From positions 3,434 to 67,433 of the forward strand of contig DATDQT010000124.1 of NCBI GenBank assembly GCA_035292085.1: a DNA stretch of 64,000 bases, given 5' to 3'. The stretch comes from a bacterium. Lineage in GTDB: Bacteria; Sysuimicrobiota; Sysuimicrobiia; Sysuimicrobiales; Kaftiobacteriaceae. Within the stretch, counting starts at the first letter, position 1. Each line of letters opens with the position of its first letter. The notes under the pieces are model-generated. The model had not been told where the DNA came from, did no database searches, and was given only the letters and a program-made list of their open reading frames with translations. A program made the translations under genes and the position numbers. Shown piece after piece: positions 1 through 64,000 of the stretch.

Positions 1-59
1 CCGAACCCGCGCTCCTCGTCACCGAGGGACGGGGCGGGGCACCCGAACTGCCGTCCGTC

Positions 60-1319
60 GTGGACACCACCGGGTGGTTCTGGGCCAGGGTCGACTGGCT
101 GAATGCACTGGTGCGCGAGCGGTACGGACTGACAACGACCGTACTGCGCTGCGTCTCCTCGACCGTCGACGAAGAGACGAAGACGGGGACGCGGATCTAC
201 GTTCTGGACACACATCCACCCGCATCGGCGCCGGCGGGAACGCGGTGGGCCCGGCGCGATGACCTCGCACGCCGGCCCCTGGGTGACGCGATTCAGCAGG
301 CGCAGGTGGAAACATGGCTGGCGGAAGCAGCCGGTGCGCCCATCAGCCCGCTGCGCGCCCCATGGGCCCGGCCGGGGTGGTTTGCTGAAGCCGCGGGTTG
401 GGTGGAGCGCACCGTCGCGGCCCACGGGGTGAACCAGACCGGGGCCGTCGAGCAGGTCCGGGCCTGGACGATCTCCACCATTTTGACAGCCCCGACGGAC
501 GCCGGCGATGTGTACTTCAAAGCGTCGGGCGCGTCGTTTCCCCGCGAAGCCGCCATCACGGCCATGCTGGCCGCGAACTGGCCGCGGCTGCTGACGCCGG
601 TGCTTGATGTGGATGCCTCGCGGTCCTGGCTGCTGATGCACGATCTGGCCGGGATGCGACTGGATCGCACCGCGGACGTCACGCGGTGGGAGGCGGCGCT
701 GCGCACCTACGCCGGGGTGCAGATCGAGGCCATTGGGCACACCGACGCGCTGCTCGCCGCCGGCTGCCAGGACCGGCGGCTGGCCGGAATGCACGGTGAA
801 ATCGATGCCGCGCTGGCGGACACGGCGTCGATGGCGCCGGATCACCCGAACCGCCTCACAGACGAGGAGATCGACGCCGTGCGCGCGCTCGCCCCGATGC
901 TGCACGCTGCGGTGGACCGGCTGGCCGCCGGACCCATCCCCGAAACCCTGGAGCACGGCGACTTTCACCCGGGGAACATCGTGGACACCACCGACACCAT
1001 CCGGATCTACGACTGGTCGGACGCCTGCGTCGCGCACCCGTTTTTCAGCCTGCTGCCGTTCTTCGCCTACAACTACCCGCTCCCCGAAACCCGCGCCGCC
1101 GTCCCTCGCCTGCGCACGGCGTACCTCGAGCCGTGGACGCGGTACGCTCCAATGGCGGCCCTGCTGGTGATGGCCGAGGAGGCGCGACGGATCGCGGTGG
1201 TCCAGCAGGTGATGAGCTACCGGCACATCCTCGAGACGGTCGAACCGGCGCTGCGGTGGGAATGGCCGGATGCCATCCCGTACTTCCTCCGGATGCTGCT
1301 GCGCGACCCGACGCCGTGA
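60..1319 (+). CDS. Kinase-like phosphotransferase (aminoglycoside/choline kinase APH fold)
   Basis: 419-aa ORF with catalytic-loop motif HGDFHPGNIV and downstream IYDWSD. GTG at 60, but the same frame has no stop back to nt 3, so the 5' end may lie outside the window. Confidence 0.65.
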   Translation: MDTTGWFWARVDWLNALVRERYGLTTTVLRCVSSTVDEETKTGTRIYVLDTHPPASAPAGTRWARRDDLARRPLGDAIQQAQVETWLAEAAGAPISPLRAPWARPGWFAEAAGWVERTVAAHGVNQTGAVEQVRAWTISTILTAPTDAGDVYFKASGASFPREAAITAMLAANWPRLLTPVLDVDASRSWLLMHDLAGMRLDRTADVTRWEAALRTYAGVQIEAIGHTDALLAAGCQDRRLAGMHGEIDAALADTASMAPDHPNRLTDEEIDAVRALAPMLHAAVDRLAAGPIPETLEHGDFHPGNIVDTTDTIRIYDWSDACVAHPFFSLLPFFAYNYPLPETRAAVPRLRTAYLEPWTRYAPMAALLVMAEEARRIAVVQQVMSYRHILETVEPALRWEWPDAIPYFLRMLLRDPTP

Positions 1320-1380
1320 AGGGTGGACCTTCCGGAAAGAGAATAATGCTCGGGTTCGCTTCGTTGTGGATGGGCAAGAG

Positions 1381-1776
1381 ATGACGCAGAAGCAGATCGA
1401 GATCATCCTGATGCGGCAGCTGGCCAGCTACCTGGCCCTGCCGATCTTCATTGTGGATCCTCAGGGCAACTTGATCTTCTTCAATGAGCCCGCCGAAGCG
1501 CTGCTGGGCCGCACGTTCGACGAAGCGGGCGAGATGCCGATGAGCGAGTGGTCGACGATCTTCGAGCAGTCGGACGAACACGGCAATCCGCTGTTGCCGG
1601 ATGAGCTGCCGCTGGTGAAAGCCCTGAAAACGCGGCGGCCGGCGTACCGCGCCCTGCGGATCATGGGGCTCGACGGCGTCCCGCGCCGCCTGGAGGTCAC
1701 CGCCTATCCGCTGGAAGGACAGGGCGGCCGGCTGCTCGGCGCGGCGGCACTGTTCTGGATGCTCGATCACGAATGA
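1381..1776 (+). CDS. PAS-domain sensor-like protein (single domain)
   Basis: ATG at 1381 (MTQKQIEIILMRQLA...). PAS-like sequence PIFIVDPQGNLIFFNEPAEALLG. The stop overlaps the next start (ATGA at 1773). Confidence 0.55.
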   Translation: MTQKQIEIILMRQLASYLALPIFIVDPQGNLIFFNEPAEALLGRTFDEAGEMPMSEWSTIFEQSDEHGNPLLPDELPLVKALKTRRPAYRALRIMGLDGVPRRLEVTAYPLEGQGGRLLGAAALFWMLDHE

Positions 1777-2609
1777 AAATCACCCTGTGGGGGACCCGCG
1801 GATCGCTGCCCAGTCCGGGTCCTGAAACCGTCCGCTACGGCGGCAATACGTCGTGCGTGGAAGTCCGCAGCAATGACGGCACCCTCCTCGTCCTCGACGC
1901 CGGCACCGGCATCCGCCGGCTGGGCAACGTGATCGAGCCCGACATCGTGCGGATCGACATCCTGCTCACACACCTGCACATGGACCACATCCAGGGTTTC
2001 GGATTCTTTGGGCCCCTGTTCCGGCCGGGCCTCGACGTCCATGTCTATGGGCCGCCGTCGACGACGCACGATCTGCGCACGCGGCTGACCAAGTACCTGT
2101 CGCCCCCGCTGTTCCCCGTCCGGCTGCGGGACCTGCCCGCCCGGCTGTCCCTGCACGACGTGCCGATGGAACCCTTCAGCGTCAACGGGCTGCGCATCGA
2201 GGCGTCTTTGATCTCGCATCCCGGGCCCACGGTCGGCTACCGCATCTCGGACCGCTCGGGCACGCTGGCGTACATGCCCGACCACGAACCGGCCCTGGGC
2301 GTTGAAAAGTTTCCGCTACCGGCGGATTGGACGTCGGGCACCGCGCTGGCGGCCGGCGCCGACCTGCTCATTCATGACTCGCAGTACACGCTGTGGGAAT
2401 ACGCCGACCACGTGGGCTGGGGGCACAGCGCGATCGAGCATGCGGTGGCGTTCGCGGCGGTGGCGAAGGTCAAACGCCTCCTCACATTCCATCATGATCC
2501 CGGGCACTCGGACGAGATGGTCGATCGCATGGAGCAGGCCGTGCGCACGCAGCCGCTCCCGTTCGAGTTGATCACCGGACGCGAGGACGCCACGTTCAAG
2601 ATTGGATGA
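1773..2609 (+). CDS. MBL-fold metallo-hydrolase
   Basis: 278 aa with HxHxDH motif (LLTHLHMDHIQG). Translationally coupled on both sides by ATGA overlaps. Confidence 0.8.
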   Translation: MKITLWGTRGSLPSPGPETVRYGGNTSCVEVRSNDGTLLVLDAGTGIRRLGNVIEPDIVRIDILLTHLHMDHIQGFGFFGPLFRPGLDVHVYGPPSTTHDLRTRLTKYLSPPLFPVRLRDLPARLSLHDVPMEPFSVNGLRIEASLISHPGPTVGYRISDRSGTLAYMPDHEPALGVEKFPLPADWTSGTALAAGADLLIHDSQYTLWEYADHVGWGHSAIEHAVAFAAVAKVKRLLTFHHDPGHSDEMVDRMEQAVRTQPLPFELITGREDATFKIG

Positions 2610-3826
2610 GCTGGATCACCCGCGACGGGCGCCTGATCCTCGCCGCCCGCGGGCTGCGCACGTTTGCCTACGGGTTCCTCTCGGTCCTCCTGGGCGTGTA
2701 CCTGGAGCAGGCCGGCTTCGCGCCGTGGCAGGTCGGCGCGGTGCTGACGGCCACGCTGGCGGGGTCGGCGGTGCTCACGGTACTGTTCTCGCTCTACGCC
2801 GATCGCATCGGCCGCCGCCGGCTCCTGCGGGTCAGCGCGCTGCTCATGGGCGCGTCCGGCCTGGCGTTCGCGCTGACCAACCATTATCCGCTGCTGATTC
2901 TCGCGTCGCTGACGGGGACGATCGGGGCCACGTCAGGGGAAGTCGGACCGTTTCTCTCGCTGGAACAGGCGATCCTTCCGCAGACCGCCCCGGTGACACG
3001 GCGGAACGCGCTGTTCGGTCTCTACAACATGATCGGGGCATTTGCCGGCGCCGGGGGCGCGCTGGCGGCCGGCGCACCGGCACTGCTCGAGCGCTTTGCC
3101 GGGTTCAGCGAGCCGGCGTCGCTGCGGGCGATGTTCTACCTCTACGCGGCGCTGGCGGGGCTGACGTTGGGGCTGTTCGCCCTGCTCAGTCCGCAGGTGG
3201 AACTGGCGCGGACGGCCGGGCTGCCGGTCGCGTCCGGACTGGGACGGTCGCGCCGGACCATCTTCCGGCTGTCGGCGCTGTTCGGCCTCGACTCCCTGGC
3301 GGGCGGGTTCGTCGTCCAGAGTCTGATCGCGTTCTGGTTCCACCTGCGCTGGGGGGCGGGGCCGGAACTCCTCGGCCCGATCTTCCTGGGAGTGGGCCTG
3401 CTGCAGGGCATTTCCTTCCTGGTGGCCGCGCGGGTCGCCGATCGCATCGGCCTCATCAACACGATGGTCTTCACGCACCTACCCAGCAACATACTGCTCA
3501 TGGCGATTCCGCTGGCGCCGTCGCTGACCTGGGCAGTCGTGCTGACGCTGGCCCGCCATGCGCTCTCGCAGATGGACGTCCCGACCCGTCAGAGTTACGT
3601 CGTCGCGGTCGTCGATCCGGAAGAACGCACGGCGGCGGCGGGAGTCACCAACGTCGTCCGCAACGTGGCGCAGGCCGTGACGCCCGTGCTCTCCGGCTAC
3701 GCGATGCAGATCGTCTCGCTGGGGTTGCCCTTCTTCATCGGCGGCGGGCTGAAGATCGTCTACGACCTCAGCCTGTATGCGATGTTTCGACGGATCAGAC
3801 CGCCGGATGAAACGAGCGTGCGATGA
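2606..3826 (+). CDS. MFS transporter
   Basis: 406 aa, about 12 hydrophobic segments, MFS loop motif YADRIGRRR. Confidence 0.8.
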   Translation: MSWITRDGRLILAARGLRTFAYGFLSVLLGVYLEQAGFAPWQVGAVLTATLAGSAVLTVLFSLYADRIGRRRLLRVSALLMGASGLAFALTNHYPLLILASLTGTIGATSGEVGPFLSLEQAILPQTAPVTRRNALFGLYNMIGAFAGAGGALAAGAPALLERFAGFSEPASLRAMFYLYAALAGLTLGLFALLSPQVELARTAGLPVASGLGRSRRTIFRLSALFGLDSLAGGFVVQSLIAFWFHLRWGAGPELLGPIFLGVGLLQGISFLVAARVADRIGLINTMVFTHLPSNILLMAIPLAPSLTWAVVLTLARHALSQMDVPTRQSYVVAVVDPEERTAAAGVTNVVRNVAQAVTPVLSGYAMQIVSLGLPFFIGGGLKIVYDLSLYAMFRRIRPPDETSVR

Positions 3827-3835
3827 GAGACGCCC

Positions 3836-5014
3836 TCAGACAGCGGCGAGTGCCTGGTCGAAGTCGGCCAGCAGGTCGGTTTCGTCTTCCACGCCGACGC
3901 TGACGCGGATGAGACCGTCGGTGATGCCGGCGGCCTCGCGGACGTCGCGGGGCATGTGGACGCTGGACAGGCTCGCCGGATGCGAAACCAACGTCGTGAC
4001 GCCGCCGAGGCTGGTCGCCCGTTTGCAGACCCGCAGTGATTCGAGCACGCGCACACCCGCCTCGTAACCGCCGGTGACCTCGAAACTCAGCATCCCGCCG
4101 AAGCCGCGCATCTGGCGTCTGGCGACGTCGTGACCGCGGTGGCCGGACAGGCCGGGATAGTGGACGCGCTCCACGCGCGGGTGAGGGGCGAGGAACTCGG
4201 CCAGGGCTTGGGCGGAACGGTTCTGCCGCTCGACGCGCAGGCCGAGCGTGGCCAGTCCGCGGAGCACGAGCCAGGCCCCGAACGGGTCGATCGTGGTGCC
4301 GAAGATCCGGGCGTGTCGCTTCGACGCGTGGACGAACTCGCGGGTGCCGGCGAGCGCGCCGGCGGTGACGTCGTGGTGGCCGCCGAGGTATTTAGTCGCG
4401 CTGTGGACGACGACGTCCACGCCCAGCGCGATGGGGCTCTGGTTGTAGGGCGTGGCGAAGGTGTTGTCGGCAATGGTCATCGCCTCCCGGCCGCGGGCCA
4501 GCGCGACGACACCGGCAATGTCGGTGATATCCAGCACGGGATTGTTGGGGGTCTCGATGTACAGCAGCCGTGTGCTGGGCCGCAGGGCGCGCTCGTACGA
4601 CTCCACGTCCGTATCGGTCAGCAGCGTCGCGTCAATGCCGTACTGGGGGAGGACCTCGGCGAACAACTGGTACGACGCCTGGTAGATGGCGCGCGGGGCG
4701 ACCGCGTGATCGCCGGGTTTGAGCACCGTCATCACCGCCGACGTGACCGCGGCCATCCCCGACGACAGCGCCAGCGCGTCTTCGGCCCCTTCGAGCAAGG
4801 CAACCCGCTCTTCCAGCACGCGCGTCGTCGGGTTCGCCCAGCGCGTGTAGATGTAGCCGGGCGGGACCTCCTGCCCGATGCGGATGCCTTCTTCCGCGGT
4901 ATCGTAGTAGTACGTGGCAGTCTGATAGATCGGCGGCGCGACCGATTTGTTGGCGTCATCGATCCTGCCGCCGTGGATGGCTTTGGTGGTGAAGCCCCAA
5001 CGAGCGCTCATCAT
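3836..5014 (-). CDS. Cys/Met-metabolism PLP-dependent enzyme (cystathionine gamma-synthase/lyase or methionine gamma-lyase family)
   Basis: PLP-lysine motif SATKYLGGHHD. N-terminus MMSARWGFTTKAIHGG. ATG ATG at 5014 preceded by GAGGTG. The ORF-track extension to 5314 is rejected. Confidence 0.85.
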   Translation of the reverse strand: MMSARWGFTTKAIHGGRIDDANKSVAPPIYQTATYYYDTAEEGIRIGQEVPPGYIYTRWANPTTRVLEERVALLEGAEDALALSSGMAAVTSAVMTVLKPGDHAVAPRAIYQASYQLFAEVLPQYGIDATLLTDTDVESYERALRPSTRLLYIETPNNPVLDITDIAGVVALARGREAMTIADNTFATPYNQSPIALGVDVVVHSATKYLGGHHDVTAGALAGTREFVHASKRHARIFGTTIDPFGAWLVLRGLATLGLRVERQNRSAQALAEFLAPHPRVERVHYPGLSGHRGHDVARRQMRGFGGMLSFEVTGGYEAGVRVLESLRVCKRATSLGGVTTLVSHPASLSSVHMPRDVREAAGITDGLIRVSVGVEDETDLLADFDQALAAV

Positions 5015-5044
5015 AGGCACCTCAAGTGAGGGATTTCCGCCGGA

Positions 5045-5060
5045 GGGGTCTGACCCCTTG
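5045..5060. repeat. Family C repeat copy (GGGGTCTGACCCCTTG, 6-1-6 palindrome)
   Basis: Its reverse complement is identical to the 16-nt core CAAGGGGTCAGACCCC of the tandem repeat at 53960-54017. Confidence 0.85.
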
Positions 5061-5075
5061 GCGTAGGGGGTCTGT

Positions 5076-5927
5076 GTGAAGTTTGGGGCGCATGTCAGCA
5101 TCCGGGAGCACCTGCACCTGGCCGTGGACCGGGCCGTGGCCATCGGCTGCGAGTGCCTGCAGATCTTCGTCGGCAGTCCCCGGCAGTGGCGCGAAACCGC
5201 GTATCCGGACGAGGAGTACGCCCTGTTCATCCGCAAGCGCCGGGTGGCCGGGCTCGATCCGCTGGTCGCGCATGGGGCGTACCTGATCAATCTGGCCGCA
5301 TCAGATCCGCTCATCTATCAGCGTTCCACCGCCGCGTTGATCTACGCGGTACGCGTGATGGACCGGCTGCGCGGCCTGGGCGCGATCACCCACATCGGCA
5401 GCCGCGGCGACCGGCCGTGGGAAGAAGCGCGCACCAGGGTCGTGGCGGCGCTGGCCGTCGCGTTGGAGCGCACCGACCGCGCGATGATTCTGCTGGAGAA
5501 CAGCGTGGGCGCCGGCGGGTACGTGGGGAGCTCATTTGAGGAACTGCGGGACATCCTGGCCGCGCTGCGCTGGCACCGCAGGGTGGGCATCTGCCTGGAT
5601 TCGGCGCACCTGTTCGCCGCGGGCTGGGACATCCGGACGCGCCGGGGCGTCGATGCCGTGATCGAGGCGTTCGACGACACCGTAGGCTTAAAGCGGCTGA
5701 AAGCCCTCCACCTCAACGATTCGGCCGTCCGGCTGGGCGCGCGGGTGGACCGGCATGCCAATATCGGTGAAGGGTACATCGGGCGCGGGGGATTCCGGGC
5801 GCTGGTGAATCATCCGGCGTTGAGCCATCTGGCGGGAGTCATCGAGACGCCGGGATTCGATCATGAGGGGCCGGATAAGAAGAACCTGGAGGTACTCAAA
5901 AGGCTACGCAGTCAGCGCCAATCCTGA
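5076..5927 (+). CDS. nfo: Deoxyribonuclease IV (endonuclease IV, AP endonuclease family 2)
   Basis: MKFGAHVSI N-terminus and HLNDS...DRHANIGEGYIG motif. GTG start at 5076. Confidence 0.85.
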   Translation: MKFGAHVSIREHLHLAVDRAVAIGCECLQIFVGSPRQWRETAYPDEEYALFIRKRRVAGLDPLVAHGAYLINLAASDPLIYQRSTAALIYAVRVMDRLRGLGAITHIGSRGDRPWEEARTRVVAALAVALERTDRAMILLENSVGAGGYVGSSFEELRDILAALRWHRRVGICLDSAHLFAAGWDIRTRRGVDAVIEAFDDTVGLKRLKALHLNDSAVRLGARVDRHANIGEGYIGRGGFRALVNHPALSHLAGVIETPGFDHEGPDKKNLEVLKRLRSQRQS

Positions 5928-5959
5928 GATTGCTTCGTCGCTCCGCTCCTCGCAATGAC
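5924..5959 (+). repeat. Family B half-element (CTGAGATTGCTTCG-N-CTCGCAATGAC)
   Basis: Shares the GATTGCTTCG and CCTCGCAATGAC blocks with the right half of the 97-bp palindrome at 44079-44175. The nfo stop codon (5925-5927) lies inside it. Confidence 0.85.
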
Positions 5960-5968
5960 AGGGGATGC

Positions 5969-7006
5969 CTACTTCGCGCGGGTGGGTTCGCCGGTCGGTT
6001 TAATGCGGAGGAAGAACGCCTCCAGCGCCAGCCGGGGGTGTACGTTGCGGCGCAGCGCGTCTTTGGCAACCTGCACGGCCAGGATGCGGTCGTTGAGCTG
6101 TGCCGGATCGATCGACGCGGCGAGCGACGCGATCGCATCCTTCCGGTCGAGGTTCACCAGCAGCGCGTCGTCGGGAGTTTCTCGCCAGACGAGCAGGTCG
6201 CGGTACCAGAACAGCGCGATGTCCAGCATCTCGGGCAGGTTTTTTTTGTCCTTCGCCAGTTCCTCGGCCGCATCGAGCCGGGCGAGGAGATCGGGCCGCT
6301 CGAACCACACCAGCAGGTCCAGCACCCGCTCGCGCAGCGCCAGCGCGGCCTCCGACGTCGCCCACGTCACGGCGCGCCCCAGCTGACCTCCGGATAATGA
6401 CCCCAGGAAGCGGGCCTGGCCGGGCGGCACACCGTGGCGCTCGATCAGCGCTTTCTCGATCAGCGGCAGCGGGATCAATGAGAAGCGCACGAGCTGGCAG
6501 CGCGATACCACGGTCGGCAGCATCGGCACGGTCGACTCGGCGATGAGGATGATGACCACCTGCGGCGGTGGTTCTTCGAGCACCTTGAGCATACTGCTGG
6601 CGGCATCTCTGTCCATCCGGTCGGCGTTCACCAGGATGTAGACTTTCGATCCACCTTCGACCGGCGGGTATACGACCTGACGGCGCAGTTCCCGGATCTG
6701 GTTGATGCCAATGAAGGTTTTGGTCGTATCGTCCGGATCCAGGAGCAGCCCGCGCTCCACGTCGACGAGCCGGACGTCGGGATGCTGGCCTTTGAGAACG
6801 AGCCGGCAGCCGCGGCACTCGCCGCAGGCATCCTCATCGACCGGCCGCTCGCAGTTGAGCAGCTGCGCGAACGCCCTGGCGGCCTCGAGGCGGCCCACCC
6901 CCGGCGGTCCGACGAAGAGGTAGGCGTGCGCGACGTGCTTCGCCCGCACCGCTGAGCGCAGGAGCAGGACGGCATGATCCTGGTTGACGAGATCCCTAAA
7001 CGCCAT
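5969..7006 (-). CDS. holB: DNA polymerase III subunit delta'
   Basis: HAYLFVGPPGVGR Walker-like motif, 345 aa, downstream of tmk-darA as in Bacillus. Confidence 0.85.
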   Translation of the reverse strand: MAFRDLVNQDHAVLLLRSAVRAKHVAHAYLFVGPPGVGRLEAARAFAQLLNCERPVDEDACGECRGCRLVLKGQHPDVRLVDVERGLLLDPDDTTKTFIGINQIRELRRQVVYPPVEGGSKVYILVNADRMDRDAASSMLKVLEEPPPQVVIILIAESTVPMLPTVVSRCQLVRFSLIPLPLIEKALIERHGVPPGQARFLGSLSGGQLGRAVTWATSEAALALRERVLDLLVWFERPDLLARLDAAEELAKDKKNLPEMLDIALFWYRDLLVWRETPDDALLVNLDRKDAIASLAASIDPAQLNDRILAVQVAKDALRRNVHPRLALEAFFLRIKPTGEPTRAK

Positions 7007-7015
7007 GTCCCTCTC

Positions 7016-7354
7016 TCATATGCGCTCCATTCGCTCGATGGAGAGGACGAAGACGATCGCGCCGCCCACTTCCACCTTCACCGGATAGGTCACGTACGAA
7101 TCCACCGGTTCGATGACCGCCGGCATCGGGCTGACCAACTGTTCGCGGCGCTGGCACACCCGCTGGATGGTCGCCACGACCTGATCGACCTGACGGTCTT
7201 CGACGCCGGTGAGGATCGTCGCATTCCCTTCGCGCAGGAAGCCGCCGGTGCTGGCGAGGATCGTGGCCTGGGTGCCGTCCTCGGTGAGGGCATCGATCAA
7301 CCGGGCCGAATCCTTTTCCTGCACGATGGCTAGGACGAGCTTGATGCCCGCCAC
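7016..7354 (-). CDS. darA: Cyclic-di-AMP receptor, PII-like (YaaQ/DarA family)
   Basis: 112 aa: IKLVLAIVQEKD...ILASTGGFLREGNATILTGV. Positioned between tmk and holB. GTG start overlaps the tmk 3' end by 25 nt. Confidence 0.8.
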   Translation of the reverse strand: MAGIKLVLAIVQEKDSARLIDALTEDGTQATILASTGGFLREGNATILTGVEDRQVDQVVATIQRVCQRREQLVSPMPAVIEPVDSYVTYPVKVEVGGAIVFVLSIERMERI

Positions 7355-7992
7355 CCCCTCGCCCGCAGGAACTCGTCGACGATCCGGACGATGTCGCCGT
7401 GCACCGCGCGCTGTGCGCGCGACGCATCGATCACGCGTACGCGGTGCGGTTCTTCTTGCGCAATCGAAAGGAATCCTTCCCTGACGCGCTGCTGGAAGGC
7501 GATGCCTTCCTGTTCCAGACGGTCGCCGGTGCCGCGCTGGCCTTCCTTTCCTTCGGCCGCCTGCGCACGGCCCAGCCCGACGCCGGGATCGATATCCAGC
7601 AGCAGGGTGAGGTCCGGCTGCAGCCCCTGCGTCGCCACCGCGTTCACCATCCGGACGAGGTCGACGCCCAGGCCCCGCGCATATCCCTGGTAGGCGAGGG
7701 ACGAATCCACAAATCGTTCCGACACCACGATGCGGCCGGCCCGCAGCGCCGGGTCGACGATCTCCGACACAAACTGCGCCCGCGACGCCGCGAACAGCAG
7801 CATCTCGGTCTGCGCGCTCATCGCGGCATCGCCCAGCAGGATCCGGCGGATCTGCTCGCCGACCACCGTGCCGCCGGGCTCACGCGAGTAGAGGACATCG
7901 GCGGCGCCGCGCAGGTACTCGCTGAGCAGGCGCGCCTGCGTCGTTTTCCCCGACCCGTCGGGGCCTTCGATGGTGATGAAGAGACCGCGCAT
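7330..7992 (-). CDS. tmk: Thymidylate kinase
   Basis: [20 protein letters not shown]-loop. ATGA overlap with the upstream gene. Confidence 0.9.
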   Translation of the reverse strand: MRGLFITIEGPDGSGKTTQARLLSEYLRGAADVLYSREPGGTVVGEQIRRILLGDAAMSAQTEMLLFAASRAQFVSEIVDPALRAGRIVVSERFVDSSLAYQGYARGLGVDLVRMVNAVATQGLQPDLTLLLDIDPGVGLGRAQAAEGKEGQRGTGDRLEQEGIAFQQRVREGFLSIAQEEPHRVRVIDASRAQRAVHGDIVRIVDEFLRARGWRASSSS

Positions 7993-9530
7993 CAGCGCGG
8001 GAAGACGACGACGCGGCGGAAGGGCTCTTCGCCCCGGCTCTCTGACGCCAGGCCGTAGCGCTGGATGAGCTGGTGCTGGAGCCGGCGGACGTAGGAGTTC
8101 TGCGGAGAGAGTTCGACCGGCTGGGTGGACTTGAGGGCCTCGGAGATCGCTTCTTCGACCTCGCGCAGCGCCAGTTCCTGGTCGTCTTCGCCTTCCACTT
8201 CAAAGATGCTGCGGAGGAAGGCCTGGATCTGGCTGACCGTGTTGCTCTTGAGGATGTGCATCGGCTTGCCGCGGGCGGCGGCCTCGCGGAGTTTCTTGGG
8301 CTGGCGGCGCTCCTGCGACTTCAGCGTCAGCACGATGTCGGCGTCGACCAGATTCTCGGCGACGTAGGCCGGCACGCGCAGTTCCTTGATCGCCCGCTCG
8401 AGGCGGTTGCGGCTGACGGCGTACGGATAGATGCGGGCGATGCGCCGGCCCGGCCGTTCCGCATCCTCCGACGGCGCCGGCGCCAGCGGCCCCTGCGCGG
8501 CCCACGCCGCGGCCTTGGGCGGCGGCGCTTCGATCTCCACTTCACCGGCGGCGGTGCGGATGCGGGTCTCCGGCCGCGGCACCACCCCGCGGAGGAAGCG
8601 GTCCACCACCGTCGCGACGTCGTGGTGGACGGCCAGGCGGTCCTTCTCCACGATCTCGATGACGACGTCGAACGTCGGGGGGGCCTTGCGCTCGAGCACC
8701 GTCTTCTGGGTGCCGCGCCGGCGCGCTTCCTCATCGGACAGGGTGACCGCCTGGATGCCGCCGACGAGGTCGGACAGCGTCGGATTCTGCAGCAGGTTGT
8801 CCAGCGAGTTGCCGTGCGCGGTGGCGATCAACTGCACGCCGCGTTCGGCGATCGTGCGCGCCGCCAGCGCTTCGGCTTCGGTGCCGATCTCATCGATGAC
8901 GATCACTTCCGGCATGTGGTTTTCGACCGCCTCGATCATCACGGCGTGCTGCAGCTCCGGATGCTGGACCTGCATGCGCCGGGCCCCGCCGATCCCCGGG
9001 TGCGGGATGTCGCCGTCGCCGGCGATCTCATTGGACGTGTCGACGACGACCACGCGCTTGTTGAACTCGTCGGCCAGCACGCGGGCGGACTCGCGCAGCA
9101 GCGTGGTCTTCCCGACGCCCGGCCGGCCCAGCAGCAAAATCGACTGCCCGGATTCGATGACGTCGCGGACGATGTCGACCGTCCCGACGACGGCACGGCC
9201 CACGCGGCAGGTCAGCCCGATCACTTCACCCTGGCGGTTGCGGATCGCGGAGATGCGGTGCAGCGTCCGCTCGATCCCCGCGCGGTTGTCCTTGCCGAAC
9301 GCCCCGACCCGCGTGGTGACGAACCGGATTTCGTCCGGCCCCACGTAGCCGTCGTTGAGGTAGACGACCCGGCCGGGAAACCGCGCCTCCGGGCGCCGGC
9401 CCAAGTCGAGCACAATCTCGAGCAGCGCTTCCAGGTCGGGCTGCGTCGTCAGGTCCTCCCGGAGATGCCCGGGGAGGACGTTGAGCAGCAGATCCAGGTT
9501 GTCGGTGATTTGAATCTGTCGTGGCACCAC
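7992..9530 (-). CDS. AAA ATPase with C-terminal R3H nucleic-acid-binding domain (Ycf45/SpoIIIAA-like)
   Basis: Walker [12 protein letters not shown], Walker [11 protein letters not shown]-terminal R3H-like [32 protein letters not shown]. Start set at GTG 9530, 9 nt after GGTGGAGGG. The ORF-track extension to 9962 overlaps the rlmI-like gene. Confidence 0.75.
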
Positions 9531-9603
9531 GAGTGGCTTCCCTCCACCTATGCTGCGGTCAGGGAGCGCGGCCAGGTTACCCTCGGTGCGGTGAGAGACT
9601 GGG

Positions 9604-9637
9604 CGAAACGAAATGAGGGGAACCGGGCGGCTCCCCT
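9604..9637 (-). terminator. Terminator-like hairpin inside the 5' leader of the Ycf45-like operon
   Basis: On the minus strand, AGGGGAGCCGCCCGGUUCCCCU is followed by CAUUUCGUUUCG, about 75 nt upstream of the start codon. Confidence 0.35.
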
Positions 9638-9764
9638 GCCGTCGCAACTGTGCCTCGCGGGATCGGTTGTGTGAATCGATCCGGTAGTGACGGATGTCAG
9701 TTCGCGCGCGACCCGGAGCGCGTCGGTGTGGCCATTGGAATGGGTCCGCGCATGTCCTACCCGT

Positions 9765-9773
9765 ACTATACCA
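9765..9773 (-). promoter_or_regulatory. Candidate extended -10 promoter (TGgTATAGT)
   Basis: Minus-strand TGGTATAGT sits directly after the rlmI-like stop and about 235 nt upstream of the 9530 start. I found no convincing -35. Confidence 0.4.
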
Positions 9774-9781
9774 CGCATGAT

Positions 9782-10951
9782 TCAGCCTACCTCTACCACC
9801 AGACAACTCAGGTACCGCGTCTCCGGCATCGCCGGATGCACCGGATGGTCGCGCGCCTGTCCCCGCGACTCGATCAGCCGCACGGCGCGCCGTGCATCGG
9901 CAGCCGCGGCGCCGACAATCTGCTGCAGCAGCGCGTCGCCCACGTGATAGGAGCACGAGCACGTCAGGAGGATGCCACCGGGCCGCAGCAGCTTCAGGGC
10001 GCGCAGGTTGAGTTCTTTGTACCCCGCGCTGGCCCGTTCCACCGCCTCCTTCGTCGGCGCGAACGGCGGCGGGTCGAGGATCACCACGTCGTACGACGCC
10101 TTCTCCGTGACCAGCCGGCGCAGTTCGTCAAAGGCATTGGCCTCGACAAACTCGCAGACCGAGTCCACGCCGTTGAGCGCCGCGTTGGCCCGTGCCAGAT
10201 GCAGCGCATCCGCTGAGCTGTCGATGCCGGTGACGCGGCGCGCCCCGGCCAGCGCGGCGTGGACGGCGAACCCGCCCGTGTAGCAGAACACGTCGAGGAC
10301 CTCGGCATCCCGCACGTACGGCGCGAGGGCCGTCCGGTTCTCCCGCTGGTCGAGGTAAAACCCGGTCTTCTGGCCGGCGGCGACGTCGACAGAGAAGCGG
10401 GCGGGCTCCTGAATCTCGATGACTGGATCTGCCGTCCCGCGCAGCCACCCACGACGGGGATCCAATCCTTCGAGACGGCGTACGGTGGCGTCGTTGCGCT
10501 CATAGATCGCCTGGGGGTGCACGAGGTCCATCAGCAGGTCGGCCAGCATCTCCTTCCGCCGGTCCATCCCCAGGGCCAGTGTCTGGAGGACCAGCACCTC
10601 CCCATACCGGTCGACGATCAGACCAGGCAAGAAGTCGCCCTCGCTATAGATGAGGCGATAGGCGGTCGTACCGTGAACGAATCGCTGCCGGTAGGTCACG
10701 GCGCTGCCTATCCGGCGGCGCCAGAAGGCGTCGTCGATGGGCTCGGGCTGGGTGGTCAGCGCGCGGACGGCAAGGCTGGAGGCGGGGTTGATGAACCCGC
10801 GGCCAAGCCATTTGCCGCGCAGGGTCCGGATGTCGACGATCCCCCCGTCTTCGGGCTTCCCTTCGAGGCGGGCGATCTCGCCACTGAAGATCCACAGGTA
10901 GCCCGCCGTGATGCGGGCGTCTTTGTCGGGTTTGAGGAAGACGGTTGGCAA
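9782..10951 (-). CDS. rlmI: Class I SAM-dependent rRNA (cytosine-C5) methyltransferase, RlmI/YwbD-like with PUA domain
   Basis: 389 aa. N-terminus [26 protein letters not shown] motif DVFCYTGGF, catalytic region VILDPPPFA. Confidence 0.75.
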
Positions 10952-10959
10952 GAAGATCG

Positions 10960-12228
10960 CTAGAACAGCGTGGTCTGCGCGGGCTCCTCGACTCTCTTCG
11001 ACGGCTCGCCCGGACGTTCCGGGGGAACCTCGCCCTCGCCGAAGATGTGGATCTCGCCGTAGGTCCCGTCGTAGCCGGGCTTGATCTCCACGCGGCCCTC
11101 ACGCACACGAGCCACCCCCTCGACGATTTTCGGCGGAGCATGTTTGGCGAGTTCGTCCAGCGGCAGGTCGAGCAGGATGGCAAACTCCCCGCCCAGCCGG
11201 GCACAGAGTTTGAAATATTCCTCGCGGACGCCGCCGGTGCCGGGCTGCGCGCCCATTGCTTCGGCGATGATCTCCTCCAGGGGGATGAGGTTGCGGTACG
11301 GGACCGCCCCGGCCGGCACGTAGCCGTCCTCCCGATCGGCCAGGTCTTCCACGCGGTGCATCACGCCAACCGTCAGCGGGCGCTTGCAGACCGGGCAGCG
11401 GTCGCCCAGCGCCTTGCTCTCCTTCGGCGTGAGCCGGGTGTTGCAGTTGCGGTGGCCGTCGTAGTGGTACTTTCCTTCTTCCGGAAAGAACTCAACCGTG
11501 TAGAGGAACTTGCTGGTGTCTTTCTCGCGCAGAATCCGCATCAGTTCGAAGTAGTCGGGCTCGGCTTCGAAGACGTTCGCTTCCCGGCCCAGCTTCGCGG
11601 GTGAGTGAGCGTCGGAATTGCTGACCAGCATCACCCGGTCCAGCTGCGACAACCGCCAGTTCATCGGCGGATCGCTGCTCAACCCGGTCTCGACCGCGGC
11701 GATGTGGCGCAGCTGGTCCCCGAAGCATTCCTGCAGCGAATCGAAGCCGGAATTGGACCCGAACAGGCTGAACCACGGCGTCCACGCGTGCGCGGGGACA
11801 ATCATGCAGTCGGGAGAGACCTCCATGACGTACTCGACGAGCTTGCTCGACGGCAGGGTCAGCGTCGGCCGGCCGTCGGCCATGAGCGAGCCGAACCGGC
11901 CGAGCACGGCATTGATGCGTTCGACGACCTCCAGCGACGGGGCGAGGATGATGTTGTGGATCTTGCGCAGACGGCCGCCCTGCGGGTAGATGTTGCTGAC
12001 CTCCACGGTCAGCATGAAGTGGATGCCGCCGAAGGTGTAGAGGCCCCGGTCGTTCGGTTTGAGTTTGAGCTTCAGTTCGCGGAACCAGATGGGATGGGTG
12101 AAGTCGCCGGTGCCGACGACGGTGATGCCCTTGATCTTGCACCACCGCGCCATGTTCTCCACGTCCATCTCCCGGCTCGTTGCCCTGCTGTACTTGGAGT
12201 GGAGGTGGACGTCGGCGATGACACGCAT
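10960..12228 (-). CDS. Endonuclease Q-like PHP-domain nuclease with zinc ribbon (TIGR00375-type)
   Basis: DVHLHSKYSRATS, PAHAWTPW, SNSDAHSPAKLGREANVF, GKYHYDGH, CPVCKRPLTVGVMHRVEDL, GYDGTYGEIHIF. These blocks match the archaeal EndoQ sequence as I recall it. Confidence 0.75.
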   Translation of the reverse strand: MRVIADVHLHSKYSRATSREMDVENMARWCKIKGITVVGTGDFTHPIWFRELKLKLKPNDRGLYTFGGIHFMLTVEVSNIYPQGGRLRKIHNIILAPSLEVVERINAVLGRFGSLMADGRPTLTLPSSKLVEYVMEVSPDCMIVPAHAWTPWFSLFGSNSGFDSLQECFGDQLRHIAAVETGLSSDPPMNWRLSQLDRVMLVSNSDAHSPAKLGREANVFEAEPDYFELMRILREKDTSKFLYTVEFFPEEGKYHYDGHRNCNTRLTPKESKALGDRCPVCKRPLTVGVMHRVEDLADREDGYVPAGAVPYRNLIPLEEIIAEAMGAQPGTGGVREEYFKLCARLGGEFAILLDLPLDELAKHAPPKIVEGVARVREGRVEIKPGYDGTYGEIHIFGEGEVPPERPGEPSKRVEEPAQTTLF

Positions 12229-12240
12229 GGAGAGAGTTTC

Positions 12241-12315
12241 GGCGGTAAGGGGGGTGGGGCCTTTTCCCTGACTGCACTACACAGGGAACCCTTTGGTCCC
12301 ACCCCCCTTACCGCC
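12241..12315 (+). repeat. Family A hairpin element A1
   Basis: 18-bp perfect arms GGCGGTAAGGGGGGTGGG / CCCACCCCCCTTACCGCC flank GCC + 33-nt apical module TTTTCCCTGACTGCACTACACAGGGAACCCTTT + GGT. Confidence 0.9.
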
Positions 12316-12336
12316 TTCATGATGGTTGGATTTTTT

Positions 12337-12415
12337 GGTGGGAGGGGCGGGGCGGAGCCTCTCCCCGAAGGCCACTTCACAGGGACCCGTCAGGCTCCGC
12401 CCCGCCCCTCCCACC
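12337..12415 (+). repeat. Family A hairpin element A2
   Basis: 23-bp perfect arms GGTGGGAGGGGCGGGGCGGAGCC / GGCTCCGCCCCGCCCCTCCCACC flank the 33-nt module TCTCCCCGAAGGCCACTTCACAGGGACCCGTCA. Confidence 0.9.
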
Positions 12416-13663
12416 CCCAAGGAGACCATCCGTCCAGAGAGACTGAAGTCCGACAATCGCCAGCCTAAGCGTCATCTTGGTCAGGGGCCAAGCGGAGCGA
12501 CGGTGGAGGGCCTGGCGGAGCACCGGAACCAGCAGGCGCGACTGGTAGGCCGTATCCCCATGGACCTCGAGCGTCTGCCGTACCTCGTCGACGTTCGCCA
12601 GCGCGGCGACCACCGCATTGAGGTCCACATCGCTCATCCGGTTCAAAACAGTACGCACCATGGACGTGAACCGCAGTTCCCGCCCAAATCGCCGGCGCCA
12701 CCGGCGCTCGTACTCGGTCAGCGCCGCACGGCGACCGCCGGCATAGGCCGCCGCGGCGCCCGCGGCCAGCTGTCCTCCGATCAAGGAAAAGTAGATCCCG
12801 CCTCCGCTGGTGGCCTTCACGTGACCGGCCGCGTCCCCGGCGACGATCATCCCGTCGGTCGTGCTGCGGTGGCGGCGGCTGATCACGGGGATCGGCCCGG
12901 CCAGTTTCTGTTCGATGACGGCGCGGCGGAGGCGGCGGGAGGCAACCGGGTGTTCGCGGATGAGACGCTCGAGATAGTAGAGCGGCGCCCGCGGCGCAAA
13001 TGCCGGGTCTACGCACAGCCCGACGCGTCCCCGGCCTGGCCCGATGGGCATCAGCCACGCAAAGAACCCGGGCGAGGACGACGTTCCCAGGTACACTTCG
13101 GGGCAGTCGTTACCGTCCAGGTCGACGCCGCTCATCTGGTACTGCAGCCCCATGACCGACCGACGGGGCAAATCCAGTCCCAGGGTGCGCGGCAGGACGG
13201 GCCTGGCCCCCTCGGCATCGATGACTACCCGGGCCGTGGCCGCGTAGGACCGCCCCGCGCGTTCTCCGGTGACCCGGATCGTTCCGTTCAGCCGTTCCGC
13301 GGCGCGGAGGCGAGTCCCCACCACGAGTTCGGCGCCCTCCTCCTGTGCCTGGACTGCCAGCCAGCGGTCGAACACGCCGCGGTCGACGACGTGCGAATCC
13401 GGCCGGGCGCGGCGGACTCGGGCGACGGCCCCGTTCGGCGCATAGAACCTGCCGGCCTGGAGCGTGTTCAGGATCAGGTGCGACGGGAGATTGAATTCGC
13501 GAAATGCGTGGAGCTGGAGTTTCCCCGAACAGTGGATGGGCGTCCCGACTTCGCGGTGCTCCTCGATCAATGCGGTCCGCAGTCCGAGCCGGGCGGCGGA
13601 CAGAGCAGCCATGCCCCCGGCGGGGCCGGCGCCGACCACGATGACATCATAATTCGGTGGCAT
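12377..13663 (-). CDS. Geranylgeranyl reductase family FAD-dependent oxidoreductase
   Basis: ATG at 13663 after AGAGGAGA. MPPNYDVIVVGAGPAGG dinucleotide-binding motif. The last 13 codons are encoded by hairpin element A2. Confidence 0.75.
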   Translation of the reverse strand: MPPNYDVIVVGAGPAGGMAALSAARLGLRTALIEEHREVGTPIHCSGKLQLHAFREFNLPSHLILNTLQAGRFYAPNGAVARVRRARPDSHVVDRGVFDRWLAVQAQEEGAELVVGTRLRAAERLNGTIRVTGERAGRSYAATARVVIDAEGARPVLPRTLGLDLPRRSVMGLQYQMSGVDLDGNDCPEVYLGTSSSPGFFAWLMPIGPGRGRVGLCVDPAFAPRAPLYYLERLIREHPVASRRLRRAVIEQKLAGPIPVISRRHRSTTDGMIVAGDAAGHVKATSGGGIYFSLIGGQLAAGAAAAYAGGRRAALTEYERRWRRRFGRELRFTSMVRTVLNRMSDVDLNAVVAALANVDEVRQTLEVHGDTAYQSRLLVPVLRQALHRRSAWPLTKMTLRLAIVGLQSLWTDGLLGGGRGGAEPDGSL

Positions 13664-13739
13664 CACGTCTCCTCTTTCGTGGAACTCCCCGCTCACCCTA
13701 CCCTCCTGAGGGTGTGTACGTTGTAGAATTGAGGTCACC

Positions 13740-14309
13740 ATGCGCCGAATCATCATCGCCGGATTGGTCCTCATCTTCACCGCGCTGCCGTCCGCGTACG
13801 GTCAAGCGACGTTCAAGCGGGGCACGCTGACGCTTGTCCAGGGACCCACCCGCGTCGTGCTGCAGGTGGAAGTTGCCGATACGCCACCGTCACGGGCGCA
13901 GGGCCTGATGTTTCGCAAATCACTCCCCGACCTCGCTGGGATGCTCTTCATCTTTGAGGAGGAGCAGCGCTGGTCATTCTGGATGAAGAACACGCTGATT
14001 CCCCTCTCGATCGGCTTCTTCGACGCGCAGTGGCGCCTGGTGGACATCAAGGACATGAAAGTGGCGCCGGATCCGGCCAAGGGTCCATTCGATTACTACG
14101 GGTCCGCCCTGCCGGCCATCTACGCGCTCGAAGTCAACCTGTGCTTCTTCAAACGGCATGGGCTCAACCGCTGGGTCTGGCGGGATGGCAAACTGGTCTC
14201 GGCGGGCGCCAAGGGCGTCTTCGCCCTCACACAGGGGTCGGCGCCTCCACGAACGACAGGGCACACGAGTACCACCGCCGCCGCACCGCCCATGTGCGCG
14301 GGGCAGTAA
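13740..14309 (+). CDS. DUF192-family secreted protein
   Basis: Signal-like N-terminus MRRIIIAGLVLIFTALPSAYG. DUF192-like RAQGLMFR...GMLFIF...FWMKNTLIPLSIGFFD. Confidence 0.6.
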   Translation: MRRIIIAGLVLIFTALPSAYGQATFKRGTLTLVQGPTRVVLQVEVADTPPSRAQGLMFRKSLPDLAGMLFIFEEEQRWSFWMKNTLIPLSIGFFDAQWRLVDIKDMKVAPDPAKGPFDYYGSALPAIYALEVNLCFFKRHGLNRWVWRDGKLVSAGAKGVFALTQGSAPPRTTGHTSTTAAAPPMCAGQ

Positions 14310-14369
14310 CCGCCGGCGGCTTTTCCACATCGTCCACGCTATCCACAAACTGGGAACGGAAGTTCCGCC

Positions 14370-14399
14370 TTGACCACGCTTGCGGGGCCGTGTTAGAAA
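14370..14399 (+). promoter_or_regulatory. Candidate promoter for the nadE operon (TTGACC-N18-TGtTAGAAA)
   Basis: TTGACC at 14370-14375 and extended -10 TGTTAGAAA at 14391-14399. Leaves a leader of about 150 nt. Confidence 0.45.
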
Positions 14400-14555
14400 G
14401 ATACTCGCCAGCGGAAAGCGGATTGTTCGAGATGGGAGGAGGTACCGCTCGTCTTCGGCGCTTCGGCGCCGGAGGAGCGCGGCAACCCGGCCTAACTCAG
14501 CAGGAGCGCACCCGCTGGCGCTGTTTCTCCTCCCCCGCGCTATACTTTTCCTGGT

Positions 14556-16304
14556 ATGTTCCGCGTCGCCATGGCCCAAATCAATACGACGGTGGGGGAT
14601 CTGGAAGGCAATACCCGCCGCATCTGCGAGGCCATTGACCGCTCGCGCGATCTCGAGGCCGACCTCGTCTGCTTCCCCGAGCTCGCCGTCACGGGGTACC
14701 CGCCCGAAGACCTGCTGCTGAAACCCGACGTCGTCCGGGGCAACCTGGCCGCAGTAGAAGAGATCACCCGCCGGACCCAGGGGATCGCAGCCGTGGTGGG
14801 GTTCGTGGACCAGGAGACCCACCTCTACAACGCCGCGGCGGTCCTGGCCGACGGGGAGCGGGTCGGGATCTACCACAAACAGCGGCTGCCCAATTACGGG
14901 GTATTCGATGAGAAGCGCTACTTCCAGCCCGGGCGGGAGGGTCTCGTCTGTGTGATCCGCGGCGTCCCGGTGGGGGTAACCGTCTGCGAGGACATCTGGG
15001 CGCCGGGGGGGACCTGCCAGGCGGAGGCCGCGGCGGGGGCGCTGGTGGTCATCAACATCAACGGCTCCCCCTATCACGCCGGGAAGTGGCGCCAGCGCGC
15101 GGAAATGCTGCGGACGCGCGCGCGCGACTACAGCATCATCCTTTGCTACAACAACCTCGTCGGCGGCCAAGACGAACTGGTCTTCGACGGCATGGGGATG
15201 GTGTTCGACCACACCGGCAATCTGCTCGCGCGCGGCAGGCAGTTCGAAGAAGACCTGATCCTCTGCGACGTGGATCCCGAAGCCGTCCGCCGCCACCGCC
15301 GGTTCGCTCCCGTCGGCCCGGCCGCCGGCGAGGAGGGCACGGTTCCGGTGACGACTATTCCGTTCTCCGGCCCGCGCGGGGAGCGGCGGGGGCCGGTCCA
15401 CCCGGAGATTGTCCCCGCCCTGGAACCGTCGGCGGAGATCTACGCCGCCCTGGTCCTGGGCACCCGCGACTACGTGCGGAAGAACGGGTTCCGCCACGTC
15501 ATCGTTGGCCTGTCCGGCGGGATCGATTCCTCGCTCGTAGCGACAATCGCCGTCGATGCGCTGGGCAGCGACTACGTGCATGTCGCCTGGATGCCCTCCC
15601 AGTACAGTTCGGACGAGAGCCGGCGCTACGCGCAGGAGGTTGCCTCGAATCTCGGCACCGAGGTCACCGCATTGGGGATCGACGGAGTCTTCCAGGCCTT
15701 CTTGCAGACCCTGCGCGAGGCGTTCGCCGGCCGGACGCCGGATACGACGGAAGAGAACATCCAGGCGCGGATCCGCGGCACGCTGCTGATGGCGCTGTCG
15801 AACAAGTTCGGCTGGCTCGTGCTCACGACGGGGAACAAGAGCGAGCTGAGCGTGGGCTACGCCACCCTTTACGGGGACATGGCCGGCGGGTTCGCGGTGA
15901 TCAAGGACGTGCCGAAGACCGTCGTCTACGAACTGGCACGCTGGCGCAACACGACCGCGCCGGTCATTCCCGAAGGCGTGATCACGCGCGTCCCGACGGC
16001 CGAGCTGCGGCCGGGCCAGAAAGACACCGACACGCTGCCGCCGTACGAGATCCTCGATCCCGTGCTGCGGCTCTACGTGGAGGAAGATACCCCACCGCAG
16101 GAGATCGTCGCCGCCGGGTATCCGGCCGATCTCGTCAGCAAGGTCGTCGCGATGGTGGACCGCAACGAGTACAAGCGCCGGCAGGCCCCGCCGGGCATCA
16201 AGATCACGCCCAAGGCCTTCGGCAAAGACCGCCGGCTTCCAATCACGAACTGGTACCGGAGCACCGTCCGCACGCCAGAACTCATCCGGCCTGACGATCG
16301 ATGA
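14556..16304 (+). CDS. nadE: Glutamine-dependent NAD+ synthetase (nitrilase-type glutaminase + ATP pyrophosphatase domains)
   Basis: 582 aa. MFRVAMAQINTTVGDLEGN, CFPELAVTGYPPEDL, GLSGGIDSS (SGGxDS). Confidence 0.9.
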   Translation: MFRVAMAQINTTVGDLEGNTRRICEAIDRSRDLEADLVCFPELAVTGYPPEDLLLKPDVVRGNLAAVEEITRRTQGIAAVVGFVDQETHLYNAAAVLADGERVGIYHKQRLPNYGVFDEKRYFQPGREGLVCVIRGVPVGVTVCEDIWAPGGTCQAEAAAGALVVININGSPYHAGKWRQRAEMLRTRARDYSIILCYNNLVGGQDELVFDGMGMVFDHTGNLLARGRQFEEDLILCDVDPEAVRRHRRFAPVGPAAGEEGTVPVTTIPFSGPRGERRGPVHPEIVPALEPSAEIYAALVLGTRDYVRKNGFRHVIVGLSGGIDSSLVATIAVDALGSDYVHVAWMPSQYSSDESRRYAQEVASNLGTEVTALGIDGVFQAFLQTLREAFAGRTPDTTEENIQARIRGTLLMALSNKFGWLVLTTGNKSELSVGYATLYGDMAGGFAVIKDVPKTVVYELARWRNTTAPVIPEGVITRVPTAELRPGQKDTDTLPPYEILDPVLRLYVEEDTPPQEIVAAGYPADLVSKVVAMVDRNEYKRRQAPPGIKITPKAFGKDRRLPITNWYRSTVRTPELIRPDDR

Positions 16305-18814
16305 CGGGGCCAGTCGAATCACGCTACCACGTCAGCATCGCGCTGGCGACGCTGCCGTTTGCCCCGCCGGCGCGCTTCCATCTCCAGGACAATGACGAGT
16401 ACGTGAAGTACGGCCATCCCCCGTTTGCCACGCCCGGCCGCGGCGATCCGTACTGGACCCCCGAGATCATTTCGCAGACGTGGTACATGGCGGAGAAAGG
16501 CAAGATTCCGATCTCGGGCGCCGGGTATGGGGGACCGTTTGCGGGACCGGGGTTCGACGCGATCTGGTTGGACATGTCCGAGATCGTGCGGCCCACGCGC
16601 GACGGCATCCATGGCCGGGAGTACATCTCCACCGGCGTGGACGTCGGACGGAAGCCCGCGCGGTTAGTTCTCGACGCCGCGGGTCGGCTCACCGCCTCGC
16701 CGCCGATTGTTGAGCTGCCCATTCCGGTCGTCTTCAATCCGTTCCCCTTCCCCCTGCAGGGCCGTGCGCCGGTGGCGGCCATCGCGCGCGCGGCGGCCGC
16801 GCTGCGGACGCTGGCCATTGTCACGCCGGAGCAGTGGGGCGACGACCTCATCCCCCTGGCCGAGTGGATCGCTCCGCGGCTGCGTGTTGAAGAGGTGGAC
16901 ACGCATCGGGCGATGTGGGCGGCCGCCAGATACGTCGAGCTTGAGGTCCCGGACACCGGCATCGATGTGGCCGGACTGATCAAGGGCGAGCGGCCTGATG
17001 TGGTCATCGGGTACCGCATCCCGCTGGAAGGGGATGTGGAAACCCGGGTGCTGGACCTCGCGGCAGGCGGAGCCGAGGTCGTCCACCTGTACGCGGATGA
17101 GTACGGGAGCAGTGCGCGCGGGTTCATCGCGGACACCGTGCGCGGCGTGCACCGCCGGCTGGTCGACGCCGGCATCCGCGACGAGGTGACGCTGCTCGCC
17201 AGCGGGGGGATCGCGACCGCGGAACACGTCCCCAAGGCGATCGTCTGTGGGGCGGACCTTGTGGCCATCGACTACACGATCCTCCTGGCCTTCGGCTGCG
17301 GGCTGTGGGCAGATAAGGCGCACTGCCCGGCCGAAAGCGGTGACTTCTCCCCCGAGTGGGGCGCGCAGCGGTTGGTGAACCTCATGGGTGCCTGGCGCGA
17401 CCAGCTGCTCGAATGCCTGGGCGCGATGGGGATGCGCGAGGTCCGCCGCCTGCGGGGCGAGACGGGCCGGGCGATCTTCCAGCCGCAGGAGGAAGCGGCG
17501 TTCCGCGCGCTGATTCCCACGACGGCACCCGCGCCGCCGGAACCGGAGGACACCGAGGTTCCGACCATGGGGGACCTGCGGTGGACGCCGGACCTGCTGC
17601 AGGCGACGTGGGTGCAGGCCGCCACGGGCCACCCTCCGACCCGGGGTGAGTATCGGGTCGGGAAGTCCGGGGGCGGGTTCGATGTCGTGCGCTTCGCCGT
17701 GGAACTCGACGGAGAGTCGGAGAGCGGCATCCGCCCCGAAGAAGTCGATATCAGCCTGCGGCTGAACCGGCGCGGGGACGGGCCGCAGATTACCATCGAC
17801 GTCCCCTTCTACGGCGGCGGGATGTCCTTCGGATCCGTCAGCGCGCAGACGATGCTCGCCCGCGCGATGGCCGCGGCGGCCACGAACACGTTTACGTCGA
17901 CCGGTGAAGGCGGCTACCCGGAGGAACTGGTCCCCTACGCCGATTACGTGATCACGCAGGTCGCGACCGGCCTGTTCGGCGTCCGTGAGGAGACGATCCA
18001 GCGCGCCCGCTTCGTCGAGTTCAAGTACGCGCAGGGCGCCAAGCCGGGGCTGGGCGGCCACCTCCTCGGGGGCAAGACGACCGAGGTCGTCGCCACGATG
18101 CGCGAGGCGGTGGCGTGGACGTCGCTGTTCTCTCCGTTCCCGTTCCACAGCGTCTATTCCGTGGAAGACCATAAGAAACACGTGGACTGGATCCGCGCGG
18201 TGCATCCGGACGCGCTCATCGCGGTGAAGGTGAGCACGCCGACCGACGTGGACATGGTCGCGGTCGGCATCTACTATGCCGGCGCGCATATCGTCCACCT
18301 CGACGGCGGGTACGGGGGGACCGGCGCTGCGCCGGAGATCGCCAAGAAGAACATCGCGATGCCGATCGAGTACGCGATTCCGAAGGTGCACCGGTTCCTG
18401 GTCAACGAGGGCATCCGCGACGACATCGTGCTGGTAGCCTCTGGGGGGATCCGGACCGCGTACGACGCGGCGAAAGCCATCGCCCTGGGCGCCGACGGTG
18501 TCGTCGTAGGCATGGCCGACCTCGTCGCGATCGGCTGTACGCGGCTGGCGGACTGTGAGAAGGGCAAGGGATGCCCGTTCGGGATTACGACCACCGACCC
18601 CGAGATGTCCAAACTCATCGTGCCCGAATGGGGCGCCGAGCGCATCGCCAACCTCTACCGCGCCTGGGGCGCGCAGCTGCGGGAGTTGCTGGCGCAACTG
18701 GGGATGCGGCGCATCGGCGACCTGCGGGGGCGGACGGACCTGCTCGTGTACCTGGAACCCATGTCTGAGATTGCTTCCCGCCACGGCGGCAATGCCGCCT
18801 CGCGCTCGCAATGA
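16301..18814 (+). CDS. Glutamate-synthase-related protein with two tandem FMN/TIM-barrel-type modules
   Basis: 837 aa. The C-terminal module carries GMSFGSVS, FKYAQGAKPGLGGHLLGGK, SPFPFHSVYSVEDH, VASGGIRTAYDAAKAIALGADGVVVG and CTRLADCEKGKGC. The N-terminal module keeps only LASGGIATAEHVPKAIVCGADLVAIDY. ATGA overlaps at both ends. Confidence 0.8.
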   Translation: MTGPVESRYHVSIALATLPFAPPARFHLQDNDEYVKYGHPPFATPGRGDPYWTPEIISQTWYMAEKGKIPISGAGYGGPFAGPGFDAIWLDMSEIVRPTRDGIHGREYISTGVDVGRKPARLVLDAAGRLTASPPIVELPIPVVFNPFPFPLQGRAPVAAIARAAAALRTLAIVTPEQWGDDLIPLAEWIAPRLRVEEVDTHRAMWAAARYVELEVPDTGIDVAGLIKGERPDVVIGYRIPLEGDVETRVLDLAAGGAEVVHLYADEYGSSARGFIADTVRGVHRRLVDAGIRDEVTLLASGGIATAEHVPKAIVCGADLVAIDYTILLAFGCGLWADKAHCPAESGDFSPEWGAQRLVNLMGAWRDQLLECLGAMGMREVRRLRGETGRAIFQPQEEAAFRALIPTTAPAPPEPEDTEVPTMGDLRWTPDLLQATWVQAATGHPPTRGEYRVGKSGGGFDVVRFAVELDGESESGIRPEEVDISLRLNRRGDGPQITIDVPFYGGGMSFGSVSAQTMLARAMAAAATNTFTSTGEGGYPEELVPYADYVITQVATGLFGVREETIQRARFVEFKYAQGAKPGLGGHLLGGKTTEVVATMREAVAWTSLFSPFPFHSVYSVEDHKKHVDWIRAVHPDALIAVKVSTPTDVDMVAVGIYYAGAHIVHLDGGYGGTGAAPEIAKKNIAMPIEYAIPKVHRFLVNEGIRDDIVLVASGGIRTAYDAAKAIALGADGVVVGMADLVAIGCTRLADCEKGKGCPFGITTTDPEMSKLIVPEWGAERIANLYRAWGAQLRELLAQLGMRRIGDLRGRTDLLVYLEPMSEIASRHGGNAASRSQ
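18765..18814 (+). repeat. Family B-like element embedded in a gene junction
   Basis: CTGAGATTGCTTC (18765-18777) and CTCGCAATGA (18805-18814) occur in the same order as in 5924-5959. The ATGA stop/start overlap lies in the terminal block. Confidence 0.7.
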
Positions 18815-21471
18815 TAACCACGTCTGACGCTATCGAGCACGTGATCGCATCACGTCGGGATCTTCTCCCGTTCCCATCCGCCTCAGCGAAGGCTGAAGCG
18901 GAAGGAGGTTGTGGAGTCGTCGGGCTGGCGTCGTCCATCCCGGTCCACGGCCGGCACATCCTTGTGCCCTGCGGCCAGATGCACAACCGCGGCAACGGCA
19001 AAGGCGGCGGGCTGGCGGCCGCGGGGCTGTCGGCGGAGCAGATGAGGGTCGACGACGACACGCTGGCGTCGGATTACCTGATCCAGATCGCGCTCCTCGA
19101 TGCGGCGGCGCACGACGACATCACCACGACACAGATCGACCCCGTCTTTGACGTCCACGCCGGGTACCGCATCCCGACCGTCGACGACTACCGCGACGTC
19201 CCCGATCTCGACCTCCGCCCGCCGGACGTGTGGCGGTACTTCGCGCGCGTGCGCCCGGATGCACTCGACCGGTTCGTGGCGGCCCATGGACTCACGCTGC
19301 TCTCCCGCCGGGCCGCCGAGGACGAGTTCATCTCCCAGTGGGCATTCCGGCTGAACAAGGCGTTCTACGGGGACGGACGCATGAAGGCATTCGTCGTCTC
19401 ATACGGCCGCGACATGCTCGTGCTGAAAATCGTCGGGTTCGCCGAGCAAGCGTTCCAGTACTACCGGATGGAAGACGTCACGGCACGGGTGTGGATCGGA
19501 CACCAACGGTATCCGACGAAAGGACGGGTCTGGCATCCCGGCGGGGCGCATCCGTTCGCCGCGCTCGACGTCGCGCTGGTGCACAACGGCGACTTCGCCA
19601 ACTACCATGCGGTGAGCGAGTACCTCGCCCAGCGCCACCTCTACCCGCTGTTCCTCACCGACACCGAAGTGGCCGTCCTGCTGTTCGACCTGTGGAGCCG
19701 GACCTACGGGTACCCGATTGAATACGTGATCGAGGCGATGGCGCCGACGACCGAACGCGATTTCCTGATGCTGCCGGCGGACAAGAAGCCGCTCTACCGG
19801 GCGATCCAAAGCAATCACATCCACGGCTCGCCGGACGGACCGTGGTTCTTCATCGTGGCGCGCAGCCTGACACCCGACGACGGCAAGGTGTCGGGCTGGC
19901 AACTCCTGGGAATCACCGATACGTCGATGCTCCGGCCGCAGGTGTTCGCGCTGCAGGAGGGCGAGGTCAGCCTCGGGATCATCGCGTCGGAGAAGCAGGC
20001 CATCGACGCGACGCTGGCCAGCCTCTCCCACGAAGACGCGCGCATCTGTCCGGTCGCCGACCGGTACTGGAACGCCCGCGGCGGATCGTACACCGACGGC
20101 GGCGCGTTCATGTTCACCGTCAACCGGACCGGCCGCCTGACGTGTACCGACAAGTTCGGCACGCCCGTCACCACCCCGCCGGGACAGCAGCACTATCTTC
20201 CGACCATCACGGTACCGGCCGGACACGTCGACACGACTCAGGGCGACAGGACGTCGGTGCGACCCGTACTCGGCGGCGCCGACGGAAGCCACTCACCGGC
20301 GTTGGAAAGCCGCGACGCGCTGGTGGCCCAGGGGGCAGACGGCGTGCGGACCTGGGACTATGAGGCGCTGTCCGAGTGGCTCGCCGCGGTGAGGCAGGAG
20401 GCGCGGCGCAGCGAGACCGCGCGCGCAGATGCACTGCAGGCACTGACGGAGTTGATCGACCGCCGGATGCCGACCGGAGGGAAGAAACGGGCGTCGGTGC
20501 TCGCGCTGTTGCATACGGCTGTCTATGGAATCCTCCGCGACCTACCGCCCCTGAACCACTCACGCCGTTCGGGTTCAGGGCACGCCATTGGGACGGAGCA
20601 CGGCGCCATGCACCGCGTCGAGTGGCACACTCGGTCTGAGCTGGGCGCTCCGCCGGGGCCGACGGGCACGTTGGTGATCGACGGGTACGGATTCCCATCA
20701 GAAGGGAAGGACAGCATCGCCCAGTACCTGGTCCGGGCTCATCAGGCGGGCTGGAAGTCGTTCATCGTCTTCGCCGCACGCGGGCAGCGCTTCATCGGCT
20801 GTGGATTCGGCCCGCTCGCACAGCCTGTGCGCGTGGAGGTCTATGGGAGCTCCGGCGACTACCTGGCATCGGGGCTCGACGGCGCCGAGATGGTGGTGCA
20901 TAACGACGCGCAGGACCAGGTCGGCCAAATTCTCAAGTCGGGCACGGTGGTCATCCACGGCAGCGTCGGCCAGACGCTCCTGTACGGCGCCAAAGGCGGC
21001 GAGATCTACATCCTCGGCAACGCCGCGGGCCGGCCGCTGATCAACGCGGTCGGGCGGCCGCGGGTCGTGATCAACGGCACCGCCCTGGACTATCTGGCCG
21101 AGTCGTTCATGGCCGGCGATCCCCTCGACGGCGGCGGGTTCTGCATCCTCAACGGCATCGGATTCGACGTCGATGGGAATGTCGTCGATCTCGACACACC
21201 GTACCCGGGAGGCAACCTGTTCTCGCTGGCCAGCGGCGGTGCGATTTACGTCCGCGATCCGTACCGGCGGCTGGACGACGAGCAGCTCAACGGCGGCCGC
21301 TACACGGATCTCGGCGCAGACGACTGGAACACCATCCTGCCGGTCCTGCTGGAGAATGAGCGCCTCTTCGGCATCCCGGTCGACCGCCTCCTGTCCATCG
21401 ACGGCCACCGGCGGGATCCGATGGACGTGTACATCAAAGTCGAGCCGGTCGAACTGGGTGTTTTAAAGTAG
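18811..21471 (+). CDS. Class II (Ntn) glutamine amidotransferase fused to a GXGXG (GltB C-terminal/GlxC-like) domain
   Basis: 886 aa. GGCGVVG with candidate nucleophile Cys34, HQRYPTKG, LVHNGDFANYH. C-terminal VYGSSGDYLASGLDGAEMVVHNDAQDQVGQILKSGTVVIHGSVGQTLLYGAKGGEIYILGNAAGRPL. Confidence 0.8.
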   Translation: MITTSDAIEHVIASRRDLLPFPSASAKAEAEGGCGVVGLASSIPVHGRHILVPCGQMHNRGNGKGGGLAAAGLSAEQMRVDDDTLASDYLIQIALLDAAAHDDITTTQIDPVFDVHAGYRIPTVDDYRDVPDLDLRPPDVWRYFARVRPDALDRFVAAHGLTLLSRRAAEDEFISQWAFRLNKAFYGDGRMKAFVVSYGRDMLVLKIVGFAEQAFQYYRMEDVTARVWIGHQRYPTKGRVWHPGGAHPFAALDVALVHNGDFANYHAVSEYLAQRHLYPLFLTDTEVAVLLFDLWSRTYGYPIEYVIEAMAPTTERDFLMLPADKKPLYRAIQSNHIHGSPDGPWFFIVARSLTPDDGKVSGWQLLGITDTSMLRPQVFALQEGEVSLGIIASEKQAIDATLASLSHEDARICPVADRYWNARGGSYTDGGAFMFTVNRTGRLTCTDKFGTPVTTPPGQQHYLPTITVPAGHVDTTQGDRTSVRPVLGGADGSHSPALESRDALVAQGADGVRTWDYEALSEWLAAVRQEARRSETARADALQALTELIDRRMPTGGKKRASVLALLHTAVYGILRDLPPLNHSRRSGSGHAIGTEHGAMHRVEWHTRSELGAPPGPTGTLVIDGYGFPSEGKDSIAQYLVRAHQAGWKSFIVFAARGQRFIGCGFGPLAQPVRVEVYGSSGDYLASGLDGAEMVVHNDAQDQVGQILKSGTVVIHGSVGQTLLYGAKGGEIYILGNAAGRPLINAVGRPRVVINGTALDYLAESFMAGDPLDGGGFCILNGIGFDVDGNVVDLDTPYPGGNLFSLASGGAIYVRDPYRRLDDEQLNGGRYTDLGADDWNTILPVLLENERLFGIPVDRLLSIDGHRRDPMDVYIKVEPVELGVLK

Positions 21472-21526
21472 CTCCGTGTTCGCTTTTGCCGTTTCTCCGC
21501 TTTCGGTACAATAGTGTATTAGTCTC

Positions 21527-24500
21527 ATGGCATTGACCGGTCTGCTCCCCTTCCTGCGGGAGTTGTCCCCCTACAATCAGGCGCTCGCGGCCGTCCGGGC
21601 AGGCCGCCATCCGTGGATCATGGGCCCAAATGCGGCCGAGAAAGCCTTCGTCCTGGCCGCCATGGCCCGGGACCTCCATCTGCCAGTGGAAGGCCCCATT
21701 CTGGTGGCCACGACCTCCCGGGAGAATGCCGACCGGCTGCACGACGACCTCCTGGCCTTCCTCCCCGACCTGGAACCCCATCTGCTGAGCCTGCCCTACT
21801 GGGAGACCCTGCCCGCCGACGGCAGCCGGCCGTCGGCCGAGTTCATCGGGGCGCGCCTGCTGGCACTGCTGCGGATGGCCAGGGGACCGCATCCCCTCAT
21901 CCTTGCTCCCGTAGGGGCATTGATCCACACCGTCCCGGCCCCGGAGATCCTCGCGGCTGTTCAATACGAAATCCACACGGCGCAGACCGTCAACCCGGGT
22001 CACGTGGTGGGGTGGCTGGCAGACCACGGATACTCCCGCGGCGACCTGGTTGAACGCAAGGGAGAGTTCGCCGTCCGGGGTGGACTCATCGACATCTACC
22101 CAGCGCAGGCCGAAGTCCCGATCCGCGTGGAATGGTTCGGCGACGAGGTCGACTCGATCCGCGGATTCGATCCCGCGACCCAGCGCAGCACGCACCGCCT
22201 GGAGTCCGCGATCTTCCTCCCGGCCGCCGACCTGCCGGGCACGGTGTCGCCGGTGGAGTACCTGTCCAGTACCTCGCTGCTCGTCTTCGATGAACCGTAC
22301 GAACTGAAACGCCAGGCCGACGCCGCCTACGAGCACGCCCCGGACACCAGTCTCACCTGGGATGAGGTCCTCGCCCGCGCGGGGACCATTCCGCAATTCG
22401 CGATCTCATCGCTCCACGGCCCCGAGGATCCCGACCGTGAGGTCGTGCTGCGCTTCGGCGGCGTGGAAGCGTTCGGGGGCCAGATGAAACTGCTCGCGCG
22501 GGCGGTCGAAGCGTGGCAGGAGCAGGGCCGGCGCGTGGTGCTCGCGACGACGCAGCCCCAGCGGATGACCGAGATCTTCGAAGACCACGGCGTCCGGGTG
22601 GTCCTGGCCGGCACACTGGAGCCGCCGCCTGAGCCGGGCGAGGTCATCGCCGTTCCCGCCGCGTTGTCGAGCGGATTTCAAATTGAGGCCGCATCCCTCG
22701 TGGTGGTCAGCGACAGTGAGATTGTCGGCTGGCGCCGGCGGCGGCGGCGCTTCCGGTTCCGCGACGGAGCCCGGCTGTACTCGTGGACGGATCTGGAACC
22801 CAATGATCTGGTCGTCCACATCCACCATGGCATCGGCGTCTACCGCGGCATCCGCCGGCTGCTGCTCGGGGGAGCGGAGCGCGACTACCTGGAACTCGAA
22901 TACGCCCAGGGCGACAGGTTGTACGTTCCGACCGATCAGGTCAACCTGGTCAGCCGGTACATCGGCGTCGAAGGCCAGGCCCCCAAGATCCACCGGCTCG
23001 GCGGAGCGGAATGGGACCGGGAGAAGAAACGCGTCAAGGAAGCGGCCCAGCAGCTGGCGCGCGAACTCCTCGACCTCTACGCCGCCCGCGAAACCGCCCC
23101 CGGCCACAAGTACAGCCCGGACACGCTGTGGCAGCACGAACTGGAGGCGTCGTTCGAGTACGAGGAAACCCCCGACCAGTGGCTGGCCATCCAGGACGTC
23201 AAGCGCGACATGGAAACCGGCAAGCCCATGGACCGGCTGATCGCCGGCGACGTGGGATACGGGAAGACGGAAGTGGCGCTGCGCGCGGCCTTCAAAGCGG
23301 TGATGGACGGCAAACAGGTGGCCGTCCTGGTGCCCACGACCATCCTCGCGCAGCAGCACTACAACGTGTTCCTCAGCCGGCTGGCGCCATACCCGATCAA
23401 GGTCGAGATGCTCAGCCGGTTCCGTTCCACAGTCGACGCGCGGCGGATCCGTGAGGAACTCGCCGCGGGCACCGTGGACATCATCATCGGCACGCACCGG
23501 CTGCTGCAGAAAGACGTCACGTTCAAGAACCTGGGGCTCGTCATCGTCGACGAGGAACAGCGCTTCGGCGTCGTGCACAAAGAGCGGTTGAAACAGCTGC
23601 GCACGACCGTCGACGTGCTCACGCTGACGGCGACGCCGATTCCGCGCACGCTGCACATGGCCTTAGTCGGGCTGCGCGACATGTCCGTCATGGAAACGCC
23701 GCCGGAGGCGCGGCTGCCGATCCACACCGAGATCCGCCCCTACGACGACGAATTGGTGCGCGCGGCCATCCTCCGCGAACGGGAGCGCGGCGGCCAGATC
23801 TACGTGGTCCACAACCGGGTCGAGACCATCGAGCGGTCCGCGCGCCGCATCCGTGCCCTGGTGCCCGACGCGCAGGTCGCCGTGGCCCACGGCCAGATGC
23901 CCGAATCCAAACTCGAACAGGTCATGATGGACTTCCTCGGCGGCCGGTTCCAGGTGCTGGTGTGCACGACCATTGTGGAGATCGGGCTCGACATCCCGCA
24001 GGTCAACACCATCATCATTGACGACGCGCACACGATGGGGCTGTCCCAGCTCTACCAGCTGCGTGGGCGCGTCGGGCGGGCGGACCGGCAGGCGTTCTGC
24101 TATCTGCTGTACCCGCGGGGGGCAAAACTCACCGAGGAAGCCCAGCAGCGCCTGGAGGCCATGCAGGAGTTCGTCGAGCTGGGCTCGGGGTTCAAACTGG
24201 CGATGCGCGACCTCGAGATCCGCGGCGCGGGCAACCTGCTGGGGCCGGAACAGCACGGCCAGCTGGCCGCGGTCGGCTTCGAGCTGTTCACGCGGCTGCT
24301 GGACGAAGCGGTGCGCGAGCTGCGGGGGCAGATGATCGAAGAGATGCCCGACGCCGCCATCGATCTGGGCGTGGATGCGTACCTGCCCGAGGTCTACATC
24401 GAGGATGAGGGGCAGCGCATGGCGGCGTACCGCAAGCTTGCCGCGGCGCGCACGACGGACGAAGTCCGCTCGGCCTCCGACGAACTGACCGACCGCTTCG

Positions 24501-24823
24501 GGACGCTGCCCGAAGCCGCGGAGACGCTGCTCGAGATCGTGCGCCTGCGCGTCCTGGCCAAGGACGCCGGCGTGACCTCGATCACGCGGGACAAGGGCGT
24601 GGTGGCGATCAAGACCGCACGGGGCTTCCAGCTGCCGGACGCGGACCGCGCCGCGCTGATCAGTCGGCTGCGCGGCCGGGCGACGGTGTCCGCCGGGGTG
24701 CTGCAGCTGCAGGCCGACCGACAGCGGTTCGCCGATGACGTGCAGTGGATCAGCGAAGCACTCGCCGCGCTGACCGACCTGGCGCGGCGCCGTGAACCCA
24801 TCCCCATCGGAACTCCGGTATAA
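21527..24823 (+). CDS. mfd: Transcription-repair coupling factor
   Basis: 1098 aa. GDVGYGKTEVALRAAF, DEEQRFGV, TATPIPRTL, LRGRVGR. Confidence 0.95.
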   Translation: MALTGLLPFLRELSPYNQALAAVRAGRHPWIMGPNAAEKAFVLAAMARDLHLPVEGPILVATTSRENADRLHDDLLAFLPDLEPHLLSLPYWETLPADGSRPSAEFIGARLLALLRMARGPHPLILAPVGALIHTVPAPEILAAVQYEIHTAQTVNPGHVVGWLADHGYSRGDLVERKGEFAVRGGLIDIYPAQAEVPIRVEWFGDEVDSIRGFDPATQRSTHRLESAIFLPAADLPGTVSPVEYLSSTSLLVFDEPYELKRQADAAYEHAPDTSLTWDEVLARAGTIPQFAISSLHGPEDPDREVVLRFGGVEAFGGQMKLLARAVEAWQEQGRRVVLATTQPQRMTEIFEDHGVRVVLAGTLEPPPEPGEVIAVPAALSSGFQIEAASLVVVSDSEIVGWRRRRRRFRFRDGARLYSWTDLEPNDLVVHIHHGIGVYRGIRRLLLGGAERDYLELEYAQGDRLYVPTDQVNLVSRYIGVEGQAPKIHRLGGAEWDREKKRVKEAAQQLARELLDLYAARETAPGHKYSPDTLWQHELEASFEYEETPDQWLAIQDVKRDMETGKPMDRLIAGDVGYGKTEVALRAAFKAVMDGKQVAVLVPTTILAQQHYNVFLSRLAPYPIKVEMLSRFRSTVDARRIREELAAGTVDIIIGTHRLLQKDVTFKNLGLVIVDEEQRFGVVHKERLKQLRTTVDVLTLTATPIPRTLHMALVGLRDMSVMETPPEARLPIHTEIRPYDDELVRAAILRERERGGQIYVVHNRVETIERSARRIRALVPDAQVAVAHGQMPESKLEQVMMDFLGGRFQVLVCTTIVEIGLDIPQVNTIIIDDAHTMGLSQLYQLRGRVGRADRQAFCYLLYPRGAKLTEEAQQRLEAMQEFVELGSGFKLAMRDLEIRGAGNLLGPEQHGQLAAVGFELFTRLLDEAVRELRGQMIEEMPDAAIDLGVDAYLPEVYIEDEGQRMAAYRKLAAARTTDEVRSASDELTDRFGTLPEAAETLLEIVRLRVLAKDAGVTSITRDKGVVAIKTARGFQLPDADRAALISRLRGRATVSAGVLQLQADRQRFADDVQWISEALAALTDLARRREPIPIGTPV

Positions 24824-24856
24824 TACGACCGTTGCCCTCAACAGATCGGAGACGAA

Positions 24857-25816
24857 ATGAACAAACGGATGAAGTTAGTCGCACTGACGGTGGTGGTGAT
24901 TCTGGTCGGCGCCGCCGCCGCCGTCGCCATCACCGTGGGCATGAAGCGCGGCACGGCCATTGCCGCCACGGTCAACGGGGAGACGATCTACGCGGACGAT
25001 CTCAACAAGGAGATCGAGGCCGTGGCCAAGCAGTACGGCATCAACCTCGAGGGCGCCGATGGCGCCAAGCAGCGGGCGGAGATTTCGAAGATCCTGCTCG
25101 ACCAGCTCATCGACCAGCGGTTGATCATGCAGGAAGCGCGCCGACAGAACGTGGTGGCGACCGACGTCCAGATCACGGCGCAGATTGGCGAGATCAAGAA
25201 GAACTTCCCGACGGAGGCGGAGTTCGAGGCCGCCCTGTCCCAGCGCGGCCTGACGATGGCCGCGCTGCGGGATCGCCTGCGCACGACGATCACCGTCCAG
25301 AACCTCGTCGCCAAGCTGCCCGTGCCCGCCCCCAGCGACGCGGCCATCGAGAAGTACTTCCGCGACAACCGCAAGGAGTTCGATCAGCCCGACCAGATCC
25401 GGGTCCGCCACATCCTCGTCGACAGCGAACCGAAGGCACGGCTGGTCCTGGTGCGCCTGGAACGCGGAGAGAAGTTCGAGGATCTGGCCGCTCAGATGTC
25501 CAGCGATCCTGGAAGCAAGGATGCCGGCGGCGACCTCGGATTCGTCAGCCGCGGGTCGCTGGTCCCGGAGTTCGAGAAGGTGGCCTTCGCGCTGAAGCCG
25601 GGCCAGCGGTCCGGGATCGTGAAGACCCAGTACGGCTTCCACATCATTCAGGTGCTGGAGGCCAAACCCGGAAAAGCCGCCGCGCTCACACCGGACGTGC
25701 GCGCGCAGATCCGCAACAAACTGCTCGGCGCCGAGCGGGAGAAAGCGTTCGGCGAGTGGCTCAAGAAGGTCAAGGCCCAGGCGACGATCAAGCAGTTCAA
25801 CCTGACAACGCAGTAG
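24857..25816 (+). CDS. Parvulin-type peptidyl-prolyl isomerase (PrsA/SurA-like), membrane-anchored
   Basis: N-terminal TM segment. RVRHILV...GDLGFVSRGSLVPEFEKVAF...GFHIIQV. Confidence 0.8.
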   Translation: MNKRMKLVALTVVVILVGAAAAVAITVGMKRGTAIAATVNGETIYADDLNKEIEAVAKQYGINLEGADGAKQRAEISKILLDQLIDQRLIMQEARRQNVVATDVQITAQIGEIKKNFPTEAEFEAALSQRGLTMAALRDRLRTTITVQNLVAKLPVPAPSDAAIEKYFRDNRKEFDQPDQIRVRHILVDSEPKARLVLVRLERGEKFEDLAAQMSSDPGSKDAGGDLGFVSRGSLVPEFEKVAFALKPGQRSGIVKTQYGFHIIQVLEAKPGKAAALTPDVRAQIRNKLLGAEREKAFGEWLKKVKAQATIKQFNLTTQ

Positions 25817-25823
25817 TCAGCTC

Positions 25824-27432
<1,609 letters not shown>

Positions 27433-27532
27433 TCCCGGAGTCAGAAGGAGTACCTCCCCTGACCGGGTAACATCCTTCGTGGTCGCAGCATCAATCGCAC
27501 CTGACGTCGCAGCATTCGATGGAGCGCATGGA

Positions 27533-27973
27533 GTGAGCAGTCTTACCGCCCGGCCACGTGGCGTCCTCCGCCGCCCTGCACCATCCGGCGCACGGCGGCG
27601 CACCCGCACAGGTCCCCCACGGTGGGTCTGGACGCTCGCCATCGCCGCCGTCGTCATCGTGTCCGCGGTGGCCTTCACCACCACTTTCCTCGAACTCTTC
27701 CGCCTGCAGCGCGAGGCGGACCGATTGGTCCGGATGCGGACCGCGCTGCAGCAGGAAAGCGCCGCCCTGCGGGAGGAGATCCGGGCGCTCCACACGCCCG
27801 AGTACATCGAGAAGATTGCCCGCGAACAGCTCGGCCTGGTCAAACCAGGAGAGATCGTCCTGCTGATCGTCCAGCCGCCACCCCCCGTCCCCGCCCATCC
27901 GGCTCCGGTGCCTGAAGAACCGTCCTGGCTCGGGCAGGTCATGCGCGCCCTCGCCCGTCTCATCGGAAGGTAG
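27533..27973 (+). CDS. Septum formation initiator (FtsB/DivIC family)
   Basis: TM segment WTLAIAAVVIVSAVAF followed by the coiled coil LQREADRLVRMRTALQQESAALREEIRALHTPEYIEKIAREQLGLVKPGE. Start is uncertain (GTG 27533 after GGAG). Confidence 0.6.
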   Translation: MSSLTARPRGVLRRPAPSGARRRTRTGPPRWVWTLAIAAVVIVSAVAFTTTFLELFRLQREADRLVRMRTALQQESAALREEIRALHTPEYIEKIAREQLGLVKPGEIVLLIVQPPPPVPAHPAPVPEEPSWLGQVMRALARLIGR

Positions 27974-27983
27974 CGCCGGCTAA

Positions 27984-28013
27984 TTGACACCGCTCGTAGA
28001 GCCGCCTTAGAAT
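27984..28013 (+). promoter_or_regulatory. Sigma-70-type promoter TTGACA-N18-TAGAAT
   Basis: TTGACA at 27984-27989 and TAGAAT at 28008-28013, upstream of the S1-domain gene. Confidence 0.6.
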
Positions 28014-28053
28014 TGGCCTGCATATCCCAGGGAGGTGCCATCGGGCTGTACGC

Positions 28054-28431
28054 ATGAGTGTCGATATCGGTACGATCGTCGAAGGTAAGGTCGTCAAGAT
28101 CACCAACTACGGCGCGTTCGTCGAGCTTGCCGATGGCAAGAGCGGCCTCGTCCACATCTCCGAGATCGCCGACATCTACGTCAAGGACGTTCGCGACTAC
28201 CTGAAAGAGCAGGAAACCGTCAAGGTCAAAGTCCTCGGCCTCAATGACAGGGGGAAGCTCGACCTGTCCGTCAAGCAAGCCCTCTCTCCCGAAGAGCGGG
28301 TCGCCCGCGCCCGCGAGAAGAAGACGTTCGAAGAGAAGTTGAAGACCTTTATGAAGGAAAGCGAAGAACGCCTGCTCGACCTCAAACGGAACACCGAAGC
28401 CAAACGCGGGGGCGGAAAAAAGCGAAGATAG
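28054..28431 (+). CDS. S1 RNA-binding domain protein (YabR-like)
   Basis: GTIVEGKVVKITNYGAFVELADGKSGLVHISEIAD, lysine/arginine-rich tail. Lies next to the divIC-like gene as in Bacillus. Confidence 0.8.
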   Translation: MSVDIGTIVEGKVVKITNYGAFVELADGKSGLVHISEIADIYVKDVRDYLKEQETVKVKVLGLNDRGKLDLSVKQALSPEERVARAREKKTFEEKLKTFMKESEERLLDLKRNTEAKRGGGKKRR

Positions 28432-28508
28432 GGGGACGAGGAGGGCGGGAGCCTTTTCCCCGAGACCACTTCACGGGGACCCCTTTGGCTCCCGCCCTCC
28501 TCGTCCCC
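28432..28508 (+). repeat. Family A hairpin element A3
   Basis: 22-bp perfect arms GGGGACGAGGAGGGCGGGAGCC / GGCTCCCGCCCTCCTCGTCCCC flank the 33-nt module TTTTCCCCGAGACCACTTCACGGGGACCCCTTT. It fills the gap between two convergent stop codons exactly. Confidence 0.9.
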
Positions 28509-28849
28509 TATCCCTCGCCGAGAAGTTCCACCACGTCCTCGAACGTCCGCCACACGATGTCGTCGCTCTCCAGCATCCGCGACGTTTCCGCGATGCCTTC
28601 TTTCGACGACAGTTCGTCCAGGTGTTCTTCCATCCGCTGCATCCGCAGCCTGAGCTGGTGGAGCACCGCCCCGGCCGGCAGCGCGGGCAGCAGCGCTTTC
28701 ATCCGGTCCAGCGCGTCCCGCTCGACGGCCCGGGCCAGGCGATCCATCTCGATCGCCTCCATCTTCGAATAGGACACCAGCCCGCGGCGCCTCTCGACCG
28801 CATCACCGACAATCTTGCGGATGTCGCTGACGAGCCTGGTTTCGTCCAC
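28508..28849 (-). CDS. Hypothetical helical protein (113 aa)
   Basis: GTG-initiated ORF 20 nt downstream of the ABC exporter pair. I recognise no motif. Confidence 0.4.
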   Translation of the reverse strand: MDETRLVSDIRKIVGDAVERRRGLVSYSKMEAIEMDRLARAVERDALDRMKALLPALPAGAVLHQLRLRMQRMEEHLDELSSKEGIAETSRMLESDDIVWRTFEDVVELLGEG

Positions 28850-28869
28850 CGCTCAGCCCCGAATCTCGC

Positions 28870-30741
28870 TCATCCCGGGATGCGCACCTCCTGGTCCCGG
28901 TACTGCAGCTGGTACAGCTTGGCGTAGATGCCGCCTTTGGCCAGCAGGTCGCGGTGCGTCCCCTCTTCCACGAGATGCCCCTTGTGGAGCACGACGATCC
29001 GGTCGACGTTCTGAATCGTCGACAGGCGGTGCGCGATGATGATCGAGGTCCGGCCGTGCATCACCCGGCTGAGGGCGTCCTGGATCAGGATCTCGGTCTC
29101 GGTGTCCACGCTGCTGGTCGCCTCATCCAGGACGAGGAGGATCTCCGGATTGTGGGAGAGGGCCCGGGCAAACGCAATCAGCTGCCGCTGCCCGGCCGAG
29201 AGGGTCGTCCCCCGTTCCACCACGTCGCTGGCGTAGCCTTTGGGCATGCGGTCGATGAAGCGGTGCGCGTTGACGAACTCCGCCGCGCGGCGGATCTCCT
29301 CGTCACTGATATCCTCGTTGCCCAGCCGGATGTTCGAGGCAATCGTGCCCGAAAACAGGAAGACGTCCTGGAGGACGAGTCCGACGTGGCGGCGCAGATC
29401 GCGCTGCGCGTACGCGCGTACGTCCACCCCGTCCACGAGCACCCGGCCGCGCTGCGGATCATAGAACCGCAGCAGCAGGTTGATGATCGACGTCTTGCCG
29501 GCGCCGGTGTGGCCGACGAACGCGACGCTCTCGCCCGCGGCGATGCGGAAGGACACGCCCTTGAGCACCCATTCATCGGTCCCCCGGGGCAGCGGAGGCT
29601 CCCCGTCGCGCGGCGCGGCCGCCGGGCCGCCGGCCGCCGGCGGGCCCCCGGTCGATGACGGGTACGCGAACCAGACGTCTTTGAACTCGATCTCGCCCCG
29701 CACGTGCGGCAGCGGCACCGGACCGGCCGGATCTTCAACGGTGACCGGCTCGTCGAGGATGCGGAAAATCCGCTCCGAACTGGCCATGGCCGCCTGCAGG
29801 ATGTTGTACTTCTCGGCGAGGTCTTGAATCGGCCGCCAGAACCGTTCCGTGTACTGGATGGCCGCGACCAATACCCCGATGGTCACCACCCCCCGCACGA
29901 CCTGCCCGCCGGCGTACCAGATCAGCAGCGCGATGGCCACCGCCGAGATGAACCCGACGGAGGGGAAGAACAGCGCGAAGTACCGGATCGCCTGCTGGTT
30001 GCTGTCCAGGTGGTCCCGGTTCAGGGCGTCGAATTTCCCGAAATTGCGCCGGCGGCGGTTGAACAGCTGGGCGACGCCCATGCCCATGATGTTCTCGTTC
30101 AGGTAGGCGTTGATGCGCGCGATGCGGACGCGCACGGCCCGGTATGATTCGCGGGACCGCGCCGCGAACCAGGCGGTCATCGCGACCAGGGCGGGCAGCA
30201 CCGCGAAGGCAACCAGGGTGAGCCGCCAGTCCAGCAGCAGCATCGCGATGATGATGCCGACGAGCATGAACACGTCGCCGAATACGGTCACCACGCCCGA
30301 CGTCACCATCTCGTACAGCGTGTCGACGTCGTTCGTAATGCGGGTCATCAGCCGGCCGACCGGATTGCCGGCGAAGAAGGCCACCGACAGCCGCTGCAGG
30401 TGGCCGAACATCTGCATCCGCAGATCGTACATCACGCTCTGGCCGACGATCTGCGTGATGTAGTTCTGCCCGTAGCGGATCGCCGCCGCGGCCACCAGCG
30501 TGAGCAGGTACCAGGCGGCAATGCGCGCGAGGCCGGCCATGTCCCCGACCCCGATGTACCGGTCGATCGCGACCTTGACGAAGTACGGACCGGCCAGTTC
30601 AGCGCCGGCCGCGAGCAGCAGCAGCACCACCGAGAGGATGACCGGCCGACGGTACGGCCGCAGGTACCCCAGCAGCCGCCGCATCAGGCGGGCGTCGTAG
30701 GCTTTCCCGAGGATTTCGTCTTCCTGAAAGTGCGTGCTCAT
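28870..30741 (-). CDS. ABC exporter, fused permease/ATPase (heterodimer partner 2)
   Basis: 623 aa. Six TM segments plus Walker A GHTGAGKTS, signature LSAGQRQ, Walker B LLVLDEATS. Confidence 0.9.
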   Translation of the reverse strand: MSTHFQEDEILGKAYDARLMRRLLGYLRPYRRPVILSVVLLLLAAGAELAGPYFVKVAIDRYIGVGDMAGLARIAAWYLLTLVAAAAIRYGQNYITQIVGQSVMYDLRMQMFGHLQRLSVAFFAGNPVGRLMTRITNDVDTLYEMVTSGVVTVFGDVFMLVGIIIAMLLLDWRLTLVAFAVLPALVAMTAWFAARSRESYRAVRVRIARINAYLNENIMGMGVAQLFNRRRRNFGKFDALNRDHLDSNQQAIRYFALFFPSVGFISAVAIALLIWYAGGQVVRGVVTIGVLVAAIQYTERFWRPIQDLAEKYNILQAAMASSERIFRILDEPVTVEDPAGPVPLPHVRGEIEFKDVWFAYPSSTGGPPAAGGPAAAPRDGEPPLPRGTDEWVLKGVSFRIAAGESVAFVGHTGAGKTSIINLLLRFYDPQRGRVLVDGVDVRAYAQRDLRRHVGLVLQDVFLFSGTIASNIRLGNEDISDEEIRRAAEFVNAHRFIDRMPKGYASDVVERGTTLSAGQRQLIAFARALSHNPEILLVLDEATSSVDTETEILIQDALSRVMHGRTSIIIAHRLSTIQNVDRIVVLHKGHLVEEGTHRDLLAKGGIYAKLYQLQYRDQEVRIPG

Positions 30742-32468
30742 GCTTCTTCGAGCTCTTCTTCCAGCAGCTGCTTCCGGTAGAGGTCCGCGTACACGCCGCC
30801 GGTCGCGAGCAGTTCGTCGTGCGTGCCCCGTTCCACGATCCGGCCGTCGGCCAGCACGACGATCTGGTCCGCATGGCGGACCGTGCTGACCCGGTGGCTG
30901 ATCAGGATCGCGGTCCGGCTCGCCATCACCCCGCGGAGCCCGCTGAGGATCGCCTCCTCCGTGTTCGTGTCCACGCTGCTGAGCGCGTCGTCGAGGATCA
31001 GAATCCGCGGGTCCCGGGCGACGGCCCGGGCGATCGCCGTGCGCTGCTTCTGGCCGCCCGACAGCGTCACGCCGCGCTCTCCCACCACCGTCTCGTACCC
31101 GTGCGGAAAGTCCGCGATGTCACCGGCGATGCGGGCGATCCCGGCGGCCTCCTGCACGCGGGCCGCCTCGGCGACCTCGAGGCCGTAGCCGATGTTCTCA
31201 TGCAGGGTCTCCGAGAACAGGAACGTCTCCTGCGGCACGAAGCCGATGTGCCGGCGGAGATCGTCCAGCCGCAGCCGGCGCACGTCGATTCCGTCGATGA
31301 GAACCTGCCCGTCGGTGACGTCGAACAGCCGGGGGATCAGGTTCACCAGGGTGCTCTTCCCCGACCCCAGCGGCCCTACGATCGCCACCGTCGACCCGGC
31401 CGGGACGCGCAGTTCGATGTGTTCGAGGACCGGCGTCCCGTTGTACGCGAAGCTCACGTCGCGGAACTCGATGTCGCCGCGGATCTCCGGCACCGCGCGG
31501 GCATCCGGGGTATCGGCAATACGCGACCTGGCCCCGAACACCTCGTCGAGCCGCTTCATCGACGCGCGGCCCCGCTGCATGAGGTTGATGACCCACCCCA
31601 GGGCGATCATCGGCCACGACAGCAGGGCCAGATACCCGCTGAACTGCACGAACTGCCCCAACGTGATCCGCCCCGCGATAACAGCATCCCCACCCTGCCA
31701 CAGCAGCACGACCGCCGCCAGGCCGAGGAAGAACATCATCAGCGGCCACAGCGCGCCGTCGGTGCGGATCACGGCCAGGTTGCGGCGGATGTACTCGCGG
31801 TTCAGGACCGCGAACTGCTCGACCTCATAGGGCTCCTGGGCGAACGCCTTGACCACCCGGATCCCCGAGAAGTTCTCCTGCGCCTTGGCCGACACGGTGC
31901 TGAACTGCTCCTGCACGGACTCGTAGCGCCGGTGGATCATTGGCCCCAGGACGATGAAGGTGAGGCTCACCATCGGCAGGATGACGATCAGGTACAGCGT
32001 CAGGGCCGCGTTGATCGACAGCATGAACCCGACCGCGATCGTGGCGGTGATCAGCGTGCTGAAGAAGTGCATGATGCCGGGCCCAACGAAGCGCTGCACG
32101 GTGTTGAGGTCCGACACCGCGCGGGTCATCAGGTCGCCGGTCCGCGTGTGCTGAAAGTACGCCTGGTGCATCTGCTGCAGGTGGGCGAAGAAGTCGTTGC
32201 GGATCTCATACTCGATCGACCGCGCGGCGCCGAGGATGTGTAGCCGCCAGAAGTACCGCAGCACCCACACGCCGAGGTTCAGCCCCACGAGCATCAGGGC
32301 GTAGATCACCAGCGTCCGCGGCTGCGCGCCGGCGGTGATGGCGTCGACCGCCCGGCGGAGCACCAGCGGGTCGAGCATCAGGAGCACGGACGCGGCGATG
32401 CTGAGGGAGAAGCCGAGCAGGTAGGCCCGGCGGTGCCTGACGAGGTAGGACCACAAACGCGGACTCAC
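30738..32468 (-). CDS. ABC exporter, fused permease/ATPase (heterodimer partner 1)
   Basis: 576 aa. GPLGSGKST, LSGGQKQ, ILILDDALS. ATGA overlap with the partner gene. Confidence 0.9.
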   Translation of the reverse strand: MSPRLWSYLVRHRRAYLLGFSLSIAASVLLMLDPLVLRRAVDAITAGAQPRTLVIYALMLVGLNLGVWVLRYFWRLHILGAARSIEYEIRNDFFAHLQQMHQAYFQHTRTGDLMTRAVSDLNTVQRFVGPGIMHFFSTLITATIAVGFMLSINAALTLYLIVILPMVSLTFIVLGPMIHRRYESVQEQFSTVSAKAQENFSGIRVVKAFAQEPYEVEQFAVLNREYIRRNLAVIRTDGALWPLMMFFLGLAAVVLLWQGGDAVIAGRITLGQFVQFSGYLALLSWPMIALGWVINLMQRGRASMKRLDEVFGARSRIADTPDARAVPEIRGDIEFRDVSFAYNGTPVLEHIELRVPAGSTVAIVGPLGSGKSTLVNLIPRLFDVTDGQVLIDGIDVRRLRLDDLRRHIGFVPQETFLFSETLHENIGYGLEVAEAARVQEAAGIARIAGDIADFPHGYETVVGERGVTLSGGQKQRTAIARAVARDPRILILDDALSSVDTNTEEAILSGLRGVMASRTAILISHRVSTVRHADQIVVLADGRIVERGTHDELLATGGVYADLYRKQLLEEELEEA

Positions 32469-32582
32469 CCGTGCACCCTGTCGATGGAATCGCCGGATTT
32501 CAAGATGTAGGCCACTCCTCGCGCCGATGGGGAACCAGCAGATTATACATGCATTCGCGGCCCACTGCCTACGGCTTTCCGC

Positions 32583-33410
32583 CTACGCTGACGTGCCGGA
32601 GGAGACACCGAAGACGGAGAGGACCGACAGCGCATCGAGCGAGACCTCCACGTCGTGGTCGGAGCCCCGCGCGCTCGACCAGCCGCCCGCCGGTCCCTGC
32701 AGGTCAAGCAGCCGCCGCACCGCCCAGGCCGCCATCGGGTCATCGGCGGAGAATCCGGCCGTGTGGAACGCGGCAAGCGCGTCGGCGAGCCGGTCGGCAG
32801 TCCACATTTCCGCGGGCACACGGCTGAGCGCTTCCGCGCCGTCGGCGGCCGCCGCCGACTCGCGCCCATCGGCGATCATCAGCAGGGACGTCACGAGCGC
32901 CGCGGTATCGGCAAGCTCCTCGATCCCGACGGTCCCGTCGCGATGCGCGCGCAGATACTCGGCCGCATACCGGACCGTGTCGGCGGCACGGCCCAGGACG
33001 CGGGCGAGTGCGAGCGCGGCCACGCCGGTGCAGTAGCGGCGGGCGAACGCGGTCCCGGGCCGGACGGCGGGCGGCGGGTCGAACTTGACGACCGCCGGCG
33101 ACTCATCCCACGCGCCATCCGGCCGCTGCACCATCAGCAGGAACGTCGCCGCCCGATGCCCGTGTGCAGATGACCGGATGCGGAGGTCTTCAATCCATCG
33201 CAGCGCCCGCGCGGTCGCGGTGACCGAGGACGGTCTTCCCGGGATCATGCCGTAGGGAAATCCGCCATCGTCCCGCTGCCGTGACGTCAGTGACCGCAGT
33301 GGCCGCGGCTCGGGCGGGAACCGGCCCAGCAGGCCGGCCAGACGTGCGCGCTCGACGTCGTCGCCGTTTTCTTCGATGAAGCTGATGCCGCGAGACAGGT
33401 ACGAAGGCAT
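32583..33410 (-). CDS. Alpha/alpha-toroid (prenyltransferase/terpene-cyclase-like repeat) protein
   Basis: 275 aa with recurring repeats QRDDGGFPYG, QRPDGAWDES, LQGPAGGWSS. ATGA overlap with pxpA. Confidence 0.45.
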   Translation of the reverse strand: MPSYLSRGISFIEENGDDVERARLAGLLGRFPPEPRPLRSLTSRQRDDGGFPYGMIPGRPSSVTATARALRWIEDLRIRSSAHGHRAATFLLMVQRPDGAWDESPAVVKFDPPPAVRPGTAFARRYCTGVAALALARVLGRAADTVRYAAEYLRAHRDGTVGIEELADTAALVTSLLMIADGRESAAAADGAEALSRVPAEMWTADRLADALAAFHTAGFSADDPMAAWAVRRLLDLQGPAGGWSSARGSDHDVEVSLDALSVLSVFGVSSGTSA

Positions 33411-34213
33411 CAGGAGGGCCTGGCCAAACCGGGGTCCGGGGTCCGGGGTCCGGGGTCCGACATAACTTCGGGGAGCGCCACGATTGACACGTCAGCTTCC
33501 CGCAACGCTGTGCGCACCGCCTGCGCGATTGCGACGGCGCCGGGGGTGTCGCTGTGGATGCACAGCGTGTCGGGCCGGAGGTTCAGCTCCGTGCCATCGA
33601 CCGCGGTGGTCGTGCCGTCGCGGACCATGCGCACGGCGCGCACGGCGGCGTAGTGCGCGTCGGTGATCACCGCGCCAGGCAGGTCGCGCGAGACGAGTGT
33701 TCCGGCCGCGGTGTACGCCCGATCGATGAACGCCTCGCGCGCGACGCGGAGGCCCATGTCCTCGAGGACTCGCGCGTGAGGAGATCCCGCAAGGACGACG
33801 ACGATCAACGAGGAATCCACATCGACGACCGCAGCGCCGATCGCTTCGGTCAAGGCACGATCCGACATCGCCTGATTGTAGAGGGCGCCGTGCGGCTTGA
33901 CGTGGCGCAGCGCAGCGCCGGCCTCCGACGCGAGGGTTGCAAGCGCCTGGATCTGCACGGCCAGGTCGGCCCGTACCTGGTCCGGCGCCGCGCGGACGGC
34001 CCGCCTGCCGAACCCTTCGCGGTCCGGGTAGGACGGATGGGCGCCGAGGCTCACGCCGTGAGTCAGGGCCAGCCGGATGCTCTCGCGCATCGTCTGCTCA
34101 TCACCGGCATGGCCGCCGCAGGCAATGCTGGCAGACGTCATCAGCGGCATGAGTTGAGCGTCCACCGCGGATCCCTCACCCATGTCGCAGTTGAGATCGA
34201 TGACCGCCATCAT
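33410..34213 (-). CDS. pxpA: 5-oxoprolinase subunit A (LamB/YcsF family)
   Basis: IDLNCDMGEG N-terminal motif, 267 aa. Confidence 0.85.
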   Translation of the reverse strand: MMAVIDLNCDMGEGSAVDAQLMPLMTSASIACGGHAGDEQTMRESIRLALTHGVSLGAHPSYPDREGFGRRAVRAAPDQVRADLAVQIQALATLASEAGAALRHVKPHGALYNQAMSDRALTEAIGAAVVDVDSSLIVVVLAGSPHARVLEDMGLRVAREAFIDRAYTAAGTLVSRDLPGAVITDAHYAAVRAVRMVRDGTTTAVDGTELNLRPDTLCIHSDTPGAVAIAQAVRTALREADVSIVALPEVMSDPGPRTPDPGLARPS

Positions 34214-34521
34214 CAGCGACGAGTCAGACGGTCCTGAGGGAATGTTTCGAGATAGCGTTTAGCCGCCTCCAGCCGCTTGAACAGGCGGGTCTCCCATTCG
34301 GGTGACACGAGGTCTGCTTCCGGCATGAACAGCAGCGCGCGGGCGCTGCCGAGCCGCAGCCCGTACTCCACGCCGGCAAACGGTTCGGCCATGTACCGGA
34401 CGGAAGGTTTGTCCAGCACCAGGCGTGCGTCGACGCGGCGGAGGACCTGCTCCAGTTTCCGGATGGCGTCGGCTTCGGAAATCACAAAGACAATGTTACT
34501 ACGGTACACTGGAAGTCGCAT
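34213..34521 (-). CDS. Hypothetical protein (102 aa), first gene of the pxpA operon
   Basis: ATG at 34521. Its stop overlaps the pxpA start (ATGA). I recognise no motif. Confidence 0.45.
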   Translation of the reverse strand: MRLPVYRSNIVFVISEADAIRKLEQVLRRVDARLVLDKPSVRYMAEPFAGVEYGLRLGSARALLFMPEADLVSPEWETRLFKRLEAAKRYLETFPQDRLTRR

Positions 34522-34544
34522 GATTCCGGAGTCCGGAGGCTGGG

Positions 34545-35105
34545 GTGGACTGGCGAGAATACTACGAGCAGGGTCTTCCCTACACAGAGTTTCTCGCGCG
34601 CTACGGCACCGACGAGCACCGGCGGCGGTGGCAGCGCATGTACGAACAGGTGACGCTCACCGCGGCGCCGCGCGAGATGCTGGCCGGGTTTCCCCGGCAG
34701 ATGCATCTGCTGTGCCTGGCCGGCACGTGGTGCGGAGACTGCGTGCGCGACTGCCCAATCCTGCAGCATATCGCGGAGGCCTCGCCGGTGATCAACCTGC
34801 GCTTTCTGGACCGGGATGACAACCCGGATCTGCGCGACGCATTACGCATCAACCAGGGCCACCGGATTCCCGTCGTCGTGTTCCTCAGTGAGGACTTCGC
34901 GGAGTGCGCCCGCTACGGCGAACGCACGCTGGCGACGTACCGGAAGATGGCGGCCGAACGCCTCGGTCCGGCGTGCCCTACCGGGATCATCCCGCCGGGC
35001 GAGGACTACATCGACGAGATGGTCGCGGACTGGCTGCGCGAGGTGGAGCGGGTGCAGTTGATGCTGCGGCTGTCGCCGCGGCTGAGGGAACGGCACGGAG
35101 ACTAA
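34545..35105 (+). CDS. Thioredoxin-fold protein (WCGDC active site)
   Basis: GTG 34545, 6 nt after GGAGG. LAGTWCGDCVRDCP. Confidence 0.7.
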   Translation: MDWREYYEQGLPYTEFLARYGTDEHRRRWQRMYEQVTLTAAPREMLAGFPRQMHLLCLAGTWCGDCVRDCPILQHIAEASPVINLRFLDRDDNPDLRDALRINQGHRIPVVVFLSEDFAECARYGERTLATYRKMAAERLGPACPTGIIPPGEDYIDEMVADWLREVERVQLMLRLSPRLRERHGD

Positions 35106-35134
35106 TGGTAGCCCAAGCGAGACGATGTTCGAAC
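35106..35134. repeat. tRNA-3'-end-like fragment plus left direct repeat of the islet
   Basis: TGGTAGCCCAAGCGA matches 13 of 15 nt of the tRNA-Glu 3' end (TGGTAGCCCCAGCGG at 36971-36985). GACGATGTTCGAAC (35121-35134) is repeated exactly at 36955-36968. Confidence 0.8.
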
Positions 35135-35211
35135 TATTTAAGAAGCTTCGGGCCGTCTTCCGAGAGGGATACTACCATTCTCCGGCGGCTTAGCTAAGAA
35201 CGGTCCGCAGT

Positions 35212-35616
35212 CTAGGATTTGCGGCTGAGGGATTCCAGCTTCAAGCCCACTATGCGCTCGTAGTGCTTGCGGTTCTCAGAAAGTAGGGTCAAGCCGTGGC
35301 GTAGCGCCGTCGAGGCAATAGCAAGATCGAATGGGTCCAAGGGTTGGCCAGAAGTTAGGAGCCGCGCGTTCTCTTGGCCAAACCGTTCCGACACTTCTTC
35401 AGTGAATGGAAGAGTTGTGACCCCTCGAAGGAATCGCCGGAGTCCTTCCGCTGCCTGTTCCGGGTTCTTTGACCGATGAACTCCCGTAAAGAGCTCAGCC
35501 AGCGTGATCGTGCTGATTGCGAGACCTTCACCGCGTAAGGCCCTGATGCGTTCTGCAACGTCTCTACGGCCCCGCAGCGAGAAAACCGCCCAGTCTGTAT
35601 CCAGCAGATACCGCAT
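35212..35616 (-). CDS. vapC: PIN-domain ribonuclease toxin
   Basis: MRYLLDTDWAVFSL, 134 aa. One-nt overlap with the upstream antitoxin gene. Confidence 0.85.
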   Translation of the reverse strand: MRYLLDTDWAVFSLRGRRDVAERIRALRGEGLAISTITLAELFTGVHRSKNPEQAAEGLRRFLRGVTTLPFTEEVSERFGQENARLLTSGQPLDPFDLAIASTALRHGLTLLSENRKHYERIVGLKLESLSRKS

Positions 35617-35852
35617 TAAAGCTCGACGGCCGGCCGGGTGCTCCGTTTGCGCAATTCGTAGATCTCGTCAACAAAGTCTTCTGACACGAGATCCTTCCAA
35701 CTACCAATGGAGGAAAGAAATGCGGCATCGTCCTTCTCGCTGGTCTTCTCGGGCATGGGAATATCGACCACCTCGTCCTCAGGGAGATCCACCGGCTCGA
35801 GTGGCTCAAAGACACCCTTCTTGTACTTGGCTCTGATGACTTTGCCCAACAT
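35616..35852 (-). CDS. Antitoxin (DUF104/AF2212-like N-terminus) of the VapBC pair
   Basis: ATG 35852 after GAGGTGA. MLGKVIRAKYKKGVFEPLEPVDLPEDEVV. Confidence 0.7.
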   Translation of the reverse strand: MLGKVIRAKYKKGVFEPLEPVDLPEDEVVDIPMPEKTSEKDDAAFLSSIGSWKDLVSEDFVDEIYELRKRSTRPAVEL

Positions 35853-35905
35853 CGTCACCTCGGTCTCACCATACGGTACGTGTCCGTGAAGGTCAATGGA
35901 ACCTC

Positions 35906-36745
35906 TCAAGAGCCCGGAATTTCATAGTCTTTTGCCCTCTCCACTGCATATCCGACAAACTGCAACGTTTGTTGATAAATCGCGTGATCAGCCGGCTGAT
36001 GCGTAGAAATCGAGGTGTCCTGGCGCTCTTTCCAGCAATAATCTATCAACGGTATCCATTGCGGGTCGAGATTGGATTTGGCCCATTTGAGGCCCGCCAG
36101 CTTCGAGCTCACTTTTCCTTCCGACAAGTCATGCAGCATGCGGCAGAAATTCAGCACCAGGTATGATTGATAAAACCTGTTCTTGTACCGCCCCGGATCT
36201 TGCAGCAACTCCTGTCCCCAGCCGACCAGCGTATTCCCTATTTCTTTGCGTAACTCATCGGCGGGTACAGGGTCAATGAGAGTAGCCGGGTTTGGCCCCA
36301 GTACCGTAACGCCCATCTCTCTCACGGTCCAGCGGACCACCAGCGTATTGTCGTGGTCTGACCGTTGAATGGTGGGGCTGCCGTTATCAAAGTACCAGAG
36401 CTCTTCGCTTTGTGCCGGAACCCCGGCGTCCGTGTACGGTGACGACGGTTGCTGGAGCACGGGCGTGGGAAAGAAGGAATACTCGAGCCGCTTGACCCAG
36501 AGATTATCCTGATCGTACATGCGGCGATGCGTGGCCTGCACCTCCACGACTTCGCGTTCAGACAGGTCTTCTCTCGTGACAACAATGAAGTCGACATCGC
36601 TGGTGAGATCGAAATCGCCGATTGCCAAAGATCCTTGCAGATATTCGCCCACAAATTCAGTGCCGAGTACCCTCTGCATACTTTTCGCGTGTTCTTCCAG
36701 TACAGCATCCAGTTTCGAGTATGGTGTGAGTGATCCATTGCTCAT
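35906..36745 (-). CDS. Nucleotidyltransferase with C-terminal DUF4111-like domain (ANT/AadA-like architecture)
   Basis: YLQGSLAIGDFDLTSDVDFIVV NTase motif. Start is uncertain: ATG 36745 is chosen, and the ORF is open to 36856. Confidence 0.65.
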   Translation of the reverse strand: MSNGSLTPYSKLDAVLEEHAKSMQRVLGTEFVGEYLQGSLAIGDFDLTSDVDFIVVTREDLSEREVVEVQATHRRMYDQDNLWVKRLEYSFFPTPVLQQPSSPYTDAGVPAQSEELWYFDNGSPTIQRSDHDNTLVVRWTVREMGVTVLGPNPATLIDPVPADELRKEIGNTLVGWGQELLQDPGRYKNRFYQSYLVLNFCRMLHDLSEGKVSSKLAGLKWAKSNLDPQWIPLIDYCWKERQDTSISTHQPADHAIYQQTLQFVGYAVERAKDYEIPGS

Positions 36746-36954
36746 GGGTTTTCTAGGTTTCGCGGCTTCCTTCACGCCTTGATCATGATAACAAAAGGGC
36801 TTGCCACCGTTCATGCACGGGCCCACACCCGTTCGTTGATTGGAACGCTCGGACAAGATGGTTAGTCTCGGAGAGATAGTGGTCGGAAAGAATACAGAAT
36901 GTGGAATATTGACTGAGAAAAGTTCGAAGGAGCAAAGAAAGGTCGGGCAAGTGG

Positions 36955-36968
36955 GACGATGTTCGAAC
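36955..36968. repeat. Right direct repeat of the islet (GACGATGTTCGAAC)
   Basis: Exact 14-nt copy of 35121-35134, 2 nt from the tRNA-Glu CCA end. Confidence 0.85.
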
Positions 36969-36970
36969 GC

Positions 36971-37048
36971 TGGTAGCCCCAGCGGGATTCGAACCCGCGT
37001 CTTGGCCTTGAGAGGGCCATGTCCTAGACCGGGCTAGACGATGGGGCC
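36971..37048 (-). tRNA. tRNA-Glu (anticodon CUC), CCA encoded
   Basis: Hand-folded cloverleaf: acceptor GGCCCCA/TGGGGCT, D arm GTCT-AGCCCGGTCTA-GGAC, anticodon arm TGGCC-CTCTCAA-GGCCA, T arm GCGGG-TTCGAAT-CCCGC, discriminator A, then CCA. Confidence 0.85.
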
Positions 37049-37059
37049 GCGGCCAACTC

Positions 37060-37088
37060 ATTATACTGACCTCATCGCTGCCACGCAA
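37060..37088 (-). promoter_or_regulatory. Promoter of tRNA-Glu (TTGCGT-N17-TATAAT)
   Basis: On the minus strand, TTGCGT (37088-37083) and TATAAT (37065-37060). The -10 ends 11 nt before the tRNA 5' end. Confidence 0.6.
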
Positions 37089-37123
37089 AGTCTGGAACCT
37101 ACGGCGCTCAGGACGAACAGAAA

Positions 37124-37432
37124 CTACTGCTTTGTGGCTTCCCGGATGTGCTCGCGCTCGACTGCCTTGCTGAGTTTCCGAAAGGCCTCGTTCAGCGTCT
37201 GGCGCGCCTGCTCGCGGTCTTTGAGGCTCTCCACTGGGATGAATGCCTCGTGATGAAGAGTGCCGCGGACGAACTGAACCCGCAACTGGCCAGGCTCCGC
37301 CTCAGAAAGCTCGCCGATCGCAATGTCATCCCGGCCCAGTCCACTCAGGTGCTCGGTGAGCAGCCTCCGGTAGTTCTGCAGATCCGCATCCTTCACGGCG
37401 ATCCCCCCTTTCCCGCCGTCGTTTTTCCCCAC
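37124..37432 (-). CDS. Hypothetical protein (102 aa)
   Basis: GTG-initiated ORF with a plausible helical C-terminus. I recognise no motif, and an antisense ORF of similar size also exists. Confidence 0.35.
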   Translation of the reverse strand: MGKNDGGKGGIAVKDADLQNYRRLLTEHLSGLGRDDIAIGELSEAEPGQLRVQFVRGTLHHEAFIPVESLKDREQARQTLNEAFRKLSKAVEREHIREATKQ

Positions 37433-37455
37433 AACAGGAAGTCGACTCCGAAATC

Positions 37456-38124
37456 TTGAAACGGTTAGGAACGCTTGTTCGTGCCCACACCGGGACCCCT
37501 CGGATGGTCGGAGGATACACTGCTGACCTGGCGTACGTCCTCACCGCGATCTGGGAATCCTTCCCTCCGCGGTGGGCGATCCGCTGGTGGATGCTGCTCC
37601 GGTACCGCGGCCTGGCCTCACGGTACGACCGCCAGGTCATTGCGCAGGACGAGGATTACGGCATGCCGCTGCAGGCGGCGCTCGGACAGATCACCGCGGC
37701 CCCACGGAGAATCCTTGATGTCGGAACCGGCACCGGGTTTGCGGCCCACGCGGTCTCAGAAGTATTTCCGCACGCCACGGTCATCGGATGTGACCTGTCG
37801 CCGGAAATGCTGCAGCAGGCCCGCGAGCGCGGCGGCGGCGTGATGTTTGTGCGGTGCGACAGCACGCACTTGCCCTTTCCGGCATCGGCCTTCGATCTGA
37901 CGGTCGTGAGCAACTCGCCGCCTCCGGTGCGTGAACTTGCCAGGATCACCGGCCCGGGAGGCGCCATCGTCATCGGCTTCAGCAGCGGCGCCCGGCTGCC
38001 CACCTGGACGCTGCACCGCCTGGCCGGCAAGTTGCGCGCGTTGGGCTGCGCCGACGTCGCCTGGGAACCGGCGGGTGAGGGCCTGTTCATCGTCGCCCGG
38101 AAGCGGGCGGAGACAGCCGCGTGA
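37456..38124 (+). CDS. Class I SAM-dependent methyltransferase
   Basis: Motif I ILDVGTGTGFAA. Start is uncertain (TTG 37456 or ATG 37504). GTGA overlap with the next gene. Confidence 0.7.
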   Translation: MKRLGTLVRAHTGTPRMVGGYTADLAYVLTAIWESFPPRWAIRWWMLLRYRGLASRYDRQVIAQDEDYGMPLQAALGQITAAPRRILDVGTGTGFAAHAVSEVFPHATVIGCDLSPEMLQQARERGGGVMFVRCDSTHLPFPASAFDLTVVSNSPPPVRELARITGPGGAIVIGFSSGARLPTWTLHRLAGKLRALGCADVAWEPAGEGLFIVARKRAETAA

Positions 38125-39698
38125 AAGTGTCGATCATTATCCCCGCGCTGGACGAAGCGCGCACGGTCGGCGAGGTGGTCGCCGTGGCGAAACGAGCCGC
38201 CTCGGTCAGCGAAGTCATCGTCGTCTCCGACGGCTCGTCCGACGGCACCGCCGCGATCGCGCGTCAGGCGGGAGCCGACCTCGTCGTCGAGCTGTCAAAG
38301 ACCGTGGGCAAGGGCGGCGCGGTCATGGCCGGCGTCGATCTCGCCCAGGGAGAAGTGCTCGTGTTCCTCGACGCCGATCTCATCGGCCTGCAGCCGTCGC
38401 ACATCGAGCAGCTGGTCCAGCCCATCCTCCGCAAGGACGCCGACATGATCGTCGGCATGCTGGGGGAAGATCTGCTGCAGGTCGTGGCGCCGTACCTGGT
38501 GGGGCAGCGGGCGCTGACCCGGGGGCTGCTGCTGCGTGCGCCCGATCTGCGCTCCCGAGGGTACGCGCTGGACTATACGCTCTCGCGGGCGGCCAGACGG
38601 CAGAAGTGGCGAGTCCGGTCCGTCGACCTGGACGCCGTCAAACACCGCTCCAAACAGAAGAAGTACGGGCTGGTGCGCGGCTACCGGTTCAAACTGCAGG
38701 CCACCCGGGATCACTTCATCAGCCGGACCTCACGCCGGAACCGGCTCTTCGGGTGGCGCGGCGGCGCGGCGGGACTGACCGTCGTCCTCATGGCGTACGG
38801 ACTCGCCGGACTCTTCATTCCGAATACGTTCGCCGGACGCCTGAACGTGATGCCGCAGCCCACTGCCGCCGACCGGATCCTGCTCGTGGTCGCCCACAAC
38901 GACGACGAGTTGATCGCCGCCGGCGGCTACCTGGCCGCCGCGCTGGCCGCGGGGAGTCAGATCACCGTGGTCGTCGTCACCAACGGCGACGGCAACAAAT
39001 TCTCCGCCGCCGTCCTGAGCCGGCGCGTGCGGCCCGGCCCGAAAGAGTACATCCGGGAAGGCGAGGTCCGGCAGCAGGAATCGCTCGCGGCGCTGCACCG
39101 GCTGGGCCTCCCGGGTGAGCAGGTGCTGTTCCTGGGGTTCCCCGACCGCGGCCTGGAGGATCTGCTCGGCACGCACTGGCCGAAGAATGCACCGTACATC
39201 TCCCCCTTCACGCGCACGGCGTCCCCGCCCTACGGCGGGGCCTACCAGCCGTCTGCGACCTACACGGGGGACGATCTCTACGCGCTGCTGGCGGGGATCG
39301 CGGAGCGGCTGAAGCCGACCATCGCCATCTTCCACTCTGATCTTGATGAGCATCCCGACCACCAGGCCCTCCATGCGTTCGTCACCATGGTGCTCGATGA
39401 CCTGGCCCAGCGGTTCCCGGGGCAGCGCACCGCGCGGTTCACGTTTGTGATTCACGCCGACGACTATCCCCGGCCGCTGCGCTACTCGCCGAAATCGGCG
39501 CTCGCACCGCCGCCGCGGGTGCAGGCGGAAGGGCGGTGGCTGAAGTACGACCTGACGCCGGCGCAGGTCACCCTGAAGACGCAGGCGATGCATGCGTACC
39601 GCAGCCAGTACCAGAGTCCCTACCTGCGCCTGCTCCTCAACAGTTTCATCCGCCGGAACGAGCTCTTCATCGACGAGAGCGACCCCGTCGTCCGGTAG
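38121..39698 (+). CDS. Fusion protein: family-2 glycosyltransferase + TM segment + PIG-L/LmbE-type deacetylase
   Basis: N-terminal MKVSIIIPALDE and FLDADL (GT-A DxD). Central hydrophobic segment LTVVLMAYGLAGLFIP. C-terminal ILLVVAHNDDELIAAGG and HPDH. Confidence 0.75.
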   Translation: MKVSIIIPALDEARTVGEVVAVAKRAASVSEVIVVSDGSSDGTAAIARQAGADLVVELSKTVGKGGAVMAGVDLAQGEVLVFLDADLIGLQPSHIEQLVQPILRKDADMIVGMLGEDLLQVVAPYLVGQRALTRGLLLRAPDLRSRGYALDYTLSRAARRQKWRVRSVDLDAVKHRSKQKKYGLVRGYRFKLQATRDHFISRTSRRNRLFGWRGGAAGLTVVLMAYGLAGLFIPNTFAGRLNVMPQPTAADRILLVVAHNDDELIAAGGYLAAALAAGSQITVVVVTNGDGNKFSAAVLSRRVRPGPKEYIREGEVRQQESLAALHRLGLPGEQVLFLGFPDRGLEDLLGTHWPKNAPYISPFTRTASPPYGGAYQPSATYTGDDLYALLAGIAERLKPTIAIFHSDLDEHPDHQALHAFVTMVLDDLAQRFPGQRTARFTFVIHADDYPRPLRYSPKSALAPPPRVQAEGRWLKYDLTPAQVTLKTQAMHAYRSQYQSPYLRLLLNSFIRRNELFIDESDPVVR

Positions 39699-39700
39699 CC

Positions 39701-39737
39701 GCGTCTCATTGCGTCTATTGCGTCTACTGCGTCCCCG
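39701..39737 (+). repeat. Tandem 9-10 bp repeat (GCGTCTCATT GCGTCTATT GCGTCTACT GCGTCCCCG)
   Basis: Four consecutive GCGTC-initiated units lie in the 51-bp gap upstream of the EamA transporter gene. Confidence 0.85.
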
Positions 39738-39749
39738 ACGCCATCGACA

Positions 39750-40664
39750 ATGACCCTCGATCGTGCACACCGGCGTGGGCTCCTATTGATCGTGGGGGCG
39801 GCCGCGTTGTGGGGAAGTCTGGGCGTCGCCGGGCGGGTCGCGTTCGGGGCCGGGTTGACGCCGCTGGCGGTGGCGTTCTACCGTGCCGCGCTGGCGTTCC
39901 TGGTCGTGGCGGCGGTCACAGGACTGCTGACCCCACGCGGCCTCCGCATCCGCCGCGCCGATGTGTGGCTGTTTGCGCTGTTCGGCCTCGTCGGCATCGC
40001 CGTGTTCTTCTTTGTCTACCTGTTTGCCATCAGCAAGACCACGGTGGCGACGGCGGCCATCCTGCTCTACACGGCCCCGGCCTGGGTCCTCGTCCTGTCG
40101 CGGATTGCCTTCGCCGAGCCGCTCACGCGTGCCAAACTCTGGGCGCTGGGGCTGGCCTTTGTCGGATGCCTGCTGGTCGTCCGCGCGGATGACGTGGCGG
40201 CGCTCCGGCTGACGCTGCCGGGCGTGGCGGCGGGCCTGGCGTCGGGACTGACCTACGCGCTGTACAGTGTCTTCGGGAAAACCGCGCTGCGCCGCTATCC
40301 GCCGCAGATCACGCTGACGTATGCCCTGGGCTTCGGGAGTCTGTTCCTCGGGATCGCCGCTGCCGCGACCGGGCAGCTCGACGCGGGATCGCTGCGCACC
40401 GGATGGCCTATGCTGGCCTATCTCGGGCTGGTCACGACGCTGCTGGCGCAGTTCCTGTACCTCAGCGGCCTGCGCGAGGTGGAAGCAGGACGGGCCAGTC
40501 TGATCGCCACGCTGGAACCGGTGGTGGCCGCGGGGCTCGGCTATCTCCTGCTGCGGGAGCGGTTGGAGTTGCCGCAGTTGCTCGGAGGGGCGGCCGTCCT
40601 CAGCGGTGTCCTTCTCGTACGGCGATCACCTGTGCCACCCGCCGAATTGCCACCAGCAGGATAG
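39750..40664 (+). CDS. EamA/DMT-family transporter
   Basis: 304 aa, 10 hydrophobic segments, duplicated EamA-like halves. Confidence 0.8.
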   Translation: MTLDRAHRRGLLLIVGAAALWGSLGVAGRVAFGAGLTPLAVAFYRAALAFLVVAAVTGLLTPRGLRIRRADVWLFALFGLVGIAVFFFVYLFAISKTTVATAAILLYTAPAWVLVLSRIAFAEPLTRAKLWALGLAFVGCLLVVRADDVAALRLTLPGVAAGLASGLTYALYSVFGKTALRRYPPQITLTYALGFGSLFLGIAAAATGQLDAGSLRTGWPMLAYLGLVTTLLAQFLYLSGLREVEAGRASLIATLEPVVAAGLGYLLLRERLELPQLLGGAAVLSGVLLVRRSPVPPAELPPAG

Positions 40665-41799
40665 TCGTACCGAGGGTGAGCACGATCGCCGTCGCGACAA
40701 ACGGAGCCCGCACGCCGACGGTGTCCCACAGCACGCCGCCCAGCAGCGGCCCCAGCACCAACCCGATGCCCTCCGCGGTCTGCGCGGCGCCCATCGCGAG
40801 CCCCACGCGGCCCGGCGGCGCGAGTTCGCTGACGAGCGCGTGCCACGCCGGTGACGAGATCGTGTACCCGAGCCCCATCAAGGCCGCCGCGACGACCAGC
40901 CAGGCCGGCTGGGCGGTCACCGGCAGTACCCACATCCCCGCCGTCGCTGCGATCATCCCCCACACGACCGCCGGAACCTTCCCATAGCGGTCGGCCAACC
41001 GCCCGGCGGGCACCGAGGCCGCGGCCACGGCCAGGACCGCCGCCAGGAACAGGGTCCCGATCAGGTGCTCCGACAGTCCGAGGACGCGCTTCGCATAAAT
41101 CACCAGGATCGGAGCGAGCAGGCCGACGCCGAACATCTGCACGAACGCAACCACCAGCATCGCCAGCAGTGTGGGCGACATGCGGGCGCTCGCCACCACG
41201 TCCCGGAGGTTTGGGTTGACCACCACTTCGTCAGGATTCGCACGGTGGGGCTTGTCGTCGATGCCCCGCAGCAGCAGCGCGGCGAGGAGCGCCGTCGCCG
41301 CCAGAATCGCGCTGGCGGTGTAGAACCCGACACGGTACGATCCCGTGAATCCGACGACCAGCAGTCCCAGCGCGGGCCCCAGCGCCAGACCGGCGAGGAA
41401 GAAGGAGTTGAGGGTGCCCATGGCCGTGGCGCGCTGTTCGACCGGCGACGTATCGGCGATCGCCGCGGCCGAAGCCGGCCACAATGCCGACGAGCCCGTC
41501 CCGTCCACCAGGCGCAGCGGGACGAACAGCACCGGCAGCCGCAGCACCGACATCAGCATCGGCGCCACGCTGCTGAGCAGGAGGCCGGCGATGATGAGCG
41601 GGCGCCGCCCGACGCGATCGGCAATCGCCCCCCACACGGTCTTCGCCAGCGTTTCGACCAGGGCAAAGGAGGCGACCACGACGCCGACGAGCCGGACACT
41701 CGCGCCGAGGCGTTCGGTCAGATGGAGGGGCAGCAGTGGGATGATCGTGGCAAACCCCAGTTCCGCCAGGCCGAGGACCAGCGAGATCCGCAAGACCAT
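40600..41799 (-). CDS. MFS transporter
   Basis: ATG 41799 (MVLRISLVLGLAELGF...). Loop motif ADRVGRRP. The ORF-track extension to 42192 overlaps gatD and is rejected. Confidence 0.75.
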   Translation of the reverse strand: MVLRISLVLGLAELGFATIIPLLPLHLTERLGASVRLVGVVVASFALVETLAKTVWGAIADRVGRRPLIIAGLLLSSVAPMLMSVLRLPVLFVPLRLVDGTGSSALWPASAAAIADTSPVEQRATAMGTLNSFFLAGLALGPALGLLVVGFTGSYRVGFYTASAILAATALLAALLLRGIDDKPHRANPDEVVVNPNLRDVVASARMSPTLLAMLVVAFVQMFGVGLLAPILVIYAKRVLGLSEHLIGTLFLAAVLAVAAASVPAGRLADRYGKVPAVVWGMIAATAGMWVLPVTAQPAWLVVAAALMGLGYTISSPAWHALVSELAPPGRVGLAMGAAQTAEGIGLVLGPLLGGVLWDTVGVRAPFVATAIVLTLGTTILLVAIRRVAQVIAVREGHR

Positions 41800-41848
41800 C
41801 CCGCGAGTGGTCACCGGCGCATCGCCCCGTCCCAAGTCGCCAGCCGCT

Positions 41849-42622
41849 TCATCGCTCTCGCGGCACGTACCAAGGCGACTTGGAACGGGGCATCGCGCGG
41901 GCGACGGCGGCATCGTGGGCGATGGATTCGGCCGCGTCCGGCAGCGGGGACAGCACCACCTCCGGGTAGCGTGCGCGCAGGGCTGTCGCGACGAGGTGAT
42001 CGGCAAGGTGGGGATTCTTGGGCAGCAGCGGTCCGTGCAGATACGTGCCGAACACGGAGCCCGACACGGCGCCTTCGGTGCGATCCTCGCCGTTGTTGCC
42101 GTAGCCGGCCACGACCTGCCCGAGCGGCCGGACGCCGGAGCCCAGCCGTGTTCTGCCGCCGTGATTCTCGAACCCCACCAGCGTGGCCCCACCGAGCAGC
42201 GGCGCGCGGATGACGATGTTCCCGATCAGACGCCGGGCAGCGGGACCGGGATGCTCGGTGGTCAGATCCAGCAGGCCGAGTCCAACCAGGTCGGCGCCGT
42301 CGGCCGGCCGGTAGTACCGTCCCAGCAGCTGGTATCCGCCGCAGACCGCCAGCACCACAGCGCCCCGGGCCGCGGCATCGACGAGGGCGTCCCCTTTAGC
42401 CGCGCGCAGATCGTCCGCCGCCAACCGCTGCTGCCGGTCTTCACCACCGCCGAGAAAGTAGAGGTCATGCGCGCCCGCGGGCAGGCGGTCGCCCACCCCA
42501 TATTCTTCGATCTCGACGCCGATCTGCCGCCACCGGACCCGCGCGGCCAGCGCCATCAGGTTGCCGCGGTCGCCGTAGAGGTTGAGGAGATCAGGGTACA
42601 GGTGGCAGATGCGAAGGATCAT
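41849..42622 (-). CDS. gatD: Lipid II isoglutaminyl synthase, glutaminase subunit (CobQ-type GATase)
   Basis: MILRICHLYPDLLNLYGDRGN, catalytic LAVCGGYQLLG, GFENHGGRT. ATGA overlap with murT. Confidence 0.8.
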   Translation of the reverse strand: MILRICHLYPDLLNLYGDRGNLMALAARVRWRQIGVEIEEYGVGDRLPAGAHDLYFLGGGEDRQQRLAADDLRAAKGDALVDAAARGAVVLAVCGGYQLLGRYYRPADGADLVGLGLLDLTTEHPGPAARRLIGNIVIRAPLLGGATLVGFENHGGRTRLGSGVRPLGQVVAGYGNNGEDRTEGAVSGSVFGTYLHGPLLPKNPHLADHLVATALRARYPEVVLSPLPDAAESIAHDAAVARAMPRSKSPWYVPRER

Positions 42623-44007
42623 TGCTCCCAAAACCTCCTCACGAGCCCCCGCTGTTGAAGAATGCGCCGGAGTTCGAGCATCGCCGTGTACGTCGGAAGC
42701 ATGAAGATGCGCTCACCCGCTCCCGCCCGGGCCCGCGCCGCGTCGACTGCCGCGTCGAGCGCGTTGAGCCTCAGGACGCGCCCGTCGTCGACGCCGGCGT
42801 AGCGGAGGCGCAGGGCCATGTCCTCCGCCCGAAGGCCGCTGACGATGATCGGCGCGGACCCGGACGCCAGCATCTCAAAATCCACATCCCACAACCAGGA
42901 GATGTCGCGCCCATCGGCGGTCAGGTCGTTGATGGCAATCAGAACCACGCTGTCCTTCGACTCCTTCAGCACGGTCCGCAGCACCTCATTGAATCCGGCG
43001 GGATTCTTGGCCAGCAGCACCACGGCCTCGCGGTCATCCAGCCGGATCGACTCGGCGCGGCCGAATGCTGGCGCAAACGTCTCAATCCGGGCGGCGATGG
43101 TGTCCAAAGAAATCCCCAGCTGCAGACAGGCCGCCGCCGCCGCGAGGACATTGTGGACATTGTAGACGCCCGGCAGCGGAGTGCGCACGCGCCGGCTTCC
43201 GGCGGATGATGCCACGGTGAACTCGGTCCCGGCGATCCCCAGCATGCGGACATCGGTCGCGACGACGTCCGGAACCGGCCGCCGCCAGCCGCAGCCCTCG
43301 CAGTGGTACAGGCCCATGTGCCCGAAGTACACGGCCTCGTAGTGGTAGCGGCTGCCGCAGCGGTAGCAGTACCGCGCGTCGGCCGCGTGTTCCATGGTGC
43401 CGACACCGCACGAGGCGTCGGCGATGCCAAACGCGAGCCGCGGGCCCGGATACCCGGTGCCGACGTCGGCGACCAGCGGATCGTCCGCGTTGAAGATCAC
43501 CGCCGTGTGCGCGGGCACCAGGCTCAATGCGCGCTGCCAGCGGCCGGCGACGAGATCGATCTCCCCGTAGCGGTCGAGTTGATCGCGAAACAGGTTCGTG
43601 AGCACGATGCTGCGCGGCACGAGCGTGCCCGTGATCACCGGAAGCGTGGCCTCGTCGACCTCAAAGACGCCCAGGTCCCCGCGTAGCATGCCCAATGCGG
43701 ACGCGTGATGGACCAGCGCGGCGGCGATCCCGGAGGCCAGGTTGGCGCCGGCCCGGTTGTGGACGGGGCTCAAACCGGCGGCATGCGCGATGTGGCTGAT
43801 CAGCCGCGAGGTGGTGGTCTTGCCGTTGGTCCCGGTGACGATCACCGCGCCCGCGGTTAACCGGGCGGCCAGGCGGCGGATCACGTCGGGGGCGACGGCC
43901 TGGGCGACGCGCCCGGGCATCGTGGTGCCGCCACCCACGCCGAGCGCACGACTAAGGGTCGCCGTCGCCTTACCGAGGACTATGGCGGAACTCAAACGGA
44001 CGTCCAC
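42619..44007 (-). CDS. murT: Lipid II isoglutaminyl synthase, Mur-ligase-like subunit
   Basis: VTGTNGKTTT P-loop, Cys4 ribbon CYRCGSRYHY...CEGCGW, paired with gatD. Confidence 0.85.
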   Translation of the reverse strand: MDVRLSSAIVLGKATATLSRALGVGGGTTMPGRVAQAVAPDVIRRLAARLTAGAVIVTGTNGKTTTSRLISHIAHAAGLSPVHNRAGANLASGIAAALVHHASALGMLRGDLGVFEVDEATLPVITGTLVPRSIVLTNLFRDQLDRYGEIDLVAGRWQRALSLVPAHTAVIFNADDPLVADVGTGYPGPRLAFGIADASCGVGTMEHAADARYCYRCGSRYHYEAVYFGHMGLYHCEGCGWRRPVPDVVATDVRMLGIAGTEFTVASSAGSRRVRTPLPGVYNVHNVLAAAAACLQLGISLDTIAARIETFAPAFGRAESIRLDDREAVVLLAKNPAGFNEVLRTVLKESKDSVVLIAINDLTADGRDISWLWDVDFEMLASGSAPIIVSGLRAEDMALRLRYAGVDDGRVLRLNALDAAVDAARARAGAGERIFMLPTYTAMLELRRILQQRGLVRRFWEQ

Positions 44008-44078
44008 TCACTCAACGCTACACAACTCACACAACCGACACAACTACCTGCCCCACCGACGCTGTGACCTCTCCTGCT

Positions 44079-44175
44079 GTCATTGCGAGGACCGCGAGCC
44101 CGCGGAGCGGGCGCGGCGGGCCGAAGCAATCTCAGTCCTGGGATTGCTTCGGCCCCTTCGGGGCCTCGCAATGAC
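44079..44175. repeat. Family B full-length composite palindrome (97 bp)
   Basis: Outer arms GTCATTGCGAGG / CCTCGCAATGAC (12 bp). Inner arms CCGAAGCAATC / GATTGCTTCGG (11 bp) around a 10-nt loop. GC-rich variable internal segments. Confidence 0.9.
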
Positions 44176-44190
44176 GAAACGGAACGGTTG

Positions 44191-45414
44191 TTAGAAGCGG
44201 CGGGCGCCGAGGTAGCGGGCCTTGTAGTACCGGTAATCCAGCGAGGTGAGGCTGACCCGGCCGATGCCGGAGCCCGAGTGCATGAACAGGTTGTTGCCGA
44301 CGTAGATGCCGGCGTGGCTGGGGCCGGGGCTGACCGTCTGGAAGAACACAACGTCTCCCACCTGGAGGTCGGCCCTGGCCACCGGGCGCCCACTAGCGAA
44401 CATCGCATACGTGGTGCGTGGCAGGCGGACCCCCACGCTGTTCATCACATAGTAGATGAACCCGGAGCAGTCGAAGCCGCGGGGCGACACGCCGCCCCAG
44501 CGGTATCGGATCCCCAACAGCCGGACGCCGGCCCGCTGGACGGCCGTGGCCCACTTCTCACCGCGTGACGGAATCGCGCTCCGGGGGAGCATCCGCACCG
44601 GTGCCACGGACGTGCTGGGCAAGACCCGCAGCGCCGGCGCGGGACTCAGTCTCGCCGGGGCCGGCTCCGCGGACTCGGCATTCGCCGGTATCTGAACCGC
44701 GGCAGGCGACGGAGCTGCAGGTTTCGAGGCCGCTGGTTTCGAGGCTGCGGGTTTCAACGCCGTCGGGGCCGGCGCAGGGATCTGCGCCGCGACCGGAACT
44801 TTCAACCGCTGACCCAATCGCAGCGCGTCGGGGTTGCGCAGGTCATTCAACGCAATCAACACGTTCACGGTGGTGCGGTAGCGTGCCGCCAGCGTCCAGA
44901 GCGTGTCGCCGGCGGCGACCGCATGCCAGCCAACGTTCTGCGGCATACGGGTCTGCGCTTCCGCCCGCGCGGCGGGCTGCGGCGCCGTGCGCCCGGGGAC
45001 GACCAGCCGCTGGCCGAGCTTCAGCGCGTTCGGATTCGGCAGCCGGTTGGTCTCCACGATGGCATCCACCGACGTCTTGTAGCGCGACGCAATCGACCAC
45101 AGGGTATCCCCGTTCTGCACCACGTGGATCAGCGGTGAGGATGACGCAGCCGCGGGGGAGGACGTGGTCGCGGCGGTTCCCTGCGCGGGGATGACCAGCC
45201 GCTGGCCGAGCTGCAGGGCGTCGGGATTCGTCAACTGGTTGGCGGAGACCAGCGCGGTAACGGTGACGCCGAACCGCGATGCGATGGTCCAGAGGGTATC
45301 GCCGGGCTGAACGATGTACGTCTGAGCGGCCGCCGCGGCTGCGGTGGGCATCAACAGCACCAAGGTGAGGCACAGGACCACCACCGGCGCCGCGCGGCTC
45401 GCCTTGTGCGTCAT
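44191..45414 (-). CDS. Peptidoglycan endopeptidase: signal peptide, three LysM domains, NlpC/P60 (C40) domain
   Basis: Three YxVxxGDTLWxIA repeats. FDCSGFIYYVM catalytic Cys. Start chosen at ATG 45414, which gives a signal-peptide N-terminus. Confidence 0.85.
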   Translation of the reverse strand: MTHKASRAAPVVVLCLTLVLLMPTAAAAAAQTYIVQPGDTLWTIASRFGVTVTALVSANQLTNPDALQLGQRLVIPAQGTAATTSSPAAASSSPLIHVVQNGDTLWSIASRYKTSVDAIVETNRLPNPNALKLGQRLVVPGRTAPQPAARAEAQTRMPQNVGWHAVAAGDTLWTLAARYRTTVNVLIALNDLRNPDALRLGQRLKVPVAAQIPAPAPTALKPAASKPAASKPAAPSPAAVQIPANAESAEPAPARLSPAPALRVLPSTSVAPVRMLPRSAIPSRGEKWATAVQRAGVRLLGIRYRWGGVSPRGFDCSGFIYYVMNSVGVRLPRTTYAMFASGRPVARADLQVGDVVFFQTVSPGPSHAGIYVGNNLFMHSGSGIGRVSLTSLDYRYYKARYLGARRF

Positions 45415-45485
45415 CCGTGCACCCGTCTCGCCTCCATCATCAAACCGAACCGTAATTCGGGACACCGGGGAAAATTCCCTTTGCG

Positions 45486-45513
45486 TTGCGTGGTGAAAGG
45501 GTTTTGCTATAAT
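45486..45513 (+). promoter_or_regulatory. Promoter TTGCGT-N16-TATAAT
   Basis: TTGCGT at 45486-45491 and TATAAT at 45508-45513, followed by SD GAGGAGG (45526-45532) and GTG 45540. Confidence 0.6.
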
Positions 45514-45539
45514 GGGGCAACGATAGAGGAGGACGCGCC

Positions 45540-46016
45540 GTGATACACATGAAAGTGCGGGGCGTGGCGCTCGACCAGCAGATGAACCCGGTCGTCCTGC
45601 TGGTCGATCAAGCCGAAGCGATGGCCCTGCCGATCTGGATCGGACAGGCGGAAGCCACGGCCATCGCGATGGAACTGCAGGGAGTCAAACCGCCCCGGCC
45701 GATGACCCACGATCTGCTCCGGTCCGTCCTCAACGAACTCGCCGTGAACGTGGTCCGCGTCATCGTCACCGAAGTCAAAGACAGCACGTACTACGCGGAA
45801 GTCCACCTGGCCAACGACGGCCACAACCTGGTCGTCGATTCCCGGCCCAGCGATGCGATCGCGCTCGCCCTGCGGGCCGAAGCCCCGATCTTCGTCAGCG
45901 ACAAGGTCGCCGAACAGGCGATCGTGCTGAAGAAACCGCTCGACGAAGAGATGGAAGAATTCCGCAAGTTCCTCGAGAAGGTCAAGCCCTCAGATTTCAA
46001 AGGTACCGTCCACTAA
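45540..46016 (+). CDS. Bifunctional nuclease family protein (DUF151)
   Basis: 158 aa. PVVLLVD...LPIWIG..EA.AIA...G...PRPMTHDLL pattern typical of DUF151. Confidence 0.7.
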   Translation: MIHMKVRGVALDQQMNPVVLLVDQAEAMALPIWIGQAEATAIAMELQGVKPPRPMTHDLLRSVLNELAVNVVRVIVTEVKDSTYYAEVHLANDGHNLVVDSRPSDAIALALRAEAPIFVSDKVAEQAIVLKKPLDEEMEEFRKFLEKVKPSDFKGTVH

Positions 46017-46022
46017 CCCCGC

Positions 46023-46760
46023 GTGGAGTTCATAGGCAAGGTTGTCCTCGTCACCGGCGGCAGCCGCGGGATCGGGCGGGCCATCGCCCGCGCCTTCGCG
46101 CAGGACGGCGCCGCGGTCGCGGTGGGGTACGCGCACGAGGCCGCCGCCGCCGAGCAGGTTGCCGACGCGCTGCGCCGCGGTGGACGGCGGGCGCTGACCG
46201 TGCGCGCCGACGTGGCGAAGTCCGGTGACGTCGACGCGATGATCCAGCGCGTCCTCGACGAGTGGGACCGCCTGGATGTCCTGGTCAACAACGCGGGGAT
46301 CCTGCGGCGCACACCGCTGGACAAGGTGACCCTGAGCGAGTGGGACGAGGTGCTGGCGACCAACCTCACCGGCGCGTTCCTCTGCTGCCAGCGCGCGGTG
46401 CCGGCGCTGCGGAGTACGAAGGGCGCCATCGTCAACGTCGCCAGCATCCGCGGCCTGATCGGGGGGACGTCCAGCGCGTACGCGGCCAGCAAGGGGGGCC
46501 TGGTCACGCTGACCAAGACCCTGGCCCGCAACCTCGCGCCCGACGTCCGCGTCAACGCGATCGCGCCCGGCTTTGTGAACACCGCGATGAACGAACACCT
46601 GACCATCGAACAGCGCACCAGGATCGCCGGCGAGATCCCCCTGGGGCGCTTTGCCGAGCCGGACGAGGTCGCCAAGGCGGCGGTCTTCCTGGCCTCGGCG
46701 AGGGCGAGCTACATGACGGGCCAGGTGCTGGTCATCGACGGGGGACTGACTATGTGGTAG
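46023..46760 (+). CDS. SDR-family oxidoreductase (FabG-like)
   Basis: TGGSRGIG, NNAG, YAASKGG. Confidence 0.85.
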   Translation: MEFIGKVVLVTGGSRGIGRAIARAFAQDGAAVAVGYAHEAAAAEQVADALRRGGRRALTVRADVAKSGDVDAMIQRVLDEWDRLDVLVNNAGILRRTPLDKVTLSEWDEVLATNLTGAFLCCQRAVPALRSTKGAIVNVASIRGLIGGTSSAYAASKGGLVTLTKTLARNLAPDVRVNAIAPGFVNTAMNEHLTIEQRTRIAGEIPLGRFAEPDEVAKAAVFLASARASYMTGQVLVIDGGLTMW

Positions 46761-47904
46761 ACAGTCCCTTCCGGTCGTAGGTGTAGACTTTCCCGTTCCC
46801 GCGCAGCCGCACCGGATTGCGCCAGATGGCGTGCACGGACTTGAGGAACGGCCCGACGCGCTTAGGGTCGAGTCTGCGGTCCTCGTCGCGGTGCACGAGC
46901 AGCAGTTCGCGGGGCGTGGCCCCGGTTTCGATTTCGATGTGCGGCTCGCCCTTGTACAGTTTCTGCGTGATCAGCATCTCCTTGACGGCCTGCAGGTCGT
47001 AGTTCTTCTGCTTTTCCTTGGGATCGTAGACGAAGATGTCCAAGGCGCGGACGAGCTCGGGGGTCAGCAGCTCATCGACGAGCCGGATGTCTTCGTAGAA
47101 CCGCCGGATCTGCAGCGTGTCGGCGAACCCGCGCTCATCACGGACCCGTTTGAACAGCGCGTAGCCGATGGTGTAGGGGGCCGGCCGGTTGCTCAGCTGG
47201 ACGCTGAGGCCGGACCACTGCTCCGTGTCCAGCACGTCCTTCAGCAGTTCCGCCTCGACGAACGTCGCCCAGCCTTCGTTGATGATGTGGGTGCGCTGGA
47301 TGAGGTCGAAGTACTCGGCTTCCTCCCGCACCAGCTGCAGCAGGTGCCGCTCCCACTCCTCCAGCGGGGCCCGGTCCTCCAGGAAGTAGATCAACCGGCG
47401 CCGGCGCTCGGCCTCGCTGCGCTCGAACGCGTTCACGGTCGTCGCCACGGTGAGCAGCGAGTCCAGCAGCCGTTCCACACGTTGGTGGCCGAACTCCGCC
47501 TCGTACTGCCGGATCGTCCGGGCGTGCCGCTCCGCTTCGTTGAGCATGTTCTTGTTGGACTTGCAGTACCAGTGGTTGTTCTTGAAGAAATCCACGTGCC
47601 CGTAGACGTGGGCGATGACCAGGACGTTCTGCAGATACGTGTTGCTGCGGCGGAGGAAGGCGTGCGACGGCGAGGTGTTCAGCACCAGTTCGAGGATGCT
47701 GAAGATCTCCTTGGTCTGCTGGGTCGCGAGTTCTTTGTACGCGCCGCCCCAGTACCAGTGGATGAACCGGTTGGGCAGGCCCATGCTCGCGACTTCCGCG
47801 ATCTCATCGCTGTCGGTCAGGCGGAAGTACACCGGGTCAAACGACAACCCGCGGGTGTCCGCTAGCGCCTCGATGCGCTCGATGATCTCGCGGTACTTTT
47901 CCAC
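46750..47904 (-). CDS. spoVR: SpoVR-family protein
   Basis: Start set at GTG 47904, 8 nt after GAGGGA. MEKYREIIERIEALA...GLPNRFIHWYWG...VIAHVYGHVDFFKNN. The ORF-track extension to 48360 is rejected. Confidence 0.8.
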   Translation of the reverse strand: MEKYREIIERIEALADTRGLSFDPVYFRLTDSDEIAEVASMGLPNRFIHWYWGGAYKELATQQTKEIFSILELVLNTSPSHAFLRRSNTYLQNVLVIAHVYGHVDFFKNNHWYCKSNKNMLNEAERHARTIRQYEAEFGHQRVERLLDSLLTVATTVNAFERSEAERRRRLIYFLEDRAPLEEWERHLLQLVREEAEYFDLIQRTHIINEGWATFVEAELLKDVLDTEQWSGLSVQLSNRPAPYTIGYALFKRVRDERGFADTLQIRRFYEDIRLVDELLTPELVRALDIFVYDPKEKQKNYDLQAVKEMLITQKLYKGEPHIEIETGATPRELLLVHRDEDRRLDPKRVGPFLKSVHAIWRNPVRLRGNGKVYTYDRKGLSTT

Positions 47905-49034
47905 GGCTGATTTCCCTCGCGTCCCTCGCGGAACACCGTGAGGAACTGCCGGACGGCGGCGCGGATGGCCTCGGCGTCGACGAGATTGGCGAACGTGGCC
48001 CGGCGGTGCCGGCGCGCGGTGTCCGCGACGTGCTCGGACAACCCGCCCACCCCGCGGCCGCCGGGGTTGACGTGCCCGTAGCACACCAGGTCGAACCGCT
48101 CCAGCGCCTCGTCGTAGCGCTTCTTGGCCAGGTCGAAGTCCCCCGATGAGGTCTCGCCGTCGGTGAACAGAAACAGGAACTTGTCGTACTCGGTCACCCC
48201 GTCGAGCAGGTCCAGCGCCTTCTCGAACCCGGCTGAAATGTGGGTGCCCCCGGAGGACTCGACGCAGAAGAACTCGTCGCGCGTCTTCTCCTCCGCGGTG
48301 TCTTGAAAGACGACGTACCGGCGCAGGTTCGTCGGGTAGCGGCGTTCGAGATAGTACCACAGGACGAAGATGGTCTTCCGCACCAGCGCCAGGTACTCAC
48401 CTCGCATCGAGCCGGAAATGTCCAGGACGTACACCTCGACCGAGCGGTGGTTCCGGTACAGCAGCGGATCCTCGACGAAGTACCAGCCGTCGGCCGCCAG
48501 ATCGACCTCGTAGTCGGCCCGCCCATGCTCCCGTATGTTGCGCATCAGCGCATGGAGCATCGTCTCTTCGAGGTTGAGGTCCGGACGCAGCCCGATGCGG
48601 TCGAGGTCATCCAGTTCGGGGAGGACGTCGGCGTCGACTTCCCCCGCCGCCGGCGGGACCGACAGCACCGGGAGGTTGATTTCCTCCAGCAACACCTCCT
48701 GGGCCAGCCGGACGAACTCGTCGAAATCCAGCTCGACCCGCAGTTCCCGCCCGTGGTGGTCGCCGCCCAGCAGCCCGCCCAGGACCTGGACGTCCTCGCC
48801 CTTCCCGGTTCCCCCTCCGCCGCGGCCGGCCGCCCCGCCGCTGCCGCGGGCGAGGACGGGCGCGTCCTCCCCGAACTTCAGCGTGGGTAGGTCCAATGTG
48901 GCGATCTGCGTCTTGACCTTGCCGTCGATAATCAGTTCCTTCTGCTGGATCAGCTCGTGGAGATTCTGCTTGAGGTACTCCCGCAGCAGCTGATCGTGCT
49001 TCGCCTGCGCGAGCCGGGCGCGGTGGATCCACAC
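47862..49034 (-). CDS. yhbH: YhbH/YeaH-family protein (DUF444, vWA-like)
   Basis: N-terminal DUF444 pattern and VYVLDISGSM. Its 3' end overlaps the spoVR start by 43 nt. Confidence 0.8.
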   Translation of the reverse strand: MWIHRARLAQAKHDQLLREYLKQNLHELIQQKELIIDGKVKTQIATLDLPTLKFGEDAPVLARGSGGAAGRGGGGTGKGEDVQVLGGLLGGDHHGRELRVELDFDEFVRLAQEVLLEEINLPVLSVPPAAGEVDADVLPELDDLDRIGLRPDLNLEETMLHALMRNIREHGRADYEVDLAADGWYFVEDPLLYRNHRSVEVYVLDISGSMRGEYLALVRKTIFVLWYYLERRYPTNLRRYVVFQDTAEEKTRDEFFCVESSGGTHISAGFEKALDLLDGVTEYDKFLFLFTDGETSSGDFDLAKKRYDEALERFDLVCYGHVNPGGRGVGGLSEHVADTARRHRRATFANLVDAEAIRAAVRQFLTVFREGREGNQPWKSTARSSSASRR

Positions 49035-50689
49035 TAGAAGCTCCGGCCGATGACTTTGAACAGCGAGCGCGCGCAGACATCGCAGTAGCCGTACTCCTGG
49101 CGGGCGCTGCGGTACAGCACGTCGAGGAGTTCCTGGCTCTTGCTGTCGACGTCCTCACTCTTCTCGTACAGACGCAGCAGGTTCTTGATCTTGTTGAACA
49201 CGATCTCGTTGATCGCCGGCCGCAGGTGCTCGTGCTCGCTGTAGCTCATCTTCGCGAGCTCGTCGCGCCGCTCCAGCAGCACGTTCTCGAACGCCACCCG
49301 GCCCTGCCGGCTGATCTGGCGCTTCTGCACCATGATGCCCTCGACTTCGTCGACCAGTTCCTTCTCGCCGGTGCCCAGGGCATCGCCGGCCACGTTCTTC
49401 GCGGCCGCCTCGAGGTAGTTGAGGTAGAGGTTCTGGCCGTAGTCGTAGAAATGCCCGGGGACCACGTCTTCGACGATCTGCTCGACCTTCTGGCTGATGA
49501 ACTCGACCTTGGTCTCCTCGAACTGCTTGAGGAGCTCTTTGAGGTTGAGGTCTTTGATCGACTGGTGCTCGAAGGTCCGCTCCACGGCCGCGGCGATCGT
49601 CTTCATGTCGATGCAGCGGTCGGCCAGTGTGTACGCGTACGAGAACGCGTCCTCAAAGAACCTCGGGGACAGCCCCCGGGCCCCCTGGGACTCGGCGCGC
49701 GTCTTCAGCGCGTAGCGCGCGGCCAGTTCGTACGCGTCGTCGGGGACGTGCTTCTGTTCTGCGCGGATGAGGTTGGCGCGTTCGATGAGCGCCACGTAGA
49801 TCTTCTTCTCCCCGGCGAGGTCGGTATTGTACGGGAAGTCAATCTTGTGGATGCGGCCCCGCAGCGGCTCCATGATGTCCTCGGAGAGGAACACCGCGTA
49901 TTCGGGGTAGTTACTGTGGCCGATCACCACCTCGTCGACGTGCACGGTCGGAAAGTTGGCCAGGTCGATGCGCTTGGACTGGATGAGTTCCAGCAGCAGC
50001 GACAGCAGCTGGCGCCGGCTCTTGAACACCTCGGTCCAGTCCAGGATCCCGCGGTTGGCCCAGATGATCTTCCCCTCGAAGTCGTAGGCGTCGGGGTCGT
50101 AGGTGGAACCGCGCTCCTTGAGCATGGTGAAGTTGATGTTGCCGACGAAGTTGGTGATGTCTTCACGGCGCAGGTCCGTCGGCGTGTGCTTGGCCACCCC
50201 GACTTTGTCGCGCGCGGAGACATAGATCCGCGCGACCGGAACGCGGCGCCAGCCGCCCAACGCCGCGATCAGCCGGTCGCAGACCGGGCAGGGCACCGCT
50301 TCCTCGTGCCAGTAGATGCCGTGGTCCTCGCGCACGTCGGCCGGGACCAGGTCAAACGGGTGCTGGTGGAACGGGCAGCCTTCGACCGCGTAGAGCGCCC
50401 CGTCGGCGGTGTGCGAGTAGTCTTCGAGCTTGCGCTTCAACCGGTCCACGGTCATCGACTTGCCCGACCCCTGCGGGCCGACGAGCAGCAGCAGCCGCCG
50501 CTCCATCGACATCGAGTGGCCGCGAAAGTAGGCGACGATGTCGGCGAGCGGCTTCTCCATCCCGTAGACGCCTTCGAAGACCCGCTCCGGCCCGAAGTGC
50601 TCGATCATGTCCGAGATGTAGTGGTGGGTCGTCCGCCGCAGCCGGCGGTCCTGGTGCGCTTCGTCGAGATACTGGGGAATATCCATCAT
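49034..50689 (-). CDS. prkA: PrkA-family serine protein kinase / AAA-like protein
   Basis: LLLLVGPQGSGKS P-loop, 551 aa from ATG 50689. One-nt overlap with yhbH (TAGTG). Confidence 0.85.
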   Translation of the reverse strand: MMDIPQYLDEAHQDRRLRRTTHHYISDMIEHFGPERVFEGVYGMEKPLADIVAYFRGHSMSMERRLLLLVGPQGSGKSMTVDRLKRKLEDYSHTADGALYAVEGCPFHQHPFDLVPADVREDHGIYWHEEAVPCPVCDRLIAALGGWRRVPVARIYVSARDKVGVAKHTPTDLRREDITNFVGNINFTMLKERGSTYDPDAYDFEGKIIWANRGILDWTEVFKSRRQLLSLLLELIQSKRIDLANFPTVHVDEVVIGHSNYPEYAVFLSEDIMEPLRGRIHKIDFPYNTDLAGEKKIYVALIERANLIRAEQKHVPDDAYELAARYALKTRAESQGARGLSPRFFEDAFSYAYTLADRCIDMKTIAAAVERTFEHQSIKDLNLKELLKQFEETKVEFISQKVEQIVEDVVPGHFYDYGQNLYLNYLEAAAKNVAGDALGTGEKELVDEVEGIMVQKRQISRQGRVAFENVLLERRDELAKMSYSEHEHLRPAINEIVFNKIKNLLRLYEKSEDVDSKSQELLDVLYRSARQEYGYCDVCARSLFKVIGRSF

Positions 50690-50792
50690 GAGTTGATTAC
50701 CCCGAAAAGCACAAGAGCCCGTTGAGGAGATGTTCCTCAGCGAGCCCTTGCGCACTGACTACTCAGCCGTCATCGGGCGGACACCTGTCCAA

Positions 50793-50859
50793 CCCCGTTC
50801 CAACCGACCAGTTACATCGTTCGCAATCCAATACGGTACCATGGTCGGTTGAAACGGGG
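50793..50859 (-). promoter_or_regulatory. 18-bp hairpin in the prkA 5' leader
   Basis: On the minus strand, CCCCGUUUCAACCGACCA pairs with UGGUCGGUUGGAACGGGG (one G-U) around a 31-nt loop. Confidence 0.5.
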
Positions 50860-50875
50860 TCCAACCTTTCTGCCG

Positions 50876-50904
50876 AGTATAGTGAGGGATTGCACCGCTG
50901 TCAA
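50876..50904 (-). promoter_or_regulatory. Consensus-like promoter of the prkA operon (TTGACA-N17-TATACT)
   Basis: On the minus strand, TTGACA (50904-50899) and TATACT (50881-50876). Confidence 0.65.
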
Positions 50905-50921
50905 ATGACGAAACCGGGCGG

Positions 50922-51575
50922 TTACTTCTCCATTGTCACGAAAATCGCTTTCGCGTGGTCTGACGACAGCGTGTGATCGGTCCCGGCGGTGCGGATCCGC
51001 AGGCCGCCGCGGGACGTGCTGGAGACGACCTCGAACTCGGCGCCGGGAAGCATGCCGGAGCCGGCGAGATCGCGCAGGATCGCGGGGTCGCTGTCACTGA
51101 CGCGGACGATCGTGCCCTTCGCCCCCGGCGCCAGGCCGGCGAGAACCGGATGCTGGAGAGATTCGACGGTACCGTCGCGGGCCGGAATGGGATCCCCATG
51201 GGGGTCGGTGGTCGGCTCGCCCAGCGACTGTGCGATCCGTTCTTCGACGTCCTCCGACAGCACGTGCTCGAGCCGTTCCGCCTCCGCGTCGACCCGGTCC
51301 AGACTCACCCCCAGCATCCGCGACAGGTACAGTTCCAACAGCCGGTGGTGGCGGATCACTTCGAGGGCGACTTTCTTTCCGCCCGGCGTGAGCTGAATCT
51401 GACGGTACGGCGTATGCTCGACGAGCCGCAGCCGCGCGAGTTTCTTGACCATGTTGGACACCGAGGCCTGCGCGACGCCCAGGCGCTCGGCGATCGCGCC
51501 GGTCGTCACCGTTTCGCCCGACTGCTCGAGCTTGTAGATCACTTTGAGGTAGTCTTCGATCGCCTGGGTCAGCAT
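50922..51575 (-). CDS. DtxR/MntR-family metal-dependent transcriptional regulator with C-terminal FeoA/SH3-like domain
   Basis: MLTQAIEDYLKVIYKLEQ...ASVSNMVKKL HTH, 217 aa. Last gene of the MCO-ZIP operon. Confidence 0.85.
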   Translation of the reverse strand: MLTQAIEDYLKVIYKLEQSGETVTTGAIAERLGVAQASVSNMVKKLARLRLVEHTPYRQIQLTPGGKKVALEVIRHHRLLELYLSRMLGVSLDRVDAEAERLEHVLSEDVEERIAQSLGEPTTDPHGDPIPARDGTVESLQHPVLAGLAPGAKGTIVRVSDSDPAILRDLAGSGMLPGAEFEVVSSTSRGGLRIRTAGTDHTLSSDHAKAIFVTMEK

Positions 51576-51576
51576 G

Positions 51577-52806
51577 TCAGGCCGCCACGAACAGCCCGGT
51601 GACGTACATCACGAGCAGCCCGGCCGCAAAACCGGCGAACTGATAGATCATCGCCTTCGCTTCTTCTTCTGCCACCATGAGTTTGACGAGTTCGTACACC
51701 ACCTGGAAAATCGCCCCGGCGCCGACGGCCAGGAATAGCGTGGCCAGAACCGGAGAGTAGCTGAGGCCGCCGATCCACGCCCCCACGATGGTGGGCGCAC
51801 CGGCGAGGACGCCCAGGAAGACCAGCGTCTGCAGCGTCGGCCGCTCGCGCGCGATGGGGGAGATGATCCCCAATCCCTCCGTCGTGTTGTGAATGGCGAA
51901 TCCGACGACCAGAAATGTGCCCAGCGCAATCTCGCCCAGGCTGTAGGCCGCCCCAATCGCGAGTCCCTCCCCGAGGTTGTGGAGGCCGATCCCCAACGCG
52001 ATGAGGGTCGCGAGGGCGAACCGCTGGCGGACCGGATCTGCGCCCCGCGCCAGCAGGCGGCCGGCCCCGGCGAGCAGCAAAAACGCGATGACCGATCCGA
52101 CGAGAATGAGCGCCGTGCCCTGGTACGCGGGCGGGAGCCCTCCCGCCACGTCCAGCGCTTCCACCACGGCGTCGACCCCCAGGAACACGAGCAGACCGGC
52201 GGTGAGCGCCAGGAAGAAGGCGACCCAGCGGCGGCTGAGGCGGCGCATGAACGGGAGCCAGAGCAGACCCAGGAAAACAGGGATCACCCCGACATAGATG
52301 CCCAGCAGGGTGAACGTCCCGAGGTAGCGCGCGTCGACCTGCGGCGATTCGGTGGCGACGGCGATGGTGTGTTCAAACGTCAGTCCCGTCGGCGTCATGA
52401 GTTTGACGACATGGGCCTCGCCCTCGACCCACGGGTACTGCAGGGTGATCCGCGCGCTGCCCAAGCGCCGAATGGTCGCGCCGGGCTCGATGCTGAACTG
52501 CCAGTACGCGTCATCGACGAGCACCTGCGAGACCGTCACCGGTTCCGGACCGCCGTTGGTCACATAGACGACCAGCTGCCCGGGGGTGAGCGCGACGCGA
52601 TCGATCGTCAGGTCCTCCACCGGCGGAAACGCCGCCTGAAAGACGCCGATCAAGCCGACGCGGAAGAACACCACCACCAGGACCGCGAGCAGCGCCAGCG
52701 GCAGCAGTCCCCACAGCCAGAGCTTCGCCCCGGCTGGCCGACTCCGGCGCGATGCGGCCGCCGCACCCGGTGCTTCGCTCGGCGTCGATCGGTCGTCAGA
52801 CGGCAT
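51577..52806 (-). CDS. ZIP-family metal transporter with N-terminal extracytoplasmic domain
   Basis: GLHNLGEGLAIG and FAIHNTTEGLGI ZIP signatures. About 150-aa N-terminal TM segment plus a beta-rich domain. Confidence 0.8.
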   Translation of the reverse strand: MPSDDRSTPSEAPGAAAASRRSRPAGAKLWLWGLLPLALLAVLVVVFFRVGLIGVFQAAFPPVEDLTIDRVALTPGQLVVYVTNGGPEPVTVSQVLVDDAYWQFSIEPGATIRRLGSARITLQYPWVEGEAHVVKLMTPTGLTFEHTIAVATESPQVDARYLGTFTLLGIYVGVIPVFLGLLWLPFMRRLSRRWVAFFLALTAGLLVFLGVDAVVEALDVAGGLPPAYQGTALILVGSVIAFLLLAGAGRLLARGADPVRQRFALATLIALGIGLHNLGEGLAIGAAYSLGEIALGTFLVVGFAIHNTTEGLGIISPIARERPTLQTLVFLGVLAGAPTIVGAWIGGLSYSPVLATLFLAVGAGAIFQVVYELVKLMVAEEEAKAMIYQFAGFAAGLLVMYVTGLFVAA

Positions 52807-53857
52807 GGTCGGTCACCTCGAAGAACCCCATCCAACCCAGCTCGCTGAACTCGGTCTGGTGCGCGTGGAACATGAACCGCCCGGCAAACGGGAACCGCAG
52901 CTCCAGCACGGCCCGTTCGGCCTGGGCGAGCATGATCATGTCGGTGAACTCGTTGGTCACCAGCGACGTCCCGGTCCGGTACACGTGGAAGAAGTTCCCG
53001 TGGATGTGGACGGAGTTGACCGGGTCGAACTCCGTGATGTTCACGAGGTAGATGCGGACGAGTTCTCCCCGCCGCACCGGGATCGGATGCTTCGCGTAGT
53101 GGAACGCGACGGTGTTGACGGCATAGACTTCGTTCTCGTTGTCGAAGTTCGTGTCGAACCCGTTCATCATCATGACGAGCTCCCGCGCCGGCCGCCGGCC
53201 CCGCTTCGGGTCGATGATGAAGGTGCCGTAGAGTCCTTTGTGGATGTGCTTGCGCAGCGGCAACGTGTGACAGTGGTAGAGGTGGAGCCCGAACGGCGAC
53301 GCGTTGAATTCGTAGGTCACGCTTTTGCCCGGGGCGATCTCGCCGGGACCCACGCCCGGGACGCCGTCCATCTCCGCTTTGTGGAATCCGTGGAAGTGAA
53401 TCGTGTGCGGATGCGCCCCGGCGTTGATGAACTTCACCCGCACGAAGTCCCCTTCCGTCGCCCGCAGGGTGGGACCGGGCACGGTGCCGTTGAACGTCCA
53501 GGCCGGGAAGAACACGCCGGGAGCGATCTCGATCTCCCGGTCGACGGCCACGACCTGGAACTCGCGCAGCGTCCGGCCATTGGGAAGCCGTGAGGTCTTG
53601 CCGCGGTCGAAGGTGGTGATGAACTTGGATGGGTCGAAGCCCATCCGCGCCGTATCGACCTCGCCCACGGTCATGTTCCCGATATGTCCGGACATGGGCG
53701 GAGCCGAGGCGGCGGGGACGTGACCGCCGGAGGACGCCAGTGCGGTGCCGCCCTGCACCGTACGGTGCAGGGCACTGCCGACGATCCCGGCGGCGCCAAT
53801 TCCGGTGGCCTTGAGAAAATCACGGCGAGAAAGTCCCTTGCGCAACCGTTCAAACAT
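52796..53857 (-). CDS. Tat-exported two-domain multicopper oxidase family protein
   Basis: Twin-arginine signal SRRDFLKATGIGAAG. Copper-ligand-like HPHTIHFHG, LYHCH, FMFHAHQ. AGGAG lies 8 nt before ATG 53857. Confidence 0.8.
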   Translation of the reverse strand: MFERLRKGLSRRDFLKATGIGAAGIVGSALHRTVQGGTALASSGGHVPAASAPPMSGHIGNMTVGEVDTARMGFDPSKFITTFDRGKTSRLPNGRTLREFQVVAVDREIEIAPGVFFPAWTFNGTVPGPTLRATEGDFVRVKFINAGAHPHTIHFHGFHKAEMDGVPGVGPGEIAPGKSVTYEFNASPFGLHLYHCHTLPLRKHIHKGLYGTFIIDPKRGRRPARELVMMMNGFDTNFDNENEVYAVNTVAFHYAKHPIPVRRGELVRIYLVNITEFDPVNSVHIHGNFFHVYRTGTSLVTNEFTDMIMLAQAERAVLELRFPFAGRFMFHAHQTEFSELGWMGFFEVTDHAV

Positions 53858-53882
53858 CGTGGGTGCTCCTAGTCAGGGAGAA

Positions 53883-53911
53883 TTAGTTAGGGCTAAATTA
53901 GCCATGACTAA
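53883..53911. promoter_or_regulatory. AT-rich 14-1-14 inverted repeat, candidate DtxR/MntR-type operator
   Basis: TTAGTTAGGGCTAA-A-TTAGCCATGACTAA (12 of 14 positions symmetric). It abuts the -10 element and covers the predicted start site. Confidence 0.55.
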
Positions 53912-53940
53912 ATTCTATCCCTGCCGGCTGCTCAGGTCAA
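53912..53940 (-). promoter_or_regulatory. Promoter of the MCO-ZIP-DtxR operon (TTGACC-N17-TAGAAT)
   Basis: On the minus strand, TTGACC (53940-53935) and TAGAAT (53917-53912). Confidence 0.6.
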
Positions 53941-53959
53941 GCGGATGCCCTGCAGAATC

Positions 53960-54017
53960 ATGTCAAGGGGTCAGACCCCGCAGTTTGTGATGTCAAGGGG
54001 TCAGACCCCGCAGTTTG
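53960..54017. repeat. Family C tandem repeat, 2 x 28 nt (period 30)
   Basis: ATGTCAAGGGGTCAGACCCCGCAGTTTG occurs identically at 53960-53987 and 53990-54017. Each copy contains the palindrome GGGGTCAGACCCC. Confidence 0.9.
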
Positions 54018-54023
54018 GGGTCG

Positions 54024-54953
54024 CTAGCGGGCGGCTGCCTCGATGGCGGCGCAGCGGGGGCACGACGGGCCGCACGGTTCGACGTGGATGGTGATGTCCG
54101 TGCCGGGGAGTTCCGCCTTGATGTGGTCTTCGAGGTGATCGGTGAACGCGTGGGACTGCCCGACCGTCATGGTCCGGTGGAGCACCAGGTGCAGATCGAT
54201 GAAGCGGCGCGCTCCCGCTTTGCGCGCGCGCAAGGCATGGTACTCGACGATCTCGTCCTTGTGGGCGTCGAGGATGCCTTTGATCGCGGCCTCCTCTGCC
54301 GGCGGCAGGCTCGTGTCCATCAGCCCGCCGAGTGCGCGGCGGTAGACACCGGCCCCGAGGCTGAGGATATGCAGCCCGACGAGGATGCCCACCACCGGAT
54401 CCAGCCACAGCACGCCGGTGAGCCGGACCAGACCCAGCCCGACAAACACGGCCACCGACGTGAGCACATCTGCCAGCAGGTGTTTGGCGTCTGCCTCCAG
54501 TGCCATCGAATCCGCTTCAAAGGACACGCGGAGGAGGAACCGCGCGGTCAGGTAGTTCGCCGCCGTGGCGACGGCCAGCACCACGAGCCCGGCATCCAGG
54601 TTCTGCAGGGGCACGGGGTCCACAAAGCGCCGGACGGCCGCATAGAGGACGTAGAAGCCGGCCAGAATGACCAGACCGCCCTCGGTGAATCCGCTGATGT
54701 ATTCAGCCTTGCCGTGGCCGTAGGGGTGGGTGGCGTCGGGCGGGCTCACGGCGACCACCAGGCTGATCAACGCGACGTTTGCGGCAATGACGTTGACGAC
54801 CGACTCCGCGGCGTCGGAGAGGATGCCGACGGACCCGGTGAGCACGTACGCGGTGAATTTGAAGACCAGGATGCCGATCCCCGCCACCACGGAGACCACG
54901 GCGGCGCGGACCTGGGGCGCGCGCAATGCCCGAACGAACGACGATTCCTGCAT
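54024..54953 (-). CDS. Cation diffusion facilitator (CDF) family metal efflux transporter
   Basis: 309 aa. SVGILSDAAESVVN and HLLADVLTS metal-site motifs, C-terminal cytoplasmic domain. Confidence 0.85.
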   Translation of the reverse strand: MQESSFVRALRAPQVRAAVVSVVAGIGILVFKFTAYVLTGSVGILSDAAESVVNVIAANVALISLVVAVSPPDATHPYGHGKAEYISGFTEGGLVILAGFYVLYAAVRRFVDPVPLQNLDAGLVVLAVATAANYLTARFLLRVSFEADSMALEADAKHLLADVLTSVAVFVGLGLVRLTGVLWLDPVVGILVGLHILSLGAGVYRRALGGLMDTSLPPAEEAAIKGILDAHKDEIVEYHALRARKAGARRFIDLHLVLHRTMTVGQSHAFTDHLEDHIKAELPGTDITIHVEPCGPSCPRCAAIEAAAR

Positions 54954-55036
54954 GTCAGAGTCGAGTCTAGCACAGGACCTAGATTTCGAATTGCGAATTG
55001 TGCATTGTCAATCCGCACTGCGGCGTCGGTGGGAGG

Positions 55037-57388
55037 ATGGTGATTCCAACGAGACGGCTCCTGCGTGTCCTGCTGATCGTCATCGTCGTCATCGCGATCA
55101 CCGCCGCCGGGGCCGGCGCCTACCTGATCCGCCGTGCCTTTCCGGTCACCAGCGGCCGCCTCGCGGTCGCCGGACTGCAGGAGCCGGTCGAGGTGATCCG
55201 CGACCGGTGGGGCATCCCGCACGTCTTCGCGCGCAACACGCACGACCTGCTCTTCGCGCAGGGATACGTCCACGCGCAAGACCGGCTGTGGCAGATGGAA
55301 CTCAACCGCCGCGCCGCATCCGGACGGCTGTCTGAGGTCTCCGGACGGGCGACCCTCGAGACCGACCGCTTCCTCCGCACGATCGGCCTGCGCCGTGCCG
55401 CGGAGGCGGAAGCCCAGCGGCTCTCCGGAGCGATCAAGGAGGCGCTGGAAGCGTATGCCGGGGGCGTCAACGCCTTCATCGAGACGCACCGCGGGCGGCT
55501 TCCCATCGAGTTCACGTTCGTCGGTCTCACGCCGGAACCGTGGACCCCGACCGATTCCCTGGCGTTTGCGAAGTTGATGGCGTGGATCCTCAGCGGGAAC
55601 TGGCGCGATGAACTCCTGCGCGCCCACATCCTCAGCCGCTTCGGCCCCGAGGGCGTTCTCGCGCTCATCCCTCCGTACCCGGCCGATGCGCCCGTGATCG
55701 CGCCTCCGGAAGCCGGCGGCTACACCTGGAATCTCAGCGCACTGAGGAACCTTCCCGATCTGGCCGGGACGATCCCGGGGGTGGGGAGCAACAACTGGGT
55801 GATCGCGGGTACCCGCACGGCCACCGGCGCTCCCCTGCTGGCCAACGATCCCCACCTCGAGGCCGCGATGCCGTCGGTCTGGTACGAGATGCACCTGACT
55901 GATGGCGACTACAACGCGATCGGCAGCACCTTCCCCGGAACCGCGGGCGTCGTCATCGGCCACAACGAGCACATCGCCTGGGGCGTCACCAATGCCGGAC
56001 CGGACGTGCAGGACCTCTACATCGAGCGGTTCGACCCGGCCGATCCCACCCGCTACCTCTATCAAGGGCAGTGGCTGCGGGCCCAGGTCATCCGGGAGAA
56101 GATCCTCGTCAAGGGCGCCGAACCGGTGATCGAGACAGTCCGCATCACCCGCCACGGCCCGATCCTCAACAACGTGGTGGAGGGCCTCGATGCGTTTGTC
56201 GCCCTGCGCTGGACCGCCCTCGATCCGGGCACGCTCCCCGAGAGTGTCCTGCGGGTCGGCCGGGCGAAGAACTGGAACGAATTCCGCGCGGCGCTGCGGC
56301 TGTGGACCGTGCCGGCGCAGAACTTCGTATTCGCCGACAGAGACGGCAACGTCGGCTACCAGCTGCCCGGCCGGATTCCCGTCCGCGCGAAAGGCGATGG
56401 ACTCTTCCCGGTCCCGGGATGGACCGGCGAGTACGAGTGGACCGGTGAGGTTCCGTTCGATGCGCTGCCCTCGGTCTTCAATCCGCCCCAAGGGTTCATC
56501 GTCACCGCGAACAACCAGATCGTTCCCGACAGCTTCCCCTACCTGATCTCCCGCGACTGGGATCCCGGCTACCGGGCCCGGCGCATCACCGACCTGGTGT
56601 CCCAGATGCCGAAGGCCTCGATCGAGGACCTGCAGCGGATCCACAGAGACGTTACCTCGCTGCCCGCGCAGGCGGTTGTGAGGGCCCTGCAGGACGTGCG
56701 CATCACCGAAGAACCCGCGGCCTCGCTGCTGGCGGAGTTGACGGCGTGGGACGGGGTGCTGGCCGCAGACAGCCGCGCCGCCGCCGTCTACGAAACGTTC
56801 CGCCTCGCGCTGCTGCCCCTGGTGTTCACGGACGTCCTGGGGCCGGACTTGTCGGAAGAGTACTTCGGACGGTCCGACGCCTGGCAGGCGGTCGTCACCC
56901 GCTTCCTGGCCGATCCCCAATCGGCATGGTGGGGCCCGGACGGCCGCGACGCGGTGGTCACGCAGGCGTTGGTGGACGCTGAGAAGACGCTGACCGCGCG
57001 GCTGGGGTCCGACCGCAGCCGCTGGACGTGGGGCCGGCTGCACGTGATGGAGTTCGTCCATCCGATCGGCCGGATTTCCGCGCTGGCCTGGATCTTCAAC
57101 GCGACCGCGCCGCCCACCGGCGGCGACCTCTTCACGGTGAACAACGCGGGGTTCGACCGGAAGACGTACCGCCAGCGCGTGGTCGCCTCGTACCGGCAGA
57201 TCATCGACCTGCAGGAATGGGACCGGTCCGTGTCCATACACACCACCGGCCAGAGCGGCCTGCCGTTTCACCGGCACTACCGCGATTTCGTCCCGATGTG
57301 GGCGACCGGTCAGTACCATCCGATGCTGTTCAACCGCGAGCGGATTCAACAGGAGGCCGAAGGGACGCTGACGCTGGCCCCGCCGTAG
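55037..57388 (+). CDS. Penicillin acylase family Ntn hydrolase (possible acyl-homoserine-lactone/penicillin amidase)
   Basis: N-terminal TM/signal segment. Autoprocessing site GSNNWVIAG. About 783 aa. Start is uncertain (ATG 55037 or GTG 55040). Confidence 0.85.
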   Translation: MVIPTRRLLRVLLIVIVVIAITAAGAGAYLIRRAFPVTSGRLAVAGLQEPVEVIRDRWGIPHVFARNTHDLLFAQGYVHAQDRLWQMELNRRAASGRLSEVSGRATLETDRFLRTIGLRRAAEAEAQRLSGAIKEALEAYAGGVNAFIETHRGRLPIEFTFVGLTPEPWTPTDSLAFAKLMAWILSGNWRDELLRAHILSRFGPEGVLALIPPYPADAPVIAPPEAGGYTWNLSALRNLPDLAGTIPGVGSNNWVIAGTRTATGAPLLANDPHLEAAMPSVWYEMHLTDGDYNAIGSTFPGTAGVVIGHNEHIAWGVTNAGPDVQDLYIERFDPADPTRYLYQGQWLRAQVIREKILVKGAEPVIETVRITRHGPILNNVVEGLDAFVALRWTALDPGTLPESVLRVGRAKNWNEFRAALRLWTVPAQNFVFADRDGNVGYQLPGRIPVRAKGDGLFPVPGWTGEYEWTGEVPFDALPSVFNPPQGFIVTANNQIVPDSFPYLISRDWDPGYRARRITDLVSQMPKASIEDLQRIHRDVTSLPAQAVVRALQDVRITEEPAASLLAELTAWDGVLAADSRAAAVYETFRLALLPLVFTDVLGPDLSEEYFGRSDAWQAVVTRFLADPQSAWWGPDGRDAVVTQALVDAEKTLTARLGSDRSRWTWGRLHVMEFVHPIGRISALAWIFNATAPPTGGDLFTVNNAGFDRKTYRQRVVASYRQIIDLQEWDRSVSIHTTGQSGLPFHRHYRDFVPMWATGQYHPMLFNRERIQQEAEGTLTLAPP

Positions 57389-57555
57389 GCTTCAGCCATC
57401 CTCTCAACATCCCAGCAGTCACTTAGCACACGACAGCTACCACACGGGCCAGATTTCCTCGCTGCGCGCCCTGATGGGACTGAAACCGATCGAATAAGCG
57501 GGCAGACTTAACCCCCGGCAGGGATACCATCGCATCTAACGAACGTTTGGTAGGG

Positions 57556-58158
57556 ATGCGCACATTGTCCCGTCCGAAACATGAGGAGCTGATGGTTGCT
57601 GCGGTCAGACTGTTCCGCGCACGCGGGTATCACGCCACCTCGATGCAGGACCTTGCCGAAGCCGTGGGCATTCAGCGCGGCAGCTTGTACCACTACATTA
57701 CGGCAAAGGAGGACCTGCTCTGGGCGATCATGGATCGGACGATCGCCCGGCTGGGCGGTGCGGTTGAGCCCGTGGTCAAGGCGCGTGGCACCGCCGTGGA
57801 GCGACTGCGCTGGGCGGTGGCCGCGCATCTGGAAGTCGCCGCGGCGCTTCCGGATGAGATGACCATCCTCCACGTCGAGCTGAAGTCCCTCAGCAACCCC
57901 CGGCGCCGTCAGATGGTGGCCCTCCGTGACCGGTATGAGGAATTGTTCCGCACCGTGATTCGCGACGGTATCGGCACCGGCGAGTTTCGCAAGATCGAAC
58001 CCAAAGGCACCGTGTTCGCCATCCTGGGGGCCTGCAACTGGTTCACGCAATGGTATCGGCCGGACGGCGCGCAACACCATTCCGTATTCGCGCGGATTTT
58101 CGCCGACCTGTTCATTGACGGCGTACAAGCGACGCCGATGTCGGAGAAACGATCGTGA
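57556..58158 (+). CDS. TetR/AcrR-family regulator (FadR/YsiA-like by context)
   Basis: HTH TSMQDLAEAVGIQRGSLYHYI. GTGA overlap with the fadN-like gene. Confidence 0.8.
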   Translation: MRTLSRPKHEELMVAAVRLFRARGYHATSMQDLAEAVGIQRGSLYHYITAKEDLLWAIMDRTIARLGGAVEPVVKARGTAVERLRWAVAAHLEVAAALPDEMTILHVELKSLSNPRRRQMVALRDRYEELFRTVIRDGIGTGEFRKIEPKGTVFAILGACNWFTQWYRPDGAQHHSVFARIFADLFIDGVQATPMSEKRS

Positions 58159-60548
58159 CGCCACGGATCCGTAAGGCGGCCGTCCTCGGCGCAGGGGTCA
58201 TGGGCAGCGCGATTGCAGCGCACCTGGCCAACGCCGGCATCCCCGTCCTCCTGCTGGACATCGTCCCCACAGAGCTCACCGATGAGGAACGCCGCCGCGG
58301 GCAGACGCTGCAGAACCCCAACGTCCGCAACCGATTCGCTGCCGCCGGAATGAAACGCGCCCTGGCGGCGCAGCCGCCCGCGTTCTTCACGCCTTCGCGC
58401 GCCCAATTGATCTCGGTGGGCAACTTCGACGACGACCTGCCCAAGCTCCGCGACGCCGACTGGATCATCGAAGCCGTCGTCGAGAACCTGGAGATCAAAC
58501 GCGCGCTGCTGGACCGGGTCGACGCGTACCGGCGCGAGGACGCGGTGCTCAGCACGAATACGTCGGGCCTGCCGGTGCACGCGATCGCCGACGGCCGGTC
58601 CGACGCGTTCCGCCGGCACTTCCTGGGCACACACTTCTTCAATCCGCCGCGGTACCTGAAGCTGCTGGAACTCATCGCGCTGCCGGACACCGACCAGGCG
58701 GTCGCGGCGGCCGCCGCGGCATGGGGCGATCGTGTGCTGGGCAAAGGGATCGTCCACGCCCACGACCGGCCCAACTTCATCGCCAACCGGATCGGCTCAT
58801 ACGGCTTCCGGAAAGCGGTGTCGTTGATGGTGGATCTCGACCTGTCCATCGAAGACGTCGACGAACTCACCGGTCCGCTCATCGGCCGGCCGCGCAGCGC
58901 GACATTCCGTACCACCGACCTGGTCGGCCTGGACACGGCGATCAATGTCTCGGAGAACTCCTACCGCAACCTGCCCGATGACGAGGAGCGCGAGGTCTTC
59001 TCAGTCCCGCCGCTGTTCCGGGAGATGGCGGCCCGGGGCTGGCTGGGTGAGAAGACCGGAAGCGGGTTCTACCGGCGCGTGAACGGAGAGATCCAGGCCC
59101 TCGACTATGCGACGATGGAGTACCGGCCCCGGCGGAAGGTCACGCTGCCTTCGGTGGAAGCCGCCCGGCCGATCGAGGACCCGGCCAAGCGTCTGCGGCA
59201 GCTGATCGGCGCAGGCGACAAGGGCGGGGAATTCCTCTGGCGACTCACCAGCAGCCTTCTGGTGTATGCGGCCGCACGCATTCCCGAGATCGCCGATGAC
59301 GTCGTCAACGTCGACCGGGCGATGCGGTGGGGCTACGCGTGGGATCACGGACCGTTTGAAACTTGGGACCTGCTGGGCGTGGGCGACGTCGCGAATCGGC
59401 TCGGGCGTGAGGATCGCACCGTGCCGCCGCTGGTGCAGGCCGTCCTCGACCGCGGGGACGGAGTGTTCTACCGTCCCCGGGCCGGCGGGCGCGAATACTT
59501 CGACCTCACGCTGGCCGGCTATCGCGCGGAACCGGACCGTCCGGGCGTCATCATCCTGAACGACCTGAAGTCCGCCGGAGGCGTCGTCGCCGAGAACGCC
59601 GGCGCCAGTCTCGTCGACCTGGGTGACGGCATCGCCTGCCTGGAGTTTCACTCCAAGGTCAACACGATCGGCGAGGACACCATCCGCATGATGCACCGCG
59701 CGATGGACGTCGTGCGGGCGCAGTTCGACGGCCTGGTCATCGCCAATCAAGGCAAGGATTTCTCCGGCGGCGCCAACCTGATGCTGCTGCTGCTGCTCGC
59801 GCAGGAGGAGAACTGGGAAGACGTGGAGCTCGCGCTGCGCGAGTTCCAGCGTCTGAATCTCGCCCTGCGCTACTTCGAGAAACCGGTCGTCACCGCCCCG
59901 TTCGGCCGCACGTTGGCCGGCGGCTGCGAGGTCGTGCTCCCTGCGGCGCGGGTCCAGGCCGCCGCGGAAACGTACATCGGACTGGTCGAGACCGGCGTCG
60001 GCTTGATTCCGGCAGGCGGCGGGACGACCGAAATGGTGCGCCGGGCGGCGGCGCGGATCCCACCCGGCACCGAGGCCGATCCCAGTCCGTTCGTGCGCTG
60101 GATCTTCGAGAACATCGCCCTGGCCAAGGTGTCCGCGTCGGCCGAGGACGCGCGGTCGCTGGGATATCTGCGCGAGTCAGACGGTATCTCCATGAACGGG
60201 GACCGGCTGATCCACGATGCCAAGGAGGCCGCGCTGAGCCTGGTGCGCCTGGGATACCGGCCGCCCCTCCGTGAGGTGATTCCCGTCGTCGGCGAGCGCG
60301 GGCTGGGCGCCCTGGAGACGTACCTGCACCTGATGCGCACCGCCGGGTACATCTCGGAGTACGATGAGACTATCGGACGGAGGCTCGCCCACGTGGTTTG
60401 CGGCGGGCGGGTGCCCTACCGGACGCGCGTCTCGGAGGAGTACCTGCACGACTTGGAACGGGAAGCGTTCCTGAACCTGATCGGGCAGCGCAAGACGCAG
60501 GACCGGATGCGGCATCTGCTGCAAACGGGGAGGCCATTGAGAAATTGA
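58155..60548 (+). CDS. fadN: 3-hydroxyacyl-CoA dehydrogenase / enoyl-CoA hydratase fusion (FadN/YusL-like)
   Basis: 797 aa. [17 protein letters not shown] Rossmann motif and a C-terminal crotonase-like region. Confidence 0.85.
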
Positions 60549-60573
60549 GACCGACTGGCCGGAGGTTCGACCG

Positions 60574-61755
60574 ATGAAAGAAGCCGTCATCGTCAGCGCC
60601 GTCCGCACCGCCGTCGGCAAGGCGCCGCGCGGCACCCTGAAGGACACACGGCCGGACGAAATGGCGGCGGCGGTGATCAAGGAAGCGGTCGCGCGGGTGG
60701 GCGGGCTCGAGCCGGCCGACATCGAGGACGTCGTGATGGGCTGCGCCCTGCCGGAAGCGGAACAAGGCCTGAATGTCGCCCGGATCGCGGCCCTGCGGGC
60801 GGGACTACCCGACACCGTCGCCGGGCAGACCGTCAACCGCTTCTGCTCGTCCGGCCTGCAGGCGATCGCCACGGCCAGCGAGCACATCATGACCGGGTTC
60901 TCGGAGGTCGCCGTCGCGGGCGGGACAGAGAGCATGAGCCTCATGCCGGGCCAGGCCGGCCACGACTTCGCGCCCAATCCATACCTCGTCGATCACTGGC
61001 CCGACGTGTACCTGTCGATGGGCCTGACCGCCGAAAACGTCGCGCGGAAGTTCAGCGTGTCGCGCGAGGATCAGGACGACTACGCCTACCACAGCCACCG
61101 GCGCGCCGCGGACGCCATCCGCAGCGGGAAGTTCACCGAGGAGATCCTCCCCCTCACGGTGACGCGGTGGGAATCGAATGGCGACGGCCGCCCCACGGCC
61201 ACCCCCGTGACGTTTGCGACCGACGAAGGCGTGCGCCACGATACCTCGCCCGAGGCGCTGGCGAAACTGAAGCCCGTGTTCGCGAAAGACGGCGTGGTCA
61301 CCGCCGGGAACTCCTCGCAGACCAGCGACGGCGCGGCCGCGGTGGTCGTGATGTCGGCGGACCGCGCGCGGAGCCTGGGGCTCCACCCTCTGGGCGTCTT
61401 CCGAGCGTTCGCGGTCGCCGGCGTCGCGCCCGAGATCATGGGCATCGGCCCGGTCGAAGCCGTCCCCAAAGCGATCCGGCTGGCGGGACTCCGGCTGGAC
61501 GACATCGACCTGATCGAGTTGAATGAAGCATTCGCCTCGCAGACGCTGGCCGTGATCCGCGAACTGGGGCTTGACCCCGACCGCGTCAACGTCAACGGCG
61601 GGGCGATCGCGCTGGGGCACCCGCTGGGCTGCACCGGCGCCAAACTCACAGCCACGCTGCTGTACGAACTGCGGCGCCGCAACGCCCGGTACGGGCTGGT
61701 CACGATGTGCATCGGCGGCGGGATGGGCGCGGCCGGCGTGTTCGAACGTGTCTAA
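60574..61755 (+). CDS. fadA: Acetyl-CoA C-acyltransferase (thiolase)
   Basis: [11 protein letters not shown] active-site Cys, [16 protein letters not shown]. Confidence 0.9.
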
Positions 61756-61766
61756 GGAGGCCTGAC

Positions 61767-63542
61767 ATGGACGTGAAAGAAGTCGTTGCACCGGTGGCCG
61801 GAGGCTCGTTTCTGATCAGCGAAACGCGGCCGGCCGAGACGTTCACGCCGGAGGATCTGAACGAGGAACAGCGGCTGGTCGGCCAGACCGTCCGCGACTT
61901 CGTCGAACGCGATCTCGTCCCCAAACTCGACCGCATCGAGCAGAAAGACTGGTCGCTGACCCGTGACCTGATCCGCAAGCTCGGGGAACTCGGATTCCTC
62001 GGCATCGAGGTGCCCGCGGCCTACGGCGGCGCCGAACTGGACAAGATCAGCTCGCTCGTCGTCGCGGAGGACCTGTCGGCGGGGTCCTTCGCCGTGTCGT
62101 ACGGCGCCCACGTGGGCATCGGCATGGAGCCCCTCGTGTTCTTCGGCACGGATGCCCAGCGGCAGCAGTACCTGCCGAAGATGATCCGGGGGGAGCTGAT
62201 CGGCGCGTACGCCCTCACCGAACCCACCGCCGGGTCCGATGCGATGTCCATCCGGACCAGGGCCGTGCTGTCCGCCGACGGCGCCCACTACCTCCTCAAC
62301 GGCGCCAAGCAGTTCATCACCAACGCCGCCTTCGCCGACGTCTTCACCGTCTTCGCGAAAGTGGACGGCGAGAAGCATACCTGCTTCATCGTCGAGCGGG
62401 GCACCGAGGGGGTCAGCGTCGGAGAGGAAGAGCACAAGATGGGGATCCGCGGGTCGTCCACGGCCTCGCTGTTCCTCGAGAATGCGAAAGTCCCCGTCGA
62501 GAACGTCCTGGGCGACATCGGGGCCGGATTCAAGGTGGCGGTGAACATCCTGAACATGGGCCGCTTCAAGCTGGCCGCCGGGTGCGTCGGCGCCAGCAAG
62601 GCGGTCCTGCGGCAGGCGATTGCCTACGCGCAGGAGCGCCAGCAGTTCGGGCGGCGGCTTTCTGAGTTCGGTCTGATCAAACACAAACTCGCCGAGATGG
62701 CCATCCGCACGTTCGTGGCCGAGAGCATGGCGTATCGCACGGGCGGCCTGGTCGAGGGCGCGCTGGGCGGCGTCCACGGCGACCCGCAGGCGGCGATGCG
62801 CGCGCTGGAAGAGTACGCCGCGGAATGCGCGATCAACAAGGTCTTCGCGTCGGAGACCCTCGACTACGTCGTCGACGAGGCGGTCCAGGTCTACGGCGGA
62901 TACGGCTTCATCGAAGAGTACCCCGCGGCGCGGGCGTACCGCGACGCGCGGATTAACCGCCTGTTCGAAGGGACCAACGAGATCAACCGACTGCTGACCG
63001 CCGGCATGCTGCTGCGCCGGGCGCAGCGGGGACGGCTGGCGCTGATCCCGGCCGCGATGGCCGTGGCGAAAGAGTTGACCGAGCCGTCGGTGCCCGACGG
63101 CGGCGACGGCGGGCCCCTGGCCGAAGAACGGCGGCTGGTGACCGGCGCCAAGAAAGCCGCGCTCCTGGTGGCCGGGGTAGCCGTGCAGAAGTACATGGAC
63201 ACGATCGAAAACGAGCAGGAGGTCCTAGCCGGCCTCGCCGACCTCGTGATCGAGATCTTTGCCATGGAGAGCGCGCTGCTGCGGGCCCTCAAGGCGGTCA
63301 AGCGGGACGGCGCCGCCGCGGCGGCCCTCAAGATCGCCATGGTCCGGTCCTACGTGCACGATGCGATCGCGCGCGTGGACGCCACGGCCAAGATGGTGCT
63401 GGCGGCAGCGGAAGAAGGCGACACGCTCCGCACCGAACTGGCCGGCCTGCGGCGGTTCCTGCGCTACACGCCGGTCAATACCGTCGCGTTGCGCCGGCAG
63501 ATTGCGGACCGGCTGGTGGAACAGGGACGGTACACGAACTGA
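61767..63542 (+). CDS. fadE: Acyl-CoA dehydrogenase, long form (FadE/YusJ-like)
   Basis: ATG 61767, 6 nt after AAGGAGG. 591 aa. YALTEPTAGSD, FGRRLSEFGLIKHKLA, GGYGFIEEYPAARAYRDARI. Confidence 0.85.
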   Translation: MDVKEVVAPVAGGSFLISETRPAETFTPEDLNEEQRLVGQTVRDFVERDLVPKLDRIEQKDWSLTRDLIRKLGELGFLGIEVPAAYGGAELDKISSLVVAEDLSAGSFAVSYGAHVGIGMEPLVFFGTDAQRQQYLPKMIRGELIGAYALTEPTAGSDAMSIRTRAVLSADGAHYLLNGAKQFITNAAFADVFTVFAKVDGEKHTCFIVERGTEGVSVGEEEHKMGIRGSSTASLFLENAKVPVENVLGDIGAGFKVAVNILNMGRFKLAAGCVGASKAVLRQAIAYAQERQQFGRRLSEFGLIKHKLAEMAIRTFVAESMAYRTGGLVEGALGGVHGDPQAAMRALEEYAAECAINKVFASETLDYVVDEAVQVYGGYGFIEEYPAARAYRDARINRLFEGTNEINRLLTAGMLLRRAQRGRLALIPAAMAVAKELTEPSVPDGGDGGPLAEERRLVTGAKKAALLVAGVAVQKYMDTIENEQEVLAGLADLVIEIFAMESALLRALKAVKRDGAAAAALKIAMVRSYVHDAIARVDATAKMVLAAAEEGDTLRTELAGLRRFLRYTPVNTVALRRQIADRLVEQGRYTN

Positions 63543-63576
63543 CGGGCTTCGCGCGTTGTCAGACCCGGGTATCCGG

Positions 63577-64000
63577 ATGAGTGAACAACGGCCGTGGTTG
63601 AAGTTCTATGAACCGGGCGTGCCGCAGACGCTCGAGTATCCGGAGATTGCCGTCTCGGAGTTCCTGGACCAGTCGGCGGCGCGGTTCCCACAGCACACGG
63701 CGACCGTCTTCTTCGGGGCCCGGCTCACATACCGGCGGCTGCAAGACCTGGCGGACCGGTTCGCGGCCGCCCTGATCCGTCTGGGGGTCCGCGCCGGTGA
63801 CCGGGTGTCGCTGCACCTGCCGAACTGCCCGCAGTTTCTCATCGCGTACTACGGCGCCCTGAAGGCCGGCGCCGTCGTCGTGCCGTTCAACCCGCTGTAC
63901 GTCGAACGGGAGATCGAACACCAGCTCAATGACAGCGGGACCGCGGTCGCCGTGACGCTGGATCTCGTCTTCCCCAAGCTCGCCGCGGTCCGCCCGCGTA
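63577..64000 (+). CDS. Long-chain-fatty-acid--CoA ligase (AMP-binding), 5' fragment truncated by the window end
   Basis: My own translation from ATG 63577: MSEQRPWLKFYEPGVPQTLEYPEI...LPNCPQFLIAYYGALKAGAVVVPFNPLY. It is absent from the ORF track because no stop lies in the window. Confidence 0.75.
   Translation, partial: MSEQRPWLKFYEPGVPQTLEYPEIAVSEFLDQSAARFPQHTATVFFGARLTYRRLQDLADRFAAALIRLGVRAGDRVSLHLPNCPQFLIAYYGALKAGAVVVPFNPLYVEREIEHQLNDSGTAVAVTLDLVFPKLAAVRPR

Follow-up and report, generated by a model that had tools for sequence, protein, structure and literature searches.

Three long GC-rich hairpins of one bacterial genome share their tips and differ in their stems, which raises the question of what kind of element they are and how they came to lie where they do. 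The hairpins, here called A1, A2 and A3, are found in a 64-kb stretch of DNA (64,000 nucleotides, hereafter the window), a housekeeping region of 67% GC from an uncultured soil or sediment bacterium; its proteins have their homologues in MAGs labelled Armatimonadota or 'Bacillati bacterium ANGP1'. The original prediction described them as homologous 33-nt modules enclosed by perfect but unrelated stems under selection, and offered as candidates a structured RNA, a hairpin-recognising mobility system of REP/RAYT or other type, or a protein-recognition hairpin. Its positions and sequences for A1, A2 and A3 are accurate (Table 1). We find that the three hairpins are copies of an undescribed hairpin repeat of 75-80 bases, family A, which was inserted at gene ends and then kept nearly unchanged. 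The unusual trait of this family is that the part shared between copies is the tip of the hairpin and not the stem.

Three hairpins with a common core

Each element consists of a G-rich arm of 21-24 bp, a conserved core of 31-33 nt with a 5-bp helix of its own, and a C-rich arm complementary to the first. The stem of A1 has 21 bp, of which 18 bp are perfect, and contains one G.T on the plus strand (A.C on the minus strand); if a 1-nt bulge is allowed, the stem of A3 extends to 28427-28512 and then includes both convergent stop codons. The core opens with a U-rich spacer of 3-4 nt and the helix CCCYG/CRGGG, which encloses a loop of 11-12 nt ending in CACTWCA; a 3' spacer of 7-8 nt, A(A/C)CC.T.., follows, and the whole is closed by GCC...GG(C/T). 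The length of exactly 33 nt given for the core holds for the three window copies, A2 arriving at it by another combination (5' spacer of 3 nt, loop of 12 nt), but not for the other members, where the core is 31-32 nt. The inner helix had been said to covary, and one pair does so (T-A in A1, C-G in A3), but A2 of the window has a C.A mismatch at this pair, which is C-G in other strains.

Table 1. Positions of the hairpins and of the features next to them in the window
Feature	Position	Strand	Details
Spacer between A1 and ATG	12229..12240	-	12 nt; A1 to ATG (12228) of the endonuclease-Q-family gene
A1, complete hairpin	12241..12315		arms 12241-12261 / 12295-12315; model R1 78.1 bits
A1 core	12262..12294	+	TTTT / CCCTG (12266-70) / loop ACTGCACTACA / CAGGG (12282-86) / AACCCTTT
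Spacer between A1 and A2	12316..12336		21 nt, TTCATGATGGTTGGATTTTTT; position 12335 polymorphic
A2, complete hairpin	12337..12415		arms 12337-12360 / 12392-12415, 24 bp perfect; R1 78.7 bits
A2 core	12360..12392	+	TCT / CCCCG / loop AAGGCCACTTCA / CAGGG / ACCCGTCA
End of reductase-like gene	12377..12418	-	last 13 codons and TGA (12377-12379); tail GGGRGGAEPDGSL, then stop
Promoter-like site	27984..28013	+	TTGACA-18-TAGAAT; 11/12 positions, a match to consensus only; upstream of the S1 gene
TAG stop, S1-domain gene	28429..28431	+	directly abuts the 5' arm of A3
A3, complete hairpin	28432..28508		arms 28432-28453 / 28487-28508, 22 bp perfect; R1 82.5 bits
A3 core	28454..28486	+	TTTT / CCCCG / loop AGACCACTTCA / CGGGG / ACCCCTTT
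TAG stop, convergent 113-aa gene	28508..28510	-	overlaps the last base of the 3' arm of A3

Folded as RNA, A1-A3 reach -59 to -70 kcal/mol (z -8.3 to -9.6); when either strand is considered the range is -55 to -72 kcal/mol (z -6.7 to -9.6), and none of 200 shuffles was as stable (0/200). A covariance model, R1, built from the window copies A1, A2 and A3 finds exactly these three in the window at 78-82 bits, with the best unrelated match at 16 bits, and a degenerate core pattern matches 3 times against 0.00 expected. The three copies are homologous, as had been predicted, and further members exist (L001, L009 and L051, below). At the gathering threshold, Rfam reported only tRNA in the window, the hairpins staying below the threshold of any family; a permissive search returned only generic miRNA-precursor models for them, at 13-40 bits against thresholds of 45-168. 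The same hairpins are present in more than 10 independent assemblies (JGI, ENA, Logan), with A3 identical in L003-L007 and L049.

The position of the G-rich arm, 5' on the plus strand in all three copies, had been pointed out. It is uninformative, since the 5' arm of a perfect palindrome is the same on both strands, and orientation can therefore be read from the core alone. The core has the same orientation on the plus strand in A1, A2 and A3. Relative to the adjacent gene it is sense in three cases, to the upstream gene at A3 (the S1 gene), L001 and L009, and antisense in two, to both flanking genes at A1 and A2.

The claim that the arms are unrelated holds only in part. Pairs of window arms are no more alike than composition-matched shuffled arms (p 0.26-0.47), and global identity is 57-79% for arms (shuffled baseline roughly 65%) and 67-91% for cores. 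However, all arms end in GCC...GG(C/T), and there is weak likeness across loci (A2 and L009, p = 0.012; A3 and L001, p = 0.027; A3 and L009, p = 0.04), none of it significant once corrected for 10 arm pairs; for A2 with L009 and A3 with L001 it may represent a weak sub-family likeness. The G content of the 5' arm is 52-70%, and the copies share an inner GCC/GGC, often GAGCC/GGCTC. This extreme G-richness and the common inner GCC/GAGCC speak for arms that move as part of the element and not for arms acquired at the target site. Pairs were counted on a hand-made structural alignment because whole-element MAFFT alignments misplaced the low-complexity arms. Across the copies we counted 5 stem imperfections, all of them single transitions (G.T or A.C); a strand preference deduced from wobble pairs was rejected, as the 5 imperfections are spread over both strands.

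Collections of genomes (with the 3-nt-gap variant only), metagenomes and viral contigs were scanned with the core pattern, and plasmids were searched by blastn. The genome collection gave 1 true match, L001, located between nuoK and nuoL in the soil MAG SMAG_U194. The metagenome collection gave 25 matches, of which 1 is true: L009, on a sediment contig, 6 nt after the proS stop; the other 24 have no flanking stem and are chance matches. Neither the viral contigs (core pattern, 0) nor the plasmids (blastn, 0) yielded any. Both L001 and L009 have long G-rich/C-rich stems closing on GCC...GGC, and the contig of L009 may come from the same population as the window. A third member, the orthologue of A1 at 1470-1543 of L051, was found by synteny. 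R1, a model of the kind proposed with the original prediction, also recovers L009, L001 and L051 at 50-70 bits, none of which had been used to build it. In all the sequence reached there are 5 independent members, 3 of them within the 64 kb of the window. These numbers are probably too low, because contigs break inside the hairpins and because the scanned genome collection is without the source genome. Metagenome contigs often begin or end within A1, A2 or A3 (L035-L041, L049, L052 and L055), and the end of L038 is a fold-back artefact. For this little-known lineage, the hairpins matter in practice: they break metagenome assemblies and lead to spurious C-terminal extensions in gene calls.

Insertion at gene ends and conservation afterwards

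A1 and A2 lie between two minus-strand genes, a geranylgeranyl-reductase-like gene upstream and an endonuclease-Q-family gene downstream. In a lineage of 80% identity (L053 and L054; MAG GCA_036004445.1) the stop and start codons of these genes are 2 nt apart (TAGCCATG) and there is no hairpin. In L051, from a lineage of 84% identity, a single hairpin is present; it is orthologous to A1, with which it shares the 5' arm unchanged, and A2 is absent. The window, L033 and L055 have A2, a spacer and A1. The presence of 0, 1 or 2 copies at the same junction across sister lineages shows that these are insertions. The gene ends bear the marks of these events. Where the element is missing, the reductase-like protein ends in ...GLSGRLNL; in L051 the reading frame enters the hairpin (tail ...LGGKGGGAEGFPV) and is closed by a TAG of the loop; and in the window the tail is encoded by an arm and half the loop of A2, with the TGA inside the A2 loop. 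The 12 nt between A1 and the downstream start codon resemble, as judged by eye, the old 3' end of the reductase-like gene in L053 (CTGAATCTCTAGCC). At this junction the final codons of the upstream gene thus gave way first to A1 and later to A2. Such tiny insertions remodel gene ends, giving a new C-terminus, donating a stop codon and splitting a translationally coupled pair.

Two other routes to this arrangement were rejected. That the core of A1 or A2 was inserted into a pre-existing terminator palindrome does not agree with the empty site of L053, TAGCCATG, which holds no palindrome, and that the arms were copied from the target flank does not agree with the L053 sequence upstream of the insertion point, which is unlike the A1 arm. 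At the same junction, L052 has an A1-type 5' arm, the first 7 nt of the loop, ATTAA, an A2-type arm and then the contig end. One possibility is the nesting of an A2-type element in the A1 loop, which would indicate self-targeting; another is a rearrangement.

A3, which lies between an S1-domain gene and a convergent gene of 113 aa, has a similar history. The two stop codons are 3-6 nt apart in the distant relatives L045-L047, compared with 76 nt in the window with A3, which was inserted between the two convergent stops. Together with the promoter-like site upstream, the S1 gene and A3 would form a compact unit of promoter, gene and hairpin. In the sister lineage L048 and in the mosaic contig L002, both arms are recognisable but imperfect and there is no core. 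These alleles indicate that the core can be lost and that the arms are then no longer complementary.

The divergent patch around A3 in L002 was considered as a case of homing-like co-conversion. We set this aside, as similar patches are found elsewhere (L004, L049): dense SNP patches of 75-150 bp occur at other sites in the population, and the core-less allele is that of the sister lineage (L048). The L002 patch is ordinary mosaicism or a strain-chimeric assembly. The patches show 11-22% differences in contigs otherwise 99.9-100% identical to the window, and are located, in window positions, at 25327-25400 and 29827-29974 (L004), 28642-28739 (L049) and 28416-28530 (L002). Either recombination with a divergent relative over very short tracts or strain-chimeric assembly accounts for them.

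To ask what happened after insertion, A1 of the window can be compared with its orthologue in L051. Over 75 nt there are 5 substitutions and 1 indel between the two (2/42 in the arms and 4/33 in the core). Divergence at third codon positions between the same sequences is 26% in the endonuclease-Q-family gene and 43% in the reductase-like gene, and 6/12 positions differ in the 12-nt spacer beside A1 (ungapped comparison). The conservation of A1, taken as a whole element, relative to this flanking divergence has P <= 9e-5. The selection or constraint that had been proposed is thus borne out, A1 orthologues being far more conserved than synonymous sites. In contrast, the description of the stems as freely varying does not hold, since 40/42 arm positions are the same in the A1 orthologues and the innermost pairs are common to all copies. 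The same 40/42 identity, at 26-43% synonymous-site divergence, led us to reject the possibility that the arms evolve fast by slippage of G runs. Among strains, variation is found at three sites in the A2 loop (12372, 12381 and 12389) and one in the spacer, while the stems are invariant. One of the A2 core polymorphisms breaks the inner helix, and these polymorphisms indicate that at least the A2 core is not tightly constrained.

A probable mobile palindromic repeat and its alternatives

Of the three candidates put forward originally, a hairpin mobility system fits best, because one junction has 0, 1 or 2 copies and another has empty sites; membership in the REP/RAYT group is not supported. The arms and the core arrived together, as whole elements, at sites previously without a palindrome. 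On balance we consider it probable, with moderate confidence, that family A is a mobile, REP/MITE-like palindrome that folds as RNA into a hairpin at the borders of genes. Owing to the perfect palindrome of the stem, RNA from either strand would fold into the same very stable hairpin. Its most likely role would be REP-like, as a 3'-end or intercistronic hairpin that blocks 3'-to-5' decay. It may also separate neighbouring transcription or translation units, and may pause or end transcription in an organism in which canonical terminators were not seen. The pairing of the arms is probably kept by selection on the hairpin, by template switching from arm to arm, or by both, and the conserved tip is probably a protein recognition site, for a copying enzyme or for a host factor.

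Several known systems resemble family A in part. REP, BIME and REPIN sequences of Proteobacteria, which are mobilised by RAYT, likewise consist of short, GC-rich palindromes scattered through intergenic DNA; they too typically follow a stop codon directly, separate convergent genes or sit within operons, often as tandem copies, and have no target duplication. Their transcripts also form stable hairpins, which shield the mRNA upstream of them, as those of family A may do. A REP is, however, 20-40 nt long with a conserved stem, and a REPIN has two conserved REP arms and a variable loop, whereas in family A the tip of 31-33 nt is conserved and the 21-24-bp arms differ. REPs and REPINs number tens to hundreds per genome, and the RAYT gene is usually flanked by REPs. 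No RAYT is present in the window, and the host of family A is a high-GC uncultured lineage. REP palindromes have a GTAG or CGTC tetranucleotide at one end (PMC3733652). This tag is absent from family A: the ends are GGCGG, GGTGG, GGGGA, GGGGG and GCCGG, with no conserved terminal tag, and the only TAG or GTAG near the elements are stop codons of upstream genes.

MITEs such as Correia, RUP and Nezha are also small non-autonomous hairpin-folding elements with terminal inverted repeats, and their presence/absence polymorphism between close relatives is matched at the reductase-like/endonuclease-Q and A3 sites. Unlike family A, in which the arms are the least conserved part, MITEs have conserved terminal repeats, bound by the transposase, and are flanked by target duplications; by eye, we saw no direct repeats flanking A1, A2, A3, L001 or L009. 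Rickettsia palindromic elements share with family A the habit of inserting at the ends of or within protein genes, where they are translated and change the protein, but they are unrelated in sequence, about 100-150 bp long, in frame within genes and conserved over their full length. The attC sites of integrons have conserved R''/L'' and L'/R' basal boxes, a variable centre and extrahelical bases; family A is the opposite, with a conserved centre, a variable base and perfect stems, and there is no integrase in the window. Family A is of the small palindromic repeat kind, but it departs from REP/REPIN and MITE elements in its stem and termini, in the tag and in target duplication. The known families are defined by conserved stems or termini, the parts read by their transposases. 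The conserved tip, with perfectly paired stems that are not shared, points to a different recognition logic or to a host factor that reads the loop.

Correction of quasipalindromes by template switching, a documented replication mechanism that homogenises the arms of inverted repeats and can invert their spacers (PMC7202029, PMC8604942, PMC5941160), copies one arm onto the other and would in this way keep the arms of family A perfect and could flip the core. The two orientations of the core could have arisen in this manner. Template switching is, however, a process of mutation rather than a family of elements, and it bears on how pairing is maintained, not on where the elements came from or how they spread.

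Some points count against the reading as a REP/MITE-like repeat with an RNA hairpin. Transcription, 3' ends and effects on stability are all deduced from DNA sequence, and copy number and arm diversity are poorly sampled (5 independent members). Both orientations of the core would be odd if the sequence of the loop matters in RNA, and a hairpin of -60 to -70 kcal/mol might do harm instead of good where it separates nuoK from nuoL or precedes a start codon by 12 nt. Recombination between lineages is also conceivable as the route of spread, given the short mosaic tracts in the population. The differing arms of paralogous copies may reflect either old, fully compensated divergence within sub-families or rewriting at the time of copying.

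Foremost among the alternatives, though in our view unlikely, is a selfish element that acts at the DNA level with no host function. Here, the hairpin extruded in single-stranded DNA would be acted on by an enzyme that is specific for hairpins and has its gene at another genomic site, for example a RAYT-like transposase of the HUH/Y1 type or a structure-specific nuclease or recombinase. This enzyme would recognise the tip and need the stem only to pair. Insertion polymorphism at two loci would be expected of such an element, as would a conserved core with differing arms, the tandem or nested arrangement of copies (A2 beside A1, and the A2-type arm after a broken A1-type loop in L052) and the lack of target duplication, which is typical of transposition of the IS200/IS605 or RAYT type. 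However, neutral decay is expected after insertion and A1 is strongly conserved. The known REP/RAYT systems conserve the stem and not the loop, and the GTAG/CGTC tag described for REPs (PMC3733652) is absent. Pfam scans of the about 50 window genes detected no transposase, reverse transcriptase, recombinase or integrase within the 64 kb; the co-occurring Y1 transposase that the original prediction suggested looking for (Y1/HUH, PF01797-type) was likewise not found in the window.

Somewhat less probable again is that the hairpins are bidirectional host terminators that work with no U-tract, their loop binding a termination factor; the copies would then be alike because of what they do and not because they moved. 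Intrinsic terminators, and the hairpins without a U-tract that are reported downstream of genes in high-GC Gram-positive bacteria, are similarly long, perfect and GC-rich, directly follow a stop and act symmetrically on convergent genes. A3 sits exactly between two convergent stops after a promoter-gene unit, L009 is 6 nt past the proS stop, and a palindrome gives the same hairpin in both directions. Canonical terminators are also not enriched in this region, with 9 terminator-like sites in the window against 8.5 expected in a scan that took loops of 3-8 nt only, outside which A1-A3 fall. As had been noted from the sequence, A1-A3 are not canonical intrinsic terminators and lack a U-tract by the usual criterion: no 8-nt stretch starting 0-2 nt after any A1-A3 stem has at least 5 T on either strand. 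The minus strand after A3 is U-rich (CUAUCUUCGCUUUUUU), with a U6 run that begins 10 nt past the stem. U-tract-less hairpins terminate poorly with the bacterial RNA polymerases tested. In addition, L001 lies between nuoK and nuoL, and A1 and A2 between co-oriented genes that are 2 nt apart in relatives, where a terminator would cut the operon, and relatives manage these junctions without any hairpin. A strong terminator role is disfavoured by these sites inside operons and by the missing U-tract; the shared 33-nt apical core shows common descent, and family A, unlike terminators, also occurs inside operons and has a demonstrable insertion history.

A further possibility, speculative and unlikely, is that family A represents a new type of mobile hairpin. 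Only the apical core would then be inherited, as a module for recognition or priming, and the arms would be remade or heavily rewritten at each copying. A half-element intermediate might, for example, acquire its second arm by snap-back synthesis on the first. If true, arm rewriting would cover three features at once: the perfect pairing of young copies, the differing arms of paralogues and the almost invariant arms of orthologues.

Far less likely than any of these is that the hairpins are independent structured small RNAs, either trans-acting or cis-regulatory (riboswitch, thermometer), with a functional loop. Their strong predicted structure, the one covarying pair of the inner helix and the conservation between orthologues would agree with such a role. 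Against it, the Rfam matches are limited to sub-threshold generic miRNA-hairpin models, none was found to have its own promoter, A2 is partly protein-coding, and the contexts (reductase-like, S1-domain, nuo and proS) are unrelated. Relative to the flanking genes the core runs in either direction, and it lies inside operons as well, which makes a free-standing structured RNA, one of the original candidates, improbable. Assembly artefacts or chance palindromes, as might be suspected from contigs that break at or inside the hairpins and from the fold-back end of L038, are refuted by the identical complete hairpins in many independent assemblies from three sources, by the 0/200 shuffles of equal stability and by the pattern expectation of 0.00.

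Other repeats and regions

A different hairpin is found at the junction orthologous to that of A3 in an intermediate lineage of 75-83% identity (L042 4663-4768, L043, L044 and L050). Its arms are built of 9-mer repeats (GTCTTCCCN) whose number varies, with one unit fewer in L044, around a 39-nt loop with CCCGACAC...GTGACGGGG. The occurrence of a different hairpin at the same convergent junction in relatives suggests that this site attracts hairpins repeatedly. Beside the S1 gene, L042 also has a contractile-tail-like cluster at 7253-11459 (phage sheath, T4 gp19-like tube, baseplate), where the window has DivIC and enolase genes.

The window contains other palindromic repeats. A second hairpin family is found at 41824-41891 and 50792-50860, with stems of 18-19 bp. 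It is the reverse of family A in that the stems are conserved and the loops are not: the arms are similar (GCCCCGTCCCAAGTCGCC vs ACCCCGTTCCAACCGACCA) and the loops, of 31-32 nt, are unrelated. One of the two sites is intergenic between two minus-strand genes and the other is close to the 5' end of an ORF for an MFS transporter. A third repeat, downstream of a LysM/NlpC-P60 gene, occurs at 44079-44176 in the window and at 6409-6438 and 10224-10293 in L009, and has an outer stem, CTGTCATTGCGAG/CTCGCAATGAC(A)G, around an inner hairpin, CCGAAGCAATCTCAG...CTGGGATTGCTTCGG. Between the cation-efflux and multicopper-oxidase genes, at 53958-54018, are two tandem 28-nt units (ATGTCAAGGGGTCAGACCCCGCAGTTTG) set 2 nt apart, each with the palindrome GGGGTC-A-GACCCC; this is possibly the operator of a metal regulator or another repeat. 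Finally, positions 34000-38000 form an island of lower GC (59-61% vs 67%), possibly an integrated or acquired segment, with genes for a PIN-domain protein (35212-35616), a protein with an aminoglycoside adenylyltransferase C-terminal domain (35906-36856) and tRNA-Glu(CTC) (36971-37048, minus strand).

Follow-up and report, generated by a model that had tools for sequence, protein, structure and literature searches.

The window, the whole 64-kb stretch of DNA that was analysed (67% GC), carries on its forward strand three consecutive open reading frames: nadE (gene 1), gene 2 and gene 3. The coordinates of the ORFs and the sequence of both junctions bear out the three-gene chain joined by ATGA overlaps that had been proposed in a preliminary description of this DNA, and third-position GC of 0.85–0.88 in a window of this composition makes the three ORFs typical of real genes. 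The features are:

14556-16304, + strand: nadE, ORF of 582 aa
16301-16304, + strand: ATGA overlap of the nadE stop (TGA) and the gene 2 start (ATG), read cgATGAcg
16301-18814, + strand: gene 2, ORF of 837 aa
16301-17554, + strand: gene 2 N-terminal half, aa 1-418, degenerate FMN-barrel copy at the place of the GltB central domain
17555-18814, + strand: gene 2 C-terminal half, aa 419-837, predicted catalytic FMN/2-oxoglutarate (synthase) barrel, PF01645
18023-18169, + strand: gene 2 substrate and coupling loop, aa 575-623, KYAQGAKPGLGGHLLG...R601...SPFPFHSVYSVED
18536-18574, + strand: gene 2 cluster motif C746-x5-C752-x5-C758, the three-cysteine, [3Fe-4S]-type motif of GltB
18811-18814, + strand: ATGA overlap of the gene 2 stop and the gene 3 start, read caATGAta
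18811-21471, + strand: gene 3, ORF of 886 aa
18811-18909, + strand: gene 3 putative propeptide, aa 1-33, ending in EAEGG directly before Cys34
18910-20208, + strand: gene 3 class II (Ntn) glutamine amidotransferase domain, aa 34-466, PF13522
20209-20670, + strand: gene 3 linker, aa 467-620, disordered over 467-492 and then helical
20671-21471, + strand: gene 3 GXGXG beta-helix and C-terminal helical/strand cap, aa 621-886 plus stop codon, PF01493

The 4-bp overlap between nadE and gene 2 is also found in loci L013, L014 and L015 and, as judged by public gene coordinates, in L006, and the gene 2/gene 3 junction has a 4-bp overlap in 17 of 63 loci. Gene 1 is predicted to encode a glutamine-dependent NAD+ synthetase, with an N-terminal nitrilase-type glutaminase and a C-terminal NAD synthase domain. 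Its product contains CN_hydrolase and NAD_synthase domains (PF00795, PF02540) and scores 730.7 bits against NCBIfam NF010588 (NAD+ synthase), above the equivalog cut-off of 479, in agreement with the initial assignment.

Gene 2 is an internal duplication, with a degenerate N-terminal barrel (the first 418 residues) ahead of a complete FMN/2-oxoglutarate barrel: the two halves align with each other by hhalign over 325 columns (probability 100%, E 7.5e-44, 33% identity). The N-terminal half is devoid of the 2-oxoglutarate loop and of the GGTGAAP motif, keeps just two cluster cysteines (C333 and C342), and has a profile that matches two GltB domains, the central and the FMN one. Gene 2 is therefore not an FMN module only, as first described: while the FMN barrel and its motifs are present, so is a central-like barrel, and the two together are colinear with GltB residues ~430-1200. 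The duplication had been overlooked in the preliminary description.

The C-terminal barrel matches PF01645 (Glu_synthase) over residues 495-802 with 330 bits, aligns to residues 853-1170 of Azospirillum GltB (E 5e-53) and contains AQGAKPG (577-583), SPFPFHSVYSVED (611-623) and GGYGGTGAAP (669-678); every motif that had been cited for genes 2 and 3 was found. Residues E536, Q578, K581, R601, S620 and E622 align with Synechocystis Fd-GltS E903, Q969, K972, R992, S1011 and E1013, which we take to be the residues of 2-oxoglutarate binding and coupling, and all six are invariant in 50 homologues. The position of Fd-GltS Q978 is occupied by His587, also invariant. The cysteines C746, C752 and C758 align with Fd-GltS C1137, C1143 and C1148 and are invariant in 50 homologues (alignment A2), with x5/x5 spacing in gene 2 as compared to x5/x4 in the reference; split anaerobic relatives have four cysteines at this site.

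Pfam annotation, which the preliminary description had suggested, thus places PF01645 in gene 2, and in gene 3 it detects PF13522 and PF01493 (GATase_6 over residues 223-339 and GXGXG over 671-822). Together with the motifs and the structural model, this upholds the reading of gene 3 as a class II Ntn amidotransferase fused to a GXGXG beta-helix. The protein contains EGG-C34-GVVG and LVHNGDFANYH; its invariant elements are C34, QMHNRGNGKGGG, HQRYPTKG.VWHPGGAHPF, LVHNGDFANY and TDTE, with QMHNRG, HNGDFANY and TDTE invariant in 50 homologues. Top structural matches of the gene 3 model are GltB alpha chains, followed by PurF and GlmS, in each case in their amidotransferase domains. The predicted class II glutaminase is intact, having both the N-terminal catalytic Cys and the substrate motifs (Arg, Asn-Gly and Asp). 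In sets of 25 and of 50 homologues EGG-C-GV does not vary and R15 hardly does, and by analogy with other Ntn amidotransferases the propeptide would be cleaved. Public gene calls for the same sequence place the start 56-68 codons further downstream (giving 830 and 818 aa), cutting off the invariant catalytic Cys34, and residues 10-36 are conserved among homologues; the ATGA start is the correct one. This issue, too, had escaped the preliminary description. The linker (aa 467-620) yielded no match in a Pfam search, carries a conserved LT.L.DRR..TG.KKR.SVLA motif and is modelled by AlphaFold2 as helices 501-514, 517-531, 535-550 and 560-576 with pLDDT >90, while the beta-helix gives weak sequence matches to FwdC.

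As judged by structural comparison, genes 2 and 3 jointly hold all four canonical GltB domains, including the central domain and the C-terminal GXGXG beta-helix. The gene 2 model aligns to the GltB alpha chains 7mfm_G, 2vdc_A, 1ea0_A and 1ofd_A over ~860 columns (E ~1e-26, TMq 0.58-0.61). The gene 3 model aligns to the same chains with a TMq of 0.49, as compared to 0.30 for the amidotransferase alone, and its span of ~1580 columns takes in the amidotransferase at the N-terminus of GltB as well as the beta-helix at its C-terminus. The sole rearrangement relative to GltB concerns the amidotransferase, which does not precede the central domain but is joined to the beta-helix; this supports the earlier proposal of a glutamate-synthase-like enzyme split over two proteins in a non-canonical order. 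A canonical single-chain GltB was rejected: the modules lie on two chains and are ordered differently, and the scores against NF008730/PRK11750 are 207 bits for gene 2 and 17.5 bits for gene 3, with a cut-off of 1047.

The architecture is not rare, and the two-protein version is widespread in uncultured microbes. Each of the two proteins has about 7,000 relatives with 55-85% identity in bacterial phyla and Thermoplasmatota, labelled in databases only as ‘glutamate synthase’ or ‘glutamate synthase-related protein’; we found no study of the two-protein version in the literature and no enzyme assay for any family member. Genes 2 and 3, which are predicted to work together, lie side by side in 77 of 92 loci and are fused in the same order as single chains in P0279, P0326, P0349 and P0374. 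Recurrent neighbours of the pair are glnA, PII, amtB, carA-carB-purF, hisH-hisF and GAF/ANTAR or sigma-54-type regulators, and glnA, PII, amtB, carAB, purF and hisHF point to a role in nitrogen and glutamine metabolism.

The features of a GOGAT core – Ntn glutaminase, FMN barrel residues, three-cysteine motif, central domain and GXGXG – are present, and we consider it likely that genes 2 and 3 each specify one chain of a split glutamate synthase (GOGAT), a central nitrogen-assimilation enzyme, fed by an external donor that the operon does not encode. Chain B (gene 3) would shed its 33-residue propeptide, exposing Cys34 as the N-terminal nucleophile, and, as its intact catalytic motifs suggest, convert glutamine to glutamate and ammonia. 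In chain A (gene 2), the C-terminal FMN barrel would receive the ammonia for addition to 2-oxoglutarate, and the resulting 2-iminoglutarate would be reduced by FMNH2 to a second glutamate, both steps being suggested by conserved residues. FMN would then be re-reduced via the three-cysteine iron-sulfur cluster by the external one-electron donor. The N-terminal barrel of chain A may be a catalytically dead duplicate filling the role of the GltB central domain, and in chain B the beta-helix and the helical linker may serve as scaffolding. Conservation of the N-terminal barrel, where residues 89-111, WLDMSEIVRPTRDGIHGREYIST, are almost invariant, is stronger than a mere scaffold would require, which counts against such a role for this barrel.

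The conserved residues would largely answer the question of substrate. A different amide or amine transfer, either of the N-methylglutamate-synthase/GlxBCD type or as reductive amination of another 2-oxoacid, is improbable in our estimation. It would fit the His in place of Gln978 in the substrate loop, an amidotransferase domain that is PF13522 and not the GltB-type PF00310, the failure of any NCBIfam equivalog to reach its cut-off, and the fact that families built from the same three modules, e.g. MgsABC, carry out other reactions elsewhere (PMC6237917). However, the remaining 2-oxoglutarate-binding and coupling residues and the cysteines of the redox cluster are all invariant, and the neighbours are glnA, PII, amtB and glutamine amidotransferases, with gmaS and mgd genes detected neither in the window nor among the recurrent neighbours of relatives.

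Where would a split GOGAT obtain its electrons? A tblastn search of the whole 64 kb with GltD-like, ETF, MvhD, MetF, MetV, HdrB, HdrC, GlcD-FeS and glnA queries found nothing, and all six frames of the window are free of the CxxCxxCxxxCP motif, so that the reported lack of a GltD, ferredoxin or reductase gene nearby extends to the entire 64 kb. While there is indeed no gltD in the window, this is not the anomaly that it had seemed, since Fd-GltS has no GltD either and gene 2 keeps the same three-cysteine motif. Among relatives, electron input is modular and interchangeable: in 25 of 26 split loci both barrels bear ferredoxin domains and MvhD-MetV-MetF lies upstream, a unit that goes with HdrABC (HdrCBA, downstream); other modules are ETF in one Thermoplasmatota locus and an adjacent or fused GlcD-like flavoprotein. 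The form in the window has none of these modules, and its pair is perhaps fed by ferredoxin; a soluble ferredoxin or flavodoxin, as in ferredoxin-GOGAT, would be the likeliest donor, with a GltD-type reductase encoded elsewhere as the alternative. The same chemistry could then be NAD(P)H-dependent, a GltD/NfnB-type flavoprotein docking on the three-cysteine cluster as in GltBD, which we regard as rather unlikely though worth serious consideration. The cluster motif is of the GltB type, the insert specific to Fd-GltS is missing, as in NADPH-GltS, and GltD-like domains do lie near relatives: seven loci have them within a 1480-aa HdrA-like protein that is encoded downstream of the gene 3 homologue. 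Canonical gltD, however, normally adjoins gltB, whereas no GltD-like sequence was detected within the 64 kb and none adjoins any of the eight fused, ferredoxin-domain-less loci with enough flank to judge.

The preliminary description had left it to a survey of genomes whether nadE recurs beside the pair or is unique to this one. It recurs, directly adjoining the pair in 11 of 88 non-duplicate loci that represent at least six clusters at 70% identity, either upstream (always with the 4-bp overlap) or downstream, and is absent beside the pair in the other 77. We propose that nadE would be co-transcribed and translationally coupled with the pair because NadE also consumes glutamine and releases glutamate, under the same nitrogen-status control. 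Co-regulation is a simpler reading than a special partnership, nadE being one of several clustered glutamine-amidotransferase and nitrogen genes, although it does not account for the bias towards the form without an electron-input module: adjacency is concentrated in the fused form without a ferredoxin domain (6-7 of 10 such loci). That bias, the retention of the upstream overlap, the occurrence on either side, and five loci with a single-domain NadE of 242-253 aa, devoid of the glutaminase domain, immediately 3' of gene 3 would all suit a functional partnership, e.g. via shared glutaminase-derived ammonia or a glutamine/glutamate channel tying NAD synthesis directly to the enzyme. We nevertheless find this very improbable, and do not think that NadE is a physical subunit: the NadE of the window has its own intact nitrilase-type glutaminase domain, most loci lack nadE, no NadE fusion was seen among the long relatives examined, and carAB, purF and hisHF occupy the same position in other lineages, which fits co-regulation.

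Compared with known systems, the predicted split GOGAT shares with Fd-GltS (Synechocystis GlsF, PDB 1ofd/1llw) four structural modules, the 2-oxoglutarate, FMN and coupling residues, the three-cysteine motif and the lack of a GltD subunit. However, Fd-GltS is a single chain of ~1500 aa ordered amidotransferase-central-FMN-beta-helix, whereas the window encodes one chain of central-like and FMN barrels and another of amidotransferase, linker and beta-helix. Gene 2 further differs in the replacement of Gln978 by His, in a central-domain equivalent that is still a recognisable FMN-barrel copy, and in the absence of the insert (912-937, or about 907-933) thought to bind ferredoxin: when aligned to 1llw it shows a break from 911 to 938, a stretch with no counterpart in gene 2. 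For the FMN barrel the top sequence match is to GltBD (Azospirillum 1ea0/2vdc/6s6s; B. subtilis 7mfm), which also ranks first in the structural comparisons of both proteins, but in the window there is no gene for GltD, the FAD/2x[4Fe-4S] subunit that oxidises NADPH, the domains are split and reordered, and the amidotransferase is divergent.

MgsABC and GlxBCD have the three module types in common with the pair but consist of three small separate proteins (MgsA, MgsB and MgsC are of about 300, 225 and 442 aa; PMC6237917) encoded beside gmaS and mgdABCD; membership of the N-methylglutamate synthase MgsABC was rejected, given the different architecture and genomic context. In archaeal-type split glutamate synthases (separate COG0067, COG0069 and COG0070), putative F420-dependent forms and the Ignicoccus GXGXG-Fer4-FMN fusion, GltB modules are likewise spread over several polypeptides, lineage-specific electron-input units have been described or proposed (PMC3448663; PMC2614490), and JGI gives the window proteins the same ‘domain 1/2/3’ names. 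We found no description of the window’s particular arrangement in the literature: unlike the archaeal-type split forms, it joins amidotransferase and beta-helix through a conserved helical linker and has two paralogous barrels, one of them degenerate, with no ferredoxin domain.

The three open reading frames lie where the preliminary description had placed them, and the ATGA overlaps at both junctions (nadE/gene 2 and gene 2/gene 3) can be read directly in the sequence:

14556-16304: nadE (gene 1), 582 aa
16301-18814: gene 2, 837 aa
18811-21471: gene 3, 886 aa

Since the third-position GC of all three is 0.85-0.88 (window GC 67%), we regard them as real genes. Longest-ORF calling preferred a 782-aa antisense ORF over nadE, and was replaced by gene calling weighted by third- minus second-position GC. 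Gene 1 is, as proposed, a two-domain glutamine-dependent NAD+ synthetase (NCBIfam NF010588, 730 bits, cut-off 479), and every motif quoted earlier for genes 2 and 3 is present. The operon is followed by mfd and a gene for a SurA-like isomerase, and preceded by a DUF192 gene, with a geranylgeranyl-reductase-family flavoprotein encoded on the other strand (12377-13780). This flavoprotein was rejected as a reductase partner because of its family and because it is syntenic in close relatives only. The sigma-54 promoter TGGCAC-N5-TTGCW gave 17 matches against 21.7 expected, none of them 5' of nadE; over 13600-22000, scans for sigma-70 promoters and for terminators gave counts at chance level, and the hairpin across the gene 3 end is weak.

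Elsewhere in the window, positions 34000-38000 have a GC of 0.59-0.61 as compared to ~0.67, and are probably an acquired island:

35212-35616: PIN-domain toxin
35616-35909: AF2212-like antitoxin
35906-36856: nucleotidyltransferase with AadA_C domain

A fatty-acid beta-oxidation cluster occupies 58155-63542 (a 797-aa FadB-like 3-hydroxyacyl-CoA dehydrogenase/enoyl-CoA hydratase, an acyl-CoA dehydrogenase of 611 aa, an ORF judged thiolase-like solely by eye and, upstream, a putative TetR-like ORF), and a PrkA (AAA_PrkA + PrkA) and DUF444 (YeaH-like) gene pair lies on the minus strand at 47862-50755.

Gene 2 had been described as the FMN module of a glutamate synthase. The FMN barrel is indeed there (PF01645, 330 bits, residues 495-802), but a second barrel, residues 1-418, precedes it: when the profiles of residues 1-418 and 419-837 were compared, the probability was 100% (E 7.5e-44), at 33% identity over 325 columns. 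The N-terminal barrel retains SGGIA.AEHVPKAIVCGAD, lacks the GGTGAAP motif as well as the ~44-residue loop KYAQGAKPG...SPFPFHSVYSVED, and has its cluster cysteines reduced to two, C333 and C342. The AlphaFold2 model of gene 2 (pLDDT 80.9, pTM 0.86) aligns with alpha chains of GltB, the canonical large subunit (7mfm_G, 2vdc_A, 1ea0_A and 1ofd_A), over ~860 columns (E ~1e-26, TMq 0.58-0.61), an alignment by which gene 2 is colinear with the central plus FMN domains of GltB. The profile of the N-half matches both the GltB central domain (7mfm 580-677, i-E 0.002; 1llw 548-719, i-E 0.03) and the FMN domain (i-E 3e-6), which shows that this half takes the place of the central domain and is still a recognisable copy of the FMN barrel. 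Alignment of the C-half to the ferredoxin-dependent glutamate synthase of Synechocystis (Fd-GltS) gave the following equivalences:

E536: Fd-GltS E903
Q578: Fd-GltS Q969
K581: Fd-GltS K972
R601: Fd-GltS R992
S620: Fd-GltS S1011
E622: Fd-GltS E1013
C746 / C752 / C758: Fd-GltS C1137 / C1143 / C1148

All of these gene 2 residues are invariant in 50 homologues; in the GltS literature E903, K972, R992 and E1013 are among the residues for 2-oxoglutarate binding and coupling. His587 (window 18059-18061), invariant throughout the family, falls at Fd-GltS Gln978 (GGHLLG versus GGQLPG), and the Fd-GltS insert 912-937 has no counterpart in gene 2 in the alignment.

Gene 3 carries GATase_6 (residues 223-339) and GXGXG (671-822), in line with the fusion of amidotransferase and beta-helix first proposed. 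Invariant in its homologues (n=25, then 50) are EGG-C34-GV, QMHNRGNGKGGG, HQRYPTKG.VWHPGGAHPF, LVHNGDFANY and TDTE, motifs characteristic of active glutaminases of class II (Ntn). Residues 10-33 ahead of Cys34 are conserved in the same homologues, with R15 nearly invariant, and by this conservation the ATGA start is the correct one. Public gene calls on the same DNA (loci L010 and L011) start gene 3 56-68 codons late, yielding proteins of 830 and 818 aa; the late starts (window 18811-18979) thus remove the invariant catalytic Cys34 and hide the ATGA coupling. The linker of some 130 aa that had gone unrecognised is, in the AlphaFold2 model (pLDDT 83.5, pTM 0.87), disordered at 467-492 and then forms helices at 501-514, 517-531, 535-550 and 560-576, within which the motif LT.L.DRR..TG.KKR.SVLA is conserved. 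The best structural matches of the model are GltB alpha chains, over ~1580 columns that take in the GltB N-terminal amidotransferase and C-terminal beta-helix. As TMq is 0.49 with both domains and 0.30 with the amidotransferase alone, the model suggests that the two domains adopt a GltB-like mutual arrangement.

Each protein has ~7,000 relatives at E <=0.001 among 8,000 candidates scored, and the best 120 are full-length at 55-86% identity. The groups named by the sources are Armatimonadota, Anaerolineae, Dehalococcoidia, Bipolaricaulota, Desulfobacterota, Latescibacteria and Thermoplasmatota; Chloroflexota is also among the phyla with the two-protein form, identity across phyla being at least 55%. 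The sources call these proteins only "glutamate synthase", "glutamate synthase-related protein" or "domain-containing protein 1/2/3", and neither gene 2 nor gene 3 protein passes any NCBIfam model. An exhaustive search with HMMER among the representatives of 50%-identity clusters returned 236 at E <=1e-30, with only a handful of full-length proteins of ~880-900 aa among the best 150 of them. Judged by these comparisons, the family is tight, highly conserved and separate from canonical GltB.

We surveyed 92 loci (80 metagenome loci plus several contigs), calling genes and clustering all proteins; in 77 of them the gene 3 homologue is preceded by a barrel gene. In the majority form the barrels are two separate proteins, TIM1 of ~470 aa and TIM2 of ~516 aa, both of which carry a ferredoxin domain at the N-terminus. 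Both barrels of these split relatives, presumably anaerobic, have a four-cysteine motif, CxxCxxCx5C (L008, L029, L039, L043, L053, L063). The form seen in the window, represented by 10 loci, is a fused protein of ~830 aa without a ferredoxin domain, with three cysteines in the second barrel and two in the first; in the window protein itself (18536-18574) the catalytic barrel has a GltB-like three-cysteine motif in which Leu replaces the second Cys of the four-cysteine motif.

Electron-input modules recur beside the relatives of the pair. MvhD, MetV and/or MetF are encoded just 5' of the barrels in 25 of the 26 split loci whose upstream sequence extends 2.5 kb or more, and in none of the 8 fused, ferredoxin-less loci with sufficient flank. 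MvhD (PF02662), MetV (PF12225) and MetF (PF02219) directly 5' of TIM1-TIM2-gene 3 homologue are found in loci including L008, L029, L038, L039, L053, L055, L067, L070, L071, L089 and L092, and this arrangement spans many clusters at 70% identity with GC of 0.42-0.64. Seven loci (e.g. L043, L045, L075, L076, L081 and L087) have HdrC-HdrB-HdrA-MvhD-MetV 3' of their gene 3 homologue, with an HdrA-like protein of ~1480 aa that has a GltD-like Fer4_20/Pyr_redox_2 insert; the GOGAT (glutamate synthase)-like genes are thus part of a Moorella-type hdrCBA-mvhD-metVF cluster, and could be coupled to electron-bifurcating machinery. In the Thermoplasmatota locus L004 (6311-10097) an AsnC-type regulator stands before a fused ferredoxin-less pair, and the genes after the pair encode ETF-beta, a Fer4-bearing ETF-alpha and a Fer4_8/CCG protein. 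A GlcD-like FAD/Fe-S protein is encoded 5' of the barrels in Bipolaricaulota loci, and the same gene occurs upstream in L007, L021, L025 and L031. Giant single-chain relatives also exist (P0279, 3016 aa; P0326, 2526 aa; P0349, 2204 aa; P0374, 1049 aa): P0279 and P0326 join, in operon order, GlcD-like FAD_binding_4/FAD-oxidase_C, Glu_synthase barrel(s) and amidotransferase::GXGXG, with Fer4 in the GlcD-like module of P0326.

Further recurrent neighbours are glnA (12 loci), PII, amtB, carA-carB-purF (~12 loci) and hisH-hisF, together with regulators of GAF-kinase/REC-ANTAR or sigma-54 type. Just 5' of the fused pair, L034 (163-2375) encodes a GAF-GAF-HisKA_2 kinase (PdtaS/PdtaR-like) and a REC-ANTAR regulator; L078 (217-2465) has the same regulator preceded, by clustering, by a kinase homologue. 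One protein cluster, 'c8', was dropped as a set of sigma-54 activators, as it also contains GAF-HisKA_2 kinases.

The adjacency to nadE is not peculiar to this genome: of 88 non-duplicate loci, 11 have nadE directly beside the pair, falling in at least 6 clusters at 70% identity, and four more have it within 4-8 kb. It is upstream with a 4-bp overlap in the window, L013, L014 and L015 (our gene calls) and L006 (public calls), and downstream, with gaps of 3-151 bp, in L019, L020, L034, L041, L077, L078 and L085. Five loci have a single-domain NadE of 242-253 aa, without the nitrilase/glutaminase domain, directly after the gene 3 homologue:

L019, 4305-5039: single-domain NadE
L020, 3105-3866: single-domain NadE
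L041, 6691-7419: single-domain NadE
L077, 4548-5297: single-domain NadE
L085, 6657-7412: single-domain NadE

PF02540 scores ~250 bits in L019 and L041, the two scanned, and in L019 the short NadE is followed by a full-length nadE. A small ANTAR ORF adjoins nadE in L003 (2687-2875), and a Flavodoxin_5 protein is encoded two genes after nadE in L034. As a single-copy gene recurs beside the same operon in both orders, the adjacency is not due to chance. Because carAB, purF and hisHF hold the same position in other lineages, we interpret the linkage as joint, nitrogen-controlled expression of glutamine-consuming enzymes; that nadE adjoins 6 or 7 of the 10 fused, ferredoxin-less loci falls outside this reading.

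The pair thus combines the domains and conserved catalytic residues of a glutamate synthase with conserved gene pairing, fusions and a nitrogen/glutamine context, and we infer that it functions as a GOGAT by the mechanism of GltB. The gene 3 protein would undergo propeptide cleavage, hydrolyse glutamine and pass on the ammonia, and 2-iminoglutarate would be reduced in an FMN-dependent step. As noted originally, no reductase accompanies the pair: the 64-kb window contains neither a ferredoxin motif nor any sequence resembling GltD, ETF, MvhD, MetF/V, Hdr or GlcD. In canonical GltB the same three-cysteine cluster motif accepts electrons from ferredoxin or GltD, so the candidate donors comprise soluble proteins (ferredoxin, flavodoxin) and a reductase whose gene lies elsewhere; we lean slightly towards a soluble one-electron donor.

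A wider reading, which we consider rather unlikely as a whole, is that two barrels plus amidotransferase::beta-helix form an ancestral-like, donor-agnostic GOGAT core, of which the window has a streamlined version with a possible tie to NAD synthesis. In anaerobes this core could be wired into flavin-based electron-transfer machinery (MvhD-MetV-MetF, HdrCBA-MvhD-MetV, GlcD-like fusions of up to 3000 aa), and its second barrel, which once bore a cluster, would be the ancestor of the central domain of GltB. The streamlined form in the window would have shed its two ferredoxin domains along with the cluster of one barrel, and would now rely on a donor or partner that has escaped recognition; nadE, the sole gene consistently travelling with it, could be functionally tied to the enzyme.

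Cells take up ammonium mainly by a route of which glutamate synthase forms one half, and the pair, so far covered by automatic annotation only, may be the working GOGAT of many uncultured lineages; the identity of its electron donor would improve metabolic reconstructions of the hosts. By keeping the barrel duplication the family would account for the origin of the cofactor-less central domain of GltB, and the MetFV-Hdr-MvhD clusters of anaerobic relatives raise the possibility that nitrogen assimilation is coupled to electron bifurcation. These family-level questions (central-domain origin, Hdr/MetFV coupling, donor) somewhat outweigh the window itself.

Residue by residue, the pair matches the catalytic core of a GOGAT, and would work like Fd-GltS or GltB. 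It is nevertheless neither a canonical single-chain GltB (NF008730 gives 207 bits for gene 2 and 17.5 for gene 3, against a cut-off of 1047), nor the NADPH-dependent GltBD (no gltD in the 64-kb window), nor, in the strict sense, an Fd-GltS, as gene 2 is missing the Fd insert; N-methylglutamate synthase, MgsABC, differs in architecture and gene context (PMC6237917). Our full-text literature search found no account of the amidotransferase::beta-helix plus double-barrel arrangement, of a MetFV/Hdr link or metF-GOGAT linkage, or, as the preliminary description had supposed, of the nadE link. Split and permuted GltS variants with swapped electron-input units have already been described in archaea (PMC2614490, PMC3448663).
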